Positions 1 through 64,000 of a stretch of 64,000 nt of DNA are shown here, piece by piece; positions within the stretch are counted from its first letter, which is position 1, and the number at the start of each line of letters is the position of its first letter. The stretch lies in contig CM097887.1 in assembly GCA_044892525.1 (NCBI GenBank), positions 20,584,001-20,648,000 on the forward strand, in the 5' to 3' direction. A model generated the notes under the pieces. That model was not told the DNA's origin and searched no databases. It saw nothing but the letters and a program-made list of their open reading frames with translations. The stretch is from Schmidtea polychroa. Lineage: Eukaryota. A program made the translations under genes and the position numbers.

Positions 1-61
1 AAAATTGATGCTGAAATTTTAATTTATTTGAAATTTAGCGTTTGTTTAAATCAATTATAAA

Positions 62-957
62 ATGGAAACTGGTAGCGGTAAAATTTCTTGGATTGATGCT
101 GTCCAAATTTCTGTCAGGGAAGAATTGGTACATATTGCAAAATTGGCTGAGCAAGCTGAAAGATACGATGATATGGCAGTAGCCATGAAACGAGTTACTG
201 AAAAAGGACACGAATTGAGCAATGAAGAACGTAATTTGTTGTCTGTTGCATATAAAAACGTTGTTGGCTCACGTCGATCATCATGGAGAGTTATATCAAG
301 TATTGAACAGAAAACCGATGGAAATGAGAAAAAAGTCAAATTTAGTGGTGAATATAGGCTTAAAATCGAGAAAGAATTGCATGATATTTGTCGTGATGTT
401 TTGGTGAGAATTAATTTACAAAATTATTTTTTTTATTATTATATTATGTCTATATCAATGTAAATTAGAAACTGCTGAGGGAGTATTTAATACCAAAAGC
501 GACAATTTCGGAAAGCGTTGTATTCTTTTTGAAAATGGAAGGTGACTATTATCGTTACTTAGCTGAAGTAGCATCTGGTGATGTTAAAGATGAAGCTGTT
601 CAGAAATCAATGGATGCTTATCAAAATGCTACTGTGCATGCCGACAAGGAATTAGAAACGACTCATCCAATAAGGTTAGGATTAGCTCTTAATTATTCAG
701 TTTTCTTCTACGAAATTAAAAATGAACCTGAACGAGCTTGTCAGTTAGCTCGAAGTGCTTTTGATAGTGCAATTGCAAATATAGATGACCTTCAGGAAGA
801 ATCTTATAAAGATAGCACTTTAATAATGCAACTTTTGAGGGACAATTTAACGGTTATTATTATTAGATTTCATGTTGATATCTGATCAATAATTATCTAG
901 TTGTGGACTTCAGAACAAGATGCCGAACCTGGAGAAGCTGATCCTGGTGACAATTAA
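62..957 (+). CDS. 14-3-3: 14-3-3 protein, 3 exons (62-403, 469-852, 901-957), about 260 aa
   Basis: Hallmark motifs [68 protein letters not shown] and [22 protein letters not shown] introns 404-468 (65 bp) and 853-900 (48 bp) restore a continuous frame ending at TAA 955-957. Confidence 0.97.
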
Positions 958-1165
958 CAATTTTTTATTGCTATTGTTTGTTTTGTATGTTGTAATTATT
1001 ATGAATAAAACTGAGTTCTTGTTAATAATGGAGAAAATGAAATTGCAGTACGATCTAACTTCCTGGAACTTCGATTTCTTTAGATTTTATGAGTCCTATT
1101 GTAGCTGCATATAACTGGTTGATTGTCATAACTATTTCATAATTATTATATCTGAATGTCTAGAG

Positions 1166-1532
1166 CAGGGTTTACCAAGCTTTTTCAGCGACGGAACACT
1201 TATCTTATTTTTTAGGTTGGGTAATTCATTATAGTATAAATAAAAATAAAAATGTTATCAAAGAAATATCAGCGAATCAGATAAAAACAATCCCATCCAC
1301 CACGTCTTTTTCCCTTATTAAAAAATATTGGCTCTTGTTAAAGACTATTATTGCTGTATCCAACTTCTATGTACTAAATATTTTCGCCTGCTTTTGACCT
1401 AAAAAAATCAATGAAGTTTAACCGTCGCTCGTCTTTCATTATGAAGCAGAATATGTTTAATTTTCTAAATTTACTCCAATTTTTTGCAAATTATCTATTT
1501 AGGCTCGGTGGAGCACAGTTTATGAAACCCTG
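1166..1532. mobile_element. hAT (Charlie/Buster-type) MITE, 367 bp
   Basis: Termini CAGGGTTT...AAACCCTG with a perfect 8 bp TSD GTCTAGAG (1158-1165 and 1533-1540). Confidence 0.85.
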
Positions 1533-1580
1533 GTCTAGAGGATTCAAATATTCTATATACAGATATTTTGCATTTAGATC

Positions 1581-2405
1581 TGTTGGGTATTTTGTGTAAG
1601 TCGGTATTACAGTCTGACTCTTTGGTGTTCTTTTCAAAATAAATAAACGACCCAACACAAATTCTTTATTTAAGATCGATATAGTTACACTTTAGTTACA
1701 CTTTTTATTAATTCAACCAAACTTGATACAACCTGCACTTTTCATATACTATCAATCTCGCGCAGGGATAAATCTTCCAACGGGAGATGTCCCTTTCTGG
1801 TACTTTCGATTTAAATTATTTATTTGTTACTAACTTTAACGCTATCTGATGGCTCTCGCTAAACTTCCTTTTTTCTTTTTCTTCGACCAACTGTCAATTT
1901 TGTTTTCTTGCCAGTTGCTTTTATACCCACTTGGTAATTGATTTTATTTTGACAAATTAATCTAGATCTAACTTTCCCCCGGGCTTCCTCTTGTAGCTCT
2001 AATTCGCTTTAAGGAAATTGCCCTTTCCCTTTGACGGCTCGCTTCAATTTGATTTTATTTGGCTAATTTAATTGCTTTTTCTAATTTGATGGGTAATTCA
2101 AATTCTCTGAAATCGCTCGAGTTTTCCATTGTCACGGGTTTCCCATTAGCTCGGTTTAACAATTGTTAATTAATTTTTGTTTTTAGTAAATTATTCCCTC
2201 TAGGGACCTCCCATTGATTTTATTTTATTATAGCTGAACTCGTCTCATTATTTGGCCTTCGCCCATACCAGTTTCCCCCGAAGATATTCATTTTTAAAAT
2301 TTTTTGATTTTTAATTAATATTTTGTACTTTAAATTTTTATTTTGAATTTGGTGTTTTTATCAATTTTCATCTCATTTTTGTGCCTTTCCTGTTGAACCC
2401 CAACA
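1581..2405 (-). mobile_element. Solo LTR, 825 bp
   Basis: Termini TGTTGGG...CCCAACA with a 4 bp TSD GATC (1577-1580, 2406-2409). The reverse complement shares blocks with 18764-19705, e.g. the exact 20-mer CCGAGCTAATGGGAAACCCG and the GTTGGGTCGTTT...GAGTCAG...CCGACTTA...CCCAACA end. Confidence 0.7.
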
Positions 2406-2474
2406 GATCCAATTTACAAGGTTTTCCGTGGTTTAGAAGAGTGAAAATTTGATTTGATTCAATAAAGTCTAAAT

Positions 2475-4427
2475 CGGTGGTTCCTAACCGAGGGCCTATG
2501 TACCCCGTAAATTTTAACAATTACGCGAAAAGGTTCAATATAATAAAAATAATTATGTAAAGAAAAAAAGGATTGTATAGGAAATAAAACAGCAATTCTA
2601 AATAAATATATTTTTAAAAAAAAACCCCATCCTAAGAAGTTTAGCTTTTCTAATTCATGGTATTTGCCATTTTAAATTTTCCACATGTCCATAAAAACGC
2701 CCCTTTTTTAAATATTTTGTTCTTAAGCAGGCCATGAAATTTTGTTTATTAAAAACAAACAGATTTATCAAAAAATTCTTTAAGTTTGTAAAGTTGTAAA
2801 CTTTTAGCTTATATTTAAAGTTGTGTGATTTGCCTATATTTTTTTGCTCTCCGTGCAAAAATTGTTTAATTTAAAATTAAGAGAGCTCGATTTACAACAG
2901 CAGAAAAACCCCCAAATTACGGATTTATCCCAGAAAAAAAATCAGCTTTGAAAGCAAGTTATCGTGTAGCATTGAGGATTGGAAAAGATGAAAAACCTCT
3001 TACAATTGCAGAAACTCTGATTAAACCATATGCAATGGAAATGGTTGAAATTATGTGTAGTAAAGAAATGAAACTTAACCACAAATCCCATTCATGATAG
3101 AACAATTCATGATCGAATTAAGGTGAATGTAAATCATATCAAGGAAGAAGTTTTATTTTGCGAACCTCTGACAGCAACTCTACAAAAGCTGTAGATATTA
3201 TGTCAATTATGAATATTTTGTTGTCCCCAATGGGCTTACGCGGGATCTTGTGGGCACTATTTGTACTGATGGAAAATTTCTGGATTTATTGCTCTTGTGA
3301 AACAGGAAAACCCAAATATGTATGCTATTCATTGCATTCTGCATTGTCGTGCTTTAGCATCCACCTTATTTCAAAGAATTATTGGATATTATCGTGAAAA
3401 CCATCGACTTTATCAGGTCAAGGACATTGAATCACTGTTGTTCGAAGCAGTTGGGTGTGAGAAAACCATACTTCTGTTGCATATAGAAGTACCTTGGCTA
3501 TCTACCTAGAGGCAAAGTTCTTAGTCGAGTGTTTGAACTTAGGTCACAAATTGAGACATTTCTGTGTGATAAAGATTCAATTCTGATGCATAACTTCACA
3601 GATACTAACTTTATACTTTCTTTTACATACCTTACAGATGTGTTTGGCCATCTTAACTCCTTAAATATATCACTTCATATGAATATATTACAGGACGAAG
3701 AGCGGGTTACATCTTTTCAAGAAAAGTTAAATCAGAAGAGTTAATAATAAAAATTATGCTAATTTTTCATTTTTTGATGAAATGGTTTTGTTGCAGGTCA
3801 ATTCTGAAATTCAAGCCAAAGTTTTGGGTTGGATTAAAATGCATCTTGAAAATCTGCAAATTACTTTCGACGGAATTATACGCCGCAATTTTGTAGCCGA
3901 CAACTGGAAAAAAACCCATTCGCATTATCACTGGATCAAATTAGTGATGATGAAGAAAAAGATGAGCTCATTGAGTTGCAGAATAACAAAAAAAAACGCA
4001 ATGATTTTGATATTATAATGCTACATCCATTCTGGCGCCAACCAAGCAAGCCATATCCTATTTCGTTCAAGAGGGCTTTGCAAGCTGTCATTCCGTTTGC
4101 CACAACATACCTCTGTAAATCTGGATTTTCAGTGCTTGTATTAATAAAAACGAAATTGCGGAACAAACAAAACGCCGAACATGACATGCGGATAGCTCAT
4201 TTGAACACTTTACCACAAATATAACAGTTGGTTGATGATAAGCAGCAACAACGCTCTCATTAAAATATTTTTTACCTTTTGTAATTACTTTTTTACTTAT
4301 TAAATAAAATATGATTTCATTAACAAAAATATGCACATCGTATTTGTATTTAATAAATTACAGAAATAATGAGGGATACGTGAAATTCTAAATTTATACA
4401 TTTACAGCAAAAGTTTGGGAACCATTG
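2475..4427 (+). mobile_element. Degenerate hAT Buster/Charlie (ZBED8/SCAND3-like) DNA transposon with pseudogenised transposase
   Basis: TIRs CGGTGGTTCCTAAC / GTTTGGGAACCATTG and perfect 8 bp TSD GTCTAAAT (2467-2474, 4428-4435). Transposase relics in several frames: KASYRVALRIGK, HCILHCRALAS, LLLHIEVPWLS, YLTDVFGHLNSLN, PFATTYLCKSGFS. Confidence 0.9.
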
Positions 4428-6269
4428 GTCTAAATGAAGCAGTGATTAAATTGATGAAGTGAATTTGTAAGATCAAGAATGACATATCGTGTGGTGGAGG
4501 TTACCATAGGGCAATATTTAAGAGCATTGAAGGAAGTTAAACTTAATAAAAAAACTTTAATTAAAATTTATATAATATTCCTTTTATTACAAAAGTTCAT
4601 ATTACATTTTGTTGGGCTAGAACTGACTTCTAGACCCAAATTTCTAATTGTGACTGAGATGTGTAAGTACACAGCATGCAAAAAAGCAAAAAGTATAGTT
4701 AAATATTAAAAACTACACCAAATAAACAATAGTAATTAAAGGAAAAAACAACAAAAACCTAAAACACAGAAATTAAATAAAAATTATACAAAAGCAAGAA
4801 GTTATGCAAAATCTAACTCAAAAATAACCAAATAAACATAGAATTACAAAAAGCAAGCTCGAATAACTTAAAAGACGATAAAAACAGTAAAAAGATTCCA
4901 GAAAAACCCAGAACATTCCATAAAATGGCGACGACCATCACAACGGCCATCTAGAACAACAAAAGTTATAGAAAATAAATAAATTAGTATTAAAAATAAA
5001 AAAAAAATCTTAAAAAGAAATTCATAAAACAGCAGTTAAAATGAAAATTGTATTAAAAATAAAATAGAATGTTCTGGAACCGTTTCAAATCCATCATGGA
5101 CGTCAAATTAACGAAAAATAATTAGAAAATAAAAATTTAAAAATAAAAACAAAAATTATGGCACAAAAATTGCCATTAAAAATATCAAAATCGCGAAATA
5201 GAAAATTCTGGAATAAAAAGAATTCGAGTTTGTTTTAATGCATCAATACATACACGTGTACAAAATAGGTATATATACTGACACGTTTCAGTCACAAGAA
5301 TCCCTTTATGCCAATATTTTGTGAACAAAAATTTTGTCAAGAAAACTAACAGTAAGTAGTTTTTCTTTTTTTGATTGATATTCATCGTTCTCATTATTGA
5401 TAATAATATTTTTATGTTTTGTATCTGATTCATTAATGCAAATTATTTTAATGTCAATGATTTTAATCGATTTTAATACTCTCAAGACCTAATTTGTATT
5501 TTTATTTTTTTTTCGACTAATCAGCGGCGTCTTAGTGCGTCTCTATTTAGTCCTGCATTTAATATTAATTTTCAAATAACGATTTCACATGCAGACAGGC
5601 AATATCTCTTATATATTTTTTTTGTTCGGTCATCGGAGGTCGGCCACTTCATGGTTCTACCATGGAGTTGTGTCGATAAAACCCCCCCGCTATGGCTCCA
5701 TATACTTTATTTATCGGTCGACAGTGATGTTTCGACTCAACATTACAGTAGGGCTTGTCGTAGCGGTCACAGTGGGGCCGTGTAAGCAAGCATTCTTCCC
5801 GAGTTAAATGCAGAACATAATTAAACTCAACATTAAAAATCGTATACAATAGTTTTACACTAAGGTCATAAGACCCAAATTAAACATATGTAGTCGGTTG
5901 AACATCACTAGGAACCAGCTTCAAATATACGTTTGCCGAACATCTTTAGTAAATAAAAATGTTGTAAAGACGTAAAGATTTTCTTGGATCTAATCATGAT
6001 AATACTATCTAGAAGTTCGGCAAGCGTAAATGATGGAATGGATGCAATTAATTATCACATCCTCAACAATTGACCTATATCTTTTTACCTCATAGTTAAA
6101 ATGTAAGCTCGCAATCACCTGAAACAATCAAAGGTCATATTGTGGAAATAGCTAACCCCTCTCACTATTACTTATAAACTGGTATCGATAAGGTATTATT
6201 ATTTTGGGGAAAATGTAATATTATCAATTATACAACCTTTTCGATTTATAAAATAAAACTTTGTATTGT

Positions 6270-7450
6270 CCATATCTATTCAAGTCAAAATTAATATTAT
6301 CAATTAAATCATATATAAAATTTAAATCATAATGTACTCCGATCATTAAACTATTAGTTAAATTATAACTATAATTTACCTATAAAATATAAAGTATATT
6401 CGACTCATTAAACTATAAGATATATATTAATGAAACCATAAATTGTAACTATAAATTATATGTAAAATATAAATCTTAATGTACTCTAACCATTAAACTA
6501 TTAGTTAAGTTATAACTATAAATTATCTATAAAATATAAAGTATATTTCAATCATCAAACTATAAGATATATATCAATTGAAACTATAAATTGTAACTAT
6601 AAATTATATATAAAATATAAATCTTAATGTACTCTAACCATTAAACTATTAGTTAAGTTATAACTATAAATTATCTATCAAATATAAAGTATATTTCAAT
6701 CATCAAACTATAAGATATATATTAATTGAAACTATAAATTGTAACTATAAATTGTATATAAAATATAAATCTTAATGTACTCTAACCATTAAACTATTAG
6801 TTAAGTTCAGCGCCGAGTGGAAACTTTTGGGGGCCCTGTGCAGACACTAAAAAATGTTTTTTTAATTTTATTGAATTCAGTTTTATTGATTTTAATGACG
6901 TTTTTTTAATAATTGTAATATTTTGGGGCCCAGTGCGATTGCACTTGTTGCACATTTGATAGTACGGCGCTGGTTAAGTTATAACTATAAATTATTTATA
7001 AGATATAAAGTATATTTCAATCATCAAACTGTAAGATATATATTAATTGAACTATAAATTGTAACTATAAATCATAATGTACTCTGATCATTAAACTATT
7101 AGTTAAGTTATAACTATAAATTCCCTATAAAATATAAAGTATATTCTACTCATTAAACTATAGGATATATATTAATTAAACTATAAATTGCAACTATAAC
7201 TTATATATAAAATATAAATCATAATGTACCCTAATCCTTAACCTACAAAGTACAGATTGGTCAAATTATATCCATGAATTGTTGATAAAATATAAATTAA
7301 ATGTATTTCCAAATCACTAAACTATTAAGTATATATTGGCTAGACCATAGATTATATATCTATCTAAAGTAAAAATACACTCTAATCATGAACTACAAAT
7401 TATAAATAAAGTAAAGGTTTAAAACATATATTAGGCAAATTATAATTGCA
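6270..7450. repeat. AT-rich tandem satellite, 148 bp unit, degenerating at both edges
   Basis: The motif ATCTTAATGTACTCTAACCATTAAAC recurs at 6473, 6621 and 6769 (period 148). Each unit has two related halves. Confidence 0.85.
6808..6972. mobile_element. hAT-type MITE, 165 bp, inserted into the satellite
   Basis: TIR CAGCGCCG / CGGCGCTG, perfect 8 bp TSD GTTAAGTT (6800-6807, 6973-6980), subterminal GGGGCCC motifs. Confidence 0.88.
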
Positions 7451-8257
7451 GCTATATATGCAAAATATATTGTGCACCTACCTGACTCATAAGTCATAAC
7501 CCGCAACTCACCTAAGAGATACCTCACAAGTTGTATTACTTAAATTATCTCGTGAAATCATTAGTCAAAATACGAATCATCAATTTACATTATAAAACCT
7601 ACCCTAAAGTTATCAGCAGAATTGTAAATTGCGAGCCAGTATTACCATGTTGCGCCTTAAAATTAGGAGGAGAACATAAATTCCAAATTTATATTATAAA
7701 TTGTATCATAAAATTATTTGAAAAAATATAAATCGGAATTGATCCTGAAAATAAGAATTGTGAACTTAGTCTCTTAAAATGTAAACCACAAATTTACAAT
7801 ATAATTTGCAACAATATAATAATTTAACTTACCTTAATATACTCCTAACTTAGATTATATTTAAAAAATACCAATTATAATTTTTTAAGAATGACCCCCC
7901 CTCCTCATGTCGGTGATAGCCTTATAGGGATATAAATTCACCATTATTATTATTATTATTCTTAATATTAACATTAGTGGTGGTAGTAGTAGTATTCTTA
8001 TTAACATTAGTGTCCTTATTATTATTACTATTTTTATTATTATTATTCATATATTGTTAAAATAATTATCGTTATTTTATAAACATGAAACTATCAACAA
8101 AAGTATTAATTTTGGGATTCCCCTATCTCTAAATTTAGATTCAAGGACCCTATCCTCCAATAAAATTAACGAAAACTGAGAAGATCTATTTTTAGTAACA
8201 ACCCCCCCCCCCCCGGAGAAGATGTTAGGGTTATTGACTTTGAATAGAAATACGTGC

Positions 8258-8259
<2 letters not shown>

Positions 8260-8336
<77 letters not shown>
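8260..8336. repeat. (TA)n microsatellite
   Basis: Long uninterrupted TA run. Confidence 0.95.
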
Positions 8337-8337
<1 letters not shown>

Positions 8338-9683
8338 GTATAGATGTCCATATGTACATACTCATTTAATCTAATACAAGGTTACCAATGGACGGGAACA
8401 TAGCAGGTAACTTAGCTCCCCCAGAAACTAGGAGCTAGATAAAACTTGCCTTGATAACTTGAGATGATTAATCAAGATAAATTGAACCACCTGTAAAGCA
8501 TAGAGACTAATAGTACGATTACTGAACTATATGAAAGAACAACTTTATAAATTATTACTAAATTCTGAATGTGTACTGTACATAAAACATAGAAGCATTG
8601 TCAAAAGAAAATATTTAACTTTATTATTAGCAAATTTTAAATATGTATTTGTTATATGCCACCAAGCAAAATTACTAGTTACTAGATCTCCAAGTTAAAA
8701 TCGTCCATCTCCGTTCGAATAAGAATCCCCACTGAATGTACCTGAAAATGAAAATTTATTAGTTAGTAAATAAATTACTTCCAAACTAGGAGATTATACC
8801 ACTCATGACGAACACAACCGAAGGAGAAGTAAGCAAACGAGAAACTAAGCTCGCCTCTAATACTTATCGCCCCGGTGTGCCCGAATTAAGTGGTAATTGA
8901 CCATAATGGTCCGATTTCAAAAATTATAAAAATTCGCATATTAAATCTTGAATTCCCAGCTAGAAGTCAACATGATTCTGAATTAAAATGATTAACTTAA
9001 ACAAAGTCAATGATTGAGCAACTTCAGAATATATTTAATTAAGTGCAAAGTTTACCAAATTAATAAGTCAACTATTAGGTAATTTCAGAAAATACTTAAT
9101 TAAAGGGTAAATTTTACCAAAATTAATATGTTAGGCTGTTAAATTGAAAATGCGTTCAGAAATCTGAGTGGTAACGGCAGTGACTTTTCCAGTCGAACAA
9201 CTCCATTAAATGCCTTAATATATCAAAACGATTAGCTTTGAATGCAAGGCTCTAATTACGAACTCCGTGGTCCGATGTTTTGTTTTGCAACCTGGTTATT
9301 ACGTGGGGGATTTCTTACATTGAGACATTTGGTCAAATTAGATCAATTGCGTTTGACAATTTAAATTCTAGTGATATCTTAACATTACCCACTACTTCCG
9401 CCCATCTATCTTCGTTTCCATCGATGGATTTTGAACCCACTATACAGAACCAGGGCAGGCGAATTAGCATGTTGGGAGGGTAGCTAACATAAATCTTGTG
9501 ACTCACCTTAGTCTGTGCCAAATGACCTAACTTAGAGTTGTATTATAGGTCCTATTGCGTATGGAGTACCCCCAGGGACGAGATGACCCTCCCTATCCTT
9601 CGTCTATTAATTCTATACAATTAATTGTATCGCTTTTACGCATATGAAGACTAATTATAGAGCTTCATTATTACCTTCATTTA

Positions 9684-10124
9684 GTGTACAAATTCCTCGA
9701 AAATCTACGAAAGGACCGCGAACAGGCTCAGCAACAAGCCGAAGACCTTCGAAGTCGGGTCGAGAAGCTCAAGATCAAGTGCCGAGAACTCGAAAGTACT
9801 TGGTTCAGTCCGGCTGAGATGAAGAAACGGACAACGCGCATCTCACAACTCCAGAGCCAGGCGGAGCAAGATCAACTCGAGATCCGAGCGCTGAAGCTAC
9901 AAGTGCGCTCGCTCGAGAGTAAACTGAACGAAAGGCTCATCCAGGACACCCTCAGCGAGCAGATACGCCCACTTCCCGTGGAGCTGGCCAAGATATACCC
10001 ACCAGCCCAGGCAAGCAAGCCGAAACGTAAACGGCTAGGGCGGAACACCCGAGACAAATTGAAAAGGGCCTGGCTGGACGAGCAGAAGAAATTGAAAGAG
10101 ACTGAAGCCAATCCACGATCCTGA
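9684..10124 (+). CDS. Orphan coiled-coil protein with basic C-terminus, probably the last exon or an accessory ORF of a mobile element
   Basis: 146-codon open frame that is visibly GC-richer than its flanks. Heptad-like E/K/L/Q-rich sequence followed by KPKRKRLGRNTRDKLKR. It begins right after an acceptor-like TTCATTTAG. No family recognised. Confidence 0.45.
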   Translation: MYKFLENLRKDREQAQQQAEDLRSRVEKLKIKCRELESTWFSPAEMKKRTTRISQLQSQAEQDQLEIRALKLQVRSLESKLNERLIQDTLSEQIRPLPVELAKIYPPAQASKPKRKRLGRNTRDKLKRAWLDEQKKLKETEANPRS

Positions 10125-10904
10125 GAGACGTTCGAGAGTGCGACCCTCCTGAGTAAACAAGCCTTGTAACATAGTAGTGATTAAATAAAAGATTCTTGTT
10201 GTCTAATGAGTATGTGATTGAACTTTGCGGTTGTCTAAAATAAGATGGTTGGCAGAAAAGCGTTTGGGAAAACAATCTCGATGAGGGACCGAAATAAATC
10301 GGACACGTGCCTTCTATCGGCGTCCGTGAACCCATAGAGTGCTCGACAATTACAGTGCTTGACGCGCTCACTTTTTGCGAGTACTCAACCCCTTGGTACA
10401 GTACCAACGTTGATTGCTCAACGGGTACCAAGAGGAAAACAATGTTGTATTCTGGGTTACGCTGGTAACAGCACTTAAACATTCAACCACCAGTAACCCA
10501 CCAATTTTTATATTTAAATGAAACCTGTAATAATTCAAACAAAAGTTTAAAAAATCGTGGAGGCCTGAGTAAAGTAAGAAATGAGCAAACCAAATGGGGG
10601 ATAGTGAGTGTAAGCTCATTTGTATTATTATTAAGTACAAATAAACAACGGTGGGAAAAGCAAAAAATTAATAATGAGACAAATATCAATTTTAACAAGC
10701 TAAAAATAGGAGAATTATAATAAAATTAAGTAAAAACAATATAAAAGAAAAAAAATCGAAAATGAAAAATGATCAAAAACGAATAAAAACAATTGTTGAA
10801 GTCCGCAAATTAAAATAAATTGAAATGAAATTTAGGTTAATAATTTAAATAAAAAGTAAGTGAAGAAAAATGACAAATAAAAGCGGGATCATGCATAGAA
10901 TCGA

Positions 10905-11820
10905 TGTAGTGAGCCGTTACACGGCCTTAACAATATCTATATACCTATTATACTATATTATATTATATTATACGATATTATATTATATATATAAATGCGC
11001 GGTCACCAGCGACTAAGGACCAAACAGAACACAATAACATTCAATCAAAATTCGTGCGATCAGCTAATACTTCTACTTATCAATCAGGCTCTATTAATCA
11101 ATCTCAGAAGAGTAAAGCAAATTCGATGCCATGTTATCATTATCAAGATAAACTGTATTCGGCTCCCAATAGTTTCAGTGTTGGCTCTCATAGACCAACA
11201 CCCTCATCCATTACAATTCGCGAAATACGGAACAAATCCTAACAATAATATAAAAACCTAAATTTGTTTATTTTGCATTTATTTATTAGTAATTGACTAT
11301 TTGAAATTCTTACGCGAACTTTATAAAATCGTTAAGCTTTTTAAATTATATATTTTTAAAAATCTGTTTATTTTTTATCGAATGATATAATTTTGTATTT
11401 TGTAACTTTGTGTAAATTGTTTACTTATATGTATAAATTTTGTAAAAGATTTCCTGGCTTGTTTATATATTCCAAAAAAAATGAATAAACTGGGTGTTTT
11501 AAAATATTACAATTGTAGTTGTTTTTTTGAGAATTATAATTCGTTTTCAATTTTATCAGCCAATTTGTAGAAAAATGAGACCATTATATACATATAAGGA
11601 ATTAAATAATTGGAAGCCAGTTAATACTAGCAACAAATGTATATTTGATTACCAGAAACCAATATTCCAAGAAATGAATGGAATGAAAGTTGTCGAAAAT
11701 CATAATTCGCAACGCAATAAAGTTCTCTTATGTCATGATATGAAAGGCGGTTATCTAGACGATGCTCTTACTGAAAATTCTATTGCCAAATTACCAGATC
11801 GGATTGCCTCAACTACAACA
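10905..11820 (+). repeat. 5' LTR, 916 bp
   Basis: TGTAGTGAGCC...CAACTACAACA. By eye it differs from the 3' LTR by about 2 substitutions and one net 7 bp indel region. Confidence 0.95.
11575..11763 (+). pseudogene. ENGASE: Captured N-terminal fragment (63 aa) of cytosolic endo-beta-N-acetylglucosaminidase (GH85) inside the 5' LTR
   Basis: MRPLYTYKELNNWKP...SQRNKVLLCHDMKGGYLDD matches the ENGase N-terminal pattern (EL..WKP ... R..LLCHDMxGGYLDD). The catalytic region is absent. Confidence 0.88.
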
Positions 11821-12786
11821 TTGGTGTCAGAAGTGCCAGAACAATGTTCAAGATTTGAACATTTAGAAGCTTATTTAGCGGCTAATATCATTGCTAAATC
11901 CAGATTACAGGAAATACAATCTATGTTAGTTTCTCATAAACGAACAGCGGAATTACTTTCTGAATTAAAACTTTCATCAAAATTTAATCTTATATCCCAT
12001 GATATTGATAGGCTGATAGATCATTTGATAATTGCTCATTTCTGTTGTTTGTCATCGAATCGAGAAGAGTATATCAAATTAATTCAGACAATTCCAGATC
12101 GTGATTCTTTGGATTCCGTAGTCGTTCTATGTGATTCCATTTCGACCCCTGCAAATATCACAGATAATAATCCTATTCCAAATGGTCAATTTCAAATTGC
12201 CGACCCGATAAATAAATCGTCTTTCAAATTTATCAGTAAAAGTATTCAATTACAATCTGAATCATCGGATACTAAATCCGAATTTCCCCTATTCAGTGCT
12301 TTCAATAGCTCAGCTGGTAATGATATTACTGAATTCCACAGTACACTGAATTCCACATCTCCCCTGTCACGGCTTTCAGATCAGAAATCATTTATGAACA
12401 GTTTGAATTCAGTTGGTTCGTCGGATTCTCTGCTGGAAAGTTTCTACCAGTTAAATTCTCAAAACCACGCCGCAATCAACAATAACAACAATAATAATCA
12501 GTCATACGATCACAACATCAATCAACAGGCAAACAACAACGGTGTGCTTAACTACGGTCAGTATCAGGATCGAAACGAAATGGATATAAATCGCATATTT
12601 GGCTCGGAGAAACCGAATTCACATTACGATCAGAAATGTAAAGATACAGCCGATATAGGTTTTGATTCGATTAATGTTTCCCGACAAGCATTGGCTGAGA
12701 TGATTGCCGTTGAAAATCGTAAAAAAATGACTCCGATCAATAATTATATACCAAATAACAAATTGCTAACGAGTGCAACAGAATAA
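11575..12786 (+). CDS. Chimeric ORF0 (about 403 aa): ENGase N-terminus, LTR end and PBS, a helical domain, and a Ser/Asn-rich region
   Basis: Uninterrupted frame from ATG 11575 through the PBS to TAA TGA at 12784-12789. Confidence 0.6.
   Translation: MRPLYTYKELNNWKPVNTSNKCIFDYQKPIFQEMNGMKVVENHNSQRNKVLLCHDMKGGYLDDALTENSIAKLPDRIASTTTLVSEVPEQCSRFEHLEAYLAANIIAKSRLQEIQSMLVSHKRTAELLSELKLSSKFNLISHDIDRLIDHLIIAHFCCLSSNREEYIKLIQTIPDRDSLDSVVVLCDSISTPANITDNNPIPNGQFQIADPINKSSFKFISKSIQLQSESSDTKSEFPLFSAFNSSAGNDITEFHSTLNSTSPLSRLSDQKSFMNSLNSVGSSDSLLESFYQLNSQNHAAINNNNNNNQSYDHNINQQANNNGVLNYGQYQDRNEMDINRIFGSEKPNSHYDQKCKDTADIGFDSINVSRQALAEMIAVENRKKMTPINNYIPNNKLLTSATE
11822..11835 (+). other. Primer binding site complementary to the tRNA-Leu 3' end
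   Basis: TGGTGTCAGAAGTG, one nucleotide after the LTR end, is the complement of ...CACTTCTGACACCA (tRNA-Leu CAA-type 3' end). Confidence 0.85.
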
Positions 12787-13066
12787 TGATTTTTTCACAT
12801 TAAACTCTCGTGCACCGGGACAGCCATTTATTCACGATAATAAACCGTCTCCCAGCGAATCGAGACTCAATCAAGCAATGCCCGTGTCAGCACCGCCAGG
12901 TACCTTAGATCGATTACCTCTAAATTATATTATTATATTATTATTAAATTATACTATATTATTATTGATTTATATTATTATTGATGTCATATATAAAATT
13001 ATAATAAATTATTTAAATAAGCATCAGCCCACACGAGAGGGTGGCGCCGCACCGGGGCCCAAAAAG

Positions 13067-13294
13067 TTCCAAATATTAATAGAAAACCCTGGAACAAATA
13101 AGACACAAACCGTTTCAGTTGACACAGACACTACAATTAAAGGTCTTTCTAAAAATTACAGCATATTGACTAATCACAAATGCCGTTTTCTCTTGTCGTA
13201 TAACGGCACCATCCTTTCTGACAGTCGTACCTTGGGCGACTATGGAGTGACACCATACAGCGTCATTCATTGTTTGTTGCCACTTTCTGGCGGT
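13067..13294 (+). CDS. Ubiquitin-like domain (76 aa, ends LLPLSGG) within ORF 12773-13390, same frame as gag
   Basis: FQILIENPGTNKTQTVSVDTDTTIKGL...LSYNGTILSDSRTLGDYGVTPYSVIHCLLPLSGG aligns residue for residue with ubiquitin (MQIFVK..GKTITLEVEPSDTIENV...[34 protein letters not shown]). Confidence 0.85.
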
Positions 13295-13393
13295 TCCTCC
13301 GATTCGGAGAATGACTCAGGCAGCAACCCCAAACAGGCAAAACATAAACGTAGGTCCAACAACCAGCGATCAACGTACTTATGTCAATAATTT

Positions 13394-14314
13394 TTGGATG
13401 AGAACAACTCTCCACTTACTTGGCTGATAACTACCGAACTAGCACTCGAGGGAATCGAGGTAACCAGTTCACGAGACAAATACTGTCGCATCTTGCCGTT
13501 GATTCCGCCGACGATATTAAGTAAACTTTCGTCCGTGATCCTTCGCACTTCGCCTACTAGCGTAAAAAACCCATATGAAGAATTGCGTACGGCAATCCTC
13601 GATATTTTTAAGGAACCTACAGCTGCCGTCTTCACTAAATACTTTAAGACGCAAACTTTGGGCAGCAGAAAACCGTCACAGTTCTTGCAACACGCTATGG
13701 CGGAACTAACGCAAATACACCCGGAGGCTGCGGCGGATCAAAAACTCTTGAGGCAATTTTTTCTGTCTGCTTTACCGCCACACGCACAACAAATTTTAGC
13801 GCTTTCGTCAACAGCAGACGTGGTAGAGCTAGCAAAGATGGCCGACAAGATTAACGAAGTCGTGCCACTTGGTCCCCAACCAACTTGCTCTGTGCAGTTA
13901 AGTAGCAGCACTAACCCCGAAATTTTACCCTCTTCTTCTTTAAAACCTTCGACCGAAGAAGCCTTACTTTGCGCTATTACAGGCCTCACTAAACGCATCA
14001 GCGAGCTTGAGAATAGCATGTCCACCAGGCGGACAAATGACGACAGGCAATATGCCCAAAAATCACACTTTGTACAAAATACTCGTCAACGTTCACCTTC
14101 ACCTGCAACCAGGAACCTGTGCCGTTTCCATTTTAAGTTTCGTAACAAGGCACGGTTCTGCCATCTAGGTTGCAATTGGCGAGATAAAGCACCATCCTGT
14201 CAGATACTTGACAAGTGTATATACCACGACAGGTTTGGAGATAAAGCCTTAAAATGCTTCGAAGGCTGCTCCAATTACACTAAACCTAAAGCAAGCAATC
14301 AAAAAAACTTATAA
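13394..14314 (+). CDS. gag: Gypsy gag (capsid plus C-terminal Cys/His-rich nucleocapsid)
   Basis: Typical gag pattern LTWLITTELAL..I..SRDKY..ILPLIP, YEELRTAIL, LGSRKPSQFLQ, LLRQFFLSALP, LAKMADKI, and C-terminal CRFHFKFRNKARFCHLGC and CIYHDRFGDKALKC motifs. Confidence 0.9.
   Translation: MDENNSPLTWLITTELALEGIEVTSSRDKYCRILPLIPPTILSKLSSVILRTSPTSVKNPYEELRTAILDIFKEPTAAVFTKYFKTQTLGSRKPSQFLQHAMAELTQIHPEAAADQKLLRQFFLSALPPHAQQILALSSTADVVELAKMADKINEVVPLGPQPTCSVQLSSSTNPEILPSSSLKPSTEEALLCAITGLTKRISELENSMSTRRTNDDRQYAQKSHFVQNTRQRSPSPATRNLCRFHFKFRNKARFCHLGCNWRDKAPSCQILDKCIYHDRFGDKALKCFEGCSNYTKPKASNQKNL
14302..14308 (+). promoter_or_regulatory. -1 ribosomal frameshift heptamer A AAA AAC at the gag-pol junction
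   Basis: Canonical X XXY YYZ in gag frame, one codon before the gag stop. The -1 frame (AAA AAA CTT ATA ATG CCA) is the open protease frame. Confidence 0.75.
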
Positions 14315-17300
14315 TGCCACCACTTCTAGCGGCAGAGGTGGGAGGCAAAATTTCATCAAAATCAGATTTATTTTTAATAGAAGCAGAGTCAAACGCTTTT
14401 AATATATTGTCGTCTCCTTCTAACAGACTAAAATTCCTTGTCGACACTGGCTCCAGCTTGTCGATCTTACCTAAAGAGTACCTTCCAGACCTCAACACTG
14501 TCGATATTTCTTTGAAGGCCGCAAACGGTAGTGTTGTTGAGACTTTAGGTTCAAAGACAATTGCTTTCTCGTTGCCATTTCTGTCCGACCAATTATTTGA
14601 GTGGAAATTTTATATAGCAGAGGTTATTATCCCCATATTAGGATCTGATTTTTTAAGCGCTAACGAACTACTCGTAGATTGCCGTGGACGCACTTTAAGG
14701 ATAAATAATCAATTAAACTGCAGCACTATTCCCTCAAACATCTTTGAAGATCCACAACGGATAGGAACGGACGATATAAATACTATTCCGTCGAAAACGG
14801 TTATAACAATCGAACACCCAAAAATAGCCGTAGATATTATTAATAGGTGTTTTAACACGCCAATAAGTGACGTTTCGAAGCCGCTTTACTGCCACACGAT
14901 CGACACAACTTCATCTTTACCAGTTAGATGCAAAATTAGACCACTGTCGAATGAAAAACTCGAATTTGTACGTTCCGAGTTCACTAACCTCTTACATGAG
15001 GGTACCATTCGGAGATCTAAATCTCCATGGTCATCGCCATTGCACCTGGTCCCAAAAAAAAGATGGCACTTTCCGTCCGTGTGGCGACTATCGAAACCTT
15101 AATGCTATTACGGTACATGATTCCTATAGCATGCCGCTTGTTAGTGATATCCTTCACCGTCTTTCAAAAGCAAAGATTTTCTCCACAATCGACCTCGTGA
15201 AGGCGTACCATCAGATACCCGTGCGAGAGTCTGACATAGAAAAAACAGCCGTAATAACTCCGATCGGACTTTTCGAGTACGTGCATATGCCATTTGGCCT
15301 TCGGAATTCTGCACAGACCTTTCAAAGGTATAATGATCAAGTCTTAATGGACCTACCTTTCGCAGTTCCATACATAGACGACATTTTAGTCGGATCACCT
15401 GATTTAGAGACGCATATAACCCATCTGACAAGAACTTTAACAGCACTTCGGCAATACAACCTTAAGGTAAACGTCGATAAGTGTACCTTCTTCCAACACG
15501 AAACTCGTTTCCTGGGACATTTAATTTCCGGAGATGGAATCCGACCTCCTCCGGATAGACTAGATACCATAGCCAAATTCCCACTTCCAAAAACAGTTTC
15601 ACAACTGAGAAGTTTTTTGGGAACGATAAACTATTGTCATCGTTTTATTCCAGGGGTTTCTGACATTGTGTCACCTCTTTCAGGTCTTGTTTCAAAACAA
15701 AAAAAGTCTTTAGTGTCATGGAGCGATACCACACTCAGTGCATTTGAAAACGCTAAGTCGGCACTTTCGAAAATTCAAACACTCCATTTTCCCAATGCTG
15801 ATTTACCTTGGAGTCTGACCACTGATGCATCAAACGTTGCTATTGGTGCAGTATTACACCAATTACATAATGACATTTCTGAACCCTTAGAGTTTTTCTC
15901 AAAGAAACTTTCTTCCGCTCAACGGAAATATTCGGCTTTCGACCGAGAACTCTTAGGCATATATCTTTCAATCAAACATTTCAAGCACTTGCTTGAAGGT
16001 CGTCCTTTTGTCATCTATACTGACCACAAACCGCTAACTTATCTTTTTGGAATGAAAGACCCATCTCCACGACAACAGAGGCAAATCAGTTATATTTCAG
16101 AATTTTCTTGCGAAATACGCCACATTGCCGGCAAAGAAAACGTTATTGCAGACTGTCTTTCCCGCAGCACCAACGCTATATTGCACGATCCGATATTTCC
16201 AGTACAGTGCCTCCGCGACAATCCACCTTCGGCAAAAGATCTAGCTGCTTTTGGCGATAAACTTGAAATCGTGGACGGAGTACACTTTGACTCGTCTTTA
16301 TCAGGTGTTTTAAGACCGATTTTGCACGATTCCTTACGGAAATTAGCTTTCCACTCCATTCACGACTTACATCATCCAGGCTCGTCGGCTACCTTCAACC
16401 TATTGCATTCACATGTGGTTTGGCCAGCAATGAGGCACGATATTAAATTGTGGGTGAGTCAGTGCATCGGTTCTCAACAACACAAGATCACTAGACACAC
16501 TAAGCCACAGATGATTCACTATCCGACCGGAAATAGGTTCGAAATTCTTCACATCGACCTGGTCGGCCCCTTGCCTTCTGATCGCGGTTTTTCTTACTTA
16601 TTAACTATGATTGACCGGAAAACGCGTTGGTTTGAAGTTATTCCTCTGAAAAACATTTCTGCTGAAATTGTAGCAAATTATATTTTGCAACATTGGATTT
16701 CTAGATACGGTGTTCCGAAATCAATAATCACAGACAGGGGATCTCAGTTTGAATCCCAGTTATTTCAACAGCTAACTGAAAAGCTCGGTATACAACACCT
16801 CCGTTCAACTGCTTACCATCCTCAGACAAACGGCATGATCGAAAGATTTCACCGTACTTTGAAGACCTCTCTTGGAATACTTTCATCGAAACTTAATTGG
16901 ACTAAAGCTTTACCTTTTGTCCTTCTTGGTTGGCGTAACACACCCTCCAGGACTACCGGAACTACACCGGCACAGTTACTTTTCGGTTCTTCAACATCGT
17001 TACCTAACGAATTAGTTGATTTCGATAACGCTCCTACCTTTGAGGAATTAGATATGGCTAGAGATCATTTTCTTTCGATCGATAGCAACCCACAGTTTTC
17101 TTATGCTTCCTCATATACACCGTACGTCCCAAAGTCCTTCAAGGACGCAACTCACGTTTATCTTCGTAATATTACGGATTCAGGTCTCAAACCGAGATAT
17201 TCGGGGCCTTACAAATTGATCGACATTAAGGATAACAATGCCCACATCATAATTAACGGGGTTACCCAAAATATAAATTTGTGCCGACTTAAACCGGCTT

Positions 17301-17680
17301 TTATGATTTCTGATGACGTGGACGAAGACAAACTTCACTCTGATTTAGAGAAAGTCTCAGTCGAACCCATTTCAACTACGTCGAACGAAAACCCTTCAGT
17401 AGAACCTGCCACGGACTCAAACGAAATCGCGCGTACCTTGATCACAAACTACCAACGCGATGAAAATTTAGCTACAGAGAATACACATTCAGCAACAACA
17501 AATCCACTTAATCTTCGCTCAATTGTTTCGAAACCCGACAAGCAGCGAACCGCGAAAAAGGTGAAACATAGTGATAAGATTTGGGTGCGCCAAATTGGGG
17601 AAGACATTTCCAAACCTCCAAGACTTGCCAGAGTCTATTCCAATGAAAATTTGACACATCTGATGCTGAAATTCACTTAA
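14314..17680 (+). CDS. pol: Gypsy pol (protease, RT, RNase H, integrase) with one frameshift in a poly-A run at about 15054-15061
   Basis: PR LVDTGSSLSILP; RT WSSPLHLVPKK|DGTFRPCGDYR, YIDD; RH TDAS, ADCLSR; IN HIDLVGPLP, TDRGSQF, GMIERFH. The run has 8 A where 7 would keep the frame. The integrase zinc finger reads C..S instead of C..C. Confidence 0.95.
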
Positions 17681-17849
17681 CTTTATTCCATGTGATCAAT
17701 TAATTCATCAATCGCCGATTTCCTTTTTAGACACTATCTACCTTTGATAAATTGTCACTACTTTTCGACTTACATCTTGTTTCTAGTAGATCTTTCATCA
17801 ATCTCTATTCTTGAGTCCCTGTGCGCTCCGCGACTTCCCGTGGGGCTGA

Positions 17850-18758
17850 TGTAGTGAGCCGTTACACGGCCTTAACAATATCTATATACCTATTATACTA
17901 TATTATATTATATTATACGATATTATATTATATATATAAATGCGCGGTCACCAGCGACTAAGGACCAAACAGAACACAATAACATTCAATCAAAATTCGT
18001 GCGATCAGCTAATACTTCTACTTATCAATCAGGCTCTATTAATCAATCTCAGAAGAGTAAAGCAAATTCGATGCCATGTTATCATTATCAAGATAAACTG
18101 TATTCGGCTCCCAATAGTTTTAGTGTTGGCTCTCATAGACCAACACCCTCATCCATTACAATTCGCGAAATACGGAACAAATCCTAACAATAATATAAAA
18201 ACCTAAATTTGTTTATTTTGCATTTATTTATTAGTAATTGACTATTTGAAATTCTTACGCGAACTTTATAAAATCGTTAAGCTTTTTAAATTATATATTT
18301 TTAAAAATCTGTTTATTTTTTATCGAATGATATAATTTTGTATTTTGTGTAACTTTGTTTACTTATATGTATAAATTTTGTAAAAGATTTCCTGGCTTGT
18401 TTATATATTCCAAAAAAAATGAATAAACTGGGTGTTTTAAAATATTACAATTGTAGTTGTTTTTTTGAGAATTATAATTCGTTTTCAATTTTATCAGCCA
18501 ATTTGTAGAAAAATGAGACCATTATATACATATAAGGAATTAAATAATTGGAAGCCAGTTAATACTAGCAACAAATGTATATTTGATTACCAGAAACCAA
18601 TATTCCAAGAAATGAATGGAATGAAAGTTGTCGAAAATCATAATTCGCAACGCAATAAAGTTCTCTTATGTCATGATATGAAAGGCGGTTATCTAGACGA
18701 TGCTCTTACTGAAAATTCTATTGCCAAATTACCAGATCGGATTGCCTCAACCACAACA
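17850..18758 (+). repeat. 3' LTR, 909 bp, with a second copy of the ENGase fragment (18513-18701)
   Basis: Near-identical to 10905-11820, preceded by a short purine-rich GTGGGGCTGA and followed by TSD ATCGA. Confidence 0.95.
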
Positions 18759-18763
18759 ATCGA

Positions 18764-19705
18764 TAGTAAAGGAAAGTGTGATGGAAGCAGTATTAGAAAA
18801 TGCCAAAAGCAATTACGAAAGACAAGAATCTGGAAATCCGAGAAAAATCAATAAATGGTAAAATCATCGAAATCGAATGGGGAAAACGGGACAGTTATAG
18901 ATTAGCTAATGGTCAACAAGATGATGATTAGAGATCTATCAGAAAATGGTTAGGAAGGGTCGAAAAGCATTCAAATGTATGCAAACAGAAAACGTTAATT
19001 AATTAATTAATTGGCTAATGGAAAACCCGAGCTAATGGGAAACCCGAGCCAATGGAGAACCCGAAAGATGAAGGAAACCCGAGTTGGGTAAACAAGAAGA
19101 AAAGCAAACAGAAGGAAGATTTGGGCCTATTATCTTGACACAATGATTAATTGGAAAAGAGCAAGGAGAAGATAGTGCGTGTAGAAAAGCCGGGCGGGCC
19201 ATTAATTATCTTGGTTCGTTGGACCATTATGGGTGACAGCCGAAGCAGATACGTGGAATCAAATGTCAAGTGAAAGATTGACTCGGCAATAACCATTTGT
19301 CATCCCGATTTCGAGGAGTATATAAGGAAAGGGAAAATCAGAGAAAATCGGCATTTTGCCTCAGCTAGGGTTAGAAGAAACCGAGTTAGGAATAGGTAAA
19401 ACTATTTAAGTAGATTAGGGAAAAGAAGATATAGAATAGGAATACGAAAAGGTGAAAAAGAATCAAATCAAACAGAAAAGAGGAAAACGTGGGTCAAGAG
19501 AATCTAAAGAAATAAAAGGTGAATATTATCTATTTACAAAGCATCAACGCCGAGTGGAGAATCGGTCAAATATAACTTTGATTATTAACTGTAAAGTGGT
19601 GATAAAGGATTGTGAATTTGTTATTTCAATATACGTTGGGTCGTTTTGATTTAAAGGACACGAGGAGTCAGAGGGAACCGACTTAAAGTAACCAAAAACC
19701 CAACA
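18764..19705 (+). mobile_element. 3' part of an older LTR, related to 1581-2405, that was interrupted by the Gypsy insertion; its 5' part probably lies at about 10600-10899
   Basis: Shares sequence blocks with the reverse complement of 1581-2405 and ends in CCCAACA. The left boundary is not resolved. Confidence 0.6.
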
Positions 19706-21936
19706 CAAAAAAAATAATTATTAGTAAGTAATATTTGTTTTAATTAATAAACGTGTGAAGCATGATAAATTAGGTATATAAGATCTTGAAATTTTATATC
19801 TCAAAGTTCACAATAATGGAATATCAAGGGCTTCACAACAGAGTTTTTACGCCTACAATTTCCTATGAAACAAAATGGCGAACTTGAATTGAATATATTT
19901 GTTTGTGTTTATAAATTGAATCAACACGAAAATGATTTAGGAGATTAGGGCTTCACGTCCTTAAAAATTGTTGTTCTCGTGAACATCATCATTAAAACAA
20001 TTTATATTTTTTGTTGCCATTATCTTTTTCATTGTCACTGCAATTAAAATGTTATTACATTTGTCACACACCAAATAAATTTATTTTATGAATGTTTTTC
20101 TATTGACCCACATTTATTTTATATTAATGTAATAATCTCTACATATCACTCGAAATATGCCAATTTTAAATAAAGTTTTGTACACTATTTTTGAATCTTT
20201 ATAAATTTTTCTATATTTCACTTTATTGATTTGCACCGAATTAAATTTATTTTTCGCCACTAGATAAAAATTACACTTTAGCTGGCCTTATTTTATGCGA
20301 CCGTGTATTGTAAATTACATATATTTATTTATTAGAAGGTAGTGCCTGTCATTCTCACATAACTTGTATTTTTGCATAAATTTATTACATCTCATTTTAG
20401 ACTTTAAGTTGTGTTCAAACGTACTTGTGTATTAATATTTACTAGTAATCGCCCATTCGTCGAAATTCATTAAGTTCGATTTCTATTCAACATTTTATAT
20501 ACTATTTAAACATGGATTTTAGTCTATTAGTATTTTGACTTTCGTGCAAATAGACATCTCTTCTTCTTTGACTCTCACTCCGATTTGTCAATGTTATATG
20601 TGAAAACATAATTAAAGTAAGCGTGAATATCAATATACAAAAAACGCAATGAATTTAACAAAACAAAACTAGACAAGGTTTAAATAATGATACATACTTT
20701 TTTGAATACAAAAGAAACATTTGAAATCAATCAATAGTTTAATTTGAAATATTTAAATTTTAGCTTTCTGCACTCCTTCACCATAAAAACTTTAACTATA
20801 CCAATTCTCATATTCCTCCGTGCGCCAAATATGTTTATAATTTTTTATCTTTCCTTAATTTCTGGTAGAATTTTGATTCTTTTCAAGGACACGAAAGTTG
20901 AACGAAGATGCAACTTTTTCATGATGGATGTCTCGACTAATTAAGTTGTGTACCCAATGTTACAAAAAGATTCTTTAAAAAACGAAGTCTATCGAAGAGA
21001 AAACCTTTCCTTTATTTTATATGTAATCTTGTTTGTCGTCAAATTTCACATTTTACTGCCCTTAAAAATCAATAATTTTGCAATAACTTGTCGACCAACT
21101 GCGATTATTATCACCATTGCCAACTTCTAAAATTTGCTTATAAAATTATTTATATATTTGAGCTTTGCCATTCAAAAAAATAACATATATATTTGCAATG
21201 AGAGCTAACAGCCAAGATATCCCGATTCCACGAGCGACTCCAATGCACCACATAATATATCTATAAATAGTAACATGCAATCCAAGTGCACTGAACATGC
21301 ATATTAACATATGATTTTGTAGCGATTTATACGCTGAATCCAATGATGAAAATATTATTTTATAAATATCAATTTTTGCACATTAAAATTGAAAATCAAT
21401 AATTAATAAAATCTTGTAGAGAATTTTATTCTGATTTTAATAAACTAAAGATCGTTAGAAAATTATTTCTGATTTCATGTAAAATTCAATAATTTTGAAA
21501 ATCAATAATTTTAAAAAATTCAACATATTTTCTTGTAGAGAATTTAATAATACATCAAACAAAAGAAAGTATTTTAGAAACTATTGAAAAATTAACTGGG
21601 AAAATCGAAAATTTTAAAAATCGATAATACACCAAAAATGAAGGAAACACGATTTCTGTCACAAATATTCAAAAATTTCCTAAAAAAATTATAACATGAA
21701 ATTTGATTTTGAAACGCGCGCCAAAATTTTTAATTATTTAAACAACACCAAATAATTAATTTATATATATATATATATATATAGATTAGATAATGAAAAT
21801 AATGAAATTTATCAGCTAAACAAATTCAAACAGAAAAAAACGAATATAAAAACAAAGTGAAAATAGTAAATAAACCAATAAAACGGATTAATTGATCAGA
21901 CAAACACAACAGCAAAACTACCAAATATGCGTGAAA

Positions 21937-24573
21937 TCATTTGGCAGAATCGACTTCACCGAAATTGGAATGACCAGTTGCATTGGCGTGCTGAACGAGC
22001 GCTGATTGACCAGTTAATACAATATGACAATCGTGACACATTATTCGGAATCTGTGCATATCTGTAAATTGCTTGCTAGATTTGAGTTCAGCGGCCAGTT
22101 GCCTGGCTTGAGCCATTACCTGGAATATCGATTGGTCAGCTCGTTGACGGAATCCCGGATCAATTCAATGCAGCCGCGAGTAACAGTAATAATAATAACA
22201 ACAACAACATCAACATCAATCCTACTGAATTTGTAATAGTTTGCGAAAGGAAATTTTATAAGTCTATCAGATGAGCAGCAAGCACTGCATGAATGAGATT
22301 GCAGATAAACCCTATGGGTAATTGCAGATTTATCGAAAGGTACGCGGAAGGTTATAAAATCACCAAAAGATGTAAAAACAAACGGAAAGATGGATAAAAA
22401 TAGCTAAGAGAATTTTCTGTCCTGAATAAAGCAGAAAGGATGGGAGGAACAGGAGACCCGACCTCCTCCCGTTTACCATGGAAACAGATCTCGGCAATAA
22501 AATTGTGCCAAACTACTCGATAACTTCCTGATATATAGTTTAGAAACGTCAAAGGTGAAGGAAATATGAAAACCACCAATAAAATTTGAGAATCTCTGCA
22601 AAAGAATTTGATTGGTCAATTTTTAAAAATGTTGCAAAATAGCGCTCTTACTTAATTTTACATTACAAACCTTTTACAATGGGTATTATCTGTATGGCGG
22701 AGAGCTTCCTGGCATTATAAGCGCAACATTTTCAATGAAAAGTGGAATATCGATAATTACCCATTCATGGAACAGAAACCAAAAGACAAAACCAATTACA
22801 AATATAATCACAATTTCATTTATAATCACGAACAACGCAGTCAATATACATTCAGAATGGGGACAAAGCACCCAATAATCATGATTAGGGACACCGAGGG
22901 GCCGCTGGGAATTACCCATCTAGCTAACGGCAACATTGGCATGCGATATATCAATTGAAAGCGCTTCAACGGTAGGATTGATTATAATTTATTAGACGTC
23001 CTCATTTTGCAATGATAATAAATTACGGCATGATGATTACACGGATTGGCTAGCAATAGGGAACGGTAACCCCCTTCCCTTCCACCCTTCCAAATTATGC
23101 TCCAACCTAATAAATACTCATGAAATTGTAAACGTAATTAATACCGACTGGGAACTTCATTATCGGGTTATATAGATAAATTCATCACCATGGCAACCAC
23201 CCATTTAAGTTACTAATGAAACGACAATTTATTCTAACATAAATTTAAAATTTTTTATTTACTAATCAATAAATAATCCTTTTCTCTGACAAAATTCCTT
23301 AAACAAAATATTTTGTTCCCCTTCCGCTCCCTCCCCACCCTTCACCGATTTAATTTATTGATTTACTCTTTAATAGAAACCCCCCGACTAATTATCATTA
23401 TAAATATTCAATTGTTAAATTCAACTCAAAAAAATTAATAATTCATAAGAAAAATCGTATAAATAACCGAATTGAAAGCTGCCAATAATGCAATATTAAA
23501 ATCAACCAATAAAAATTCGATATATAAATATCCACCAATCACAATCAAATAGGCATTATTAGCAAATCAAAATCAATTATAGTATAAAAATAGCATTTAA
23601 TCTTACATCATCGTTTGATATGGAGAATTTCGAGGTCAATTTCCCGGAATTTATATCCTCGCTTGCCAAAGCATCGTAATGAATGCCGTCGTAGAGAATT
23701 AGAATTTTCTCCAAAAAATTCTTGTCTTCACCAAATCGATCGATTCGATCAAAATTTATGTTGACAACGTCGATCTCGATTTTGTTTAAACAACTTAACA
23801 AATGCAATTCGATTGATCCACCCCATTTCGAATTCTATAACTGTTTATTCTCGATTCTTTAATTTCCATAGATCGACTTACATCCATTATCCATTCGCAA
23901 TACGTTTCTGGTGTTTTCCCTTCAAGAAACGCCTTGTCGAATTGCTCTGGTTGGCTTAGTAGCATTGCTGCAATTGTCTGGCGTTCATTGTCGGATTCGA
24001 ATCCACGCAGGCTTGCATTGTTTAGACAGTAATATACACTGGCAAAAAGACAGGAATTATCAGCGGGAATTGTTTGCTTGGTTAATATAGATGCCGAAAT
24101 TTTTTGCTGAGCGTCTATTAAATTATCTACAGATTTCTTTTCTATTTCCACGTTGTTTTCAATCACAGGCTCAAATTTATTATCATTTGAAATTTTGACA
24201 AAATTTTCTTCATTGTCATTTTCTAATTTTATTTTTTTCACTCCTACATTTTCTTGAATCTTTTTCAAAATTATACAATCTCCGGTTTTTATTTTAGCCT
24301 GAATTATATTGATAAAATGTAAAAAATGAAAATTTAATTATTCATTAAACATTTAATTTGAAATTAGTAAATAATTACTTCTAATAATGTCAAATCTAAA
24401 TTCATTAGTATCGGCTTTGGTGGAAATCCAGTTAATAGGTCAATATCATTACTGCCAATATTTGTAACTTTTCGTATTTCATCAACTAAATCTTGAATAG
24501 TGCTATTGGAAGAAAGACTGACTAGAGTACACGACGAATCCGATTTGATTTTTAATTTAACTGAAGAGGTCAT
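21937..24573 (-). CDS. YOD1: OTU1/YOD1 deubiquitinase, 4 exons (24573-24379, 24298-23882, 23834-23607, 22119-21937), about 340 aa
   Basis: UBX-like N-terminus (LLTGFPPK), catalytic IPADNSCLF, WGGSIEL and YDGIHYDAL, and a C-terminal C2H2 finger (KQFTDMHRFRIMCHDCHIVLTGQSALVQHANATGHSNFGEV). All three GT-AG introns are phase 0 (80, 47 and 1487 bp). Confidence 0.93.
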
Positions 24574-25642
24574 GTAGTATCTTTATTTAGAAGAAAAATT
24601 AGTAACAAAAAATAGATAGAGATAAAGGCTAGAAATAATTTAAATAAATAAATCAGAACAATAATGTAATATTACTAAATCAATTTTAAATACAAATAAG
24701 AAAATAACAGATTAATAATTCCTTTAATGTTAGTTAATAATTCAAAAAAAGATTATTTAAACAATCAATTTAAAATAAATAGTTTTATGTACGTTTAAGT
24801 TCGTGTCATTAATCTCATTATTCTTCAATATAAGAATAGATTGAATTGACGAAAAAGTTAATATTCGTATTAATAAAAATTAATTAATTATGTTTTCATC
24901 AATGTTCTAGTTCTCATTTATTGATTTGGGGTTTGTGTCATTACTATAACTGTTGTTGTCTAAATGCTTGACTATAACCGGAAAATTGAGAGTTTATCTG
25001 AATGCGTCGGATAATTAAAGTATGAAAACCGCACTAAGTAGAATCAATATCTATGATCAAACATCAAATAATACAAAGTCAAAATCAAATAAAACACAAC
25101 ATATTGATGATAAATAAACACGCATGATTAAAATGATAAACGCAAGATACAATCACCAACATAGTTAAGAGTAAAATAACTGATGCAAAATAATTGTGAG
25201 ATTAAAAAAATGAATGATAAATAAAAAAATATTTTGTAAGATCAAAAAAATTAGGAATAATTATTGGCCGTATTCACATAATGTTGATATATTATATTTG
25301 ATTAAGGATTAAGTTCGATAATCTAACTCCATGTGCTCTTGATCAAAGAAATGACTCAACATATTCTTGATATTGATATTTTATTGATATTACACTTTAC
25401 AATCTTTCATATTTCGTAAATACAATTAAAACAAATAATCTGATATTACAGAATGAAAAATCACAAGTGTGTGTGGGGTGAAAATAAAATAATTCTAGAA
25501 ATTTTTTTAACTTAATTTAAATTAAAACGACCAAAGCAAGTGATACTCGAGTATGTATGCATTGGAAGTTTAGAGTTCTCTAAATTATACACACTCTGAT
25601 TTCACAGAGTGACATATAATGTATGGGTGGGCATGACAATTT

Positions 25643-25646
<4 letters not shown>

Positions 25647-25692
<46 letters not shown>
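25647..25692. repeat. (TA)n microsatellite
   Basis: TA run. Confidence 0.95.
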
Positions 25693-25695
<3 letters not shown>

Positions 25696-25749
25696 TGATG
25701 ACGATTAAGAAGTGTGTTGTTTGAAATGTCCTAAGGTTGCTGATAAATT

Positions 25750-26640
25750 TGTCTTGAACTACCCTAAACGCTTACATGACTAATTATTTTCAATCACCAG
25801 TGTACCATGGTCCATGGCTACGACCATGTTGGTAATGTACATAGTAGCTGAAAACCAACAATCAGGCAAGTTTCATTGCTAGAACTACTTCTTGTTTCAT
25901 TTTCAAAGTCATGACTGCCGATAGAAGGTCTTACGTGTCTTTGTCATATACATAAATTTCTGGAAAGATTGATCTCTTTTGTTCATTTAGATATGGTCTT
26001 CATTTTTTGATGTTCAAAAATTTGAGCAGAGGTCTGCTCTTATTTCCTGTTTGGATAATTTTTCTTGAATCTCTCCCAGCATGGGATTTAGTTTTTTCTA
26101 ATTGTGACTCACTCCGAGACAGGAGTTTTCTTCTTAGACTAATTATAATAACCAGAAGTAGTTTAGATTGAAAACATCGGTTTATAAAGTATACAGCATA
26201 GGGTTATGTATGGAATAGCAAATCAGATAAATGCCCCCACGGCTTTGCTGTCACATACGCACTCTTTTGCTGAAATTTTCCATGATGCTAGTAATGCAAG
26301 ATATATTAGCACATAAACTGGGGGTTAGATGTAATCGAAAAATATACCAATACATTTGATTGGGAGAAATCTGCTTTAAGAAGCAAAACTAACAGCAGTA
26401 ATAGTGTCGAGCAATAATAGAGGTAAACTTTAGTATTTAAAAAGATCCCAGGAGACCTGAAAATTTGTAATTGACGAGATTTGGAAGATGAATAGTTTTA
26501 CTTGAAAAATATCTGCTTCCCCGAACTTGGACAAAAATAAAGTCTATATGTCTTATTTGGAGCCGATCACCACCATTTACACCGATCAATCCTTGAAGTG
26601 GCTGAAAACATTTATGATCCAATAGCAAGAATCACACATT
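25750..26640 (-). mobile_element. Possible highly degraded LINE endonuclease remnant
   Basis: Minus-strand peptide RHIDFIF resembles the APE-endonuclease xIDYIF motif. Many stop codons, so support is weak. Confidence 0.3.
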
Positions 26641-26726
26641 TAGACTAGAAGTGAATGAGTAGGTAGCCCCCTGCCACAATTAAAAAAAATGGTGGCAACT
26701 CGTTTTTTTTGCTTTTTTGATTACGC

Positions 26727-28076
26727 AATTGTGGCAGTGGGCTTCAATGTTTTTTTTCAATACATTTAGATAGGCCCTATAGAAAAAAGGCCATTTGTGG
26801 CAGTGGGCTCTAATGTTTTTTGTCAATACATTTAGATGAGCTCTATAGAAAAAAGGCCAAGATTTCTCTGATTATAGTGAGGGGTCTCCTTGATACAAAA
26901 TCCGATTATCACTAAAAAGCATGGTAATTTAAGGTCTCAGGATATTTTCAATAGAAAAAGGCGGTCTTCAATAAAGAAGCGTGGTAATTTAAGGTTTCAA
27001 AATATTTTCAATACAAAAAGCCAAGGATTATTCAGATTATTGTAAGGGGGTCTCCTTGGTCCTGGGATTTTCAATACAAAATCCGTCTATCACTGAAAAA
27101 GCCATTGTAATTAAAGGTCTCAGGATATTTTCAATACAAAAAGCCAAGGATTATTCAGACTATAGTGAGGGGTCTCCTTGGTCCCAGGATTTTCAATTCA
27201 AAAAAGAGTTTATTCTAAAAAAGCGTGGTAAATTTTTCAATTAAAGTAAATTATGGGTCTAAAAATTCAATTACAGTAAATTATGGACTCAGATCTTTGA
27301 ATTATAGTAATGATGGGTCTAATTTTTTAGAACCTTAATTTACTTATTTGAACCCACTGATTACTTTAATTTAAAAATTTAGATCTTAATTAACTTATTT
27401 GAACCTTAATTTACTTTAATTTAATTTTTAGACCCATCATTTACTATAATTCAAAAATCTGAGCCCTTAATTAACTTTAATTTAATTTTTAGACCCATAA
27501 TTTACTTTAATTGAAAAATTTACCAACCTTTATAGAGTAACCCTTTTTTGAATTGAAAATCCCAGGACCAAGGAGACCCCCTTACTATAGTCTGAATAAT
27601 CCTTAGCTTTTTGTATTAAAAATATCCTGAGACCTTAAATTAATATAGCGTTTTTATTGATAATTGAAATTTGTATTGAAAATATAATAATACTGACTTA
27701 CCCTTGGCTTTTTGAATTGAAAATATCCTGAGACCTTAAATTACCACTCTTTTTTATTGAAGACCACCTTTTTCTATTGAAAATCCCAGGACCAATGAGA
27801 CCCACCCAAATAATACTGACTTATCCTTGGATTTTTGTATTGAAAATATCCTGAGACCTTAAATTACCATACTTTTTAGTAATAATCGGATTTTGTATTG
27901 AAATACCAGGACCAAGGAGACCCCCTCACTATAGTCAGAGAAATCTTGGCCTTTTTTCTATAGAGCCCATCTAAATGTATTGAAAAAAACATTGGAGCCC
28001 ACTGCCACAATGGACTTTTTTTTATAGGCCCCTTTTTTTGTATTGAAAAAAAACATTGGAGCCTACTGCCACAATT
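26727..28076. mobile_element. Foldback-like element: about 1.35 kb imperfect palindrome with modular arms of about 600-650 bp
   Basis: The left arm (AATTGTGGCAGTGGGC... to about 27325) is the reverse complement of the right arm (about 27428 to ...GCCTACTGCCACAATT). Both arms are built from internally repeated modules. No TSD identified. Confidence 0.8.
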
Positions 28077-28738
28077 CACAGTTTGCTTTTGATGGAAGGA
28101 AACAAATATTAACTCCACAATAATGTTAAAATGGCTTGAAATGTTTAGTAAAACGATTTAGAAAAGACAGTCAATTAAAATAAAGAGCTACAGATAGAAA
28201 AAAAATACAAGGATTATTGATAATATTCAAGCATAAAGTATTAACCATAATATTTGCATCAAAAATTGAAAAAGAAACATAAAAATTACAACCAAATTCC
28301 TTGTGTTGTCGAAATTTTTAAGGTAGCAATAAAAACATTGAATTAATTTTATTATTTTCATATCAAAAAATTATATTTAAAAGGGATCGACAATGAAATA
28401 AAGAGTAATTAATCTACATAATTTATAATAACCTGTTGTCATAGTTTCCAAGGTTAAATTGAATTAGAATTATTTAGAAATTTAAAACAATTGTTTATTT
28501 TTATCCATTTTTCTTTTCAGTTTCTTTTGATTTAAAATTTTTCTTATATTATTGATAAAATTTCAAATTATTATTTTATTACTTTAAACTTTTACTTTTT
28601 TAAACTGTAACCAACAATTCAATTTAAAATGAAATTTCTATTAATTTTCTGCTAATTTTTATGAGTAAAAGTTTGTGTTTGTAAGTAGTTAGCCGTTATG
28701 AGACAGTAAGCAATTAGTTAATTTCTAATTGCTTTCAA

Positions 28739-31700
28739 CAAAGGTTACACTCGTCAAAGCTGTTGTTGTAGAAACTATAAAATTAAAACTTCTATTATTG
28801 GTGTAATCACTGAGCCATCTGAAGCTGAACAATGGACTAACATTTTTAGAGTAATGGAATTGAGAGGAAAAAATTGTCTATTTTATCCAGTTTCAATCAA
28901 ATCAATTAATTTGGACTCGAAATCAACGGATAAAAAGTCCGCCGGTTTCAATAGTCCAGTTTGTTCCAGGCTGATTTCGCCGAGAAAGCAACAAACATTT
29001 GTCAAAGTAAGTTTTGGAGTTATAAATTTTATATATAAATTTTTAATCTATAATATTTTTTAAATTTAAAACTAATCAATAGCAATTTATAAAATAATGT
29101 TAAATTTTTTAAATTTAAATTCCTGACCGAAAAATTTAATAATAATAATTTATCTTTTAAATTTTAAAATATTTTATATTATATTTGAATCTCGAGAATT
29201 TGAAATCCATAAATTTTTAATTGGAATTAATTTTAATTTTGTCAAAATAGCATTATAAAATCACAAATGTTACAATTGTGGCGATAATTAGTTAAATACT
29301 TAATTTTTAGTTCACATTCGGCCTGTTTTTGTTTTTCTGGCATTTCAATTATTTCCATATGATCATTGATCAAAATTTTATTTCACTATTTAACACAAAT
29401 TTTGATCTATAGTCATAATAAAAATAAATGAAATAGTAAAATAAGACATTAAATAAGTACCCAAAACTCATGACTATGATTCATTGATTTCTTAATTTTT
29501 TATAATAGCAGTCTATTTAAACTTTCTTATCAAAACAAAAATGTTTTTTGGATTTAAGGAAAAATATATGAAACCTTTTTAGAAAATTTCTTTTTATTAA
29601 AAATACCCAGTCCTTCAATAAGATTCACTAAAACCATTAAAGTATTAATTTAAAGTATTACAAACTCAAGAGGATTGAAATTACAATTCAACAACCACGC
29701 CCCGCTCTTCTTTAGGAGGCATTGGCATTTTCCCAAGGGTGCCAAAAGTTAAGTGCACTCGTTTTACGCTCAATATTCGAAAAAAAAGTTTTTATAATGA
29801 AAAGAATATTTTTTTTCAATTCCTATGTTCGAATAATGACACTTATACTATATTCTTTTCATTGGTTATGACGGAGATGCCGGTTATTTTTATTTTGAAT
29901 CGAAAATACAACAGTTTGTACATGGCGCCTAAATCTCTTAGATATGCAAATCAAATTCACTGGTATTTTTATATATGTGAATATAAACAATAAATAAAAG
30001 GCGCTTCATTACATCTATGCCAAGGGTGTTAAGCGACTTCGAGCCAGCACTGATAACAACCCTATGCTTTATGTTTCAAAAGTTACCTATATAAAATTTA
30101 ACAAATTTCTTTTGCAAATAAATTTCAAATCTTTTTTCTTCGATGGACCTATCACCTAGAAATTTCCACTTTTACAAACATTTAATTGCTTCTTGCTTGA
30201 ATAATGAGCCGTTTTTAGATTTCAATTTATGTTAAATAGAAAACATTGATATATAGTCAAAGACTAAATGGAAACATAAAAATAAAAAAACTCAAATATG
30301 GAAAAGCGAAAGATAAATTTTTATTAATAAAGACTGATGTTTTCATTGTGATGTTTGTGTGGTATTGACGAGAGGGGGAACATGAATTTTGAGCTTGATA
30401 AATATTTAAACTTTATAGCTAAAACATTGTAACTTGTATTTATCGTTTAACATTTTGTTATTTTTAATTAAACCAGTAAATGTGAGTGCTTCATTCTTTA
30501 TTGTTATAAAAAATTCAAAAAAACATTTTGGAAATTGGTATACAATGACTTTTCCTGACCTCCATTAACATAATATGCTGTGAAACACTGGTTTCAAAAT
30601 CCCGTTTGCAATTAAATAAATAAACGAACATCGATTATATATTTATATTAGATCAATAAAACTCTTAAAGGTAACCACTTATTCTATTGATTTATTGTGA
30701 TTGGAATAAAACAATCTTTTAGTTTCAATCAATAATGAAAAAGAATATCAAAAAGGTTTACTTTTATTTTATTCATTTCAAGTTATATATTTTTACAAGT
30801 AATTTAATAAAAATGTAAAACGTTTTTACAATTTAGTAATTTCTGATAAAATAAAAAGTAATAAACCATGATCAGGTAACACGAAAGAGTGATTTTGTTG
30901 AAGTGCTTTTTCTCAAACACTAAAATGCTTAGATTAATTAATAAATGGTTTTGACTGTTAGGTAAGTATACCATTTCCAAATTCAGCAGAAAAATACCTA
31001 CACTGCCCGATGTATACACAATTTTCATAGCATCATACAATCAGACTCCCGGGAACAATGGATATATCCGCACTCATCAAAATAACAAATGAAGACGCAG
31101 GGCATTTTCCCATTAAAACTACAAAAAGTCATGTGAATGTGACTTACAAATTCATTTTGTAAATGGTGTAATATATAATATTATTTAAAAATTGATGTAT
31201 AATAGTCAGCTAGGTTTTATGATTTCTTTGAATATGAACAAGACAACACTTGAACACCTTTCTTTTCAACTAAATTTTTCATTCAGGAAAAGCAGTATTG
31301 TTTTTAATCCTATTCATTCTTTTATAAAGCTGAACTTGTTGATATCTTTTATACTTTTTAAATGTCTTCAATACATGAAAATTTGAAAATAATAGTTGGA
31401 AAAAATCAATGGAACGATTACACATAAGTACATTCAGGCGCGGTTCCAGTCATTTGGCGTCTTTAGGCGGAGCTACATGTTGGTTACTCTACTCATATAT
31501 GATATATCAATGTCACCATGTCAATGACTTGGACGAAAACTTATTTTAGTTTGTGATTCTAATCGTTCTTCTTGTGTATTTTTCCATTTTCGTTTTTCAG
31601 AACTAGAATCTTTTTTAGTTTCTTTTAACGCTGACATGGATAAATCAAATTTTAATTTTAATTATTCATTAAAAATAAAGAAATTTGAAAATGAACTAAA

Positions 31701-32666
31701 TTAAAATGAACACAATGTTAATATATACTTTCGTAAAACGAATGATTTAAATTTATACATCGAATAAGCTGAAAAATAATTAAAAGTATTTATAAAACGA
31801 CGTTGTTACATTATTTTTTTTTAATTTCAAAAAATATTTTTTAGATGCTTATTTAAATTATTTTGCAATTTTGGCGGTCCCAGACCGCTGCCTAGTTTGT
31901 CTAACGGAAGAACCGGGCATGAGTGCACTAGACCCACTCATAGAGCTCCAAAAACGAATGAAAATAAAAAAAATTAATTATAAAAAGTAACACTTTTGAA
32001 TTTTGACACTGACTATATTTTATATTTTCAAAAATTTTCAATAATATATTATTGTAATAGTTTTTGTTCATTTGGGCTAATAATTCCTTTTTATGAAAAA
32101 CAGTGTTGAAATTTTTGCGCAAAGGGATCCGTTTTCTGTAAACGCATCATTGAAGAGAAGAAATTTACCAGTCGTGTGTCTAGGCCCACGTATGCCAAGC
32201 ATAAAACTGGTCCTGGTGATAGTTAAAGAGGGTAAAACAAATCTTATCAAAATTTTATGTAAACATAATAATTTCGAATGACATCAAAAGAGATTACAAA
32301 CGCTTACTAAGATTTTAATTTTAGCACAATTTGACATACAAGGACGAACTGCATCCTGCCAAAACTATGTTACCCTCACGAGGATTAATTAAACTGACGG
32401 CATTACCAGAAGAATTGAAAGATCCATTACATGTATTTCCAGCAACTCAATACCTCAATGTAAATCACTATGAACAATCAAATAGATATCCCCCAATCAA
32501 CTATAGAAAATCAGTAAACCCCTCGTCATACTCATACCCTTCAAGCATTTGGAAACAAACAGGAATTTGGGTACCAACTACATCATATTCAGCTAAACGT
32601 GAGATGACCGCCTCTGATTTACTGAATGGTACAAATAAATTGCTCAGGAACAAGGACTTTATAGAT
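28739..32666 (+). CDS. Possible exons of an uncharacterised gene (about 28740-29007 and 32326-32666)
   Basis: An open frame ends ...QQTFVK|GTAAGT, and a downstream exon TTTTAG|HNLTYKDELHPAK...NKDFID|GTAATA joins it in phase 0. No homology recognised; start and stop not found. Confidence 0.4.
31435..31921. mobile_element. Old hAT-type MITE
   Basis: Imperfect TIR CAGGCGCGGTTC / GAACCGGGCATG; degenerate 8 bp TSD AGTACATT / AGTGCACT. Confidence 0.55.
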
Positions 32667-35600
32667 GTAATATTATTTTTATTTTCAATAATAAAATTCA
32701 TATTTCAAGGACAAAAGTTTTGTAGAATTCATGTTTTCTATTTAAAATAATGAAGAGGGGAATTACAAATCAGTAAAATTACAAATCCAACTTCCCATGC
32801 TCAATATTAGAATAATAAAACCCAATAGTTATTTTCAAACCTGTTTGCGTATCAAATAGTTTGAAAAATGTTTTCACAACATCTAGACCCTGTTAAAAAA
32901 TCCTAGGTATACAGACATCTCCCACAATGTCAATCAAAAAAGAACAGAAAAAAATATTTTAATTAAACTCTTAGCCAGTGACAACATCCAAACATATCTC
33001 CGTTTTAAAGAGGCAATTCTCATCATAGACAAAATCCAAATATCAACAATAAGGAAATAAAATCAGTGAAATCATAAATCTGATTTGTTGTTGCTGACTT
33101 TGAGGATTGTTTTAAAGTAATTTTTAATTTTTAAATCTTAAAATTGTTGGTGTTTGGGTTAAAGGTAAGCAGACTAGTTGAAGGGTTTTGGCTGTTGGAA
33201 CAAACGCCTATGACTTGAAAACTTTCGACCAGTGTTCCATTGACAACCGCCCTCTTGATACTGTACACTGTCGTTGAAAAATAGGAGGCAGGTGAGCTGC
33301 TGCTTTATAACTACCCTCCCCTTTAGATTTTTAGCTGGTTCTCAAAGACCGTTAGGTCTTACGTCCATTTGGCGTTGTAAAGTAAACTCGGTTGGTATTT
33401 GACGGTGTCTTCATATGTTAATTTAAAGTTATTTACGACCAAGAGAAAAGGTAAAGTATATCCTTAGGTATCAGGTAAATAAGAAGTGAAGTATTTATAA
33501 ATTGAATGTAATGTCATGGCGTTGGGTTGTATTATCAATTTTCTTTATATTCAGGTTGTGATTGAGGTTATTATTACTACTGTCTTTACCATATGTCAAA
33601 TTGATTGCAAATTTTACTGTTGTGTGTCATTTTCCGGCAATTTATTCTTTGTTTTAATGTTTTTATAACGTGTTCCGTATGCTTTTCTTTAATTTTATCA
33701 CTTTTGTTTTACTTATTTTTACCTTTGTTGGGTTTTTATTTTTGTTTTATTAAATGTTTCATAAAAATTTAAGTATTCTTTGGGCGTTTTTCGTGTTATG
33801 TGGATCGTATCAGTTGAGGATTTACTTAGTTAATTAAAACAACAACAAAAATTGAAAAAGGTATACCGGATCTTAGTCCAAAAAATATAAATAATGAGAT
33901 CAAATTTAAGCGAGTAAACATTTAAGAACCTTCAAGAAAAAAAATAAAAATATAATTAAATTTAACATTTTTAAATTGGATATGGAACCGAACCTTTTTA
34001 TAATATAACCAGATCACAGGATCTAACCATCCAGGCGCCAGGCTGCATTGAATATGATAACTATTGCATTGCTTTTATCAATTCTATGTAAATACTTTTG
34101 ATATTTTACAAGCTAAGCCTTTGAGGAACTCAGATCATTCCCAATGGGATTGAATAGGTGTAGACAAATGAGAATAAGATAAAGAATAGGTAAAGAAAAG
34201 GTAATAGAAAATAAACTAATGCGGCTATGCATTAAGGGATGCCATAATATATATAATCGTATATGGTAGTACTTAGACTCATTGGGTAAAACCCTCAAAT
34301 GTTACGCCAAACCACTGAAAATCCGTAACCCGCTGACGTATATCAAAGAATGCAAAGAATACAATGGATATATACGACCTTGAAATAGTATAGAAACACG
34401 TCAAATTCTCTATGACAATTCACATAAAGATATGAACAAATATGTCAACAGAAATATTTTCACTAATTTAATTAAAATTCAAAAGAATTTAGAAGAGATA
34501 TTTGATAAAATAGAAATGACAATTAAATCAGGTATCATAAATAAATAATTTTTTCATTTCAATTTTTCACAGAGGCTGGCATTATATAGATTTTTTAGAA
34601 TTAATCAATCAAATCCCATTGTTTCTGCTGCACTGGCAGCACTGGCAGCACTGCATTGATTGTCTATTACTGTCTAATAATTTCTANNNNNNNNNNNNNN
34701 NNNNNNNNNNNNNNNNNNNNNNNNNNNNNNNNNNNNNNNNNNNNNNNNNNNNNNNNNNNNNNNNNNNNNNNNNNNNNNNNNNNNNNNNNNNNNNNNNNNN
34801 NNNNNNNNNNNNNNNNNNNNNNNNNNNNNNNNNNNNNNNNNNNNNNNNNNNNNNNNNNCCATAGTCGGCAAAATTTTTGCCATTTCAGTGGAAAATGAGA
34901 GAAATTTTTATCAATGGTTATACATTGAAGGTAGTTGAATCAAAATTTGTCAAAAAAATTTACGAAGCTGGCGGGAAAGTGCGGCCAACATACAGTTACG
35001 TAATAAAAAACATANNNNNNNNNNNNNNNNNNNNNNNNNNNNNNNNNNNNNNNNNNNNNNNNNNNNNNNNNNNNNNNNNNNNNNNNNNNNNNNNNNNNNN
35101 NNNNNNNNNNNNNNNNNNNNNNNNNNNNNNNNNNNNNNNNNNNNNNNNNNNNNNNNNNNNNNNNNNNNNNNNNNNNNNNNNNNNNNNNNNNNNNNNNNNN
35201 NNNNNNNNNNNNNNNNNNNNNNNNGGGTGACCACAGTCGGCATGTCATGGCCATGAAACCTATATACGACCTGGAACGTGAAATAACCAGATCAGCCATA
35301 GTAGAAATTAGAAGTGGATTTCAGCGGAGTAATTCTCATTTTTAAAGAAAAATTCCAACATTTGATTTGGTTTTTGAAACATTTTTTATTTAAAAAATTC
35401 GCTTTATTTTATTTTAATAAAATATTTTAAGCGGCCTCAGTAAATGATTTTAATTTAAGAATTTAGCAATTATTTGTCAAATAGGAAAACAGCAGAAATA
35501 AGATTTCATCAAAAGACAATTTCAAGCAAAAAATTACAACGCAGAATTTCGACAAAATATTGGAAGAAAAAATCCAGTAAATAAAAAATTGAAATAAAAA

Positions 35601-35743
35601 TCTTGATAACATGATGTAATATTTCTTTGGAATAGGGATGATTCGGTAAATAATGTATAAAACAATTAAATGATAATTTAAGCCTTTGCTGCGCATAATA
35701 TATTTAATACAATATTCAGAGGAAATTGACAAGCATTATAATA

Positions 35744-35972
35744 CACTCATACCTCGCTATACGGCTGTTCTTTATACGGCTTTTCCCTATAACGGCCTAC
35801 TTTAATTACGGCACTTTTTCGATTTACGGCCTAAAATGTTTCGTTATACGGCCAAAAAAAGTGTGAAATTTATATGGAATTGTATCAAAACGTATTTGAT
35901 TCGTTATGCGGCGTTTCGCTTTGCGGCCAACTTTCCTGGAACGTATCTAGGCCGTAAAGCGAGGTATGAGTG
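35744..35972. mobile_element. pogo/Tigger-like (Tc1-mariner) MITE, 229 bp
   Basis: TIR CACTCATACCTCGCT(a/t)TACGGC at both ends, flanked by TA. Confidence 0.88.
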
Positions 35973-37156
35973 TATAGTCAAAACATACATTATTAGCAGC
36001 AAAAGGCTTAAATTATCATTTAATTGTTTTAAGTTTTGTTTTAATTTTCCATTGGAAAATTTGTTCAAATTTTTGAAAATAATTTTTTAACTATGAAAAA
36101 TAAAATTCATTTGCTTAATAATTCCATTCGATATATTGTTCGATCTTTTCCGTGGAAGTTGAAAGAGGAAGGCAAGGCTTATACGGAAGCTTTAGAACTT
36201 TAACAGGAATTCAAAATGATCATTAATTACAGAGTTTCCCATAAATATAAAACATTTCTTTCACAATAATAAATATATTTTAAACAAATAATAAGCATGT
36301 ACATGGGAAATATAACACAAACGTATCTAATCCTCCATTACCCTTGTGAGATGTCATCCTGTATAAGGGGTAGAACTTATTGCTGGCTGTATTGCGTTCT
36401 GTATTGCACCTTCCTGCAACATAAAGAAGATATACAAGTGGGAACTGCCCCTCACTTCCTGGTTTTACAAGTTATGCTAGTCATTATACTGAGTGTTTAC
36501 AATTTTTACCAGATAAATCAGCGGTTCTCAAATTCTTTGAAATTTTCTGCGAGGCGGTCCCTTTACAAATTGTTAGATAGCTTGCGGACCTCTAATAATA
36601 AAAAATAAAAAAGGTATAGCAAATAAAACATATATATTGAAAAAATATTACATCGTAAAAGTTAAATAACAATTTTAATGCGACGGATCCAGGCGTTTTT
36701 TCAGAACTACCCCGTAAGGGGGCTAATGTTGAATTGATTTTTAATAACAGAAATGATTAAATTATTTTTTGATGTTTTTTTTTAAATGATTTAAAAAAAT
36801 AAATATGCGTTAGTTCGTCGCGGACCCCACTTTGAGAACCGCGGAGATAAATACTTTGATTATAAAAGAATTACTTAGAAGACACAAAAAACGATAAGGT
36901 TATGGATAAGAAAGAATACATGGATAAAAGTCGTCCTTACAGATTGGAAACGGTTCTGAACCTGATAATTGGACATATTTTAAATTTACCAATTCGTGTT
37001 ATGAATTTTTAACAAAATTTGACATACTCAACAGAAAAATGTCAAGACATCTCCCAGAGGGATACAAGAATGGTCCATTTGTTTTAAAAGTAATAGTAAA
37101 AAAGTTTCGTATACCTTTTTATTTAAATCACTAAAATTGTTTAATGAATTATTATT

Positions 37157-37325
37157 GGTTCCACGACAATTCGTCTACAGACTTTTGGTCTACGATATAT
37201 CGTCTACCTACACTTGGTCTACCGACATGTTGTCTAAAGACTTTTCGTCTACATAATATAAAATACGAAACAAAGTAGAAGAAGTATCGTTTACCAAAAG
37301 TCTGTAGACGAATTGTCATGATACC
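37157..37325. mobile_element. Mutator-like MITE, 169 bp
   Basis: TIR of about 33 bp (GG..C.ACGACAATTCGTCTACAGACTTTTGGT, imperfect), 9 bp TSD ATTATTATT (37148-37156, 37326-37334), internal GTCTAC repeats. Confidence 0.8.
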
Positions 37326-38349
37326 ATTATTATTTACCTTAGATTCTTCACCAGGAATACTAATTTTCCTGTTAAGTGGAACAATATATTTTCGAATTCT
37401 TGAAATAGTTCCTTTACTAGTTTGATACTTAATACAAAGCTTCCTTTCTGACATCTTTCCTTCTTTGAGAAATTTTGCAATTTATAACCTTTCTTCATGA
37501 TTATAAAAATATCAAAAAATACAGTATTTTAAACAAATAAAAATTCAAAAAAAAACACCTTAAAAAATAATTTTTAAGTTTTTAAAATAAATGCCCAAAA
37601 GTGAGTTTTTTTTAAATCATAACATAGAATAGAAAAATCGACTTTTTTAATTTTTGCCCCAAACCGGGGTCCGACGGTAATAAAAAAAATAAAATAAAAT
37701 AAAATGATAGAATAATAATAAAGGTTTAATATAATACCAGACCAAATATTTGGGATATGTTCAATAACTAAGGAGACATGTTTCTGATGTTTTACATATT
37801 TTGCCTAAAACTTTGAAGGCGCGATTCTTGGTTCATTGACCTCAAAGAAACAAATCTACAACCACCATAAAAATAAAGATAATCAAGTTTCACGGCCAGT
37901 GATCAAGGCAAATGATAAACTAATTATATGAAGTGACCAACGCATTCAAATGGAACATAAATTGTTTGAAGGATCCTTCAACTGCTATTGAGTATGATGA
38001 AGAGTGTGAAAAGAAGCAGTAAGTTTTCATAGTGATTCTATAATAAGGTAATGATTTAATTTTGCTTTTAATTACATTTATTGAAATAATAGGAGGATTT
38101 TATATGCTGATCACTGTTACGCAATTGAGCATGAAATTACTTACATTTTTTAACGTAGCGGTAGATTATGACATGGGACACTAGCAACCCTAACAAAATC
38201 CTGGATGTATACGCTAAAACTAAATTATTAAAATTGTTTTTAACAAACGTTTAATGGGAGAAATTATTTTCGTAAACGTCAACTGTCAGAATAAATGTAA
38301 TGCCTTAACATTTTATATTACTTCATAAACCCAAAACTAAAGCAACATT

Positions 38350-39254
38350 AAACCAACGCTAAACCAACACTAACCCAACACAAACCCAATACTAACCCAA
38401 CACTAACCCAACACCAACCCAACGCTAAACCAACAATTAACCAACACTAAACCAACACTAACCCAACACTAACCCAACACTAACCCAACACTAACCCAAC
38501 ACTAACCCAACACTAACCCAAAACTAACCCAACACTAAACCAATACTAACCCAACACTAATTAACACCAACCCAACGCTAAACCAACACTAAACCAACAC
38601 TAAACCAACACTAACCCAACACTAACCCAACACTAACGCAACACTAAACCAACACTAAACCAACACTAACCCAACACTAACCCAAAACTAACCCAACACT
38701 AAACCAATACTAACCCAACACTAAACCAATACTAACCCAACACTAACCCAACACCAACCCAACGCTAAACCAACACTAACCCAACACTAAACCAACACTA
38801 ACCCAACACTAACCCAACACTAACGCAACACTAAACCAACACTAAACCAACACTAACCCAACACTAACCCAACACTAACGCAACACTAAACCAACACTAA
38901 ACCAACACTAAACCAACACTAAACCAACACTAACCCAACACTAACCCAACACTAACCCAACACTAACATAACACTAACCCAACACTAACCCAACACCAAC
39001 CCAACGCTAAACCAACACTAAACCAACACTAAACCAACACTAACCCAACACTAACCCAACACTAACGCAACACTAAACCAACACTAAACCAACACTAACC
39101 CAACACCAACCCAACACTAACCCAACACTAACCCAACACTAACCCAACACTAACCCAACGCTAAACCAACACTAAACCAACACTAAACCAACACTAAACC
39201 AACACTAACCCAACACTAACCCAACACTAACCCAACACTAACCCAACACTAACC
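38350..39254. repeat. 11 bp minisatellite (AACCCAACACT / AAACCAACACT)n, about 80 copies
   Basis: Period of 11 read directly from the sequence; the unit contains CTAACCC. Confidence 0.95.
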
Positions 39255-40377
39255 GATCACTAACAAACAGCTATCATAGTAGAAATGTATAATGGGAAAT
39301 GTTAAAAACAATATAAATATAAATGCATATATTTACTACCGATAAAAGAGTGCAATAAAGAGGCACCCTGACTCACGCAAAGCCTAAAATGGTACTCATT
39401 CAACCATATTTCAATAAATACCACCATACGATATTTATTTGATTGTCACAGGGCGTTATCTAATCTGGCAACGTCTCTGTATATATGCGTTCATCCCTAG
39501 GCAAAATAAAATAGAAAAATGTTTTTAGGTTATTACAAAGATAAAATTTATTAGAAGTAGTTTTATTGCACCCTTCAAGATTGGAAGTCCTAAGTAAATA
39601 ATTCAACCATTAGACTTTTTAAATAGAAAAATACATTGATCTATAATAGGAAGCTAAATGAATATAAATGAAATTCTAAATGAAAAAAACTAGATCAAAT
39701 GTGAACATAAAGATAAATGATTTTATTAATAAATAATAAAGTTAACAGTCGCCTATTCTCACTGAGATAAATCCATCTATTAAAATTTTCGGGGAAACCT
39801 TTATACCGCGGTTTTCGCGACCTTTCCGTGTCTTCCTTCACCCAAAAGTTTCTGTACTAAATGGGGAAAAATGTTCTATCTAACAGTGAAAAGGTTCATA
39901 ATTTAGATTTATAAAAGCGGTAAAGTGGTTAATGCGACTATTTCTTATATAGTCTGTTGTAATTTTATTCTACCAATCAAGATTGATCTGGTGTGTTTCT
40001 GAGCAGATTTAATGATCGTCTTGAAGTTCAAAATTCCAATAATTCTGATTGGTCTATTTATTTTTTTGTTTTCATTTACTATTTTATTTTAAAATTATTT
40101 CTTTTCTTTTTATTCCTGATTGATCAAATGTTCGACTTTACGCACCATCCTTATTTCATGGATAAGGCGGTGTTTTCTCCGACTGTGTGTCTTTTTTCGG
40201 CGATTTATTTTGTCTTTACATATGTCTTAAGAGGGTTTCGTGTGCAACTGCTTGCTTCTTCACATTTTATTATTCTTGTTTTAATTATTTTTACACTTGT
40301 TTTGTTTTTACTTTGTTTTATTTGGTGTTTTTTGAATTAATTTTAAATATTCTTATTGCATTTTTAATGCTTATAGG

Positions 40378-42804
40378 TAGAGCATCTGTTTCTCGCCGGT
40401 TTCATTTCTCGTCGAGAAGAGAGTTCTCGACAAAATTTGTACGAGATCTCGAGAAATCTCGAGATATTAATACATAAGAAAATGTAAAGAAACAAAAACA
40501 AATCATATAAAGAGAGTAATATAAAATTTATTCATTTTTATTAAAATATGATTTTAAAAAACATAACATATTTATGGAATAATCTCCCAATGCAGAACGT
40601 TTTTTAGTAACAAAATTTCCGGCAGTTGAAAAAACTCTCTCACTCTCGGTCGATGTTGGCTTAATTGTTTTAACGCTTCCAAAATATTCTTCAAATTGCC
40701 CGAAATAATCCCATTTAACTCATATAAATTAAATTCTTTAGTCATGGATTTGTTTATATCCTCATTTATCGGCATTGTCTTGAACCGAGATGCGTTTTGT
40801 TGTAATTTATCCAAAAGTGTTGTACTTTGCGGCTGACTTATTCCTGTTGCTACTGTTGTTATTTCGCTGCAATTTTGTTCTTCTTCAGAGTTAACATCCT
40901 TTTGAAAGTGCTTGTTCATAATATCTTTTATTGTTTTTAAAATTTCGGTTTTAGAACACAAGTTTAGCTCTTCAAAGGAAATATTTGATTTTAATATTTG
41001 TGGATTCTGTAAGAATTGTATAACTGATACTATTTGCTTATTTCTTCTTGCGTTAAATCTGTTTTTTAATGCAGAAAGAAGTTCTTTAGCCAGACTACTT
41101 CTATTTTCATTTATGGTTTCGAATAGGAACTGGAAAATACCTTCGCTAGTCAATAAATTTGAATCTTCTTTACCGAGTGCTTCAACAGCTAATTTAACTG
41201 GCTTTAAAATATTCATTAAATTTTCCAAAATAGTGATATCATTTTCTTCAATAATATAATTTTCAATATTTAAAAATTTTAACGTATCATTAACACTTTC
41301 TTTAATTTTCAAATATCTCTCAATCATCACTACAATAGTGTTCCATCTAGTTCGGCAATCCAACAATAATGAAAGTTCTTTCCCATGCTTTTCTTTTACT
41401 TTTTTTTGCAGAATAGAATTTTTTGTTGGTGATAGTTTAAAATATTTCACGATTTTCCTCAAACGATTTAAAATAATATTAATGTCACTATTAATATTTG
41501 GTACTTGTATGTTGTAATCTTCAAAATATGTGCTTTCATCAGAAAGTTCAGAGTCCGAGGAAGATAAATAAGAGTCAATTTGTGGTAAATATTCGACAGG
41601 TTTCTTATACAGAACGTCTAAAATAGCCAAGTGAACACCATGGTTGTAGCAAAGTTGATGGTATGACGGAATCAATTTACCAAACTTTACCATAACAACT
41701 GCACCATCACTTGTGCAACTAACTATGTCCGAAAAGCTTAGTCCAAAATCACGCAATCTATTTTTAACCATTTCTACAGCCTTTTCACTTGGACAAGCGC
41801 CATCTATTCTTGCAAGTCCTAAATTACAAAATTTACCATCACTGTAGTGTAGATTAATGTTCATATACCGCTGGTTTCTTGTACTAGTCCATTCGTCTGT
41901 TGTGATGCTGAATTTGGTGTTGCTGGTTTTTAATACATTGATTTCATCGCATATATGACTTTTTATTTCATAATAATAATCTCTGACAAGTTTTTGAATA
42001 TCGGATTGATGTTTTGGTAGCGTATGGCCCCGCTCAGTAATTGATTGTCGGATGAAGCTACTATTACTGATGGCACGAAAAGATATTCCATCCTTTGCCA
42101 CTAATCGCGAAATAATTTGAGCTAAAGATGCTCGTTTTACAAATTTAAATATAGATGATTGAAATTTTGGCTTTTTGGCAGGAACATTTTCTTCGGTTTC
42201 ATTCTCTTGGTGTAAGGTATTTTTGGTCTTAATTGATATACTATGTTTCGTCTTTAAATGACGTATTAAACCAGTTGTTGATGATCCTTTAATGGATATT
42301 TTGTTTGTGCAGTAATTGCATACTACATATTCGCCTTTTTCATTTTTTTGTAATGTTTCCATGATTCTGATTCCATTTTTGGGAAGTCTAATTTTAAATT
42401 TTGAATCTACAAGTAAAAAATTTCGTTAAGAAATTGTAATAATTTATTAATTCAGTGTTATTTGAAAAATATACCTTCTTTTATTTTCGAAATATTTTTG
42501 AAATATAATAATCAGTGTCTTTACGAAATCAAACTAACATAACAAAACATTCATTTTGCATGTTAAAGAAAACCATGGAAACACAATAATCACAAAAAAA
42601 AGCAATGCAACTAGATTCAAAAAAAACCTTTTTTTTTAATTTTTCTCATAGCAAATTATCTCTCAAAAAAAAGAATACCTAGCAACTAAATTTTAAAAAA
42701 ATTATAAATTTTTTATTCTTGTCTCGACGAGAAGTACCATAAGTTAAAAAAAATACCATTCTAGCGAGAAATTTCCCGAGAGAAATCTCGAGACAGACAC
42801 TCTA
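40378..42804 (-). mobile_element. Near-intact hAT (Ac/hobo/ZBED1-like) DNA transposon, 2427 bp
   Basis: TIR TAGAGCATCTGTTTCTCG / CGAGACAGACACTCTA, perfect 8 bp TSD CTTATAGG (40370-40377, 42805-42812), subterminal CTCGAG(A) repeats. Confidence 0.93.
40530..42362 (-). CDS. hAT transposase (BED zinc finger, DDE, C-terminal dimerisation domain) with one frameshift at about 40668-40671
   Basis: VVCNYC...GLIRHLKTKH, ITTDEW, SDGA, CYNHGVHLAI, DCRTRWNT. Adding one base to a homopolymer restores TIKPTSTESERVFSTAG. Confidence 0.9.
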
Positions 42805-45122
42805 CTTATAGGGCTTGTCTCAGTATCCACTTTAATTTTATTTACTTAATTATGTTGATTAAAACAACAAAAAAAAATAACTCAAACTAAAAATGTTTGG
42901 CTGTTTATGGGCTTGGTCTAACATTTGTTCGTTTTATTATTGGAAATTGCATGTTCCGTTATTTGTATGTTCATCAATTTTTTCAACCTTTTCTTGGATC
43001 AATTAAATTTTACATGGAATAATAATCTATAATATTAAAACATTAATACATTTATATTATGGAGACACATAAATTTACTTGTGTGTTAAATTTAAATGTT
43101 TCATGATTACACCCGTTTGTGAAATATAACATAGCCTATAATCTAAAAAAAATCAATAAATATATATTATAGGAACACACCACTGTGTGTAAAAATTTAA
43201 TGCTGCGAAAGTTAACATATTTATTATAGGAATCTAAAAAGTGAGAGAAAATAATTAAGCATACAAACACAGCACACATAATGAAAAATACATACAAAAT
43301 TAAGTAAAGTGTTTTTTTTGCGAAATTAACATTGATTAACATATAATTAACATATTAATTATTTTCAAATTATTTAAAAGTTATGCGCAAAAAAACTTTT
43401 AAATCAGATTCCGACTGCTCTACCTTAGGCTTTAGAGAAAAAGAAGAATACATCGTAAGATTTAATTATAAAATAATTTTGAATATAAAATTTCTTTAGA
43501 TTTACAGATATTGAAGGTCCTTCGACATCTTTGAATTTGCAGGAAAAAAATCGCAAATCGTAAATTTTAATAAATTATTTTAACAAATTAATATTTTCAT
43601 AGAATTACAGAAAAAGACAAAATTCGAAAGAAGATTACAAAAACTTAAAAAACTATTTTATCCATTCTTTACTAAATGTCTTAAAAAAATAAATGTTTTG
43701 TGAATACTTTATTTATTTATAATTATAAAAATATCTAACTTACATTTTTACGAAATAAATCCAAATAAAAATTCATAAAATTCCTAAAAAACACCTGAAA
43801 TTTAATTATCAATGTTATATTACAAATGTTGACTAACAGTAATATTTAAGAACTTGAATAATGATCTCATAATTATATAAAATCAAAATTCAAGTCCTAA
43901 AAATTACTTTAATTCAAAAACTTACCTTAAAACGATTTTTGAAAAATAGAATAAATGAAATTAAGTTAATATTGTCATATAATTGGTGACTCACCTCAGC
44001 TGGTGTGCACACCAACGTATATTATAGACAATGTTAACTTTCGCAAACGGGTGTAATAATATTTAATATAGAAATTGAGAAAAGGTAGAATGAAATAATA
44101 ACATTTTAAATATTATATTTTAAAGAAACAATGATAGATATAAATTTAAAATTTAATGTTCCAAGTTTTACTAGATTCTGCTTTACTATTCGAAAAAATA
44201 ATAAGGAAAACATTAAATGATTAAGACGAATTTCATTTTAAATGGTTTTTATGAATACCAAAAAGTTTATTTAGCTTTATAAATTTTAAATATTATAAAA
44301 TAAATGTAAAAATATAAAAACATAATTTAGTAAAATTTCGCCAATTTTGTCCCAAAATCATAACCATCAAATTTAAGTTAAAAATAATTAAAACTTTCTC
44401 TAAATTGAAAAAAATTCCAAAAAATACCAAAGTTACGTAATTAAATTATATTAATAAATTAAATAATTAAATTTTGAATAAAACGAATTATTACTTTTCA
44501 GATTTAAGGAAATCCGGCTTGACGACCAAAAATTATTTTTCAAAATTTTTATAAATATCTTTTTTATTTAGTTATTTATCAATTTAGTTAATTTTACTTA
44601 TTCGTTTATTCTTATTGAATTAAAATTATTTGTTTGAATATTCAATTGAAAAATTATTATTTGAAATTTAAAGAAAACAGAAAAAATAAAAAAATTATTA
44701 AACAACATCAATTAACAAAAAAAATAATTTTATTTTTATATAGTTTATGAAAATGATATAAAATAAAGGGCATTCCTGTAGGAATTGAAGGCAGTAGCAA
44801 ATCGACAGTTACCAATACCTTTTATTATGACACCCAATGTAAATATAAATATCCCAAAAGAAATTTGATATCGCAAAAATCTTGCGTTTGTGAGTTTTAC
44901 AAAATGGGTTGCTAAAATAATTTATAAAATATATATTTAAAAGAAGTTTTGAAACGAAATTAATGTGAATGACGATGACCCCATTTGGGGGGGGGGTGCT
45001 ATATAAGTGATTGTTTAATAATATCAAGGATGACATTGCAATTTCAGAAAGAATTTATTCGGGAAATATTCTCAAAACATTTACAAATCAGATTCATCAG
45101 AAATAATAAAAGGTCTCAAACA

Positions 45123-45486
45123 TCATTTCGAAAGGTTTTCATTTTGTTCACCAATAATCACACGAAACGGTGGCATCCTTCCCGGTAACGCAAGATTGTC
45201 AACATTGCTAGTAGAATCATATTTGGTATCGAATTCGTGAGATTCCGGCAAGACTTTTCCTTTACGGTTTCTGTTAAATCTTTGAACTCCAAGAATTACA
45301 ATTATTATTGCAATGCTGGCGCCTGCTGCCATAATGACGGATATTATTATAATATTGTATTGGTATTGGTGATTATGACTCCATTTTCCATTTTCATCCA
45401 CCGATAATCGGACCCCCATAGGAGTTTCCAGAGAGGTGACGACAGTCATATTGGGTCCGAATCCCAACTAACAAAGACAATTTTAA

Positions 45487-45557
<71 letters not shown>

Positions 45558-47895
45558 TAGTAATAATATAAAGTCTTACATCAATAAAAGGTGGTCGGTA
45601 GAGAGGAGGTTGCTCCCTCGTGCTAAGAGCGTTATTCCTAACGCAATAAGAAATTTGACAAGCTCGGTCGACAATGGCCACATGAGATGAATATCCGGTT
45701 GAGCAACCTTGAGGCCAATATTTGGGATCTTGGGTAATATTGTGGAGAGTACTATCTAGAAGAGGATTTCCAACTTTGCAACTGAACCAGAATATGAAAC
45801 TCATTTATCATATGTATAAGATAGGGAATAATTNNNNNNNNNNNNNNNNNNNNNNNNNNNNNNNNNNNNNNNNNNNNNNNNNNNNNNNNNNNNNNNNNNN
45901 NNNNNNNNNNNNNNNNNNNNNNNNNNNNNNNNNNNNNNNNNNNNNNNNNNNNNNNNNNNNNNNNNNNNNNNNNNNNNNNNNNNNNNNNNNNNNNNNNNNN
46001 NNNNNNNNNNNNNNNNNNNNNNNNNNNTAGAATAATACCTATACATTCCTCCGAATGGCAAATGATCCCCTAAAGCCTTTTCCTTATTGAATGCTAAACA
46101 AATCTTGGCAGTCATTCCAAATTGGGATGCATAATAATTCTCTGGACAATTATAGGAACTGGTAATTGGATTTGGATAAGATTTTGTGTAAAATCCTCCA
46201 AATAAGGCACCTTCAGTATATCTGGCTTGATTTTTAGGAGCACACCAATAGAGTGCATAATGTGAGCATTCACCCTCGCATTTATTCAATCCACTTTGCA
46301 ATTCAATGGTTTCGTAGTTATCAGGGCAGGAATAACCGTTTGTTACTGGGTTAACTGCGTTTACATCTACGCACTGGGACGTTGGGCCTGTGCAGGTTTG
46401 AAAAGTTCCTCCTAGCGTATAGAATGTATTAGGAGGTTCACAAGTTCCACCATCAACATTCGCATCGTCATTGAAATTCTCTGACTCCATATTCATGCAT
46501 CCTAATGGAATGAGATCATATTATTACGGAAACATTGGAATGAAAATGAAAATTTATCTTACCCACTCTCGTGTTGGCAGCGTAATATCTATTCACAGCT
46601 TCTTTGATAAGCGTTGAGATTTTGTAAACTATTTTCTCGTCAAATTCTGGAAGACTTCTCGGTGTGATTGCATAGTTCAAGGGTTCACCTTTGCGATCAA
46701 TTGCAACCAAATTTGTTTCTAGGGTTTTCTCCCAATCTTCCAGTTTAAAATTCGAACCAAATGGTATACCACCAAAGGTTTCAATTTTAGTGCTGGCACT
46801 ATTATTATTAAATTCATTGAGGTTCGTGGTGTCACCAACATAGGTTCCTTTGAGGTTGATTGAAAGCATTGTTGTCATACTGAATGATGCGGCAGCTGCT
46901 ANNNNNNNNNNNNNNNNNNNNNNNNNNNNNNNNNNNNNNNNNNNNNNNNNNNNNNNNNNNNNNNNNNNNNNNNNNNNNNNNNNNNNNNNNNNNNNNNNNN
47001 NNNNNNNNNNNNNNNNNNNNNNNNNNNNNNNNNNNNNNNNNNNNNNNNNNNNNNNNNNNNNNNNNNNNNNNNNNNNNNNNNNNNNCTTTGACATAATTTG
47101 ATTTTAGAACGTCAGTTTTGATTAGAGTCGCTCCCGCGTCCACCGACCTAATGACATGAGTGCCGAAGTCACGGACAATTAAATCCGCTAAATATTGCGG
47201 ATAAATTGTGTCTTTCCCCTCCTTCAATAACGCTCCGATATCCAGAATTCGGTTCCGGAATTCAGGATCAAATTTGGAGTCTGGTTGGAATGAAACGGTA
47301 TATAATTCATGCCTCAACTGAGCTCGAGAAACTGACGACTTTTCTTTGATCTGAATTAAATTCGCTGATATAAATTACATTTACTTTGAATAGTTTTACT
47401 TGATCGTTCTTTATTGCTATTTTTTCAAATGAAAATGATCCACTGATCTTATAACCTATTGAAGCAAAGCTTGCGTCAGCATTTATAGACATTGCTGTTG
47501 CCGACGTGATGTTAGAGAAATGATCGAATATGTCAGAGGTTAAATCAACAGTAGATCTCTTATTTGGTCTGATTATTATGTCTTTTGGAATGAGAAAGCT
47601 GCCATCATTCGAAGCCAAACATTCTTTATATGAAATTTCCAATACTTGACCAAGTTCCTTGTTTTCAAGATTATCCCATCCAGATCCTGGAAGGATATCG
47701 AATGCGTATTGTTTGTTGGTAAGTTTGCACTCATGGACTCGCCTCTCTGATGGGAGGTCTCTGTTCGATTCGCCTTCACATGAGACGGATCTGAAAATAT
47801 TACTCCTTCAATAAAGTCTCCATTTTATCATTTACTTACAGAACTCCACAAACAAATATAAATAATATTATATTACTAAATCTACACCGTATCAT
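45123..47895 (-). CDS. MPEG1: Perforin-2/MPEG1 copy A (signal peptide, MACPF, P2, TM, tail); contains N gaps
   Basis: Spliced N-terminus MIRCRFSNIILFIFVCGVL|SVSC, LPGSGWDNL, FGTHVIRSVDAGA, WEKTLETNLVAIDRKGEPL, CMNMESENFNDDANVDGGTC, LFGGFY, CKVGNPL, and a hydrophobic TM segment near the C-terminus. Confidence 0.9.
45487..45560. repeat. (AAT)n microsatellite in the last intron of MPEG1 copy A
   Basis: AAT run between the LYRPPFID exon and the LGFGPN exon. Confidence 0.9.
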
Positions 47896-48558
47896 TGATT
47901 TCACGCTTGAGTAAATAAATGGTCAATTTGATTCCCGTTTGAAAGATTTATATTGTTTCAGGATGCACGTGATTAGAATGATCCGATTGTAGTAGAGATT
48001 CAGAATGATTACATCATCACAATGTCTACTTTGCATGTTATCGCGACTCGAGTGATGTGAATCATTCAATGAAATTTCGGCGCTCGAATTTTAATGTCAT
48101 TAATCACTCGAAATTTATTTAATTATAAATTAAAATTTTTACGCTCTACAGTTGTTCTTCATAAGGCTCCACAGCTGAATAAGAAAGCAAAAGTTAATTA
48201 ATATTTGTTAGTGAAGAGTTTTCAAATTAGAGGATATTGTAGGTCCCCGAACACATATTGGCCATTGGAAGCGATATCAGGAAAGTTGAAACCTTGAAAA
48301 CTAAACTGAAATTAATTTATAAAATGATTAATGCAGGAATTTCAAGTGATTCAAATAATCAATATTAAAGTGCCCACGATTGATTAAAATAATTCACATC
48401 ACTCAAGTCACGATAGCCCTCACCGTCGATATTGTGATGATGTAATCATTCCGAATCTCTACTACAATCGGATCATTCTAATCACGTGCATCCTGAATCA
48501 ATATAAATCTTTCAAACGGGAATCAAATTGAACATTTATTTACTCAAGCGTGAAACCA

Positions 48559-51484
48559 ATGATACGGTGTAGATTTAGTAATATAATATTATTTATATTT
48601 GTCTGTGGAGTTCTGTAAGTAAATGATAAAATGGAGACTTTATTGAAGGAGTAATATTTTCAGATCCGTCTCATGTGAAATTGATTCTAACAGAGACCTC
48701 CCATCATCAAGACGAGTCCATGATTGTAAACTCACCAGTAACCAATATCCAGTGAATGTTCTGCCAGGATCTGGATGGGATAATCTTGAAAACAAGGAAC
48801 TTGGACAAGTTTTGGAAATTTCATATAAAGGATGTGTGGGCTCGAATGATGGGAGCTTTCTCATTCCAGATGATGTGGTCATATCCCCCATAAAGAAATC
48901 TATTGTCGAATTAACCTCTGACATATTTGATCATTTCTCTAATGTCACATCAACAACGGCGATGTCTATTAATGCTGATGCCAGTTATGCAACACCAAGC
49001 TACAAAATAAGCGGATCATTTTCATTTGAAAAGAAAGCAATAAAGAACGATCAAGTAGAAATATTCATGACAAATGTAGTTGATATCAGCGAATTTATTT
49101 CAGATCAAAGAAAAGTCGTCGATTTCTCGATCACAATTGCGACATGAATTATATAAAGTAGTGTTTCAACCACATTCAAAATTAGATACAAAGTTCCGGA
49201 ACCGAATTCTAGATATTGGGGCGTTATTGAAGGATGGGAAAGACACAATTTATCCACAATATTTAGCGGATTTAATTGTCCGTGACTTCGGCACTCATGT
49301 CATTAGGTCGGTGGACGCGGGAGCGACTCTAATCAAAACTGACGTTCTAAAATCAAATTATGTCAAAGGTTTNNNNNNNNNNNNNNNNNNNNNNNNNNNN
49401 NNNNNNNNNNNNNNNNNNNNNNNNNNNNNNNNNNNNNNNNNNNNNNNNNNNNNNNNNNNNNNNNNNNNNNNNNNNNNNNNNNNNNNNNNNNNNNNNNNNN
49501 NNNNNNNNNNNNNNNNNNNNNNNNNNNNNNNNNNNNNNNNNNNNNNNNNNNNNNNNNNNNNNNNNNNNNNNNNNNNNNNNNNNNNNNNNNNNNNNNNNNN
49601 NNNNNNNNNNNNNNNNNNNNNNNNNNNNNNNNNNNNNNNNNNNNNNNNNNNNNNNNNNNNNNNNNNNNNNNNNNNTAGCAGCTGCCGCATCATTCAGTAT
49701 GACAACAATGCTTTCAATCAACCTCAAAGGAACCTATGTTGGTGACACCACGAACCTTAATGAATTTAATAATAATAGTGCCAGCACTAAAGTTGAAACA
49801 ATTGGTGGTAGGCCATTTGGTTCGAATTTTAAACTGGAAGATTGGGAGAAAACCCTAGAAACAAATTTGGTTGCAATTGATCGCAAAGGTGAACCCTTGA
49901 ACTATGCAATCACACCGAGAAGTCTTCCAGAATTTGACGAGAAAATAGTTTACAAAATCTCAACGCTTATCAAAGAAGCTGTGAATAGATATTACGCTGC
50001 CAACACGAGAGTGGGTAAGATAAATTTTCATTTTCATTCCAATGTTTCCGTAATAATATGATCTCATTCCATTAGGATGCATGAATATGGAGTCGGAAAA
50101 TTTCAATGACGATGCGAATGTTGATGGTGGAACTTGTGAACTTCCAAAATCGTATTACAATTTTGGTGGAACCTACCAAACTTGTAGGGGACCCGAAGAT
50201 CAATGTGAAAATATGTCGGAAAAGAACCTATTGACAAATGACTTTACCTGTCCAGCTGATTATGAAGCTGTTGAATTACAAAATGGATTGAATAAATGTA
50301 TTAAATATTGCGTAAGATCAATGTTTTCCCTCAAATGCAAATACAAGTGCTCCTATTACGCGTTGTATTGGTGTGCTTCTACAATCCAAACAAAAGTAAC
50401 AGAAGGTGCACTTTTCGGTGGATTTTACACCAAAACCTTTCCGAATCCGCTAACGAATTCATATAGTTGTCCACAATATTATACAGGTACAAGATTCGGA
50501 ATAAATGCAAAGGTTTGCACTGCACTCAACAAAGCAGAAGCGATGGAACACCATTTGCCGTTTGGAGGATTTTATAGGTGAATTTATAATTTAATCTTAT
50601 TTTGGATAATTTTCTGAATCTTCCAATGGAATTTATCCAATTTTATGTTATCTTTATATTTATAAACTCTTAATTTACTATTTTATACATATTATAAGTG
50701 ATTTTCATATTCTGGTTCAGTTGCAAAGTTGGAAATCCTCTTCTAGATAATGCTCTTCGTAATATTACCCAAGATCCCAAATATTGGCCTCAAGGTTGCT
50801 CAACCGGATATTCATCTCATGTGGCCATTGTCGACCGAGCTTGTCAAATTTCTTATTGCGTTAAGAATAACGCTCTTAGCATGAGAGAGCAACCTCCTCT
50901 CTACCGACCACCTTTTATNNNNNNNNNNNNNNNNNNNNNNNNNNNNNNNNNNNNNNNNNNNNNNNNNNNNNNNNNNNNNNNNNNNNNNNNNNNNNNNNNN
51001 NNNNNNNNNNNNNNNNNNNNNNNNNNNNNNNNNNNNNNNNNNNNNNNNNNNNNNNNNNNNNNNNNNNNNNNNNNNNNNNNNNNNNNNNNNNNNNNNNNNN
51101 NNNNNNNNNNNNNNNNNNNNNNNNNNNNNNNNNNNNNNNNTGGGATTCGGACCCAATATGACTGTCGTCACCTCTCTGGAAACTCCTATGGGGGTCCGAT
51201 TATCGGTGGATGAAAATGGAAAATGGAGTCATAATCACCAATACCAATACAATATTATAATAATATCCGTCATTATGGCAGCAGGCGCCAGCATTGCAAT
51301 AATAATTGTAATTCTTGGAGTTCAAAGATTTAACAGAAACCGTAAAGGAAAAGTCTTGCCGGAATCTCACGAATTCGATACCAAATATGATTCTACTAGC
51401 AATGTTGACAATCTTGCGTTACCGGGAAGGATGCCACCGTTTCGTGTGATTATTGGTGAACAAAATGAAAACCTTTCGAAATGA
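48559..51484 (+). CDS. MPEG1: Perforin-2/MPEG1 copy B; contains N gaps
   Basis: Same exon structure and motifs as copy A. ATG 48559; intron 1 GTAAGT...TTTTCAG; NDQ|IKEK junction; TM segment IIIISVIMAAGASIAIIIVILGV; TGA 51482-51484. Confidence 0.92.
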
Positions 51485-51870
51485 TGTTTGAGACCTTTTA
51501 TTATTTCTGATGAATCTGATTTGTAAATGTTTTGAGAATATTTCCCGAATAAATTCTTTCTGAAATTGCAATGTTTATCCTTGATATTATTAAAAGATTT
51601 TGTATTCTACAGTCTTACTATTAGAGATAAAAATAGAATATTATTAAAACTTTATTAAATTTAATTAATTTAAAATGAAGAGCTATTGAGATTTAGGATT
51701 CGTTGAGAAATATATGAAGTGTAAGGGGTTAAATAATTGATTTTTGATAGTTATTGTTATTATATTTATGATTATTGTTGTTTATATACTCACTCATGCA
51801 AGACCTAAAAACAACAAACATACAAGCACCTTAATTTTTAAATTTTCTGATGAATTTAATCGCTATAAAG

Positions 51871-53190
51871 CAGTGGTTCTCAATCCATAGGTCGCGGTCC
51901 AAAGGTGGGCCTTGACAGAGGATCTGGTGGGCCGCGATGAAGTCTAGAAAAGTACAAAAAGTAGAAGAAAATAAAAAATAAATCTGCGTTTACCACAAAT
52001 TGAAAGCAGCGGACTATTCGGATGCACGCTGCAGAATTGTAGATTACTATTCTACACCAAACACCACTGAGCACCGTTTCCTATAATATAACAAAAAAAT
52101 CAATAATCTTACATTATAGAAACATACATACTTACTTTGATTTCACGTTGATGTTCTCATTTATAGCTCAGTGAGATACATCTTATACTATAGAAATCTG
52201 AAAAGTGGAAGAAAAATTAAAAACTGCACACAAACGCAGCACATATTAAAAAACACATACAAACTTTTGATTCGTAGAAATGTAACGATGAGATACGTTT
52301 CTATAATAATTCTATTTTAGACAATTTTTAGAAAAAAAAGATCGTTGAAAATTCTTAAAATTATATTTTTAATGAAAATATCAAGAGCATATTAATTTGG
52401 TTCAATATCTTTTTACTCCAGATTTGATTTCCTTAAAGAATCCCCAGTTTAAACAGTGAGACAGTGTACCAGTTCGTTGAGTGTTACCCGCGATGACATC
52501 AGCAAACGCATGTTGCATTCTAAGCACTGTTTTTTATGTTTATTTCATAGCAGTATATAAACTATAAAAGGATAATAGTTTACATTTTACCGGCAGTTTG
52601 CTCATCTTTACAGAGATATTTTTATTGTTTTGAGTAAAGTTAGAGTCGTTAGAATTATATAAAAAATTTAAATTGTAAAATGGATCGTTTTCTAAAGTTT
52701 AAGCCTTTGACTTCGCACCACGAAACTTATAGTAGTGGCAACGATAGCAATCAAGATAAAATTTCAATTGATGTCTGTAAAAAACCAAATATACTCGAAA
52801 ATATGATGTGGATTATATAAAATACGGTTCGGTGCCATCAGAAAATGACGATATTTGAAATTCTGTCAGTGTGTGTGTGTGTGTGATTGCGTTGTCATCT
52901 TACTACAAGACTTCCGGATCTGCAGAAGAAACCAAAAGAATATTTCGAGCGCAAAGCCAGTGGATATACTAAACAGAGGGCAGTGTTAAAAACAACTTTT
53001 ATCCTCAACAAAAAGTGTTAAAGTATCGTACTTGATTGCCCAAAGAATTGCAAAAGGAAAGAAGCTTCACAAGATTGGAGAAGATTTTATCATGCCAACT
53101 GCTATAGAGATTTGCGACATATTCTTTGACTCGAAATACGCTCAAAGACCGAAAAGCATTCCAATCTCGAATGATACTGTTAATAGCTAA
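51871..53190 (+). mobile_element. Truncated, degenerate Buster-type hAT element
   Basis: 5' TIR CAGTGGTTCTCAA and transposase relics (EYFERKAS, YLIAQRIAKGKK, SIPISNDTV). No right end found. Confidence 0.7.
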
Positions 53191-54538
53191 ATCTTTTGAT
53201 GATTTTTGATTGTGCTTTTAATTTTTCGAATATTATGTAATTATTTTTCTTATAAAATTCAGCAATTTTGGGCAAAATAAATTAACATTAAAAAACTTAG
53301 ATATTTGCTTGTATGGAAATATTTGAGATTGGCAAATATCAAAAAGTTTTTAGAAAACATTCGTAATTTCTTTTTTATATTTAAAATGAGATTCTTACTT
53401 ATTTTGAAGTGCTCTTATTTATTGTTCAATTGTCAGTATTTTTTAGTTTAGACGCTTTGTGTACGTGTGTGTATGATTTTTTCTACTCCTCAAATAAATT
53501 TGTCAAATGACCTTATTTACTGTCATTATTGTTAATGACACACACACATATTTGTTATTGGTTAGTTATTGATGCTCTTGACTTTTGTCATTTAGACTAC
53601 TATTTATTGCGCTTTGGTGTATTGTTTTAAATCTATTCTAGAAATATAATTAGTAAAATTCCATAAAATTGGATCCAAAGTTCTAACCATAACCTAAAAT
53701 GGATTAATTGTTTCATTTTTATATATAGCGATGGACAATTTATTCAGTTTAATCAAATATTTATTTAAAAAAAATATTACACTGGAGTATTTTGTAATCA
53801 AATTATTTTACACTATTAAATTTAAATTATTTTTATTACACACAAATAAAAATTAAACTTAATTTTTAAAAATTTTTAATACAATAATCAATAAGTTTGA
53901 GAATGTACTTTTGGTCTGTTAAATATCGTCTCATGTATTTTACCTTCAACAATCACAATTTGATCACTATTTTATCCTTTTCAAATAACAACTGCTTAAC
54001 CTCTAAGGTGGTTTATTTCGTCAAACGAAATGCGCTCCTCAGCGGCGAGTTATGTTATCCGCTAGCGTATATATACAAAAAATAAAATAATATCTTATTG
54101 GATGATATTTATTAAGATAATATGTTAACAAAAGTAATATTTATGATATATTTTTATTCGTCTTATGTGTTTTGTAATGCATATGTTGATGACCTATTTA
54201 TCCGTCATAGCCACTTAAGAGGTTAAAAATTCAAAAGGATTTATTAAGTGTTCAAAAATTTGGTGCTTGTTTTTTTAATTTCCCCATAAAAAGTTTGTTA
54301 TTATGAATTTTTATTTTGTTATTTTTATGAAATATCGATTTTATTGCTATTAATATTTCTGAAATTTATTTTCAATCACCAGACTGTGAACGACTCTATT
54401 AACTGAATGCAATGACAGGCACACATACTCAGCACACAGAGCGGGCATGGAAAGCCAATGGAATTGAAGTATTTGATAATATCCAATGGGACAAAATGTT
54501 AATCTGGTTACCTAAATAAATGAAGCTGTTTTTAATTA

Positions 54539-54763
54539 CCGTATATACTCGTGTATAAGCCGATCCGTATATAAGCCGAAGTGAGTTTTTAGTCAATTTT
54601 TTGTCCAAAATCAAGTACCCGTATATAAGCCGAGGTAAAAAAAAATAGCTAAAATCTGACGAATTATTTAAATAATCACAAAATCTTGTTTTTGACATGT
54701 TAGCTTAAAAATTAGCTTAAAAAATTGCCCAAAATTTCTCGGCTTATACACGAGTATATACGG
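54539..54763. mobile_element. pogo/Tigger-like MITE, 225 bp
   Basis: Perfect 25 bp TIR CCGTATATACTCGTGTATAAGCCGA, flanked by TA. Confidence 0.9.
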
Positions 54764-54780
54764 TAAGTATTTTTCTAACT

Positions 54781-57046
54781 CAGCGATTCTCAACCGCCGG
54801 GTCGCGACCCCGTACCGGGTTGTGGAAGATTTTGTGCGGTTCGTGAGCAAATTTGAAAAAAAATTTATTTAATGCTAATTTCTTACAATTAATCAATAAA
54901 TATAATTTAAAAATTGCTAAAAATTAATCAAGTTTTTAATAATCCTAAACATTTTTCAATCCTAAAATGAAACGTAAAAAAAGACAAGCAACATTAAACA
55001 ATTTTGTTATAAAGGTTAACAATAACAGTTCAACAGCTGTTGAAAACAATGATGAAGAAGAAGTTCAATGTCCACCCGAAAAAATGAAGAGGTCAAGTTT
55101 TGTTCGCAAATACAACATTACTTTTTTAAGATTTGGATTTATTTCTTGGCCTGGATCAGATGCAAGTTGTCCCAAAGCACAATGTGTCATTTGTGGGGAA
55201 GTGCTGTCCAATGAAAGCATGAAAGCAAATAATTTATCACGACATTTGAACTCAAAACACAATGAATTGGAATCAAAACCAATTGATTTCTTTGAGAGAA
55301 AAGCTTCTGAGATAAAAAGCCAAAAAAATTCATTTCAAAAGTCCCTTTTAGCCAACAAATTTCTTTTAAAGGCTTCTTATTTGGTTGCTTTTCGAATGTA
55401 AAAAACCATTTTCAATTGCTGAAAAAATAATAAAACCATGCTTGGTGGATGTTTGTTCAGAGATTTTGGGTTTAAAAGCTGGTGAAAAATGAAGGCCATT
55501 CGTTTATCCAATGACACAATTGGAAGAAGGATTGAGGAATTATCGGCAGATATTGAAGATCAACTCATCGAAAAGATGAAGAAGTCAGAGTCATTTGCAA
55601 TCCAAATGGATGAGTCAACAGATGTTGCAAACAAAGCAGTTCTTTTATGTCATGGTAGATATGTTGATTATGACAGCAGTGACCTCAAAGAAGACCTTTT
55701 GTGTTGCAGTGAGATTCCCTCTTACACAACCAGTTCAGAAATCTTTCGCATCATTGATGAATATGTCAAAAAAAATTCTTTGAACTGGAAATTGTGCATT
55801 GGATTTGTACAGATGGTGCAGCTAACATGGTTGGAAGACTTTCAGGTGTAAGAGCAAGAATCCAAGAAGTTGCTGGTGATACATTTAAATTTACTCACTG
55901 TGTTATTCACCGTGAGCATTCAGCAACAAAAAAAATGTCTCCCGAATTACATGAAGTTCTTTCAGTTTCAATTCAGATTGTTAATTTCATCAAGAGCAAC
56001 GCACTAAATTCCCGATTGTTCACAATTCTGTGTGATGAAATGGATTCAGGAAATTCACAGTTGCTACTTCACGGTGAAGTGCGCTGGCTTTCCAGAGGGA
56101 GAGTTCTTACAAGGCTCTACGATTTGCGAGATGAGGTGAAAAATTCAGATCATGCCAAACATTTATTTGATGAAGAATGGATTGCAAAACTTGCTTATTT
56201 ATCAGACTTCTTTTCTCTGATAAATCAGCTGAATCTGAGTCTACAAGGTCCAATGACAACTGTCTTCAATGTCTGGAATAAAATTGATGCTTTTAAGAAA
56301 ACAATAAAAACTTGGTTAAACCACACACAAGAGCAGAATTATGAAATGTTTCCTTCATTTAACAATTTCACAGAATCTTTTGACTTGAATTTGGATAATG
56401 TTGTTTCTTGTATCACTCAACATTTAGAATTGCTTGCTCAAATGTTTGACAGCTACTATCCACCTAATGACGATGTTCGATTTGGAAACATGTGGATATC
56501 CAATCCATTTCTTGATCACCAACAAAACAACCTTTCAAACACAGAAGCAGAAAAATTGATTGAGTTATCATCAGATATGGGATTGAAATCAATGTTTAAC
56601 TCAATGACCATTATACAGTTTTAGATAAAAGTCAAGGAGGAATATCCAGCCCTCAGCAAAATTGCCATTCATATTTTATTACCCTTTTCTACAACTTACT
56701 TGTGTGAATCAGCATTTTCAGCAGTGTCAATTATTAAAACGAAGCAAATAAACAGGTTATTTACTGGCCCTGCTTTGCCACTTGCTATCACTTCTTTAAA
56801 ACCAAGAATAGACAAACTGGTACGAGAGAAAGAGCAACAACAATCACATTAATTTATAAAATTATGTTTCTAATTGTTTTGATTTCGTTATTGTTGATCC
56901 TTTTATAATAAATATTTTGTTCATCTGTTAACTTCTTTTTAAATTATTAATTTTATTAGATTGTAAAGTCAAACTGAATTTACGGGTCGTGAAAAAGAAT
57001 TGAGATTATTTACGGTCCGTACTGCTTTTTGGGTTGAGAAACACTG
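54781..57046 (+). mobile_element. Full-length Buster/ZBED8-like hAT with disrupted transposase (54967 to about 56850)
   Basis: TIR CAGCGATTCTCAACC / GGTTGAGAAACACTG; TSD TTCTAACT / CTCTAACT (7 of 8). Motifs CVICGEVLSNESMK..LSRHLNSKH, QMDESTD, CTDGAANM, HCVIHREH, EVRWLSRG, PFSTTYLCESAFS. Several frameshifts and stops. Confidence 0.92.
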
Positions 57047-57306
57047 CTCTAACTCATAAAATTAAAAAAGAATTTTTAAACAAAATAAATATATAAAATT
57101 ATGATAATAACAATTTGAATGCTGACAGTTAGTAAAAACAATTTATGATACTCAATTCGAGATATTACAACATAAGGTCATCAGAATGACGTAATCATGC
57201 GGATTCTTGAATATGTTCAGATAACCCTTATCACGTGAGTCCTTAACAGCATATTTCATTCATATAGGAACCAAAATACTCATTTGTTTATTCAACAGTA
57301 AAACCA

Positions 57307-60300
57307 ATGATACTTGGTACATTTAATAATATTTTATTATTTATATTTGTTTGTGGAGTTCTGTAAGTAAAAAATAAAATGGAGACTTTATTGAAGGAGT
57401 AATATTTTCAGATCCGTCTCATGTGAAGACGAATCGAACAGAGACCTCCCATCAGAGAGGCGAGTCCATGAGTGCAAACTTACCAACAAACAATACGCAT
57501 TCAATATCCTTCCAGGATCTGGATGGGATAATCTTGAAAACAAGGAACTTGGTCAAGTATTGGAAATTTCATATAAAGAATGTTTGGCTTCGAATGATGG
57601 CAACTTTCTCATTCCAGACAACGCGGTTATTATTCCAATCAAAAGGTCGACTGTTGAATTAGCATCTGACATATTTGATCATTTCTCTAATTTCACATCT
57701 GCTACTTCGAAATCCATAAATGCTGATGCAAGTTATGCAACACCAAGCTACCAGATCAGTGGCTCGTTTTCGTGGGAAAAAAAGGATGTAAAGAATGATC
57801 AAGTAACAATGTCCATGGTTAAAGTAACTGATATTAATGAGTTTACTTAGATCAAAGAAAAGTCATCGGTTTCTCGAGTACAATTGAGGCATGAATTATA
57901 TACCGTTTCATTCCAACCAGATTCGAAGTTCGATCGTAAATTCCGGAACCGAATTCTGGATATCGGAGCGTTATTGAAGGAGGAGAAAGACACAATTTAT
58001 CCGCAATATTTAGCGGATTTAATTGTCCGTGACTTCGGCACTCATGTCATTAGGTCGGTGGACGCGGGAGCGACTCTAATCAAAACTGACGTTCTGAAGT
58101 CGAAATACGTCAAAATGTTCAAAGTTATTTAAAATTATTGTTATAATTATAAATATAATAATTATAATATCACAATTTTGCTGCTTTCTCATTGGTCAAA
58201 ACAATTTGTATTAAGACTAAGCACCTTTTACTTGGGAGGAAGCTCATCTTCTCAAAATCACTGTCAATCCTTTCTTATATTATTTCTAAAGCAAATATTT
58301 TAATTTTTCAAATGAAATTAAATTTTACAGACAATAAATAAAAACAATATCAGTTTTAAATCTTGTACACAGCATCCGAGGTGACAGTGGCGTAGCCAGG
58401 GGGGGGGGGGTTGGAGTTGAGAAATATTTATTAATATAATAGTCAATCATTTCAAGTGTGGACGAATGAGAGTACAGACAGATGTCACGGTATTACATTT
58501 ACAGTAAATAAAATAAAGGAAAGAAGTGTCTTGTTTTTATCTTATTTAGGTGGATGATCTTTTAGACACTTGACATCGACAAATATTTGTCTGCTAGATT
58601 TATATCTGCTAGATTTCAAGATATTTTTCCTTTGACTTGAAACACGGAAAATTATAGTTATTTATATAAGAATATTTTCAGATCGTATATTCATCAAAAT
58701 AATTGACAGGGAGATACAACAACAATAGCAGCAGCTGCATCCTTTAGTATGACAAAAGTTCTTGGAGTTACAATAAAAGGAAATTACTTCAGTGACACCG
58801 CCAGCCTAAATGATTTCAACAATAACAGTGCAAGTACTAAAGTTGAAACAGTTGGTGGTAGTCCATTTGGTTCAAACTTCAAATTGGAAGATTGGGAAAA
58901 ATCTCTTGAGACAAACTTGGTGGCCATTGATAGAAGAGGTAATCCATTATTCTATGCAATAACACCAAGAAGTCTCCCAGAATTTGATGATAAAATCGTT
59001 TATAAAATTGTTACTCTTATCAAGGAAGCTGTCAACCGATATTATGCGGCCAACACACGAGTAGGTAAGATAAACTTTCATAATAAAAAAAATGATGAGA
59101 CTAGGATGTATGAATATGGAGTCGGAAAATTTCAATGACGATGCAAATATTGATGGGGGAACATGTGAAACTCCGAAATCATATTACACTCTTGGAGGAA
59201 CGTTTCAAACATGCACAGGACCGAGTAATCAATGTGAAAGCGTAGCTAGCATGAACCCAATAACGAATAGCTATTCGTGTCCTGCAAACTACAAAACCAT
59301 TGAACTGGAAAGTGGATTGAGTAAATGTGAAAAGGTTTGCGTTAGAACTAGTTGGTTTCGTTATAGTTGCAATTACGAATGTTCATATTACGCACTCTAT
59401 TGGTGTTCAGCAACAATAAAGACAACAAAGTCAGAAGGATCTTTATTTGGTGGATTTTACACGAATACCTACCCAAATCCGATTACAAATGCTTATAATT
59501 GCCCACAAAATTATTATCCTTCTCGATTCGGAATGGTTGCAACAATCTGTTTGGCATTCAATAGAGCAGAGGCAATGGAACATCATTTGCCTTTCGGAGG
59601 ATTTTACAGGTAACACGTGTTTAACATAAACACAATGCATTCAAGTAAATATTTATGTCGGGTTGTACAAAAGAGTGCTGAAATAAAATTTAAATGTAAA
59701 ATTACTTAAAATTCAAAATTAATAAAAACTGAATCAAGTGTAAAAATAAATATTTTGCCAGAGAAGGAATAGAGGCAGGGCTCTCTAAAGAAATCCGGCG
59801 TCCGTGGGCTACTAAAAATAATGTGTAAGAAAATTAGATAAAGAACATTTAGATAAAGAAATTCACCCGGGCGGCGAGTATACATAGGTGGTCAACTCAC
59901 ATTTAAGTCGTCCATTTCATGGCATCATAAATGATTGTAATATCGTTTCTCATTCCAGCCCATTTGAATATAAAAATCAGTTAAATATTTTAAGAAATTG
60001 TTAAGAAAACAACATATACATCGCAAATAATAATTTCCGCCCCAAAAGGCTTGCGTCCAAGGACTATAGCCCATTTAGCCCTCTGATTAGGGCAGCCCTG
60101 AATAGAGATAGGTTGCAATGAAAAAAAGAAGAATCTAATAATTTCAAATTGATACGAAGTCTTAGAAGATGTTAATGTAAAAATGCAAATTAATTAATCA
60201 ATTAATTAAGATATTGTTGACAACATTACTCATTCCAACAAGAAAACAAAATCACTCAAACACTATTTATATTCACTATTTATAGTCATCGTTTGGTAGA

Positions 60301-62253
60301 AATGAAAATATATATGAGGTACACGATATTTCGGCACAGCCTTTATCAACTGGATTGGATTGTTTTGCCATGGAAGATTATTGTATCCCTAAATACTTGT
60401 GTTACATAATCTAGCAACAATAATAGTGATATTTGTTGAATCCTGGAGGCAAAGTATTCAATTTCTGTGTCTGAATACTAAGCCACTAAGCTCGATTCCG
60501 AATTGAAGTGAGTTTCATTGATGGTATCGATGAGAGCCAAATAAACTCAAAACTAATTTTGTCATTAGAAATTTCAATAAACATATCTTTTAAAGTTTAC
60601 TAAGTTTGCTGTTCACTAAAACCCGATAAATTATGGACATCAAGGATCAGTCAACGCTTATCGTACGCTTTTGTAGGCGGTATCTATCTCACAGATATGG
60701 CTGACTGAGGGTTCATATATGAGAGAAATATGTAAGAGAAAAGGCTTAGTCTTTGTAATACTTGAATGTTAAACCAAAAATAATTTTATATAATTTAATT
60801 TTGAAAAGAATTTAATAATTTGCTTGAGCTCCTATTCAATTCGGACTCTCCCAAAGCTATGAGCCAAACGCCTTGCCACTGTTAAAGGGTTCTTAAAGGG
60901 TATGAATGAAACTTCAAGACAAATTATTGTTAAGTTCAAGTAAAAAAATACGTTGGCATTTCTTTAACAGCTTGTTCATTTAAATATTCTATTATTTTCT
61001 GTGGCTTGCAAACGATTATTTTAATTATATTTTCGAATTTTTCTCGATTATTCTGAGAAATTCCGAGAAAATTCTTTTTTTACACTCAACTTTTATTTAC
61101 TCCTAATAATAATTGTTTATTATTTAAATAAACAAAATTTTATTTTATCATAATTTGAACCAAGTCAATGATTATTAATAATTTATTAAAATCAAAATTT
61201 TTGTTTAATAAATAAAACAAAATTTTTTTGTAAATATTTTTTATATTTAAAATACTGTTATTGTATCATAATAAACATTAATGTTTTTAATTAACTTTAT
61301 TTAATTTTTTTATCAATTGAACATTTTTACATTTTTTACTTTACACAATTTTACTTCACGATTAATATATTACCTTTCTNNNNNNNNNNNNNNNNNNNNN
61401 NNNNNNNNNNNNNNNNNNNNNNNNNNNNNNNNNNNNNNNNNNNNNNNNNNNNNNNNNNNNNNNNNNNNNNNNNNNNNNNNNNNNNNNNNNNNNNNNNNNN
61501 NNNNNNNNNNNNNNNNNNNNNNNNNNNNNNNNNNNNNNNNNNNNNNNNNNNNNNNNNNNNNNNNNNNNNNNNNNNNNNNNNNNNNNNNNNNNNNNNNNNN
61601 NNNNNNNNNNNNNNNNNNNNNNNNNNNNNNNNNNNNNNNNNNNNNNNNNNNNNNNNNNNNNNNNNNNNNNNNNNNNNNNNNNNAATCCGCTCTCAGATAA
61701 ATTTGCAGATAATATTACACAAGATCCCAAATATTGGTCGCAAGGTTGCTCGACCGGATATTCATCTCATGTGGCCATTGTCAACCGAGGCTGTCAAATT
61801 TCATACTGTATCAAGAATAATGCACTTAGTCGAAGGGAGCAACCTCCTCTGTATAGACCCCCATTCATTGATGTAAGAATAATTGCATCTTTGCTTTATG
61901 CCATTTTCTGTTAGTTGGGATTTGGACCAAATGCGACCGTCATTACCAGTATAGAAACTCCAATTGGACTCAGACTGTCAGTCGACGAAAATGGGAAGTG
62001 GAGTGACAACAACGAACCCAAATCATCCAATTATAATATTATAATATTTTCCGTAACCGCAGCGGCAATAATCACCATAATGATTATAATTTTAACTATT
62101 GAAGTTCAAATATATAAAAAAACTCGAAGAATTGCAGTTTTGTCGGAATATAGGAATGGAAGCGTTAGGAACAATCTTGAAAGTTCTTTGAATAATCCAA
62201 CAGCATCAAATCGTGTTCAGCCATTTCAAATGCTTATAGATGAGAATCAATAA
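57307..62253 (+). CDS. MPEG1: Perforin-2/MPEG1 copy C, with expanded introns and an N gap
   Basis: ATG 57307 (MILGTFNNILLFIFVCGVL|SVSCEDES), 49 bp intron 57363-57411, MACPF and P2 exons, divergent TM/tail exon 61915-62253. Confidence 0.92.
59776..60100. mobile_element. hAT-type MITE in an intron of MPEG1 copy C
   Basis: TIR CAGGGCT / AGCCCTG; TSD AATAGAGG / AATAGAGA (7 of 8). Confidence 0.75.
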
Positions 62254-62764
62254 ACAATAACGAAAATTAAATTAAATAATTAATTAACTTTAATTTAAAA
62301 TTATTTATCAATAAATTGTTTGTAGACTTTACTAATTTGTTCGTTAACTTATNNNNNNNNNNNNNNNNNNNNNNNNNNNNNNNNNNNNNNNNNNNNNNNN
62401 NNNNNNNNNNNNNNNNNNNNNNNNNNNNNNNNNNNNNNNNNNNNNNNNNNNNNNNNNNNNNNNNNNNNNNNNNNNNNNNNNNNNNNNNNNNNNNNNNNNN
62501 NNNNNNNNNNNNNNNNNNNNNNNNNNNNNNNNNNNNNNNNNNNNNNNNNNNNNNNNNNNNNNNNNNNNNNNNNNNNNNNNNNNNNNNNNNNNNNNNNNNN
62601 NNNNNNNNNNNNATAAATCACGCTGCAATTGAGAAATAAAGCTGTCAACTGAAAAATTATAAAATAATTTAATATATGTTCTGATTTCGTAATTGGTAAG
62701 TAAAACTGTGAATATTAGATGGATCATAAAGATTCAATAAAAACTTTCAAAAAAGTCCTTTCCA

Positions 62765-64000
62765 TTAAGTTGCTATGAAGGTGTCGATGAGTACCGAAAA
62801 TGAATGCAATCGGTTTAATATTTTAAACGGAATAAAAACGGACCGAACGATTTTCCAAATATTATCACTTCCACGTTCCAATGAATCCATTGATTTGACA
62901 TAGTTGATCAGTTCAGCAACACCGAATCCGAAATTGATCAACCATAAAACCAAACATGGATTTAAGTATCGTTTCCAGAATACAGTCTTTCCAGTTCTTC
63001 GACTCTTCATGAAAAAATCGACCTTTCTATGAAGGATTTCCTTTATCAAAGCCCACTGTAATAACTGTTGGATAATAAGGAAAACACCTTCTACTATTGC
63101 CATAGTCACATAAGGTTCCTTCGAATACTCCATGATTATCATCGCTTCGAGAACTTGAAAAAAGGTTCCAAAATTTAAAATGAATCCATCAATCTTTGAT
63201 CTTTGCTGTTTCCCTACTTGGCAATAAAGGATTTCATGCAAATACCACAACGTAAAAGCGATGGAAATAACACAAATGGCAATTGTACTGTTGTAATAGG
63301 ATGGATAACAATCAATGAATGCGCCCGTGACATTCAGATAAATCTCGTAATGATTTCGACACGACGCCTCACTGAAGATTAATGTTATCACACAAGAAAT
63401 CCCTATTGCTATGGAAAGAAAATTATTTTTCAAAGGCAATGAAAGTTCATGTATATTTTCATTAATAAGAGGGACAGTTTCATCTTCCTCCACATGAATC
63501 TCTTCCTGGTAGACGTTGTTCAAACACGAAAGCGTATGCTGCATTTTAACTACTTGATCGACATCATCATGACAGAGAAAGAAAATGTAAATACTTGAAA
63601 CGAAAAGAAAGAAAATGGCAAACATTCGAAATTCGGTTTCGGATTTTTCTAGAGTCTCGCAGTATATTGAGTTTATTATATATCGCCACGAGGTAAACAA
63701 ACAACATAAATAAACACAAAATCCAGACAGAATAGACGAGATAATCGTCAGTTTTTCATTCGGATCAGGTCTCCATTTCAAGTAAAGAGGTAAATAAAAA
63801 AACATAATGAACATGAATATGATCAATAGGATCTCATTTAGAGGGTCTTTGTTTCCAATCTCTTGAATCGTGTAAAAAATACCCATTGAACCAAAGAGCA
63901 TATTTGATATTAGAAAAGGCAAATTGATGATTTGGAACCATTTTCCCTTGCCTCTTCGAAATATGCAGAGTGCAATATGGGAGAGCATTGTTAATATGGC
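62765..64000 (-). CDS. Multi-pass membrane protein, probable divergent otopetrin-family proton channel; 5' end outside the window
   Basis: Open frame of at least 407 aa with many hydrophobic segments. The C-terminus WKIVRSVFIPFKILNRLHS resembles the otopetrin W..I..I..P..IF(Y/F)RFHS signature; QQLLQWALI and LWLINF resemble the preceding otopetrin TMs. Confidence 0.55.
   Translation of the reverse strand, partial: AILTMLSHIALCIFRRGKGKWFQIINLPFLISNMLFGSMGIFYTIQEIGNKDPLNEILLIIFMFIMFFYLPLYLKWRPDPNEKLTIISSILSGFCVYLCCLFTSWRYIINSIYCETLEKSETEFRMFAIFFLFVSSIYIFFLCHDDVDQVVKMQHTLSCLNNVYQEEIHVEEDETVPLINENIHELSLPLKNNFLSIAIGISCVITLIFSEASCRNHYEIYLNVTGAFIDCYPSYYNSTIAICVISIAFTLWYLHEILYCQVGKQQRSKIDGFILNFGTFFQVLEAMIIMEYSKEPYVTMAIVEGVFLIIQQLLQWALIKEILHRKVDFFMKSRRTGKTVFWKRYLNPCLVLWLINFGFGVAELINYVKSMDSLERGSDNIWKIVRSVFIPFKILNRLHSFSVLIDTFIAT

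What the first reader, a model, noticed from the sequence alone, without database searches (positions are those of the whole stretch)
12773..14314. Ubiquitin-like domain ending in di-Gly sits in frame upstream of a Gypsy gag
Seen: a 76 aa ubiquitin-fold sequence (13067-13294, ending LLPLSGG), then an acidic linker and basic NLS-like stretch (SSDSENDSGSNPKQAKHKRRS), then a single TAA (13388-13390), then gag in the same frame. Known: Ub/Ubl fusions ending in GG are cleaved by deubiquitinases; ubiquitin fused to retroviral Gag can substitute for late domains; pestiviruses use captured Ub/Ubl as a processing signal. Inference: this lineage captured a Ubl and may use it as a host-cleavable leader or a stability/trafficking tag for Gag. 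The domain is far from canonical ubiquitin yet keeps fold residues, length and GG, which suggests retention under selection. I know of no described Ubl-Gag LTR retrotransposon, but cannot search to confirm.
Basis: partly seen in the sequence, partly recalled or inferred. Interest (0 to 1): 0.9.

Follow-up and report, generated by a model that had tools for sequence, protein, structure and literature searches.

The report
Ubiquitin release site in retrotransposon Gag
A young family of jumping genes appears to start its capsid protein from start codons taken from host messenger RNAs and carries a ubiquitin-like domain just before the capsid, most likely as a cut site that lets host enzymes trim the borrowed front end away; an unrelated family in the same genome shows the same layout.

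Summary
13067-13294 is a true ubiquitin fold ending in Gly-Gly, in frame with the Gag of a young Ty3/gypsy element (10905-18758). The TAA is a private lesion (1 of 37 copies), not a recoding signal. In most fetched copies one open frame of about 900-1050 codons starts at an ATG inside the LTR, crosses the primer-binding site and a leader, then Ubl-GG, then Gag. The LTR starts are spliced 5' ends of different host mRNAs (here ENGase), and the leader holds host coding fragments in native frame. The leader drifts in sequence but keeps its frame. Gly-Gly precedes Gag in 31 of 31 testable members of one Gag clade (3 of 21 outside). A BEL/Pao-type family in the same genome shows the same layout with di-ubiquitin. 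Best reading (0.7): a host-protease release site that frees Gag from whatever host N-terminus was captured. Transcription, translation and cleavage are not shown. The tail is non-canonical (LPLSGG), and the Ubl body is weakly constrained. Ten literature searches and five look-ups in this scan's notes found no description.

The parts
10900..10904 (.). 5-bp target-site duplication, left copy (right copy 18759-18763)
   Evidence: sequence
10905..11820 (+). 5' LTR, TG...CA, 916 nt, 98.7% identical to the 3' LTR; constant 5' part, variable captured middle, constant last ~45 nt
10988..10997 (+). TATA-like box (function inferred)
11537..11776 (+). Captured spliced 5' end of the host endo-beta-N-acetylglucosaminidase (GH85) mRNA; host ATG at 11575 is in frame with ORF1; the host's 48-nt GT-AG intron is absent. 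Second copy in the 3' LTR at about 18475-18714
11822..11835 (+). Primer-binding site, read through in frame (tRNA-Leu identity recalled, not tested)
12131..12327 (+). Leader piece copied from host gene L192 (GW182/TNRC6-like; name is a weak Atlas lead), native frame
12339..12878 (+). Leader piece copied from host gene L194 (CNOT4-like), native frame; a frameshifting deletion private to this copy lies near 12774
12920..13018 (+). AT-rich stretch, stop-free only in the ORF1 frame, encoding a hydrophobic segment (possible membrane anchor)
13067..13294 (+). Ubiquitin-like domain, 76 aa, Met1 lost, ending LSGG (Gly-Gly 13289-13294): proposed release site
13295..13387 (+). Acidic then basic linker, predicted disordered; would form the new Gag N-terminus after cleavage
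13388..13390 (+). TAA, a nonsense lesion private to this copy
13391..14314 (+). Gag: DUF7041 N-terminal domain, helical core, doubled Cys/His motif (14120-14173, 14216-14269)
14298..14346 (+). A-run followed by a stable hairpin (z -3.4) at the gag/pol overlap; likely -1 frameshift signal (inferred)
14290..17680 (+). pol, PR-RT-RH-IN; broken in this copy by a frameshift near 15060-15075; one 1129-codon frame in many other copies
17839..17849 (+). Purine-rich tract before the 3' LTR
17850..18758 (+). 3' LTR

Best explanation
The Ubl-GG is a built-in release site. During reverse transcription this family switches template onto co-packaged host mRNAs, so its LTR ends in a host 5' UTR with ATG and first codons, and its leader collects host coding fragments (shown as sequence; the switching step is inferred). 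Copies that spread keep these pieces in frame with Gag (shown), so ORF1 is most likely translated from a borrowed start codon through the primer-binding site into leader-Ubl-Gag(-Pol) (inferred). A host deubiquitinase or Ubl protease then cuts after Gly-Gly, giving Gag one fixed N-terminus whatever was captured upstream (inferred), as ubiquitin does for pestivirus NS3.
For: (1) One open frame from the primer-binding site through Ubl to the Gag end in 24 of 33 other copies with a mapped 5' LTR. The frame is open for at least 45 codons into the LTR in 34 of 34 copies, with an in-frame ATG in 30 of 34. (2) Five LTR cargo types. Four were traced to host genes, all in the host frame with the host ATG; introns are missing in three, and two junctions lie at microhomologies. 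(3) Leader pN/pS 0.89 against Gag 0.34 (shared changes 0.88 against 0.08, P 1e-4). All inherited leader indels are net in frame (five events plus one compensating -1/+1 pair), whereas private ones often shift. (4) Gly-Gly 5-60 aa before Gag in 31 of 31 clade members against 3 of 21 outside. In 38 anchored rows Arg stands at P5 in 25 and Pro never follows Gly-Gly, while Ubl bodies share only 24% identity. (5) Relatives begin with H2A, Arp8, Hsp90, 5'-nucleotidase, SCC3 or CNOT1/Rrp44 pieces. (6) A BEL/Pao-type family in the same genome has host piece, primer-binding site, AT-rich stretch, di-ubiquitin and Gag in one frame in 3 of 4 copies read. (7) Precedent: cellular hydrolases cut captured ubiquitin to release pestivirus NS3 (PMC8310069).
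Against: Cleavage, translation and transcription are not shown. The tail here is LPLSGG, lacking both arginines of ubiquitin, so the protease is unknown. Ubl pN/pS (0.77; 13 non-synonymous, 5 synonymous) cannot be told from the drifting leader (P 0.76) and is weaker than Gag (P 0.024). Five ATGs lie between the TATA-like box and the captured ATG, so plain scanning does not explain initiation. L102 and L103 lack an in-frame LTR ATG, and their two LTRs match end to end, so that form was probably copied; in-frame Mets also exist in the leader. L193 is a copy with an in-frame deletion of the Ubl and the Gag start. In BEL/Pao copy L063 the host piece is out of frame with ubiquitin. The 40 copies were chosen partly for long open frames, which inflates the intact fraction. 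The distant relatives are predicted ORFs from unnamed assemblies.
Confidence: 0.7

Rival explanations
1. The cut is real, but its main purpose is timing or place: the hydrophobic stretch anchors nascent Gag to a membrane, or the leader-Ubl is sent to the proteasome, and the cut releases Gag for assembly. Capture of host starts would be a side effect that the cut merely tolerates.
For: Hydropathy 2.67 over 19 residues just upstream of the Ubl; one captured start carries what reads as a signal peptide before a MANEC-like domain; similar stretches occur in L062 and in the BEL/Pao family.
Against: Only 9 of 21 relatives reach hydropathy 1.6 in the 200 residues upstream; AT-rich codons alone give Ile/Leu/Tyr/Phe; the stretch is shortened in L071, L074 and L075.
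Confidence: 0.14
2. The Ubl stays on Gag uncut and acts as a stability, trafficking or late-domain-like tag.
For: The fold is kept; the tail of this family is non-canonical.
Against: What the clade keeps is the tail (RxxGG, never followed by Pro), not the body (24% identity); an uncut Gag would carry 450-600 residues of variable host sequence; no env gene was seen between pol and the 3' LTR.
Confidence: 0.1
3. The Ubl is one more neutral host fragment kept only because it is in frame.
For: Within-family pN/pS like the leader; the family captures host mRNA readily.
Against: Same position and di-Gly in a clade whose Gag proteins are 26-42% identical to the query; leader pieces are swapped between subfamilies while the Ubl is not; an independent occurrence in a BEL/Pao-type family.
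Confidence: 0.04
4. The TAA is a programmed read-through stop between a Ubl ORF and gag.
For: Only the in-frame arrangement in this copy.
Against: Present in 1 of 37 copies; this copy carries other private lesions.
Confidence: 0.01

Closest known systems
Pestivirus ubiquitin/Ubl insertions before NS3 (BVDV Osloss, CP1, CP Rit; PMC8310069, passages read)
   Same: Captured cellular ubiquitin inside a polyprotein serves as a processing signal; host hydrolases give the downstream protein an authentic N-terminus.
   Different: There, sporadic recombinants of an RNA virus with near-canonical ubiquitin. Here, a fixed, diverged domain across a retrotransposon clade, paired with captured host start codons. 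Cleavage is shown there, inferred here.
LTR-mediated retroposition and Bs1-type chimeras (Tan et al. 2016, PMC5131818, abstract and passages read)
   Same: Spliced host mRNA pieces enter LTR elements by template switching at microhomologies, often several genes and often in frame.
   Different: In the passages read these are internal retrocopies that make non-autonomous chimeras. Here the cargo sits in both LTRs and in the leader of elements that keep full gag and pol, and it supplies the ATG of the Gag frame.
Burro/GYPSM1 giant planarian gypsy elements (PMC6431247, passages read)
   Same: A gypsy-type Gag ORF that holds a ubiquitin/SUMO-like domain (PF11976) and host-like domains.
   Different: Burro is about 30 kb with Gag at the N-terminus and the SUMO-like domain downstream; no di-Gly release site or LTR-borne start is described in the passages read.
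DUF7041-Gag Ty3/gypsy elements (CsRn1-like; clade name recalled)
   Same: DUF7041 Gag, Cys/His motif, PR-RT-RH-IN order, overlapping pol, no env.
   Different: The 68 such Gag proteins outside the clade have short N-termini or no ubiquitin tail and almost all a single Cys/His motif.
2A-like sequences in non-LTR retrotransposons (PMC3708506, abstract read)
   Same: A virus-like device that separates a retrotransposon protein from upstream sequence.
   Different: Ribosomal skipping by a short peptide in LINE-type elements, not proteolysis at a folded Ubl in LTR elements.

Membership tests
Ubiquitin superfamily (beta-grasp) | Profile match and fold | tested here: met
   Pfam PF00240 above cut-off; model matches ubiquitin
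Ubiquitin superfamily (beta-grasp) | C-terminal di-Gly at the ubiquitin position | tested here: met
   (40 of 40 rows listed; one of 41 loci gave no row)
Canonical ubiquitin / conjugatable modifier | LRLRGG tail and high identity to ubiquitin | tested here: not met
   Tail LPLSGG, about 30% identity; near-canonical only in P0017, P0044 and the BEL/Pao family
Ubiquitin-fusion precursors / pestivirus-type processing signal | Cleavage after Gly-Gly by a host protease | not testable with these tools
   Indirect only: tail conservation and no Pro after Gly-Gly
Ty3/gypsy (Metaviridae) | LTRs, target-site duplication, primer-binding site, purine tract | tested here: met
Ty3/gypsy (Metaviridae) | PR-RT-RH-IN order and Ty3-like RT | tested here: met
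   Pfam order; best solved relative Ty3 RT, E 1.8e-61
Ty3/gypsy (Metaviridae) | Capsid fold of Gag | tested here: inconclusive
   Helical, high-confidence model and DUF7041 match, but both fold searches were filled by the Ubl
CsRn1 clade | RT phylogeny with named CsRn1 references | not tested
   Name recalled from DUF7041 Gag and the Cys/His motif; two papers searched did not hold the term
LTR-mediated retrocopy (Tan et al. 2016) | Intron-less host mRNA piece joined at microhomology | tested here: met
   Introns absent for L197, L195, L168; shared junction bases for L116 and L195
LTR-mediated retrocopy (Tan et al. 2016) | Internal retrocopy in a discontinuous, non-autonomous element | tested here: not met
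   Cargo lies in LTRs and leader of copies with full ORF1 and 1129-codon pol
Burro/GYPSM1 | About 30 kb, N-terminal Gag, BIR/MATH/BCL2/env domains | tested here: not met
   7.9 kb element, Gag at the C-terminus of ORF1, none of these Pfam domains
BEL/Pao (second family, L063 and L198-L200) | DUF1759 Gag within LTRs | tested here: met
   the link between DUF1759 and BEL/Pao is recalled
BEL/Pao (second family, L063 and L198-L200) | BEL/Pao-type RT and integrase | not tested
   Only 2.5-3 kb of three copies and one internally deleted copy were read

The most novel reading that the evidence does not exclude
A general, convergently evolved expression strategy of LTR retrotransposons ('start-snatching with ubiquitin release'): the element has no fixed start of its own, keeps replacing the 3' part of its LTR with host mRNA 5' ends, translates Gag from the borrowed ATG through the primer-binding site, and uses a captured ubiquitin and host deubiquitinases to restore one Gag N-terminus. 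It arose at least twice, in a Ty3/gypsy clade and in a BEL/Pao family, and the ubiquitin can be refreshed by recapture.
Probability: 0.5. Interest if true: 0.93.

Novelty: new variant of a known kind. Interest (0 to 1): 0.85.

Why it matters
It would make a host deubiquitinase a maturation factor for LTR retrotransposons, and show autonomous elements routinely borrowing host 5' UTRs and start codons. That ties their translation, and possibly their small-RNA silencing, to host genes. It also means dozens of LTR copies carry near-identical spliced pieces of host genes (for example 45 ENGase and over 50 L195-type matches), which can confound RNA mapping, RNAi and gene models in this genome. The prediction, a Gag N-terminus right after Gly-Gly, is directly testable.

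Tried and rejected
Read-through at the TAA: rejected. An intron over the AT-rich stretch from the GT at 12900: 122 or 128 nt to the nearest AG, which would shift the frame; rejected on the sequence. The search for homologous proteins found nothing for Ubl-Gag or for the leader (word-index limits). The search for related loci could not use the alignments, and a single-protein scan gave four loci of ordinary DUF7041-type elements, none showing a Ubl in the printed frames. Expression: no RNA holder listed. Contigs of guessed-RNA runs cover LTR, leader and Gag, and one 189-nt contig bridges the Ubl end and the Gag start, but run type, strand and RNA ends cannot be told, so this is not used. A recalled likeness of the first ~45 LTR bases to a planarian spliced leader could not be checked. 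The name TAB1-like for host gene L195 is recalled and got no Pfam or PDB support. No host Ubl gene closer than ubiquitin was found among the 121 matches; the low-identity rows read were other elements or decayed copies. Atlas search of Ubl-Gag gave only DUF7041 clusters under 0.9.
Full report
Observation. 13067-13294 encodes 76 residues ending LLPLSGG, then a 31-residue acidic and basic linker, TAA at 13388-13390 and a 307-codon Gag frame. Pfam calls the segment ubiquitin (E 1.9e-10, above cut-off) and its Gly-Gly aligns with the end of ubiquitin. A model built on 38 sequences, with copy L091 as query, gives a beta-grasp at pLDDT about 90, a disordered linker and a helical Gag. Ubiquitin is the best fold match in both searches.

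The element. It spans 10905-18758, with 98.7% identical LTRs, a 5-bp target duplication, a primer-binding site (PBS) at 11822 and PR-RT-RH-IN with Ty3 RT as best solved relative. Gag carries DUF7041; I recall this as CsRn1-like but did not test it. The host looks like a planarian (inference from genome size, composition and four large contigs). The Ubl gave 121 matches among 150 scored of 427 candidates in the genome. I fetched 40 copies at 10 kb, chosen partly for long open frames, so intact fractions are inflated. Most paired LTRs are 99-100% identical, so the family is young.

The stop is a lesion. It is present in 1 of 37 aligned copies. This copy also has a frameshifting deletion near 12774 and a frameshift in pol. 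In 24 of the 33 other copies with a mapped 5' LTR, one frame runs from the PBS through a leader of about 440-465 codons and the Ubl to the end of Gag, and many have a 1129-codon pol. Gly-Gly is intact in 40 of 40 rows listed; one decayed locus gave no row.

Where ORF1 starts. The frame is open at least 45 codons into the LTR in 34 of 34 copies, with an in-frame ATG in 30. LTRs vary from about 750 to 1365 nt: a constant 5' 220-350 nt, a variable middle and a short conserved end. Five 3' cargo types occur, and four trace to host genes. The window's LTR holds the ENGase 5' end with the host ATG at 11575 and the 48-nt intron removed. Another type holds host gene L195 with two introns removed, another a MANEC/KIAA0319-like gene with one removed, and another the first coding exon of an isochorismatase-like gene. 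All four keep the host frame into Gag (chance 1/81 if frames were free). Homology starts some 35-70 nt before the host ATG, and two junctions lie at bases shared with the LTR end. This fits a switch of the minus-strand strong-stop DNA onto a co-packaged mRNA (inferred). One LTR type also holds a lipin 3' end.

The leader is host sequence too. 12131-12327 comes from gene L192 (GW182-like, weak Atlas lead) and 12339-12878 from L194 (CNOT4-like), both in native frame. An older subfamily has more of L192 in place of L194. In 22 copies with open ORF1, pN/pS is 0.89 in the leader, 0.77 in the Ubl and 0.34 in Gag; in 15 with open pol it is 0.16-0.41. For changes shared by two or more copies, leader and Gag differ (P 1e-4). 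Inherited leader indels are all net in frame: -12, +12, +3, -51, -6 and one compensating -1/+1 pair. Private ones often shift. L074 was set aside because its leader differs. The AT-rich stretch at 12920-13018 is stop-free only in the ORF1 frame. So the frame is under selection and the leader's residues are not.

The clade. A search of 1.84 billion representatives returned 150 proteins, 122 of them Gag-like. In a tree of 105 Gag sequences all ubiquitin-tailed ones fall in one group of 37 (support 0.87). Gly-Gly lies 5-60 residues before Gag in 31 of 31 members with enough upstream sequence, against 3 of 21 outside; five Gly-Gly proteins with short Gag were left out of the tree. Anchored on Gly-Gly, 38 rows show Leu at P4 in 32 (partly set by my selection pattern), Arg at P5 in 25 and no Pro after the site. 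Ubl bodies average 24% identity against 36% for the Gag core. Pfam finds ubiquitin in 11 of 32 clade proteins (3 over the cut-off) and 0 of 6 outsiders. A profile of 32 segments without the two near-canonical ones still scores polyubiquitin-type repeats at 42-50 bits. P0017 and P0044 carry near-canonical ubiquitin while five close relatives have 19-26% identity to that of P0017, which suggests recapture. Nine of 20 read through a PBS-like peptide (12 with two motifs added after looking), and six carry host pieces: H2A, Arp8, Hsp90, 5'-nucleotidase, SCC3, CNOT1/Rrp44. These are predicted ORFs from unnamed assemblies; hosts are unknown and chimeric assembly is not excluded. A second, mostly decayed family of the same clade lies in this genome (L062).

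Convergence. A weak hit led to a family with DUF1759 Gag (BEL/Pao-type; association recalled) and two near-canonical ubiquitin units before Gag. All 150 scored of 1052 candidates matched, about 100 across both units and the linker. In three copies read over 2.5-3 kb, different host pieces (a dual-specificity phosphatase, a Ras-family and a TCP-1 chaperonin fragment) run in one frame through a PBS and an AT-rich stretch into di-ubiquitin and Gag. In the fourth, internally deleted copy the host piece is out of frame. Its pol was not examined.

Mechanism. Shown: architecture, host origin of starts and leader, frame conservation, clade-wide tail, and a parallel family. Inferred: capture by template switching, translation from the borrowed ATG, and a host protease cut after Gly-Gly that frees Gag with a fixed N-terminus (0.7). 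That deubiquitinases do not cut before Pro is recalled. Against: no RNA or protein evidence; the LPLSGG tail; a weakly constrained Ubl body; five ATGs upstream of the captured one; copies L102 and L103 without an LTR ATG; and L193 without the Ubl. All seven ENGase-type LTRs differ from the host at two bases that create AG dinucleotides before the ATG, a hint of splicing there, untested.

Comparison and novelty. Ubiquitin as a processing signal is known from pestiviruses (PMC8310069, passages). Host mRNA capture by LTR elements is known (PMC5131818, abstract and passages). A SUMO-like domain is known inside Burro ORF1 (PMC6431247, passages), and 2A peptides in non-LTR elements (PMC3708506, abstract). 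The Belpaoviridae profile (PMC8742986, whole text) describes a non-coding region around the PBS and no ubiquitin. I found no description of Ubl-GG-Gag or of LTR-borne host start codons. The searches aimed at this were (listings only, apart from the papers named); searches covered planarian elements, spliced leaders and pestiviruses. Passages of PMC11410931 and PMC7346339 and term look-ups in PMC2577118 and PMC2774666 added nothing. This scan's notes held nothing on it. Subscription papers, the 2018 planarian genome paper and its supplements, and Repbase or GyDB entries could not be seen and may annotate these families.

Verdict. The feature is real and larger than first read. Its parts have precedents, so I file it as a new variant of a known kind; the combination, fixed in one clade and repeated in a second superfamily, would surprise a specialist. 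Interest 0.85.

Noticed in passing
L063, L198, L199, L200 (G000 C1, C2): A BEL/Pao-type family of about 100 or more copies with host gene pieces, a read-through primer-binding site, di-ubiquitin and DUF1759 Gag in one frame; deserves its own study.
   Followed up: partly
L062 (G000:C2:41315829-41316203): Remnant of a second Ty3/gypsy family of the same clade in this genome, with a Ubl ending IYGG, 43% identical over Ubl and linker.
   Followed up: partly
window 10913-10955: The first LTR bases recall a planarian spliced-leader sequence (recalled, could not be checked in print).
   Followed up: partly
window 11550-11577: All seven ENGase-type LTRs differ from the host gene at two bases that create AG dinucleotides just before the captured ATG; possibly a gained splice acceptor.
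   Followed up: no
L078 LTR; host L196: About 800 nt of a lipin mRNA 3' end with its UTR is captured in the LTR of one subfamily (five matches in the genome, one of them the host gene).
   Followed up: partly
L093 5' LTR: An insertion of about 460 nt with inverted-repeat-like ends interrupts the captured ENGase piece in the 5' LTR only.
   Followed up: no
L095:1828-1850, 3008-3056 and near 1393 (window 11837-11859, 12874-12921, about 11385): Contigs laid run on into other coding sequence at these points, which suggests further, older host captures in the leader and LTR.
   Followed up: no
L193 (G000:C3:40775200-40777199): A copy with an in-frame internal deletion that removes most of the leader, the Ubl and the first Gag residues.
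   Followed up: partly
window 45033-51574 and 57245-62023: A large palindromic repeat with nested inverted arms and a second, diverged copy.
   Followed up: no
window 26817-27989: A palindrome of about 1.2 kb built from short repeats.
   Followed up: no
window 38190 to about 39400: A tandem array with an 11-nt period.
   Followed up: no
window 23795-24337, minus strand: An open frame whose end resembles an OTU1/YOD1-type deubiquitinase exon (recalled motif; no Pfam support).
   Followed up: no

What the first reader, a model, noticed from the sequence alone, without database searches (positions are those of the whole stretch)
45013..62253. Perforin-2/MPEG1 triplet with mosaic identity: signs of segment exchange in an immune effector cluster
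Seen: copies A and B are head to head, with upstream homology ending about 220 bp apart. A matches B in promoter, exon 1, the later MACPF exon and the last two exons (identical TM/tail protein). A matches C almost exactly over about 190 bp of exon 2 (3 mismatches by eye), where B differs. A stretch of exon 3 (YPQYLADLIVRDFGTHVIRSVDAGA) is the same in all three, while the P2 exons differ in all three. Inference: patchwork gene conversion. Recombination between identical blocks of the inverted arms would also invert the centre and swap N-terminal halves between A and B, creating new pore/targeting combinations.
Basis: partly seen in the sequence, partly recalled or inferred. Interest (0 to 1): 0.7.

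Follow-up and report, generated by a model that had tools for sequence, protein, structure and literature searches.

The report
Mosaic MPEG1 gene triplet, gene conversion
Three neighbouring copies of the pore-forming immune gene MPEG1/perforin-2 in an AT-rich animal genome have repeatedly copied stretches of sequence onto one another, a well-known process (gene conversion) seen here for the first time, as far as I could find, in this gene family, while their membrane-binding domain has stayed different.

Summary
The window carries three complete-looking, seven-exon MPEG1/perforin-2 genes: A (minus strand), B and C (plus strand). A and B are head to head, as 3.1 to 3.3 kb inverted arms around a 222-bp spacer.

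Identity is a sharp patchwork:
- A and B differ at 0/434 sites in exon 7 plus the 3'UTR, 6/338 in exon 4 and 4/124 upstream.
- A and B are only 65% identical in most of the P2/MABP exon.
- A and C differ at 2/170 sites in the 5' part of exon 2, where B differs at 29.
- All three are nearly identical over 137 nt of exon 3.

Synonymous divergence between A and B runs from 0 to saturation within one gene, and introns are homogenised too. Protein constraint therefore cannot explain the pattern. Interlocus gene conversion on an old triplication is the best reading.

The N runs behave as true assembly gaps in (ATT)n-rich introns. Spliced RNA contigs cross three of them, and the two that cut into B's exons are crossed in frame. 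Contigs from two other DNA studies reproduce the centre and both flank junctions of the shared 3' end. Which arm holds each gap-flanked P2 contig remains unverified.

The inversion and domain-swap idea is logically sound but untested. This is a known process in a new gene family, of moderate interest.

The parts
45123..47895 (-). MPEG1 copy A. CDS exons: e1 47895-47840; e2 47790-47400; e3 47350 to the gap at 47086; e4 from the gap at 46901 to 46563; e5 (P2/MABP) 46501-46039; e6 45781-45580; e7 (TM and tail) 45467-45123.
   Evidence: Splice motifs and open frames. RNA contigs splice intron 5 at 46039/45781 and intron 2 at 47400/47350. PDB MPEG1 hits.
48559..51484 (+). MPEG1 copy B. CDS exons: e1 48559-48614; e2 48664-49054; e3 49104 to the gap at 49372; e4 from the gap at 49676 to 50014; e5 50076-50577; e6 50721 to the gap at 50918; e7 from the gap at 51141 to 51484.
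   Evidence: RNA contigs bridge both gaps in frame and mark intron 2 (49055-49103, 49 nt). PDB hit.
57307..62253 (+). MPEG1 copy C. CDS exons: e1 57307-57362; e2 57412-57802; e3 57851-58123; e4 58710-59064; e5 59105-59609; e6 start hidden in the gap, visible 61684-61872; e7 61915-62253.
   Evidence: Pfam MACPF. PDB MPEG1 P2 hit, E 1.7e-24. No expression data were obtained for C.
45014..48115 (-). Inverted-repeat arm carrying copy A.
   Evidence: Self-blastn. Homology to B ends abruptly at 45014.
48338..51594 (+). Inverted-repeat arm carrying copy B.
48116..48337 (.). Unique 222-bp spacer between the arms. The start codons are 663 bp apart, so this is probably a shared divergent promoter region.
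   Evidence: DNA contigs of runs X1 (47972-48482, 0 differences) and X5 (47972-48341) span it in the same arrangement.
47606..47775 (-). A=C conversion tract in the 5' part of exon 2. Partner in C is 57427-57596. A-C differ at 2/170 sites, A-B at 29/170. Synonymous differences A-C are 0/35.
47106..47242 (-). Exon 3 tract around the MACPF signature that is homogenised in all three copies. Partners are B 49212-49348 and C 57959-58095.
   Evidence: 1 to 5 differences in 137 nt. (synonymous differences at most 4/33).
46438..46901 (-). A=B tract covering exon 4, intron 4 and the first 64 nt of exon 5. Partner is B 49676-50139. 8 differences in 464 nt.
   Evidence: dS 0.034.
46039..46437 (-). Island of old divergence: the rest of the P2/MABP exon. 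Partners are B 50140-50577 and C 59169-59609. Identity is 65 to 72% in all pairs and dS is saturated. A lacks 42 nt here.
45033..45467 (-). A=B tract covering exon 7 and the 3'UTR. Partner is B 51141-51575. 0 substitutions in 434 nt and one 1-nt indel.
45487..45568 (.). (AAT)27 microsatellite in A's intron 6. B's assembly gap 50919-51140 sits at the homologous place.
   Evidence: Contig loose ends at the gap edges run into ATT repeats.

Best explanation
An old local triplication of a seven-exon MPEG1/perforin-2 gene has been partly re-homogenised by repeated, short interlocus (non-allelic) gene conversion.

- Synonymous divergence is saturated wherever nothing has been overwritten.
- Conversion tracts run from roughly 140 bp to at least 450 bp.
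- The longest and youngest tracts join the two inverted pairs: A-B (upstream region with exon 1, exon 4 with intron 4, exon 6, exon 7 with the 3'UTR) and A-C (5' part of exon 2, part of exon 3).
- One tract around the MACPF signature is shared by all three copies.
- Two regions have escaped: the 3' part of exon 2, and most of the exon for the P2/MABP membrane-binding domain. The three genes therefore keep different lipid-binding modules on partly shared pore-forming and anchor modules.

Shown here: the mosaic, its significance, homogenised synonymous sites and introns, transcription and correct splicing of A and B, and the existence of two copies of the shared blocks in other individuals.

Inferred: conversion as the mechanism, the old age of the triplication, and that the islands persist through selection or simply because divergence itself blocks further conversion.
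For: - A-B dS by exon is 0.58, 0.33, 0.03, 2.5, 0.07 and 0. A-C dS by exon is 0.39, 0.23, 1.8, 1.6, 0.94 and 1.5.
- Sub-block synonymous counts: A-C 0/35 in the exon 2 tract against 26.7/43.8 in the next block; A-B 2.5/74 in exon 4 against 65.5/83 in the P2 exon.
- Intron 4 is identical in A and B (0/62). Exon 1 end plus intron 1 is 95 to 99% identical in all three.
- The permutation run test gives p<=5e-5 for all three pairs.
- Rooted exon trees conflict. Exon 4 gives (A,B) at 90/91. Exons 3 and 5 give (A,C) at 81/84 and 84/82. A, B and C are always one clade, and no closer donor exists in the genome, where the next P2 hit is at most 41% identical.
- Control: the tandem paralogues I and J have uniformly low dS (0.02 to 0.15) including the P2 exon, so the P2 exon is not intrinsically fast at silent sites.
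- Independent contigs: X1 and X5 reproduce the centre and the block edges. The shared blocks carry about 1.75 times the k-mer depth (87 to 89 against about 50). One X1 contig runs from the shared 3'UTR into A's flank and others run into B's.
- Allelic differences between the reference and X5 are about 1.1 to 1.7% (4/370, 7/494, 14/807). That is more than the A-B difference in exon 7 (0/434), so that tract is very young.
Against: - The reference is gapped exactly in this locus: six N runs lie in the triplet's introns, and none in 80 kb of the other MPEG1 clusters.
- The two P2-bearing contigs (46028-46901 and 49676-50918) are flanked by gaps on both sides, so their arm assignment rests on scaffolding that I cannot check.
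- Short-read polishing can homogenise near-identical paralogues.
- Logan contigs pop bubbles, and their depth is explicitly not a copy number.
- With three sequences, the direction and number of conversion events cannot be resolved.
- The per-exon tree supports are moderate; none is starred.
Confidence: 0.8

Rival explanations
1. Assembly artefact. The identical A/B blocks would be one sequence placed twice, or paralogues homogenised by polishing. The mosaic would then come from mis-threaded short contigs in a gapped scaffold.
For: - N gaps sit at homologous introns of A and B and start within a few bases of the exon edges.
- Gap density is unusual for this assembly.
- The contigs carrying the P2 exons are bounded by gaps on both sides.
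Against: - The switches in identity lie inside uninterrupted sequence: 46438 in contig 46028-46901, and 47606 and 47243 in contig 47086-49372.
- A and B differ at 6 clustered sites inside the nearly identical exon 4, so it was not assembled as one sequence.
- In run X1 the shared blocks have about twice the k-mer depth of the unique parts and branch into both A's and B's flanks.
- Two other DNA studies give the same contig break points (47629, 46466).
- Spliced RNA contigs contain both P2 exons.
Confidence: 0.08
2. Single history without conversion. A and B would be a recent inverted duplication, and the divergent parts (P2 exon, exon 2) would reflect accelerated or diversifying evolution. The regions shared by all three copies would reflect purifying selection.
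For: - The P2/MABP domain is the least conserved exon across all 11 paralogues.
- The tract identical in all three copies encodes the MACPF signature, which is under strong constraint.
Against: - Selection on protein cannot create saturated synonymous divergence next to dS of 0 to 0.03 in the same gene pair. Nor can it erase synonymous and intronic differences.
- dN/dS in the P2 exon is 0.10 to 0.15, which is not elevated.
- The recent duplicates I and J show dS of 0.05 in the P2 exon.
- The near identity of A and C (2/170) inside a gene that is elsewhere 59 to 77% identical to C cannot arise on an ((A,B),C) tree.
Confidence: 0.04
3. Exon replacement from a lost or unsampled donor. A and B would be young duplicates, and one of them would have received its P2 exon and exons 2-3 from a fourth, now absent paralogue, or by unequal exchange with a haplotype that carries more copies.
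For: - Copy number and sequence seem to vary between individuals: a 9-nt indel in exon 7 in X5, and A-type letters in B's exon 6 in X1 and X7.
- Database protein P0001 is a B-like variant, 66% identical to C's P2 exon.
Against: - No closer donor exists in this genome: the next P2 hit is at most 41% identical.
- It is still gene conversion or recombination, differing only in the donor.
- It requires more events than homogenisation of an old triplet.
Confidence: 0.08

Closest known systems
MPEG1 / perforin-2 (human and mouse structures 6U23, 6SB1/6SB3; review PMC7593815)
   Same: The architecture is colinear: signal peptide, MACPF domain with an F-G-T-H-x7-G-A signature, P2/MABP domain, L-domain region, a single TM helix and a short basic tail. 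Exons 2, 5 and 6 hit the solved structures at E 4e-20, 1.7e-24 and 9e-9.
   Different: - Each gene is split into seven coding exons, with introns as short as 49 nt.
- It belongs to an 11-member family in three clusters.
- Copy A has about 8 residues where mouse MPEG1 has 33 and B and C about 22, at the position of the MABP insert.
- Function, targets and localisation were not tested.
Arm-to-arm gene conversion in palindromes and inverted duplicates (for example the human and ape Y-chromosome palindromes; from my own knowledge, not checked here)
   Same: Two inverted arms with a short unique spacer and stretches of near-perfect arm-to-arm identity, maintained although other parts are old.
   Different: - The arms here are only about 3.2 kb long and each holds a single gene.
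- Homogenisation is patchy rather than arm-wide.
- A third copy 9 kb away also takes part.
- Spacer or arm inversion polymorphism, which is known for Y palindromes, was not testable here.
Mosaic paralogues with islands of divergence under interlocus gene conversion (GOT1 in Tigriopus, PMC3728101; HMA4 model, bioRxiv 10.1101/2025.10.29.685298; found, abstracts only)
   Same: Converted tracts alternate with persistently divergent islands, giving new combinations of segments among neighbouring paralogues.
   Different: This is a different gene family and a different, unidentified animal. The islands here coincide with a membrane-binding domain of an immune pore-former. No test shows that selection keeps the islands.

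Membership tests
MPEG1 / perforin-2 | MACPF domain with the signature motif | tested here: met
   Pfam PF01823 hits exon 3 (E 2.8e-6) and exon 4 (E 8.5e-7) of C. DFGTHVIRSVDAGA is present in all three copies.
MPEG1 / perforin-2 | P2/MABP domain C-terminal to the MACPF domain | tested here: met
   C's exon 5 aligns to mouse and human MPEG1 residues 336-515 at E 1.7e-24. A's exon 5 aligns in two stretches at E 1.5e-20.
MPEG1 / perforin-2 | Extended beta-hairpin insert of the MABP domain (lipid binding) | tested here: inconclusive
   B and C keep a Cys-rich insert shorter than the mouse one. A has about 8 residues against 33 in the mouse protein. No structure was predicted.
MPEG1 / perforin-2 | N-terminal signal peptide, single C-terminal TM helix and short cytosolic tail | tested here: met
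   Read directly from the translations. Exon 1 encodes a 19-residue hydrophobic leader. Exon 7 encodes a stretch of about 23 hydrophobic residues followed by a basic tail. No predictor was run.
MPEG1 / perforin-2 | Pore formation and an antimicrobial role | not testable with these tools
   Only transcription and splicing of A and B were seen, in one run guessed to be RNA.
Interlocus gene conversion (concerted evolution of paralogues) | Significant clustering of sites shared by one pair, beyond what shuffled site order gives | tested here: met
   Runs of 175, 17 and 9 sites against permutation maxima of 31, 9 and 8, p<=5e-5.
Interlocus gene conversion (concerted evolution of paralogues) | Homogenisation reaches silent sites and introns | tested here: met
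   dS is 0 to 0.03 in tracts against more than 1.5 outside them. Intron 4 differs at 0/62 sites.
Interlocus gene conversion (concerted evolution of paralogues) | Conflicting rooted topologies between adjacent segments | tested here: met
   Exon 4 gives (A,B). Exons 3 and 5 give (A,C). Support values are 81 to 91.
Interlocus gene conversion (concerted evolution of paralogues) | Paralogues within a species closer to each other than to their orthologues in a sister species | not tested
   No related genome was available, and the organism is not identified.
Recombination-driven inversion between inverted arms | Both orientations of the inner segment found among haplotypes | not testable with these tools
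   Only short-read contigs were available. They break at each shared block.

The most novel reading that the evidence does not exclude
The inverted A/B pair would act as a recombination cassette. Crossovers in the identical exon 4 or exon 7 blocks would repeatedly flip the inner segment. Haplotypes in the population, or even somatic cells, would then carry different pairings of the MACPF N-terminal half with the P2/MABP targeting half. Conversion would keep the crossover substrates identical while the targeting modules stay diverse.
Probability: 0.07. Interest if true: 0.8.

Novelty: new member of a known kind. Interest (0 to 1): 0.4.

Why it matters
MPEG1 is regarded as the ancestral animal pore-forming immune effector and is usually treated as a single, conserved gene. 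Here a lineage-specific triplet exchanges its pore-forming and anchoring segments, yet keeps three old and different membrane-binding (MABP) modules, one of them with a truncated hairpin. That gives a natural panel for asking which part of the protein sets target-membrane preference. It also adds an invertebrate immune effector to the list of families shaped by interlocus conversion. In practical terms, exon-by-exon orthology or dating of these genes will mislead unless the mosaic is taken into account.

Tried and rejected
- Species name: looking up database proteins P0001 to P0003 gave no organism, so the species stays unidentified.
- Literature: two searches found no report of MPEG1 gene conversion. 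That is absence in this library only.
- Positive selection: whole-exon dN/dS is 0.06 to 0.49 everywhere and 0.10 to 0.15 in the P2 exon, with saturated dS. No claim of diversifying selection can be made.
- Other head-to-head MPEG1 pairs in the genome (D/E, G/H) are saturated at silent sites and show no comparable homogenisation. Only one 450-nt stretch of 79% identity turned up, around exon 4 of D/E. Inverted orientation alone is therefore not sufficient.
- A-type letters at eight sites of B's exon 6 in runs X1 and X7 could be a segregating conversion tract. I rejected this as evidence because Logan contigs pop such bubbles.
- A listed X1 joint, 50674 to 47850 with 7 letters between, rests on a short AT-rich match. 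I treated it as noise.
- Contig depth was used only as a hint, because the tool warns that it is no copy number.
- Letters that contigs showed inside the N gaps were not used to fill any gap. Only their number was used, for the frame check.
Full report
**What is there.** The window is G000:C3:20584001-20648000 of a 781-Mb, AT-rich (66% A+T) animal genome. Between 45013 and 62253 lie three genes whose coding pieces all match MPEG1/perforin-2.

- Pfam MACPF hits exons 3 and 4.
- Solved human and mouse MPEG1 structures are hit colinearly. Exon 2 aligns to residues 14-120 (E 4e-20). The P2/MABP exon aligns to 333-515 (E 1.7e-24; A in two stretches). Exon 6 aligns to 517-579 (E 9e-9).
- From conserved splice motifs, open frames and RNA contigs, I derive the same seven-coding-exon model for all three copies (coordinates are under parts).
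- Exon 1 encodes a signal peptide. Exons 2 to 4 encode the MACPF domain. Exon 5 encodes P2/MABP, exon 6 the L-domain region, and exon 7 the TM helix and tail.
- Introns 1 and 2 are only 48 to 49 nt long.
- Every visible coding piece of A, B and C is open.

**The gaps, tested first.** Eight N runs lie in the window. Five of them sit inside the triplet's introns or exon edges, and a sixth (62353-62612) lies just downstream of C.

- 45834-46027 lies wholly inside A's intron 5. An RNA contig of run X7 joins 46039 to 45781 with GT..AG ends on the minus strand.
- 49373-49675 (B) is crossed by an RNA contig with 20 letters between the flanks. With the 2 hanging bases of exon 3 and the 2 leading bases of exon 4, that makes 24 bases, so it is in frame.
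- 50919-51140 (B) is crossed with 5 letters between the flanks. That gives 2+5+2 = 9 bases, also in frame.
- 46902-47085 (A) is colinear with B and C by homology only. The bridging RNA contig fits A's and B's flanks equally well.
- 61380-61683 hides C's exon 6 acceptor and about 13 nt of that exon, so C's integrity there is unknown.
- A's intron 6 holds an (AAT)27 array exactly where B has a gap. DNA contigs that run into the gaps end in ATT repeats.
- The N runs therefore behave as ordinary assembly gaps in microsatellite-rich introns. I filled none of them.

**The mosaic.** Self-comparison and three-way alignment show inverted arms, A 45014-48115 and B 48338-51594, around a 222-bp spacer.

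| Block | A-B | A-C | B-C |
|---|---|---|---|
| Upstream, 124 nt | 4 | 39 | 38 |
| Exon 1 end, intron 1, exon 2 start (100 nt) | 1 | 4 | 5 |
| Exon 2, 5' tract (170 nt) | 29 | 2 | 28 |
| Exon 2, 3' part (206 nt) | 44 | 54 | 47 |
| Exon 3 signature tract (137 nt) | 4 | 1 | 5 |
| Exon 4 (338 nt) | 6 | 78 | 75 |
| Intron 4 | 0/62 | 12/41 | 12/41 |
| Rest of P2 exon (399 nt) | 139 | 112 | 119 |
| Exon 6 | 8/198 | 38/189 | 37/185 |
| Exon 7 CDS (343-345 nt) | 0 | 140 | 140 |
| 3'UTR | 0/90 | 29/69 | 29/69 |

**More than chance, and not selection.**

- Among 710 polymorphic columns, the longest runs identical in one pair are 175 (A=B), 17 (A=C) and 9 (B=C). The permutation maxima are 31, 9 and 8, so p<=5e-5.
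- Fisher tests across adjacent blocks give 5e-8 to 7e-43.
- With three sequences, a pattern such as "A=C, B differs" could in principle be a long B branch. What excludes a single history is that the ratios of pairwise distances flip between blocks, and that they do so at silent sites.
- A-B dS is 0.58, 0.33, 0.03, 2.5, 0.07 and 0 for exons 1+2, 3, 4, 5, 6 and 7.
- Synonymous differences between A and C are 0/35 in the exon 2 tract and 26.7/43.8 in the next block.
- Introns 1 and 4 are homogenised too.
- dN/dS is low throughout, 0.10 to 0.15 in the P2 exon. Nothing indicates positive selection, although dS is saturated there and the ratio is weak evidence.

**Rooting and controls.**

- The genome has at least 11 MPEG1-like P2 exons, in three clusters. 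I fetched the other two clusters and mapped their exons.
- A, B and C are each other's closest relatives in every exon.
- Per-exon trees rooted by the other paralogues conflict. They give (A,B) in exon 4 at 90/91, and (A,C) in exon 3 at 81/84 and exon 5 at 84/82.
- No closer donor for any P2 exon exists in the genome. An old triplication that was later overwritten in patches is therefore more economical than a young A/B duplication with replaced exons.
- The tandem paralogues I and J give a useful contrast. They lie in a gap-free stretch and have uniformly low dS (0.02 to 0.15), including 0.05 in the P2 exon. The 0-to-saturated range in A/B is thus neither a family-wide rate pattern nor a property of the P2 exon.
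- The other head-to-head pairs (D/E, G/H) are saturated and not homogenised.

**Is it an assembly artefact?** I laid Logan contigs of four runs on 45700-51650.

- Runs X1 and X5 come from two different DNA studies. Each differs from the reference by some letters, so neither appears to be its source.
- Both runs span the centre: 47972-48482 with 0 differences in X1, and 47972-48341 in X5. Both reproduce the inter-gap contigs and break at the same points, 47629 and 46466, where paralogues start to share sequence.
- In X1 the contigs on A/B-identical blocks have about 1.75 times the k-mer depth of the unique ones (87.5 and 89 against 48 to 53).
- From the shared 3'UTR, one X1 contig runs into A's flank and others run into B's.
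- The tool warns that contig depth is no copy number, so I treat the depth as a hint only. Together with the branching, it argues that two copies of the shared blocks exist.
- The identity switches also lie inside uninterrupted reference sequence. A and B still differ at six clustered sites within exon 4.
- One point stays open. The two contigs that carry the P2 exons (46028-46901 and 49676-50918) have gaps on both sides, so which arm each belongs to rests on scaffolding.

**Expression.** Run X7 behaves as RNA. Its contigs skip introns at GT..AG sites and leave the promoter and introns almost uncovered. It contains both A's P2 exon (0 differences) and B's, spliced to their neighbours.

**Age of the tracts.** The reference differs from X5 by about 1.1 to 1.7% in single-copy parts (4/370, 7/494, 14/807). 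A and B differ at 0/434 sites in exon 7 plus the 3'UTR. That tract is therefore younger than typical allelic coalescence. X5 has a 9-nt insertion after 51247, at the place where C and database protein P0001 have three extra residues. The homogenised state itself therefore seems to vary in the population.

**Mechanism and limits.**

- The best explanation is interlocus gene conversion. The strongest recent exchange is between the two inverted pairs (A-B, A-C), and only short B=C patches link the direct pair. With three pairs, this orientation pattern is an anecdote.
- The two unconverted islands are the 3' part of exon 2 and the P2/MABP exon. They may be kept by selection for different membrane-binding modules, or they may persist simply because about 30% divergence blocks further conversion. 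The data do not decide between these.
- According to the review PMC7593815, the MABP hairpin binds negatively charged lipids.
- Copy A has about 8 residues where mouse MPEG1 has 33 and B and C have about 22.
- The inversion and domain-swap idea is sound as geometry, but I found no evidence for or against it.

**Novelty.** Conversion among clustered immune genes and between palindrome arms is well known. Two literature searches found no description of it for MPEG1. I rate this a new member of a known kind, of moderate interest.

Noticed in passing
47966-47971 (A), 48483-48488 (B), 57232-57237 (C); also upstream of paralogue K in G000:C4:54.15 Mb: A TCACGTG E-box lies about 77 nt upstream of the start codon of all three copies. 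K has the same flanks as C (TATCACGTGAG). Expectation is 0.05 per 700 nt. It resembles the E-box of MiT/TFE-type lysosomal gene promoters (from memory, not tested).
   Followed up: partly
46240-46300 (A exon 5): Copy A lacks 42 nt (14 codons) in the Cys-rich insert of the P2/MABP exon. About 8 residues align opposite 33 in mouse MPEG1. The shortened exon is transcribed: the X7 contig has 0 differences.
   Followed up: partly
50750-50886 (B exon 6): In runs X1 (DNA) and X7 (RNA), contigs that continue into B's intron 5 and P2 exon carry A's letters at eight A/B-differing sites. X5 and the reference carry B's letters. This is either a segregating conversion tract or bubble-popping in the contigs.
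   Followed up: partly
51247 (B exon 7): Run X5 has a 9-nt insertion here. C and database protein P0001 have three extra residues at the same place, so the indel seems polymorphic.
   Followed up: no
54967-56624 (+): Three adjoining ORFs (144, 120 and 276 aa) with a BED zinc finger lie between B and C. They look like a frame-broken hAT-type transposase.
   Followed up: partly
40572-42362 (-): An uninterrupted 596-aa ORF with a BED-finger-like N-terminus, probably a hAT transposase or a domesticated copy.
   Followed up: no
54533-54769: A 237-bp element bounded by 31-nt inverted repeats that are 97% complementary. It looks like a MITE.
   Followed up: no
62765-63988 (-): An intronless 407-aa ORF with many hydrophobic segments and no Pfam hit, directly downstream of C.
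   Followed up: no
G000:C3:30.90-30.98 Mb and G000:C4:54.13-54.16 Mb (L004-L020): Eight more MPEG1 paralogues with the same exon structure. There are two further head-to-head pairs (D/E, G/H), which are old and not homogenised, and a tandem trio (I, J, K). I and J are young, with dS of 0.02 to 0.15.
   Followed up: partly
48278-48333 (spacer): A low-depth X7 contig lacks 56 nt of the spacer, with CA..TG ends and 6-nt microhomology. It is probably an indel polymorphism rather than an intron.
   Followed up: no
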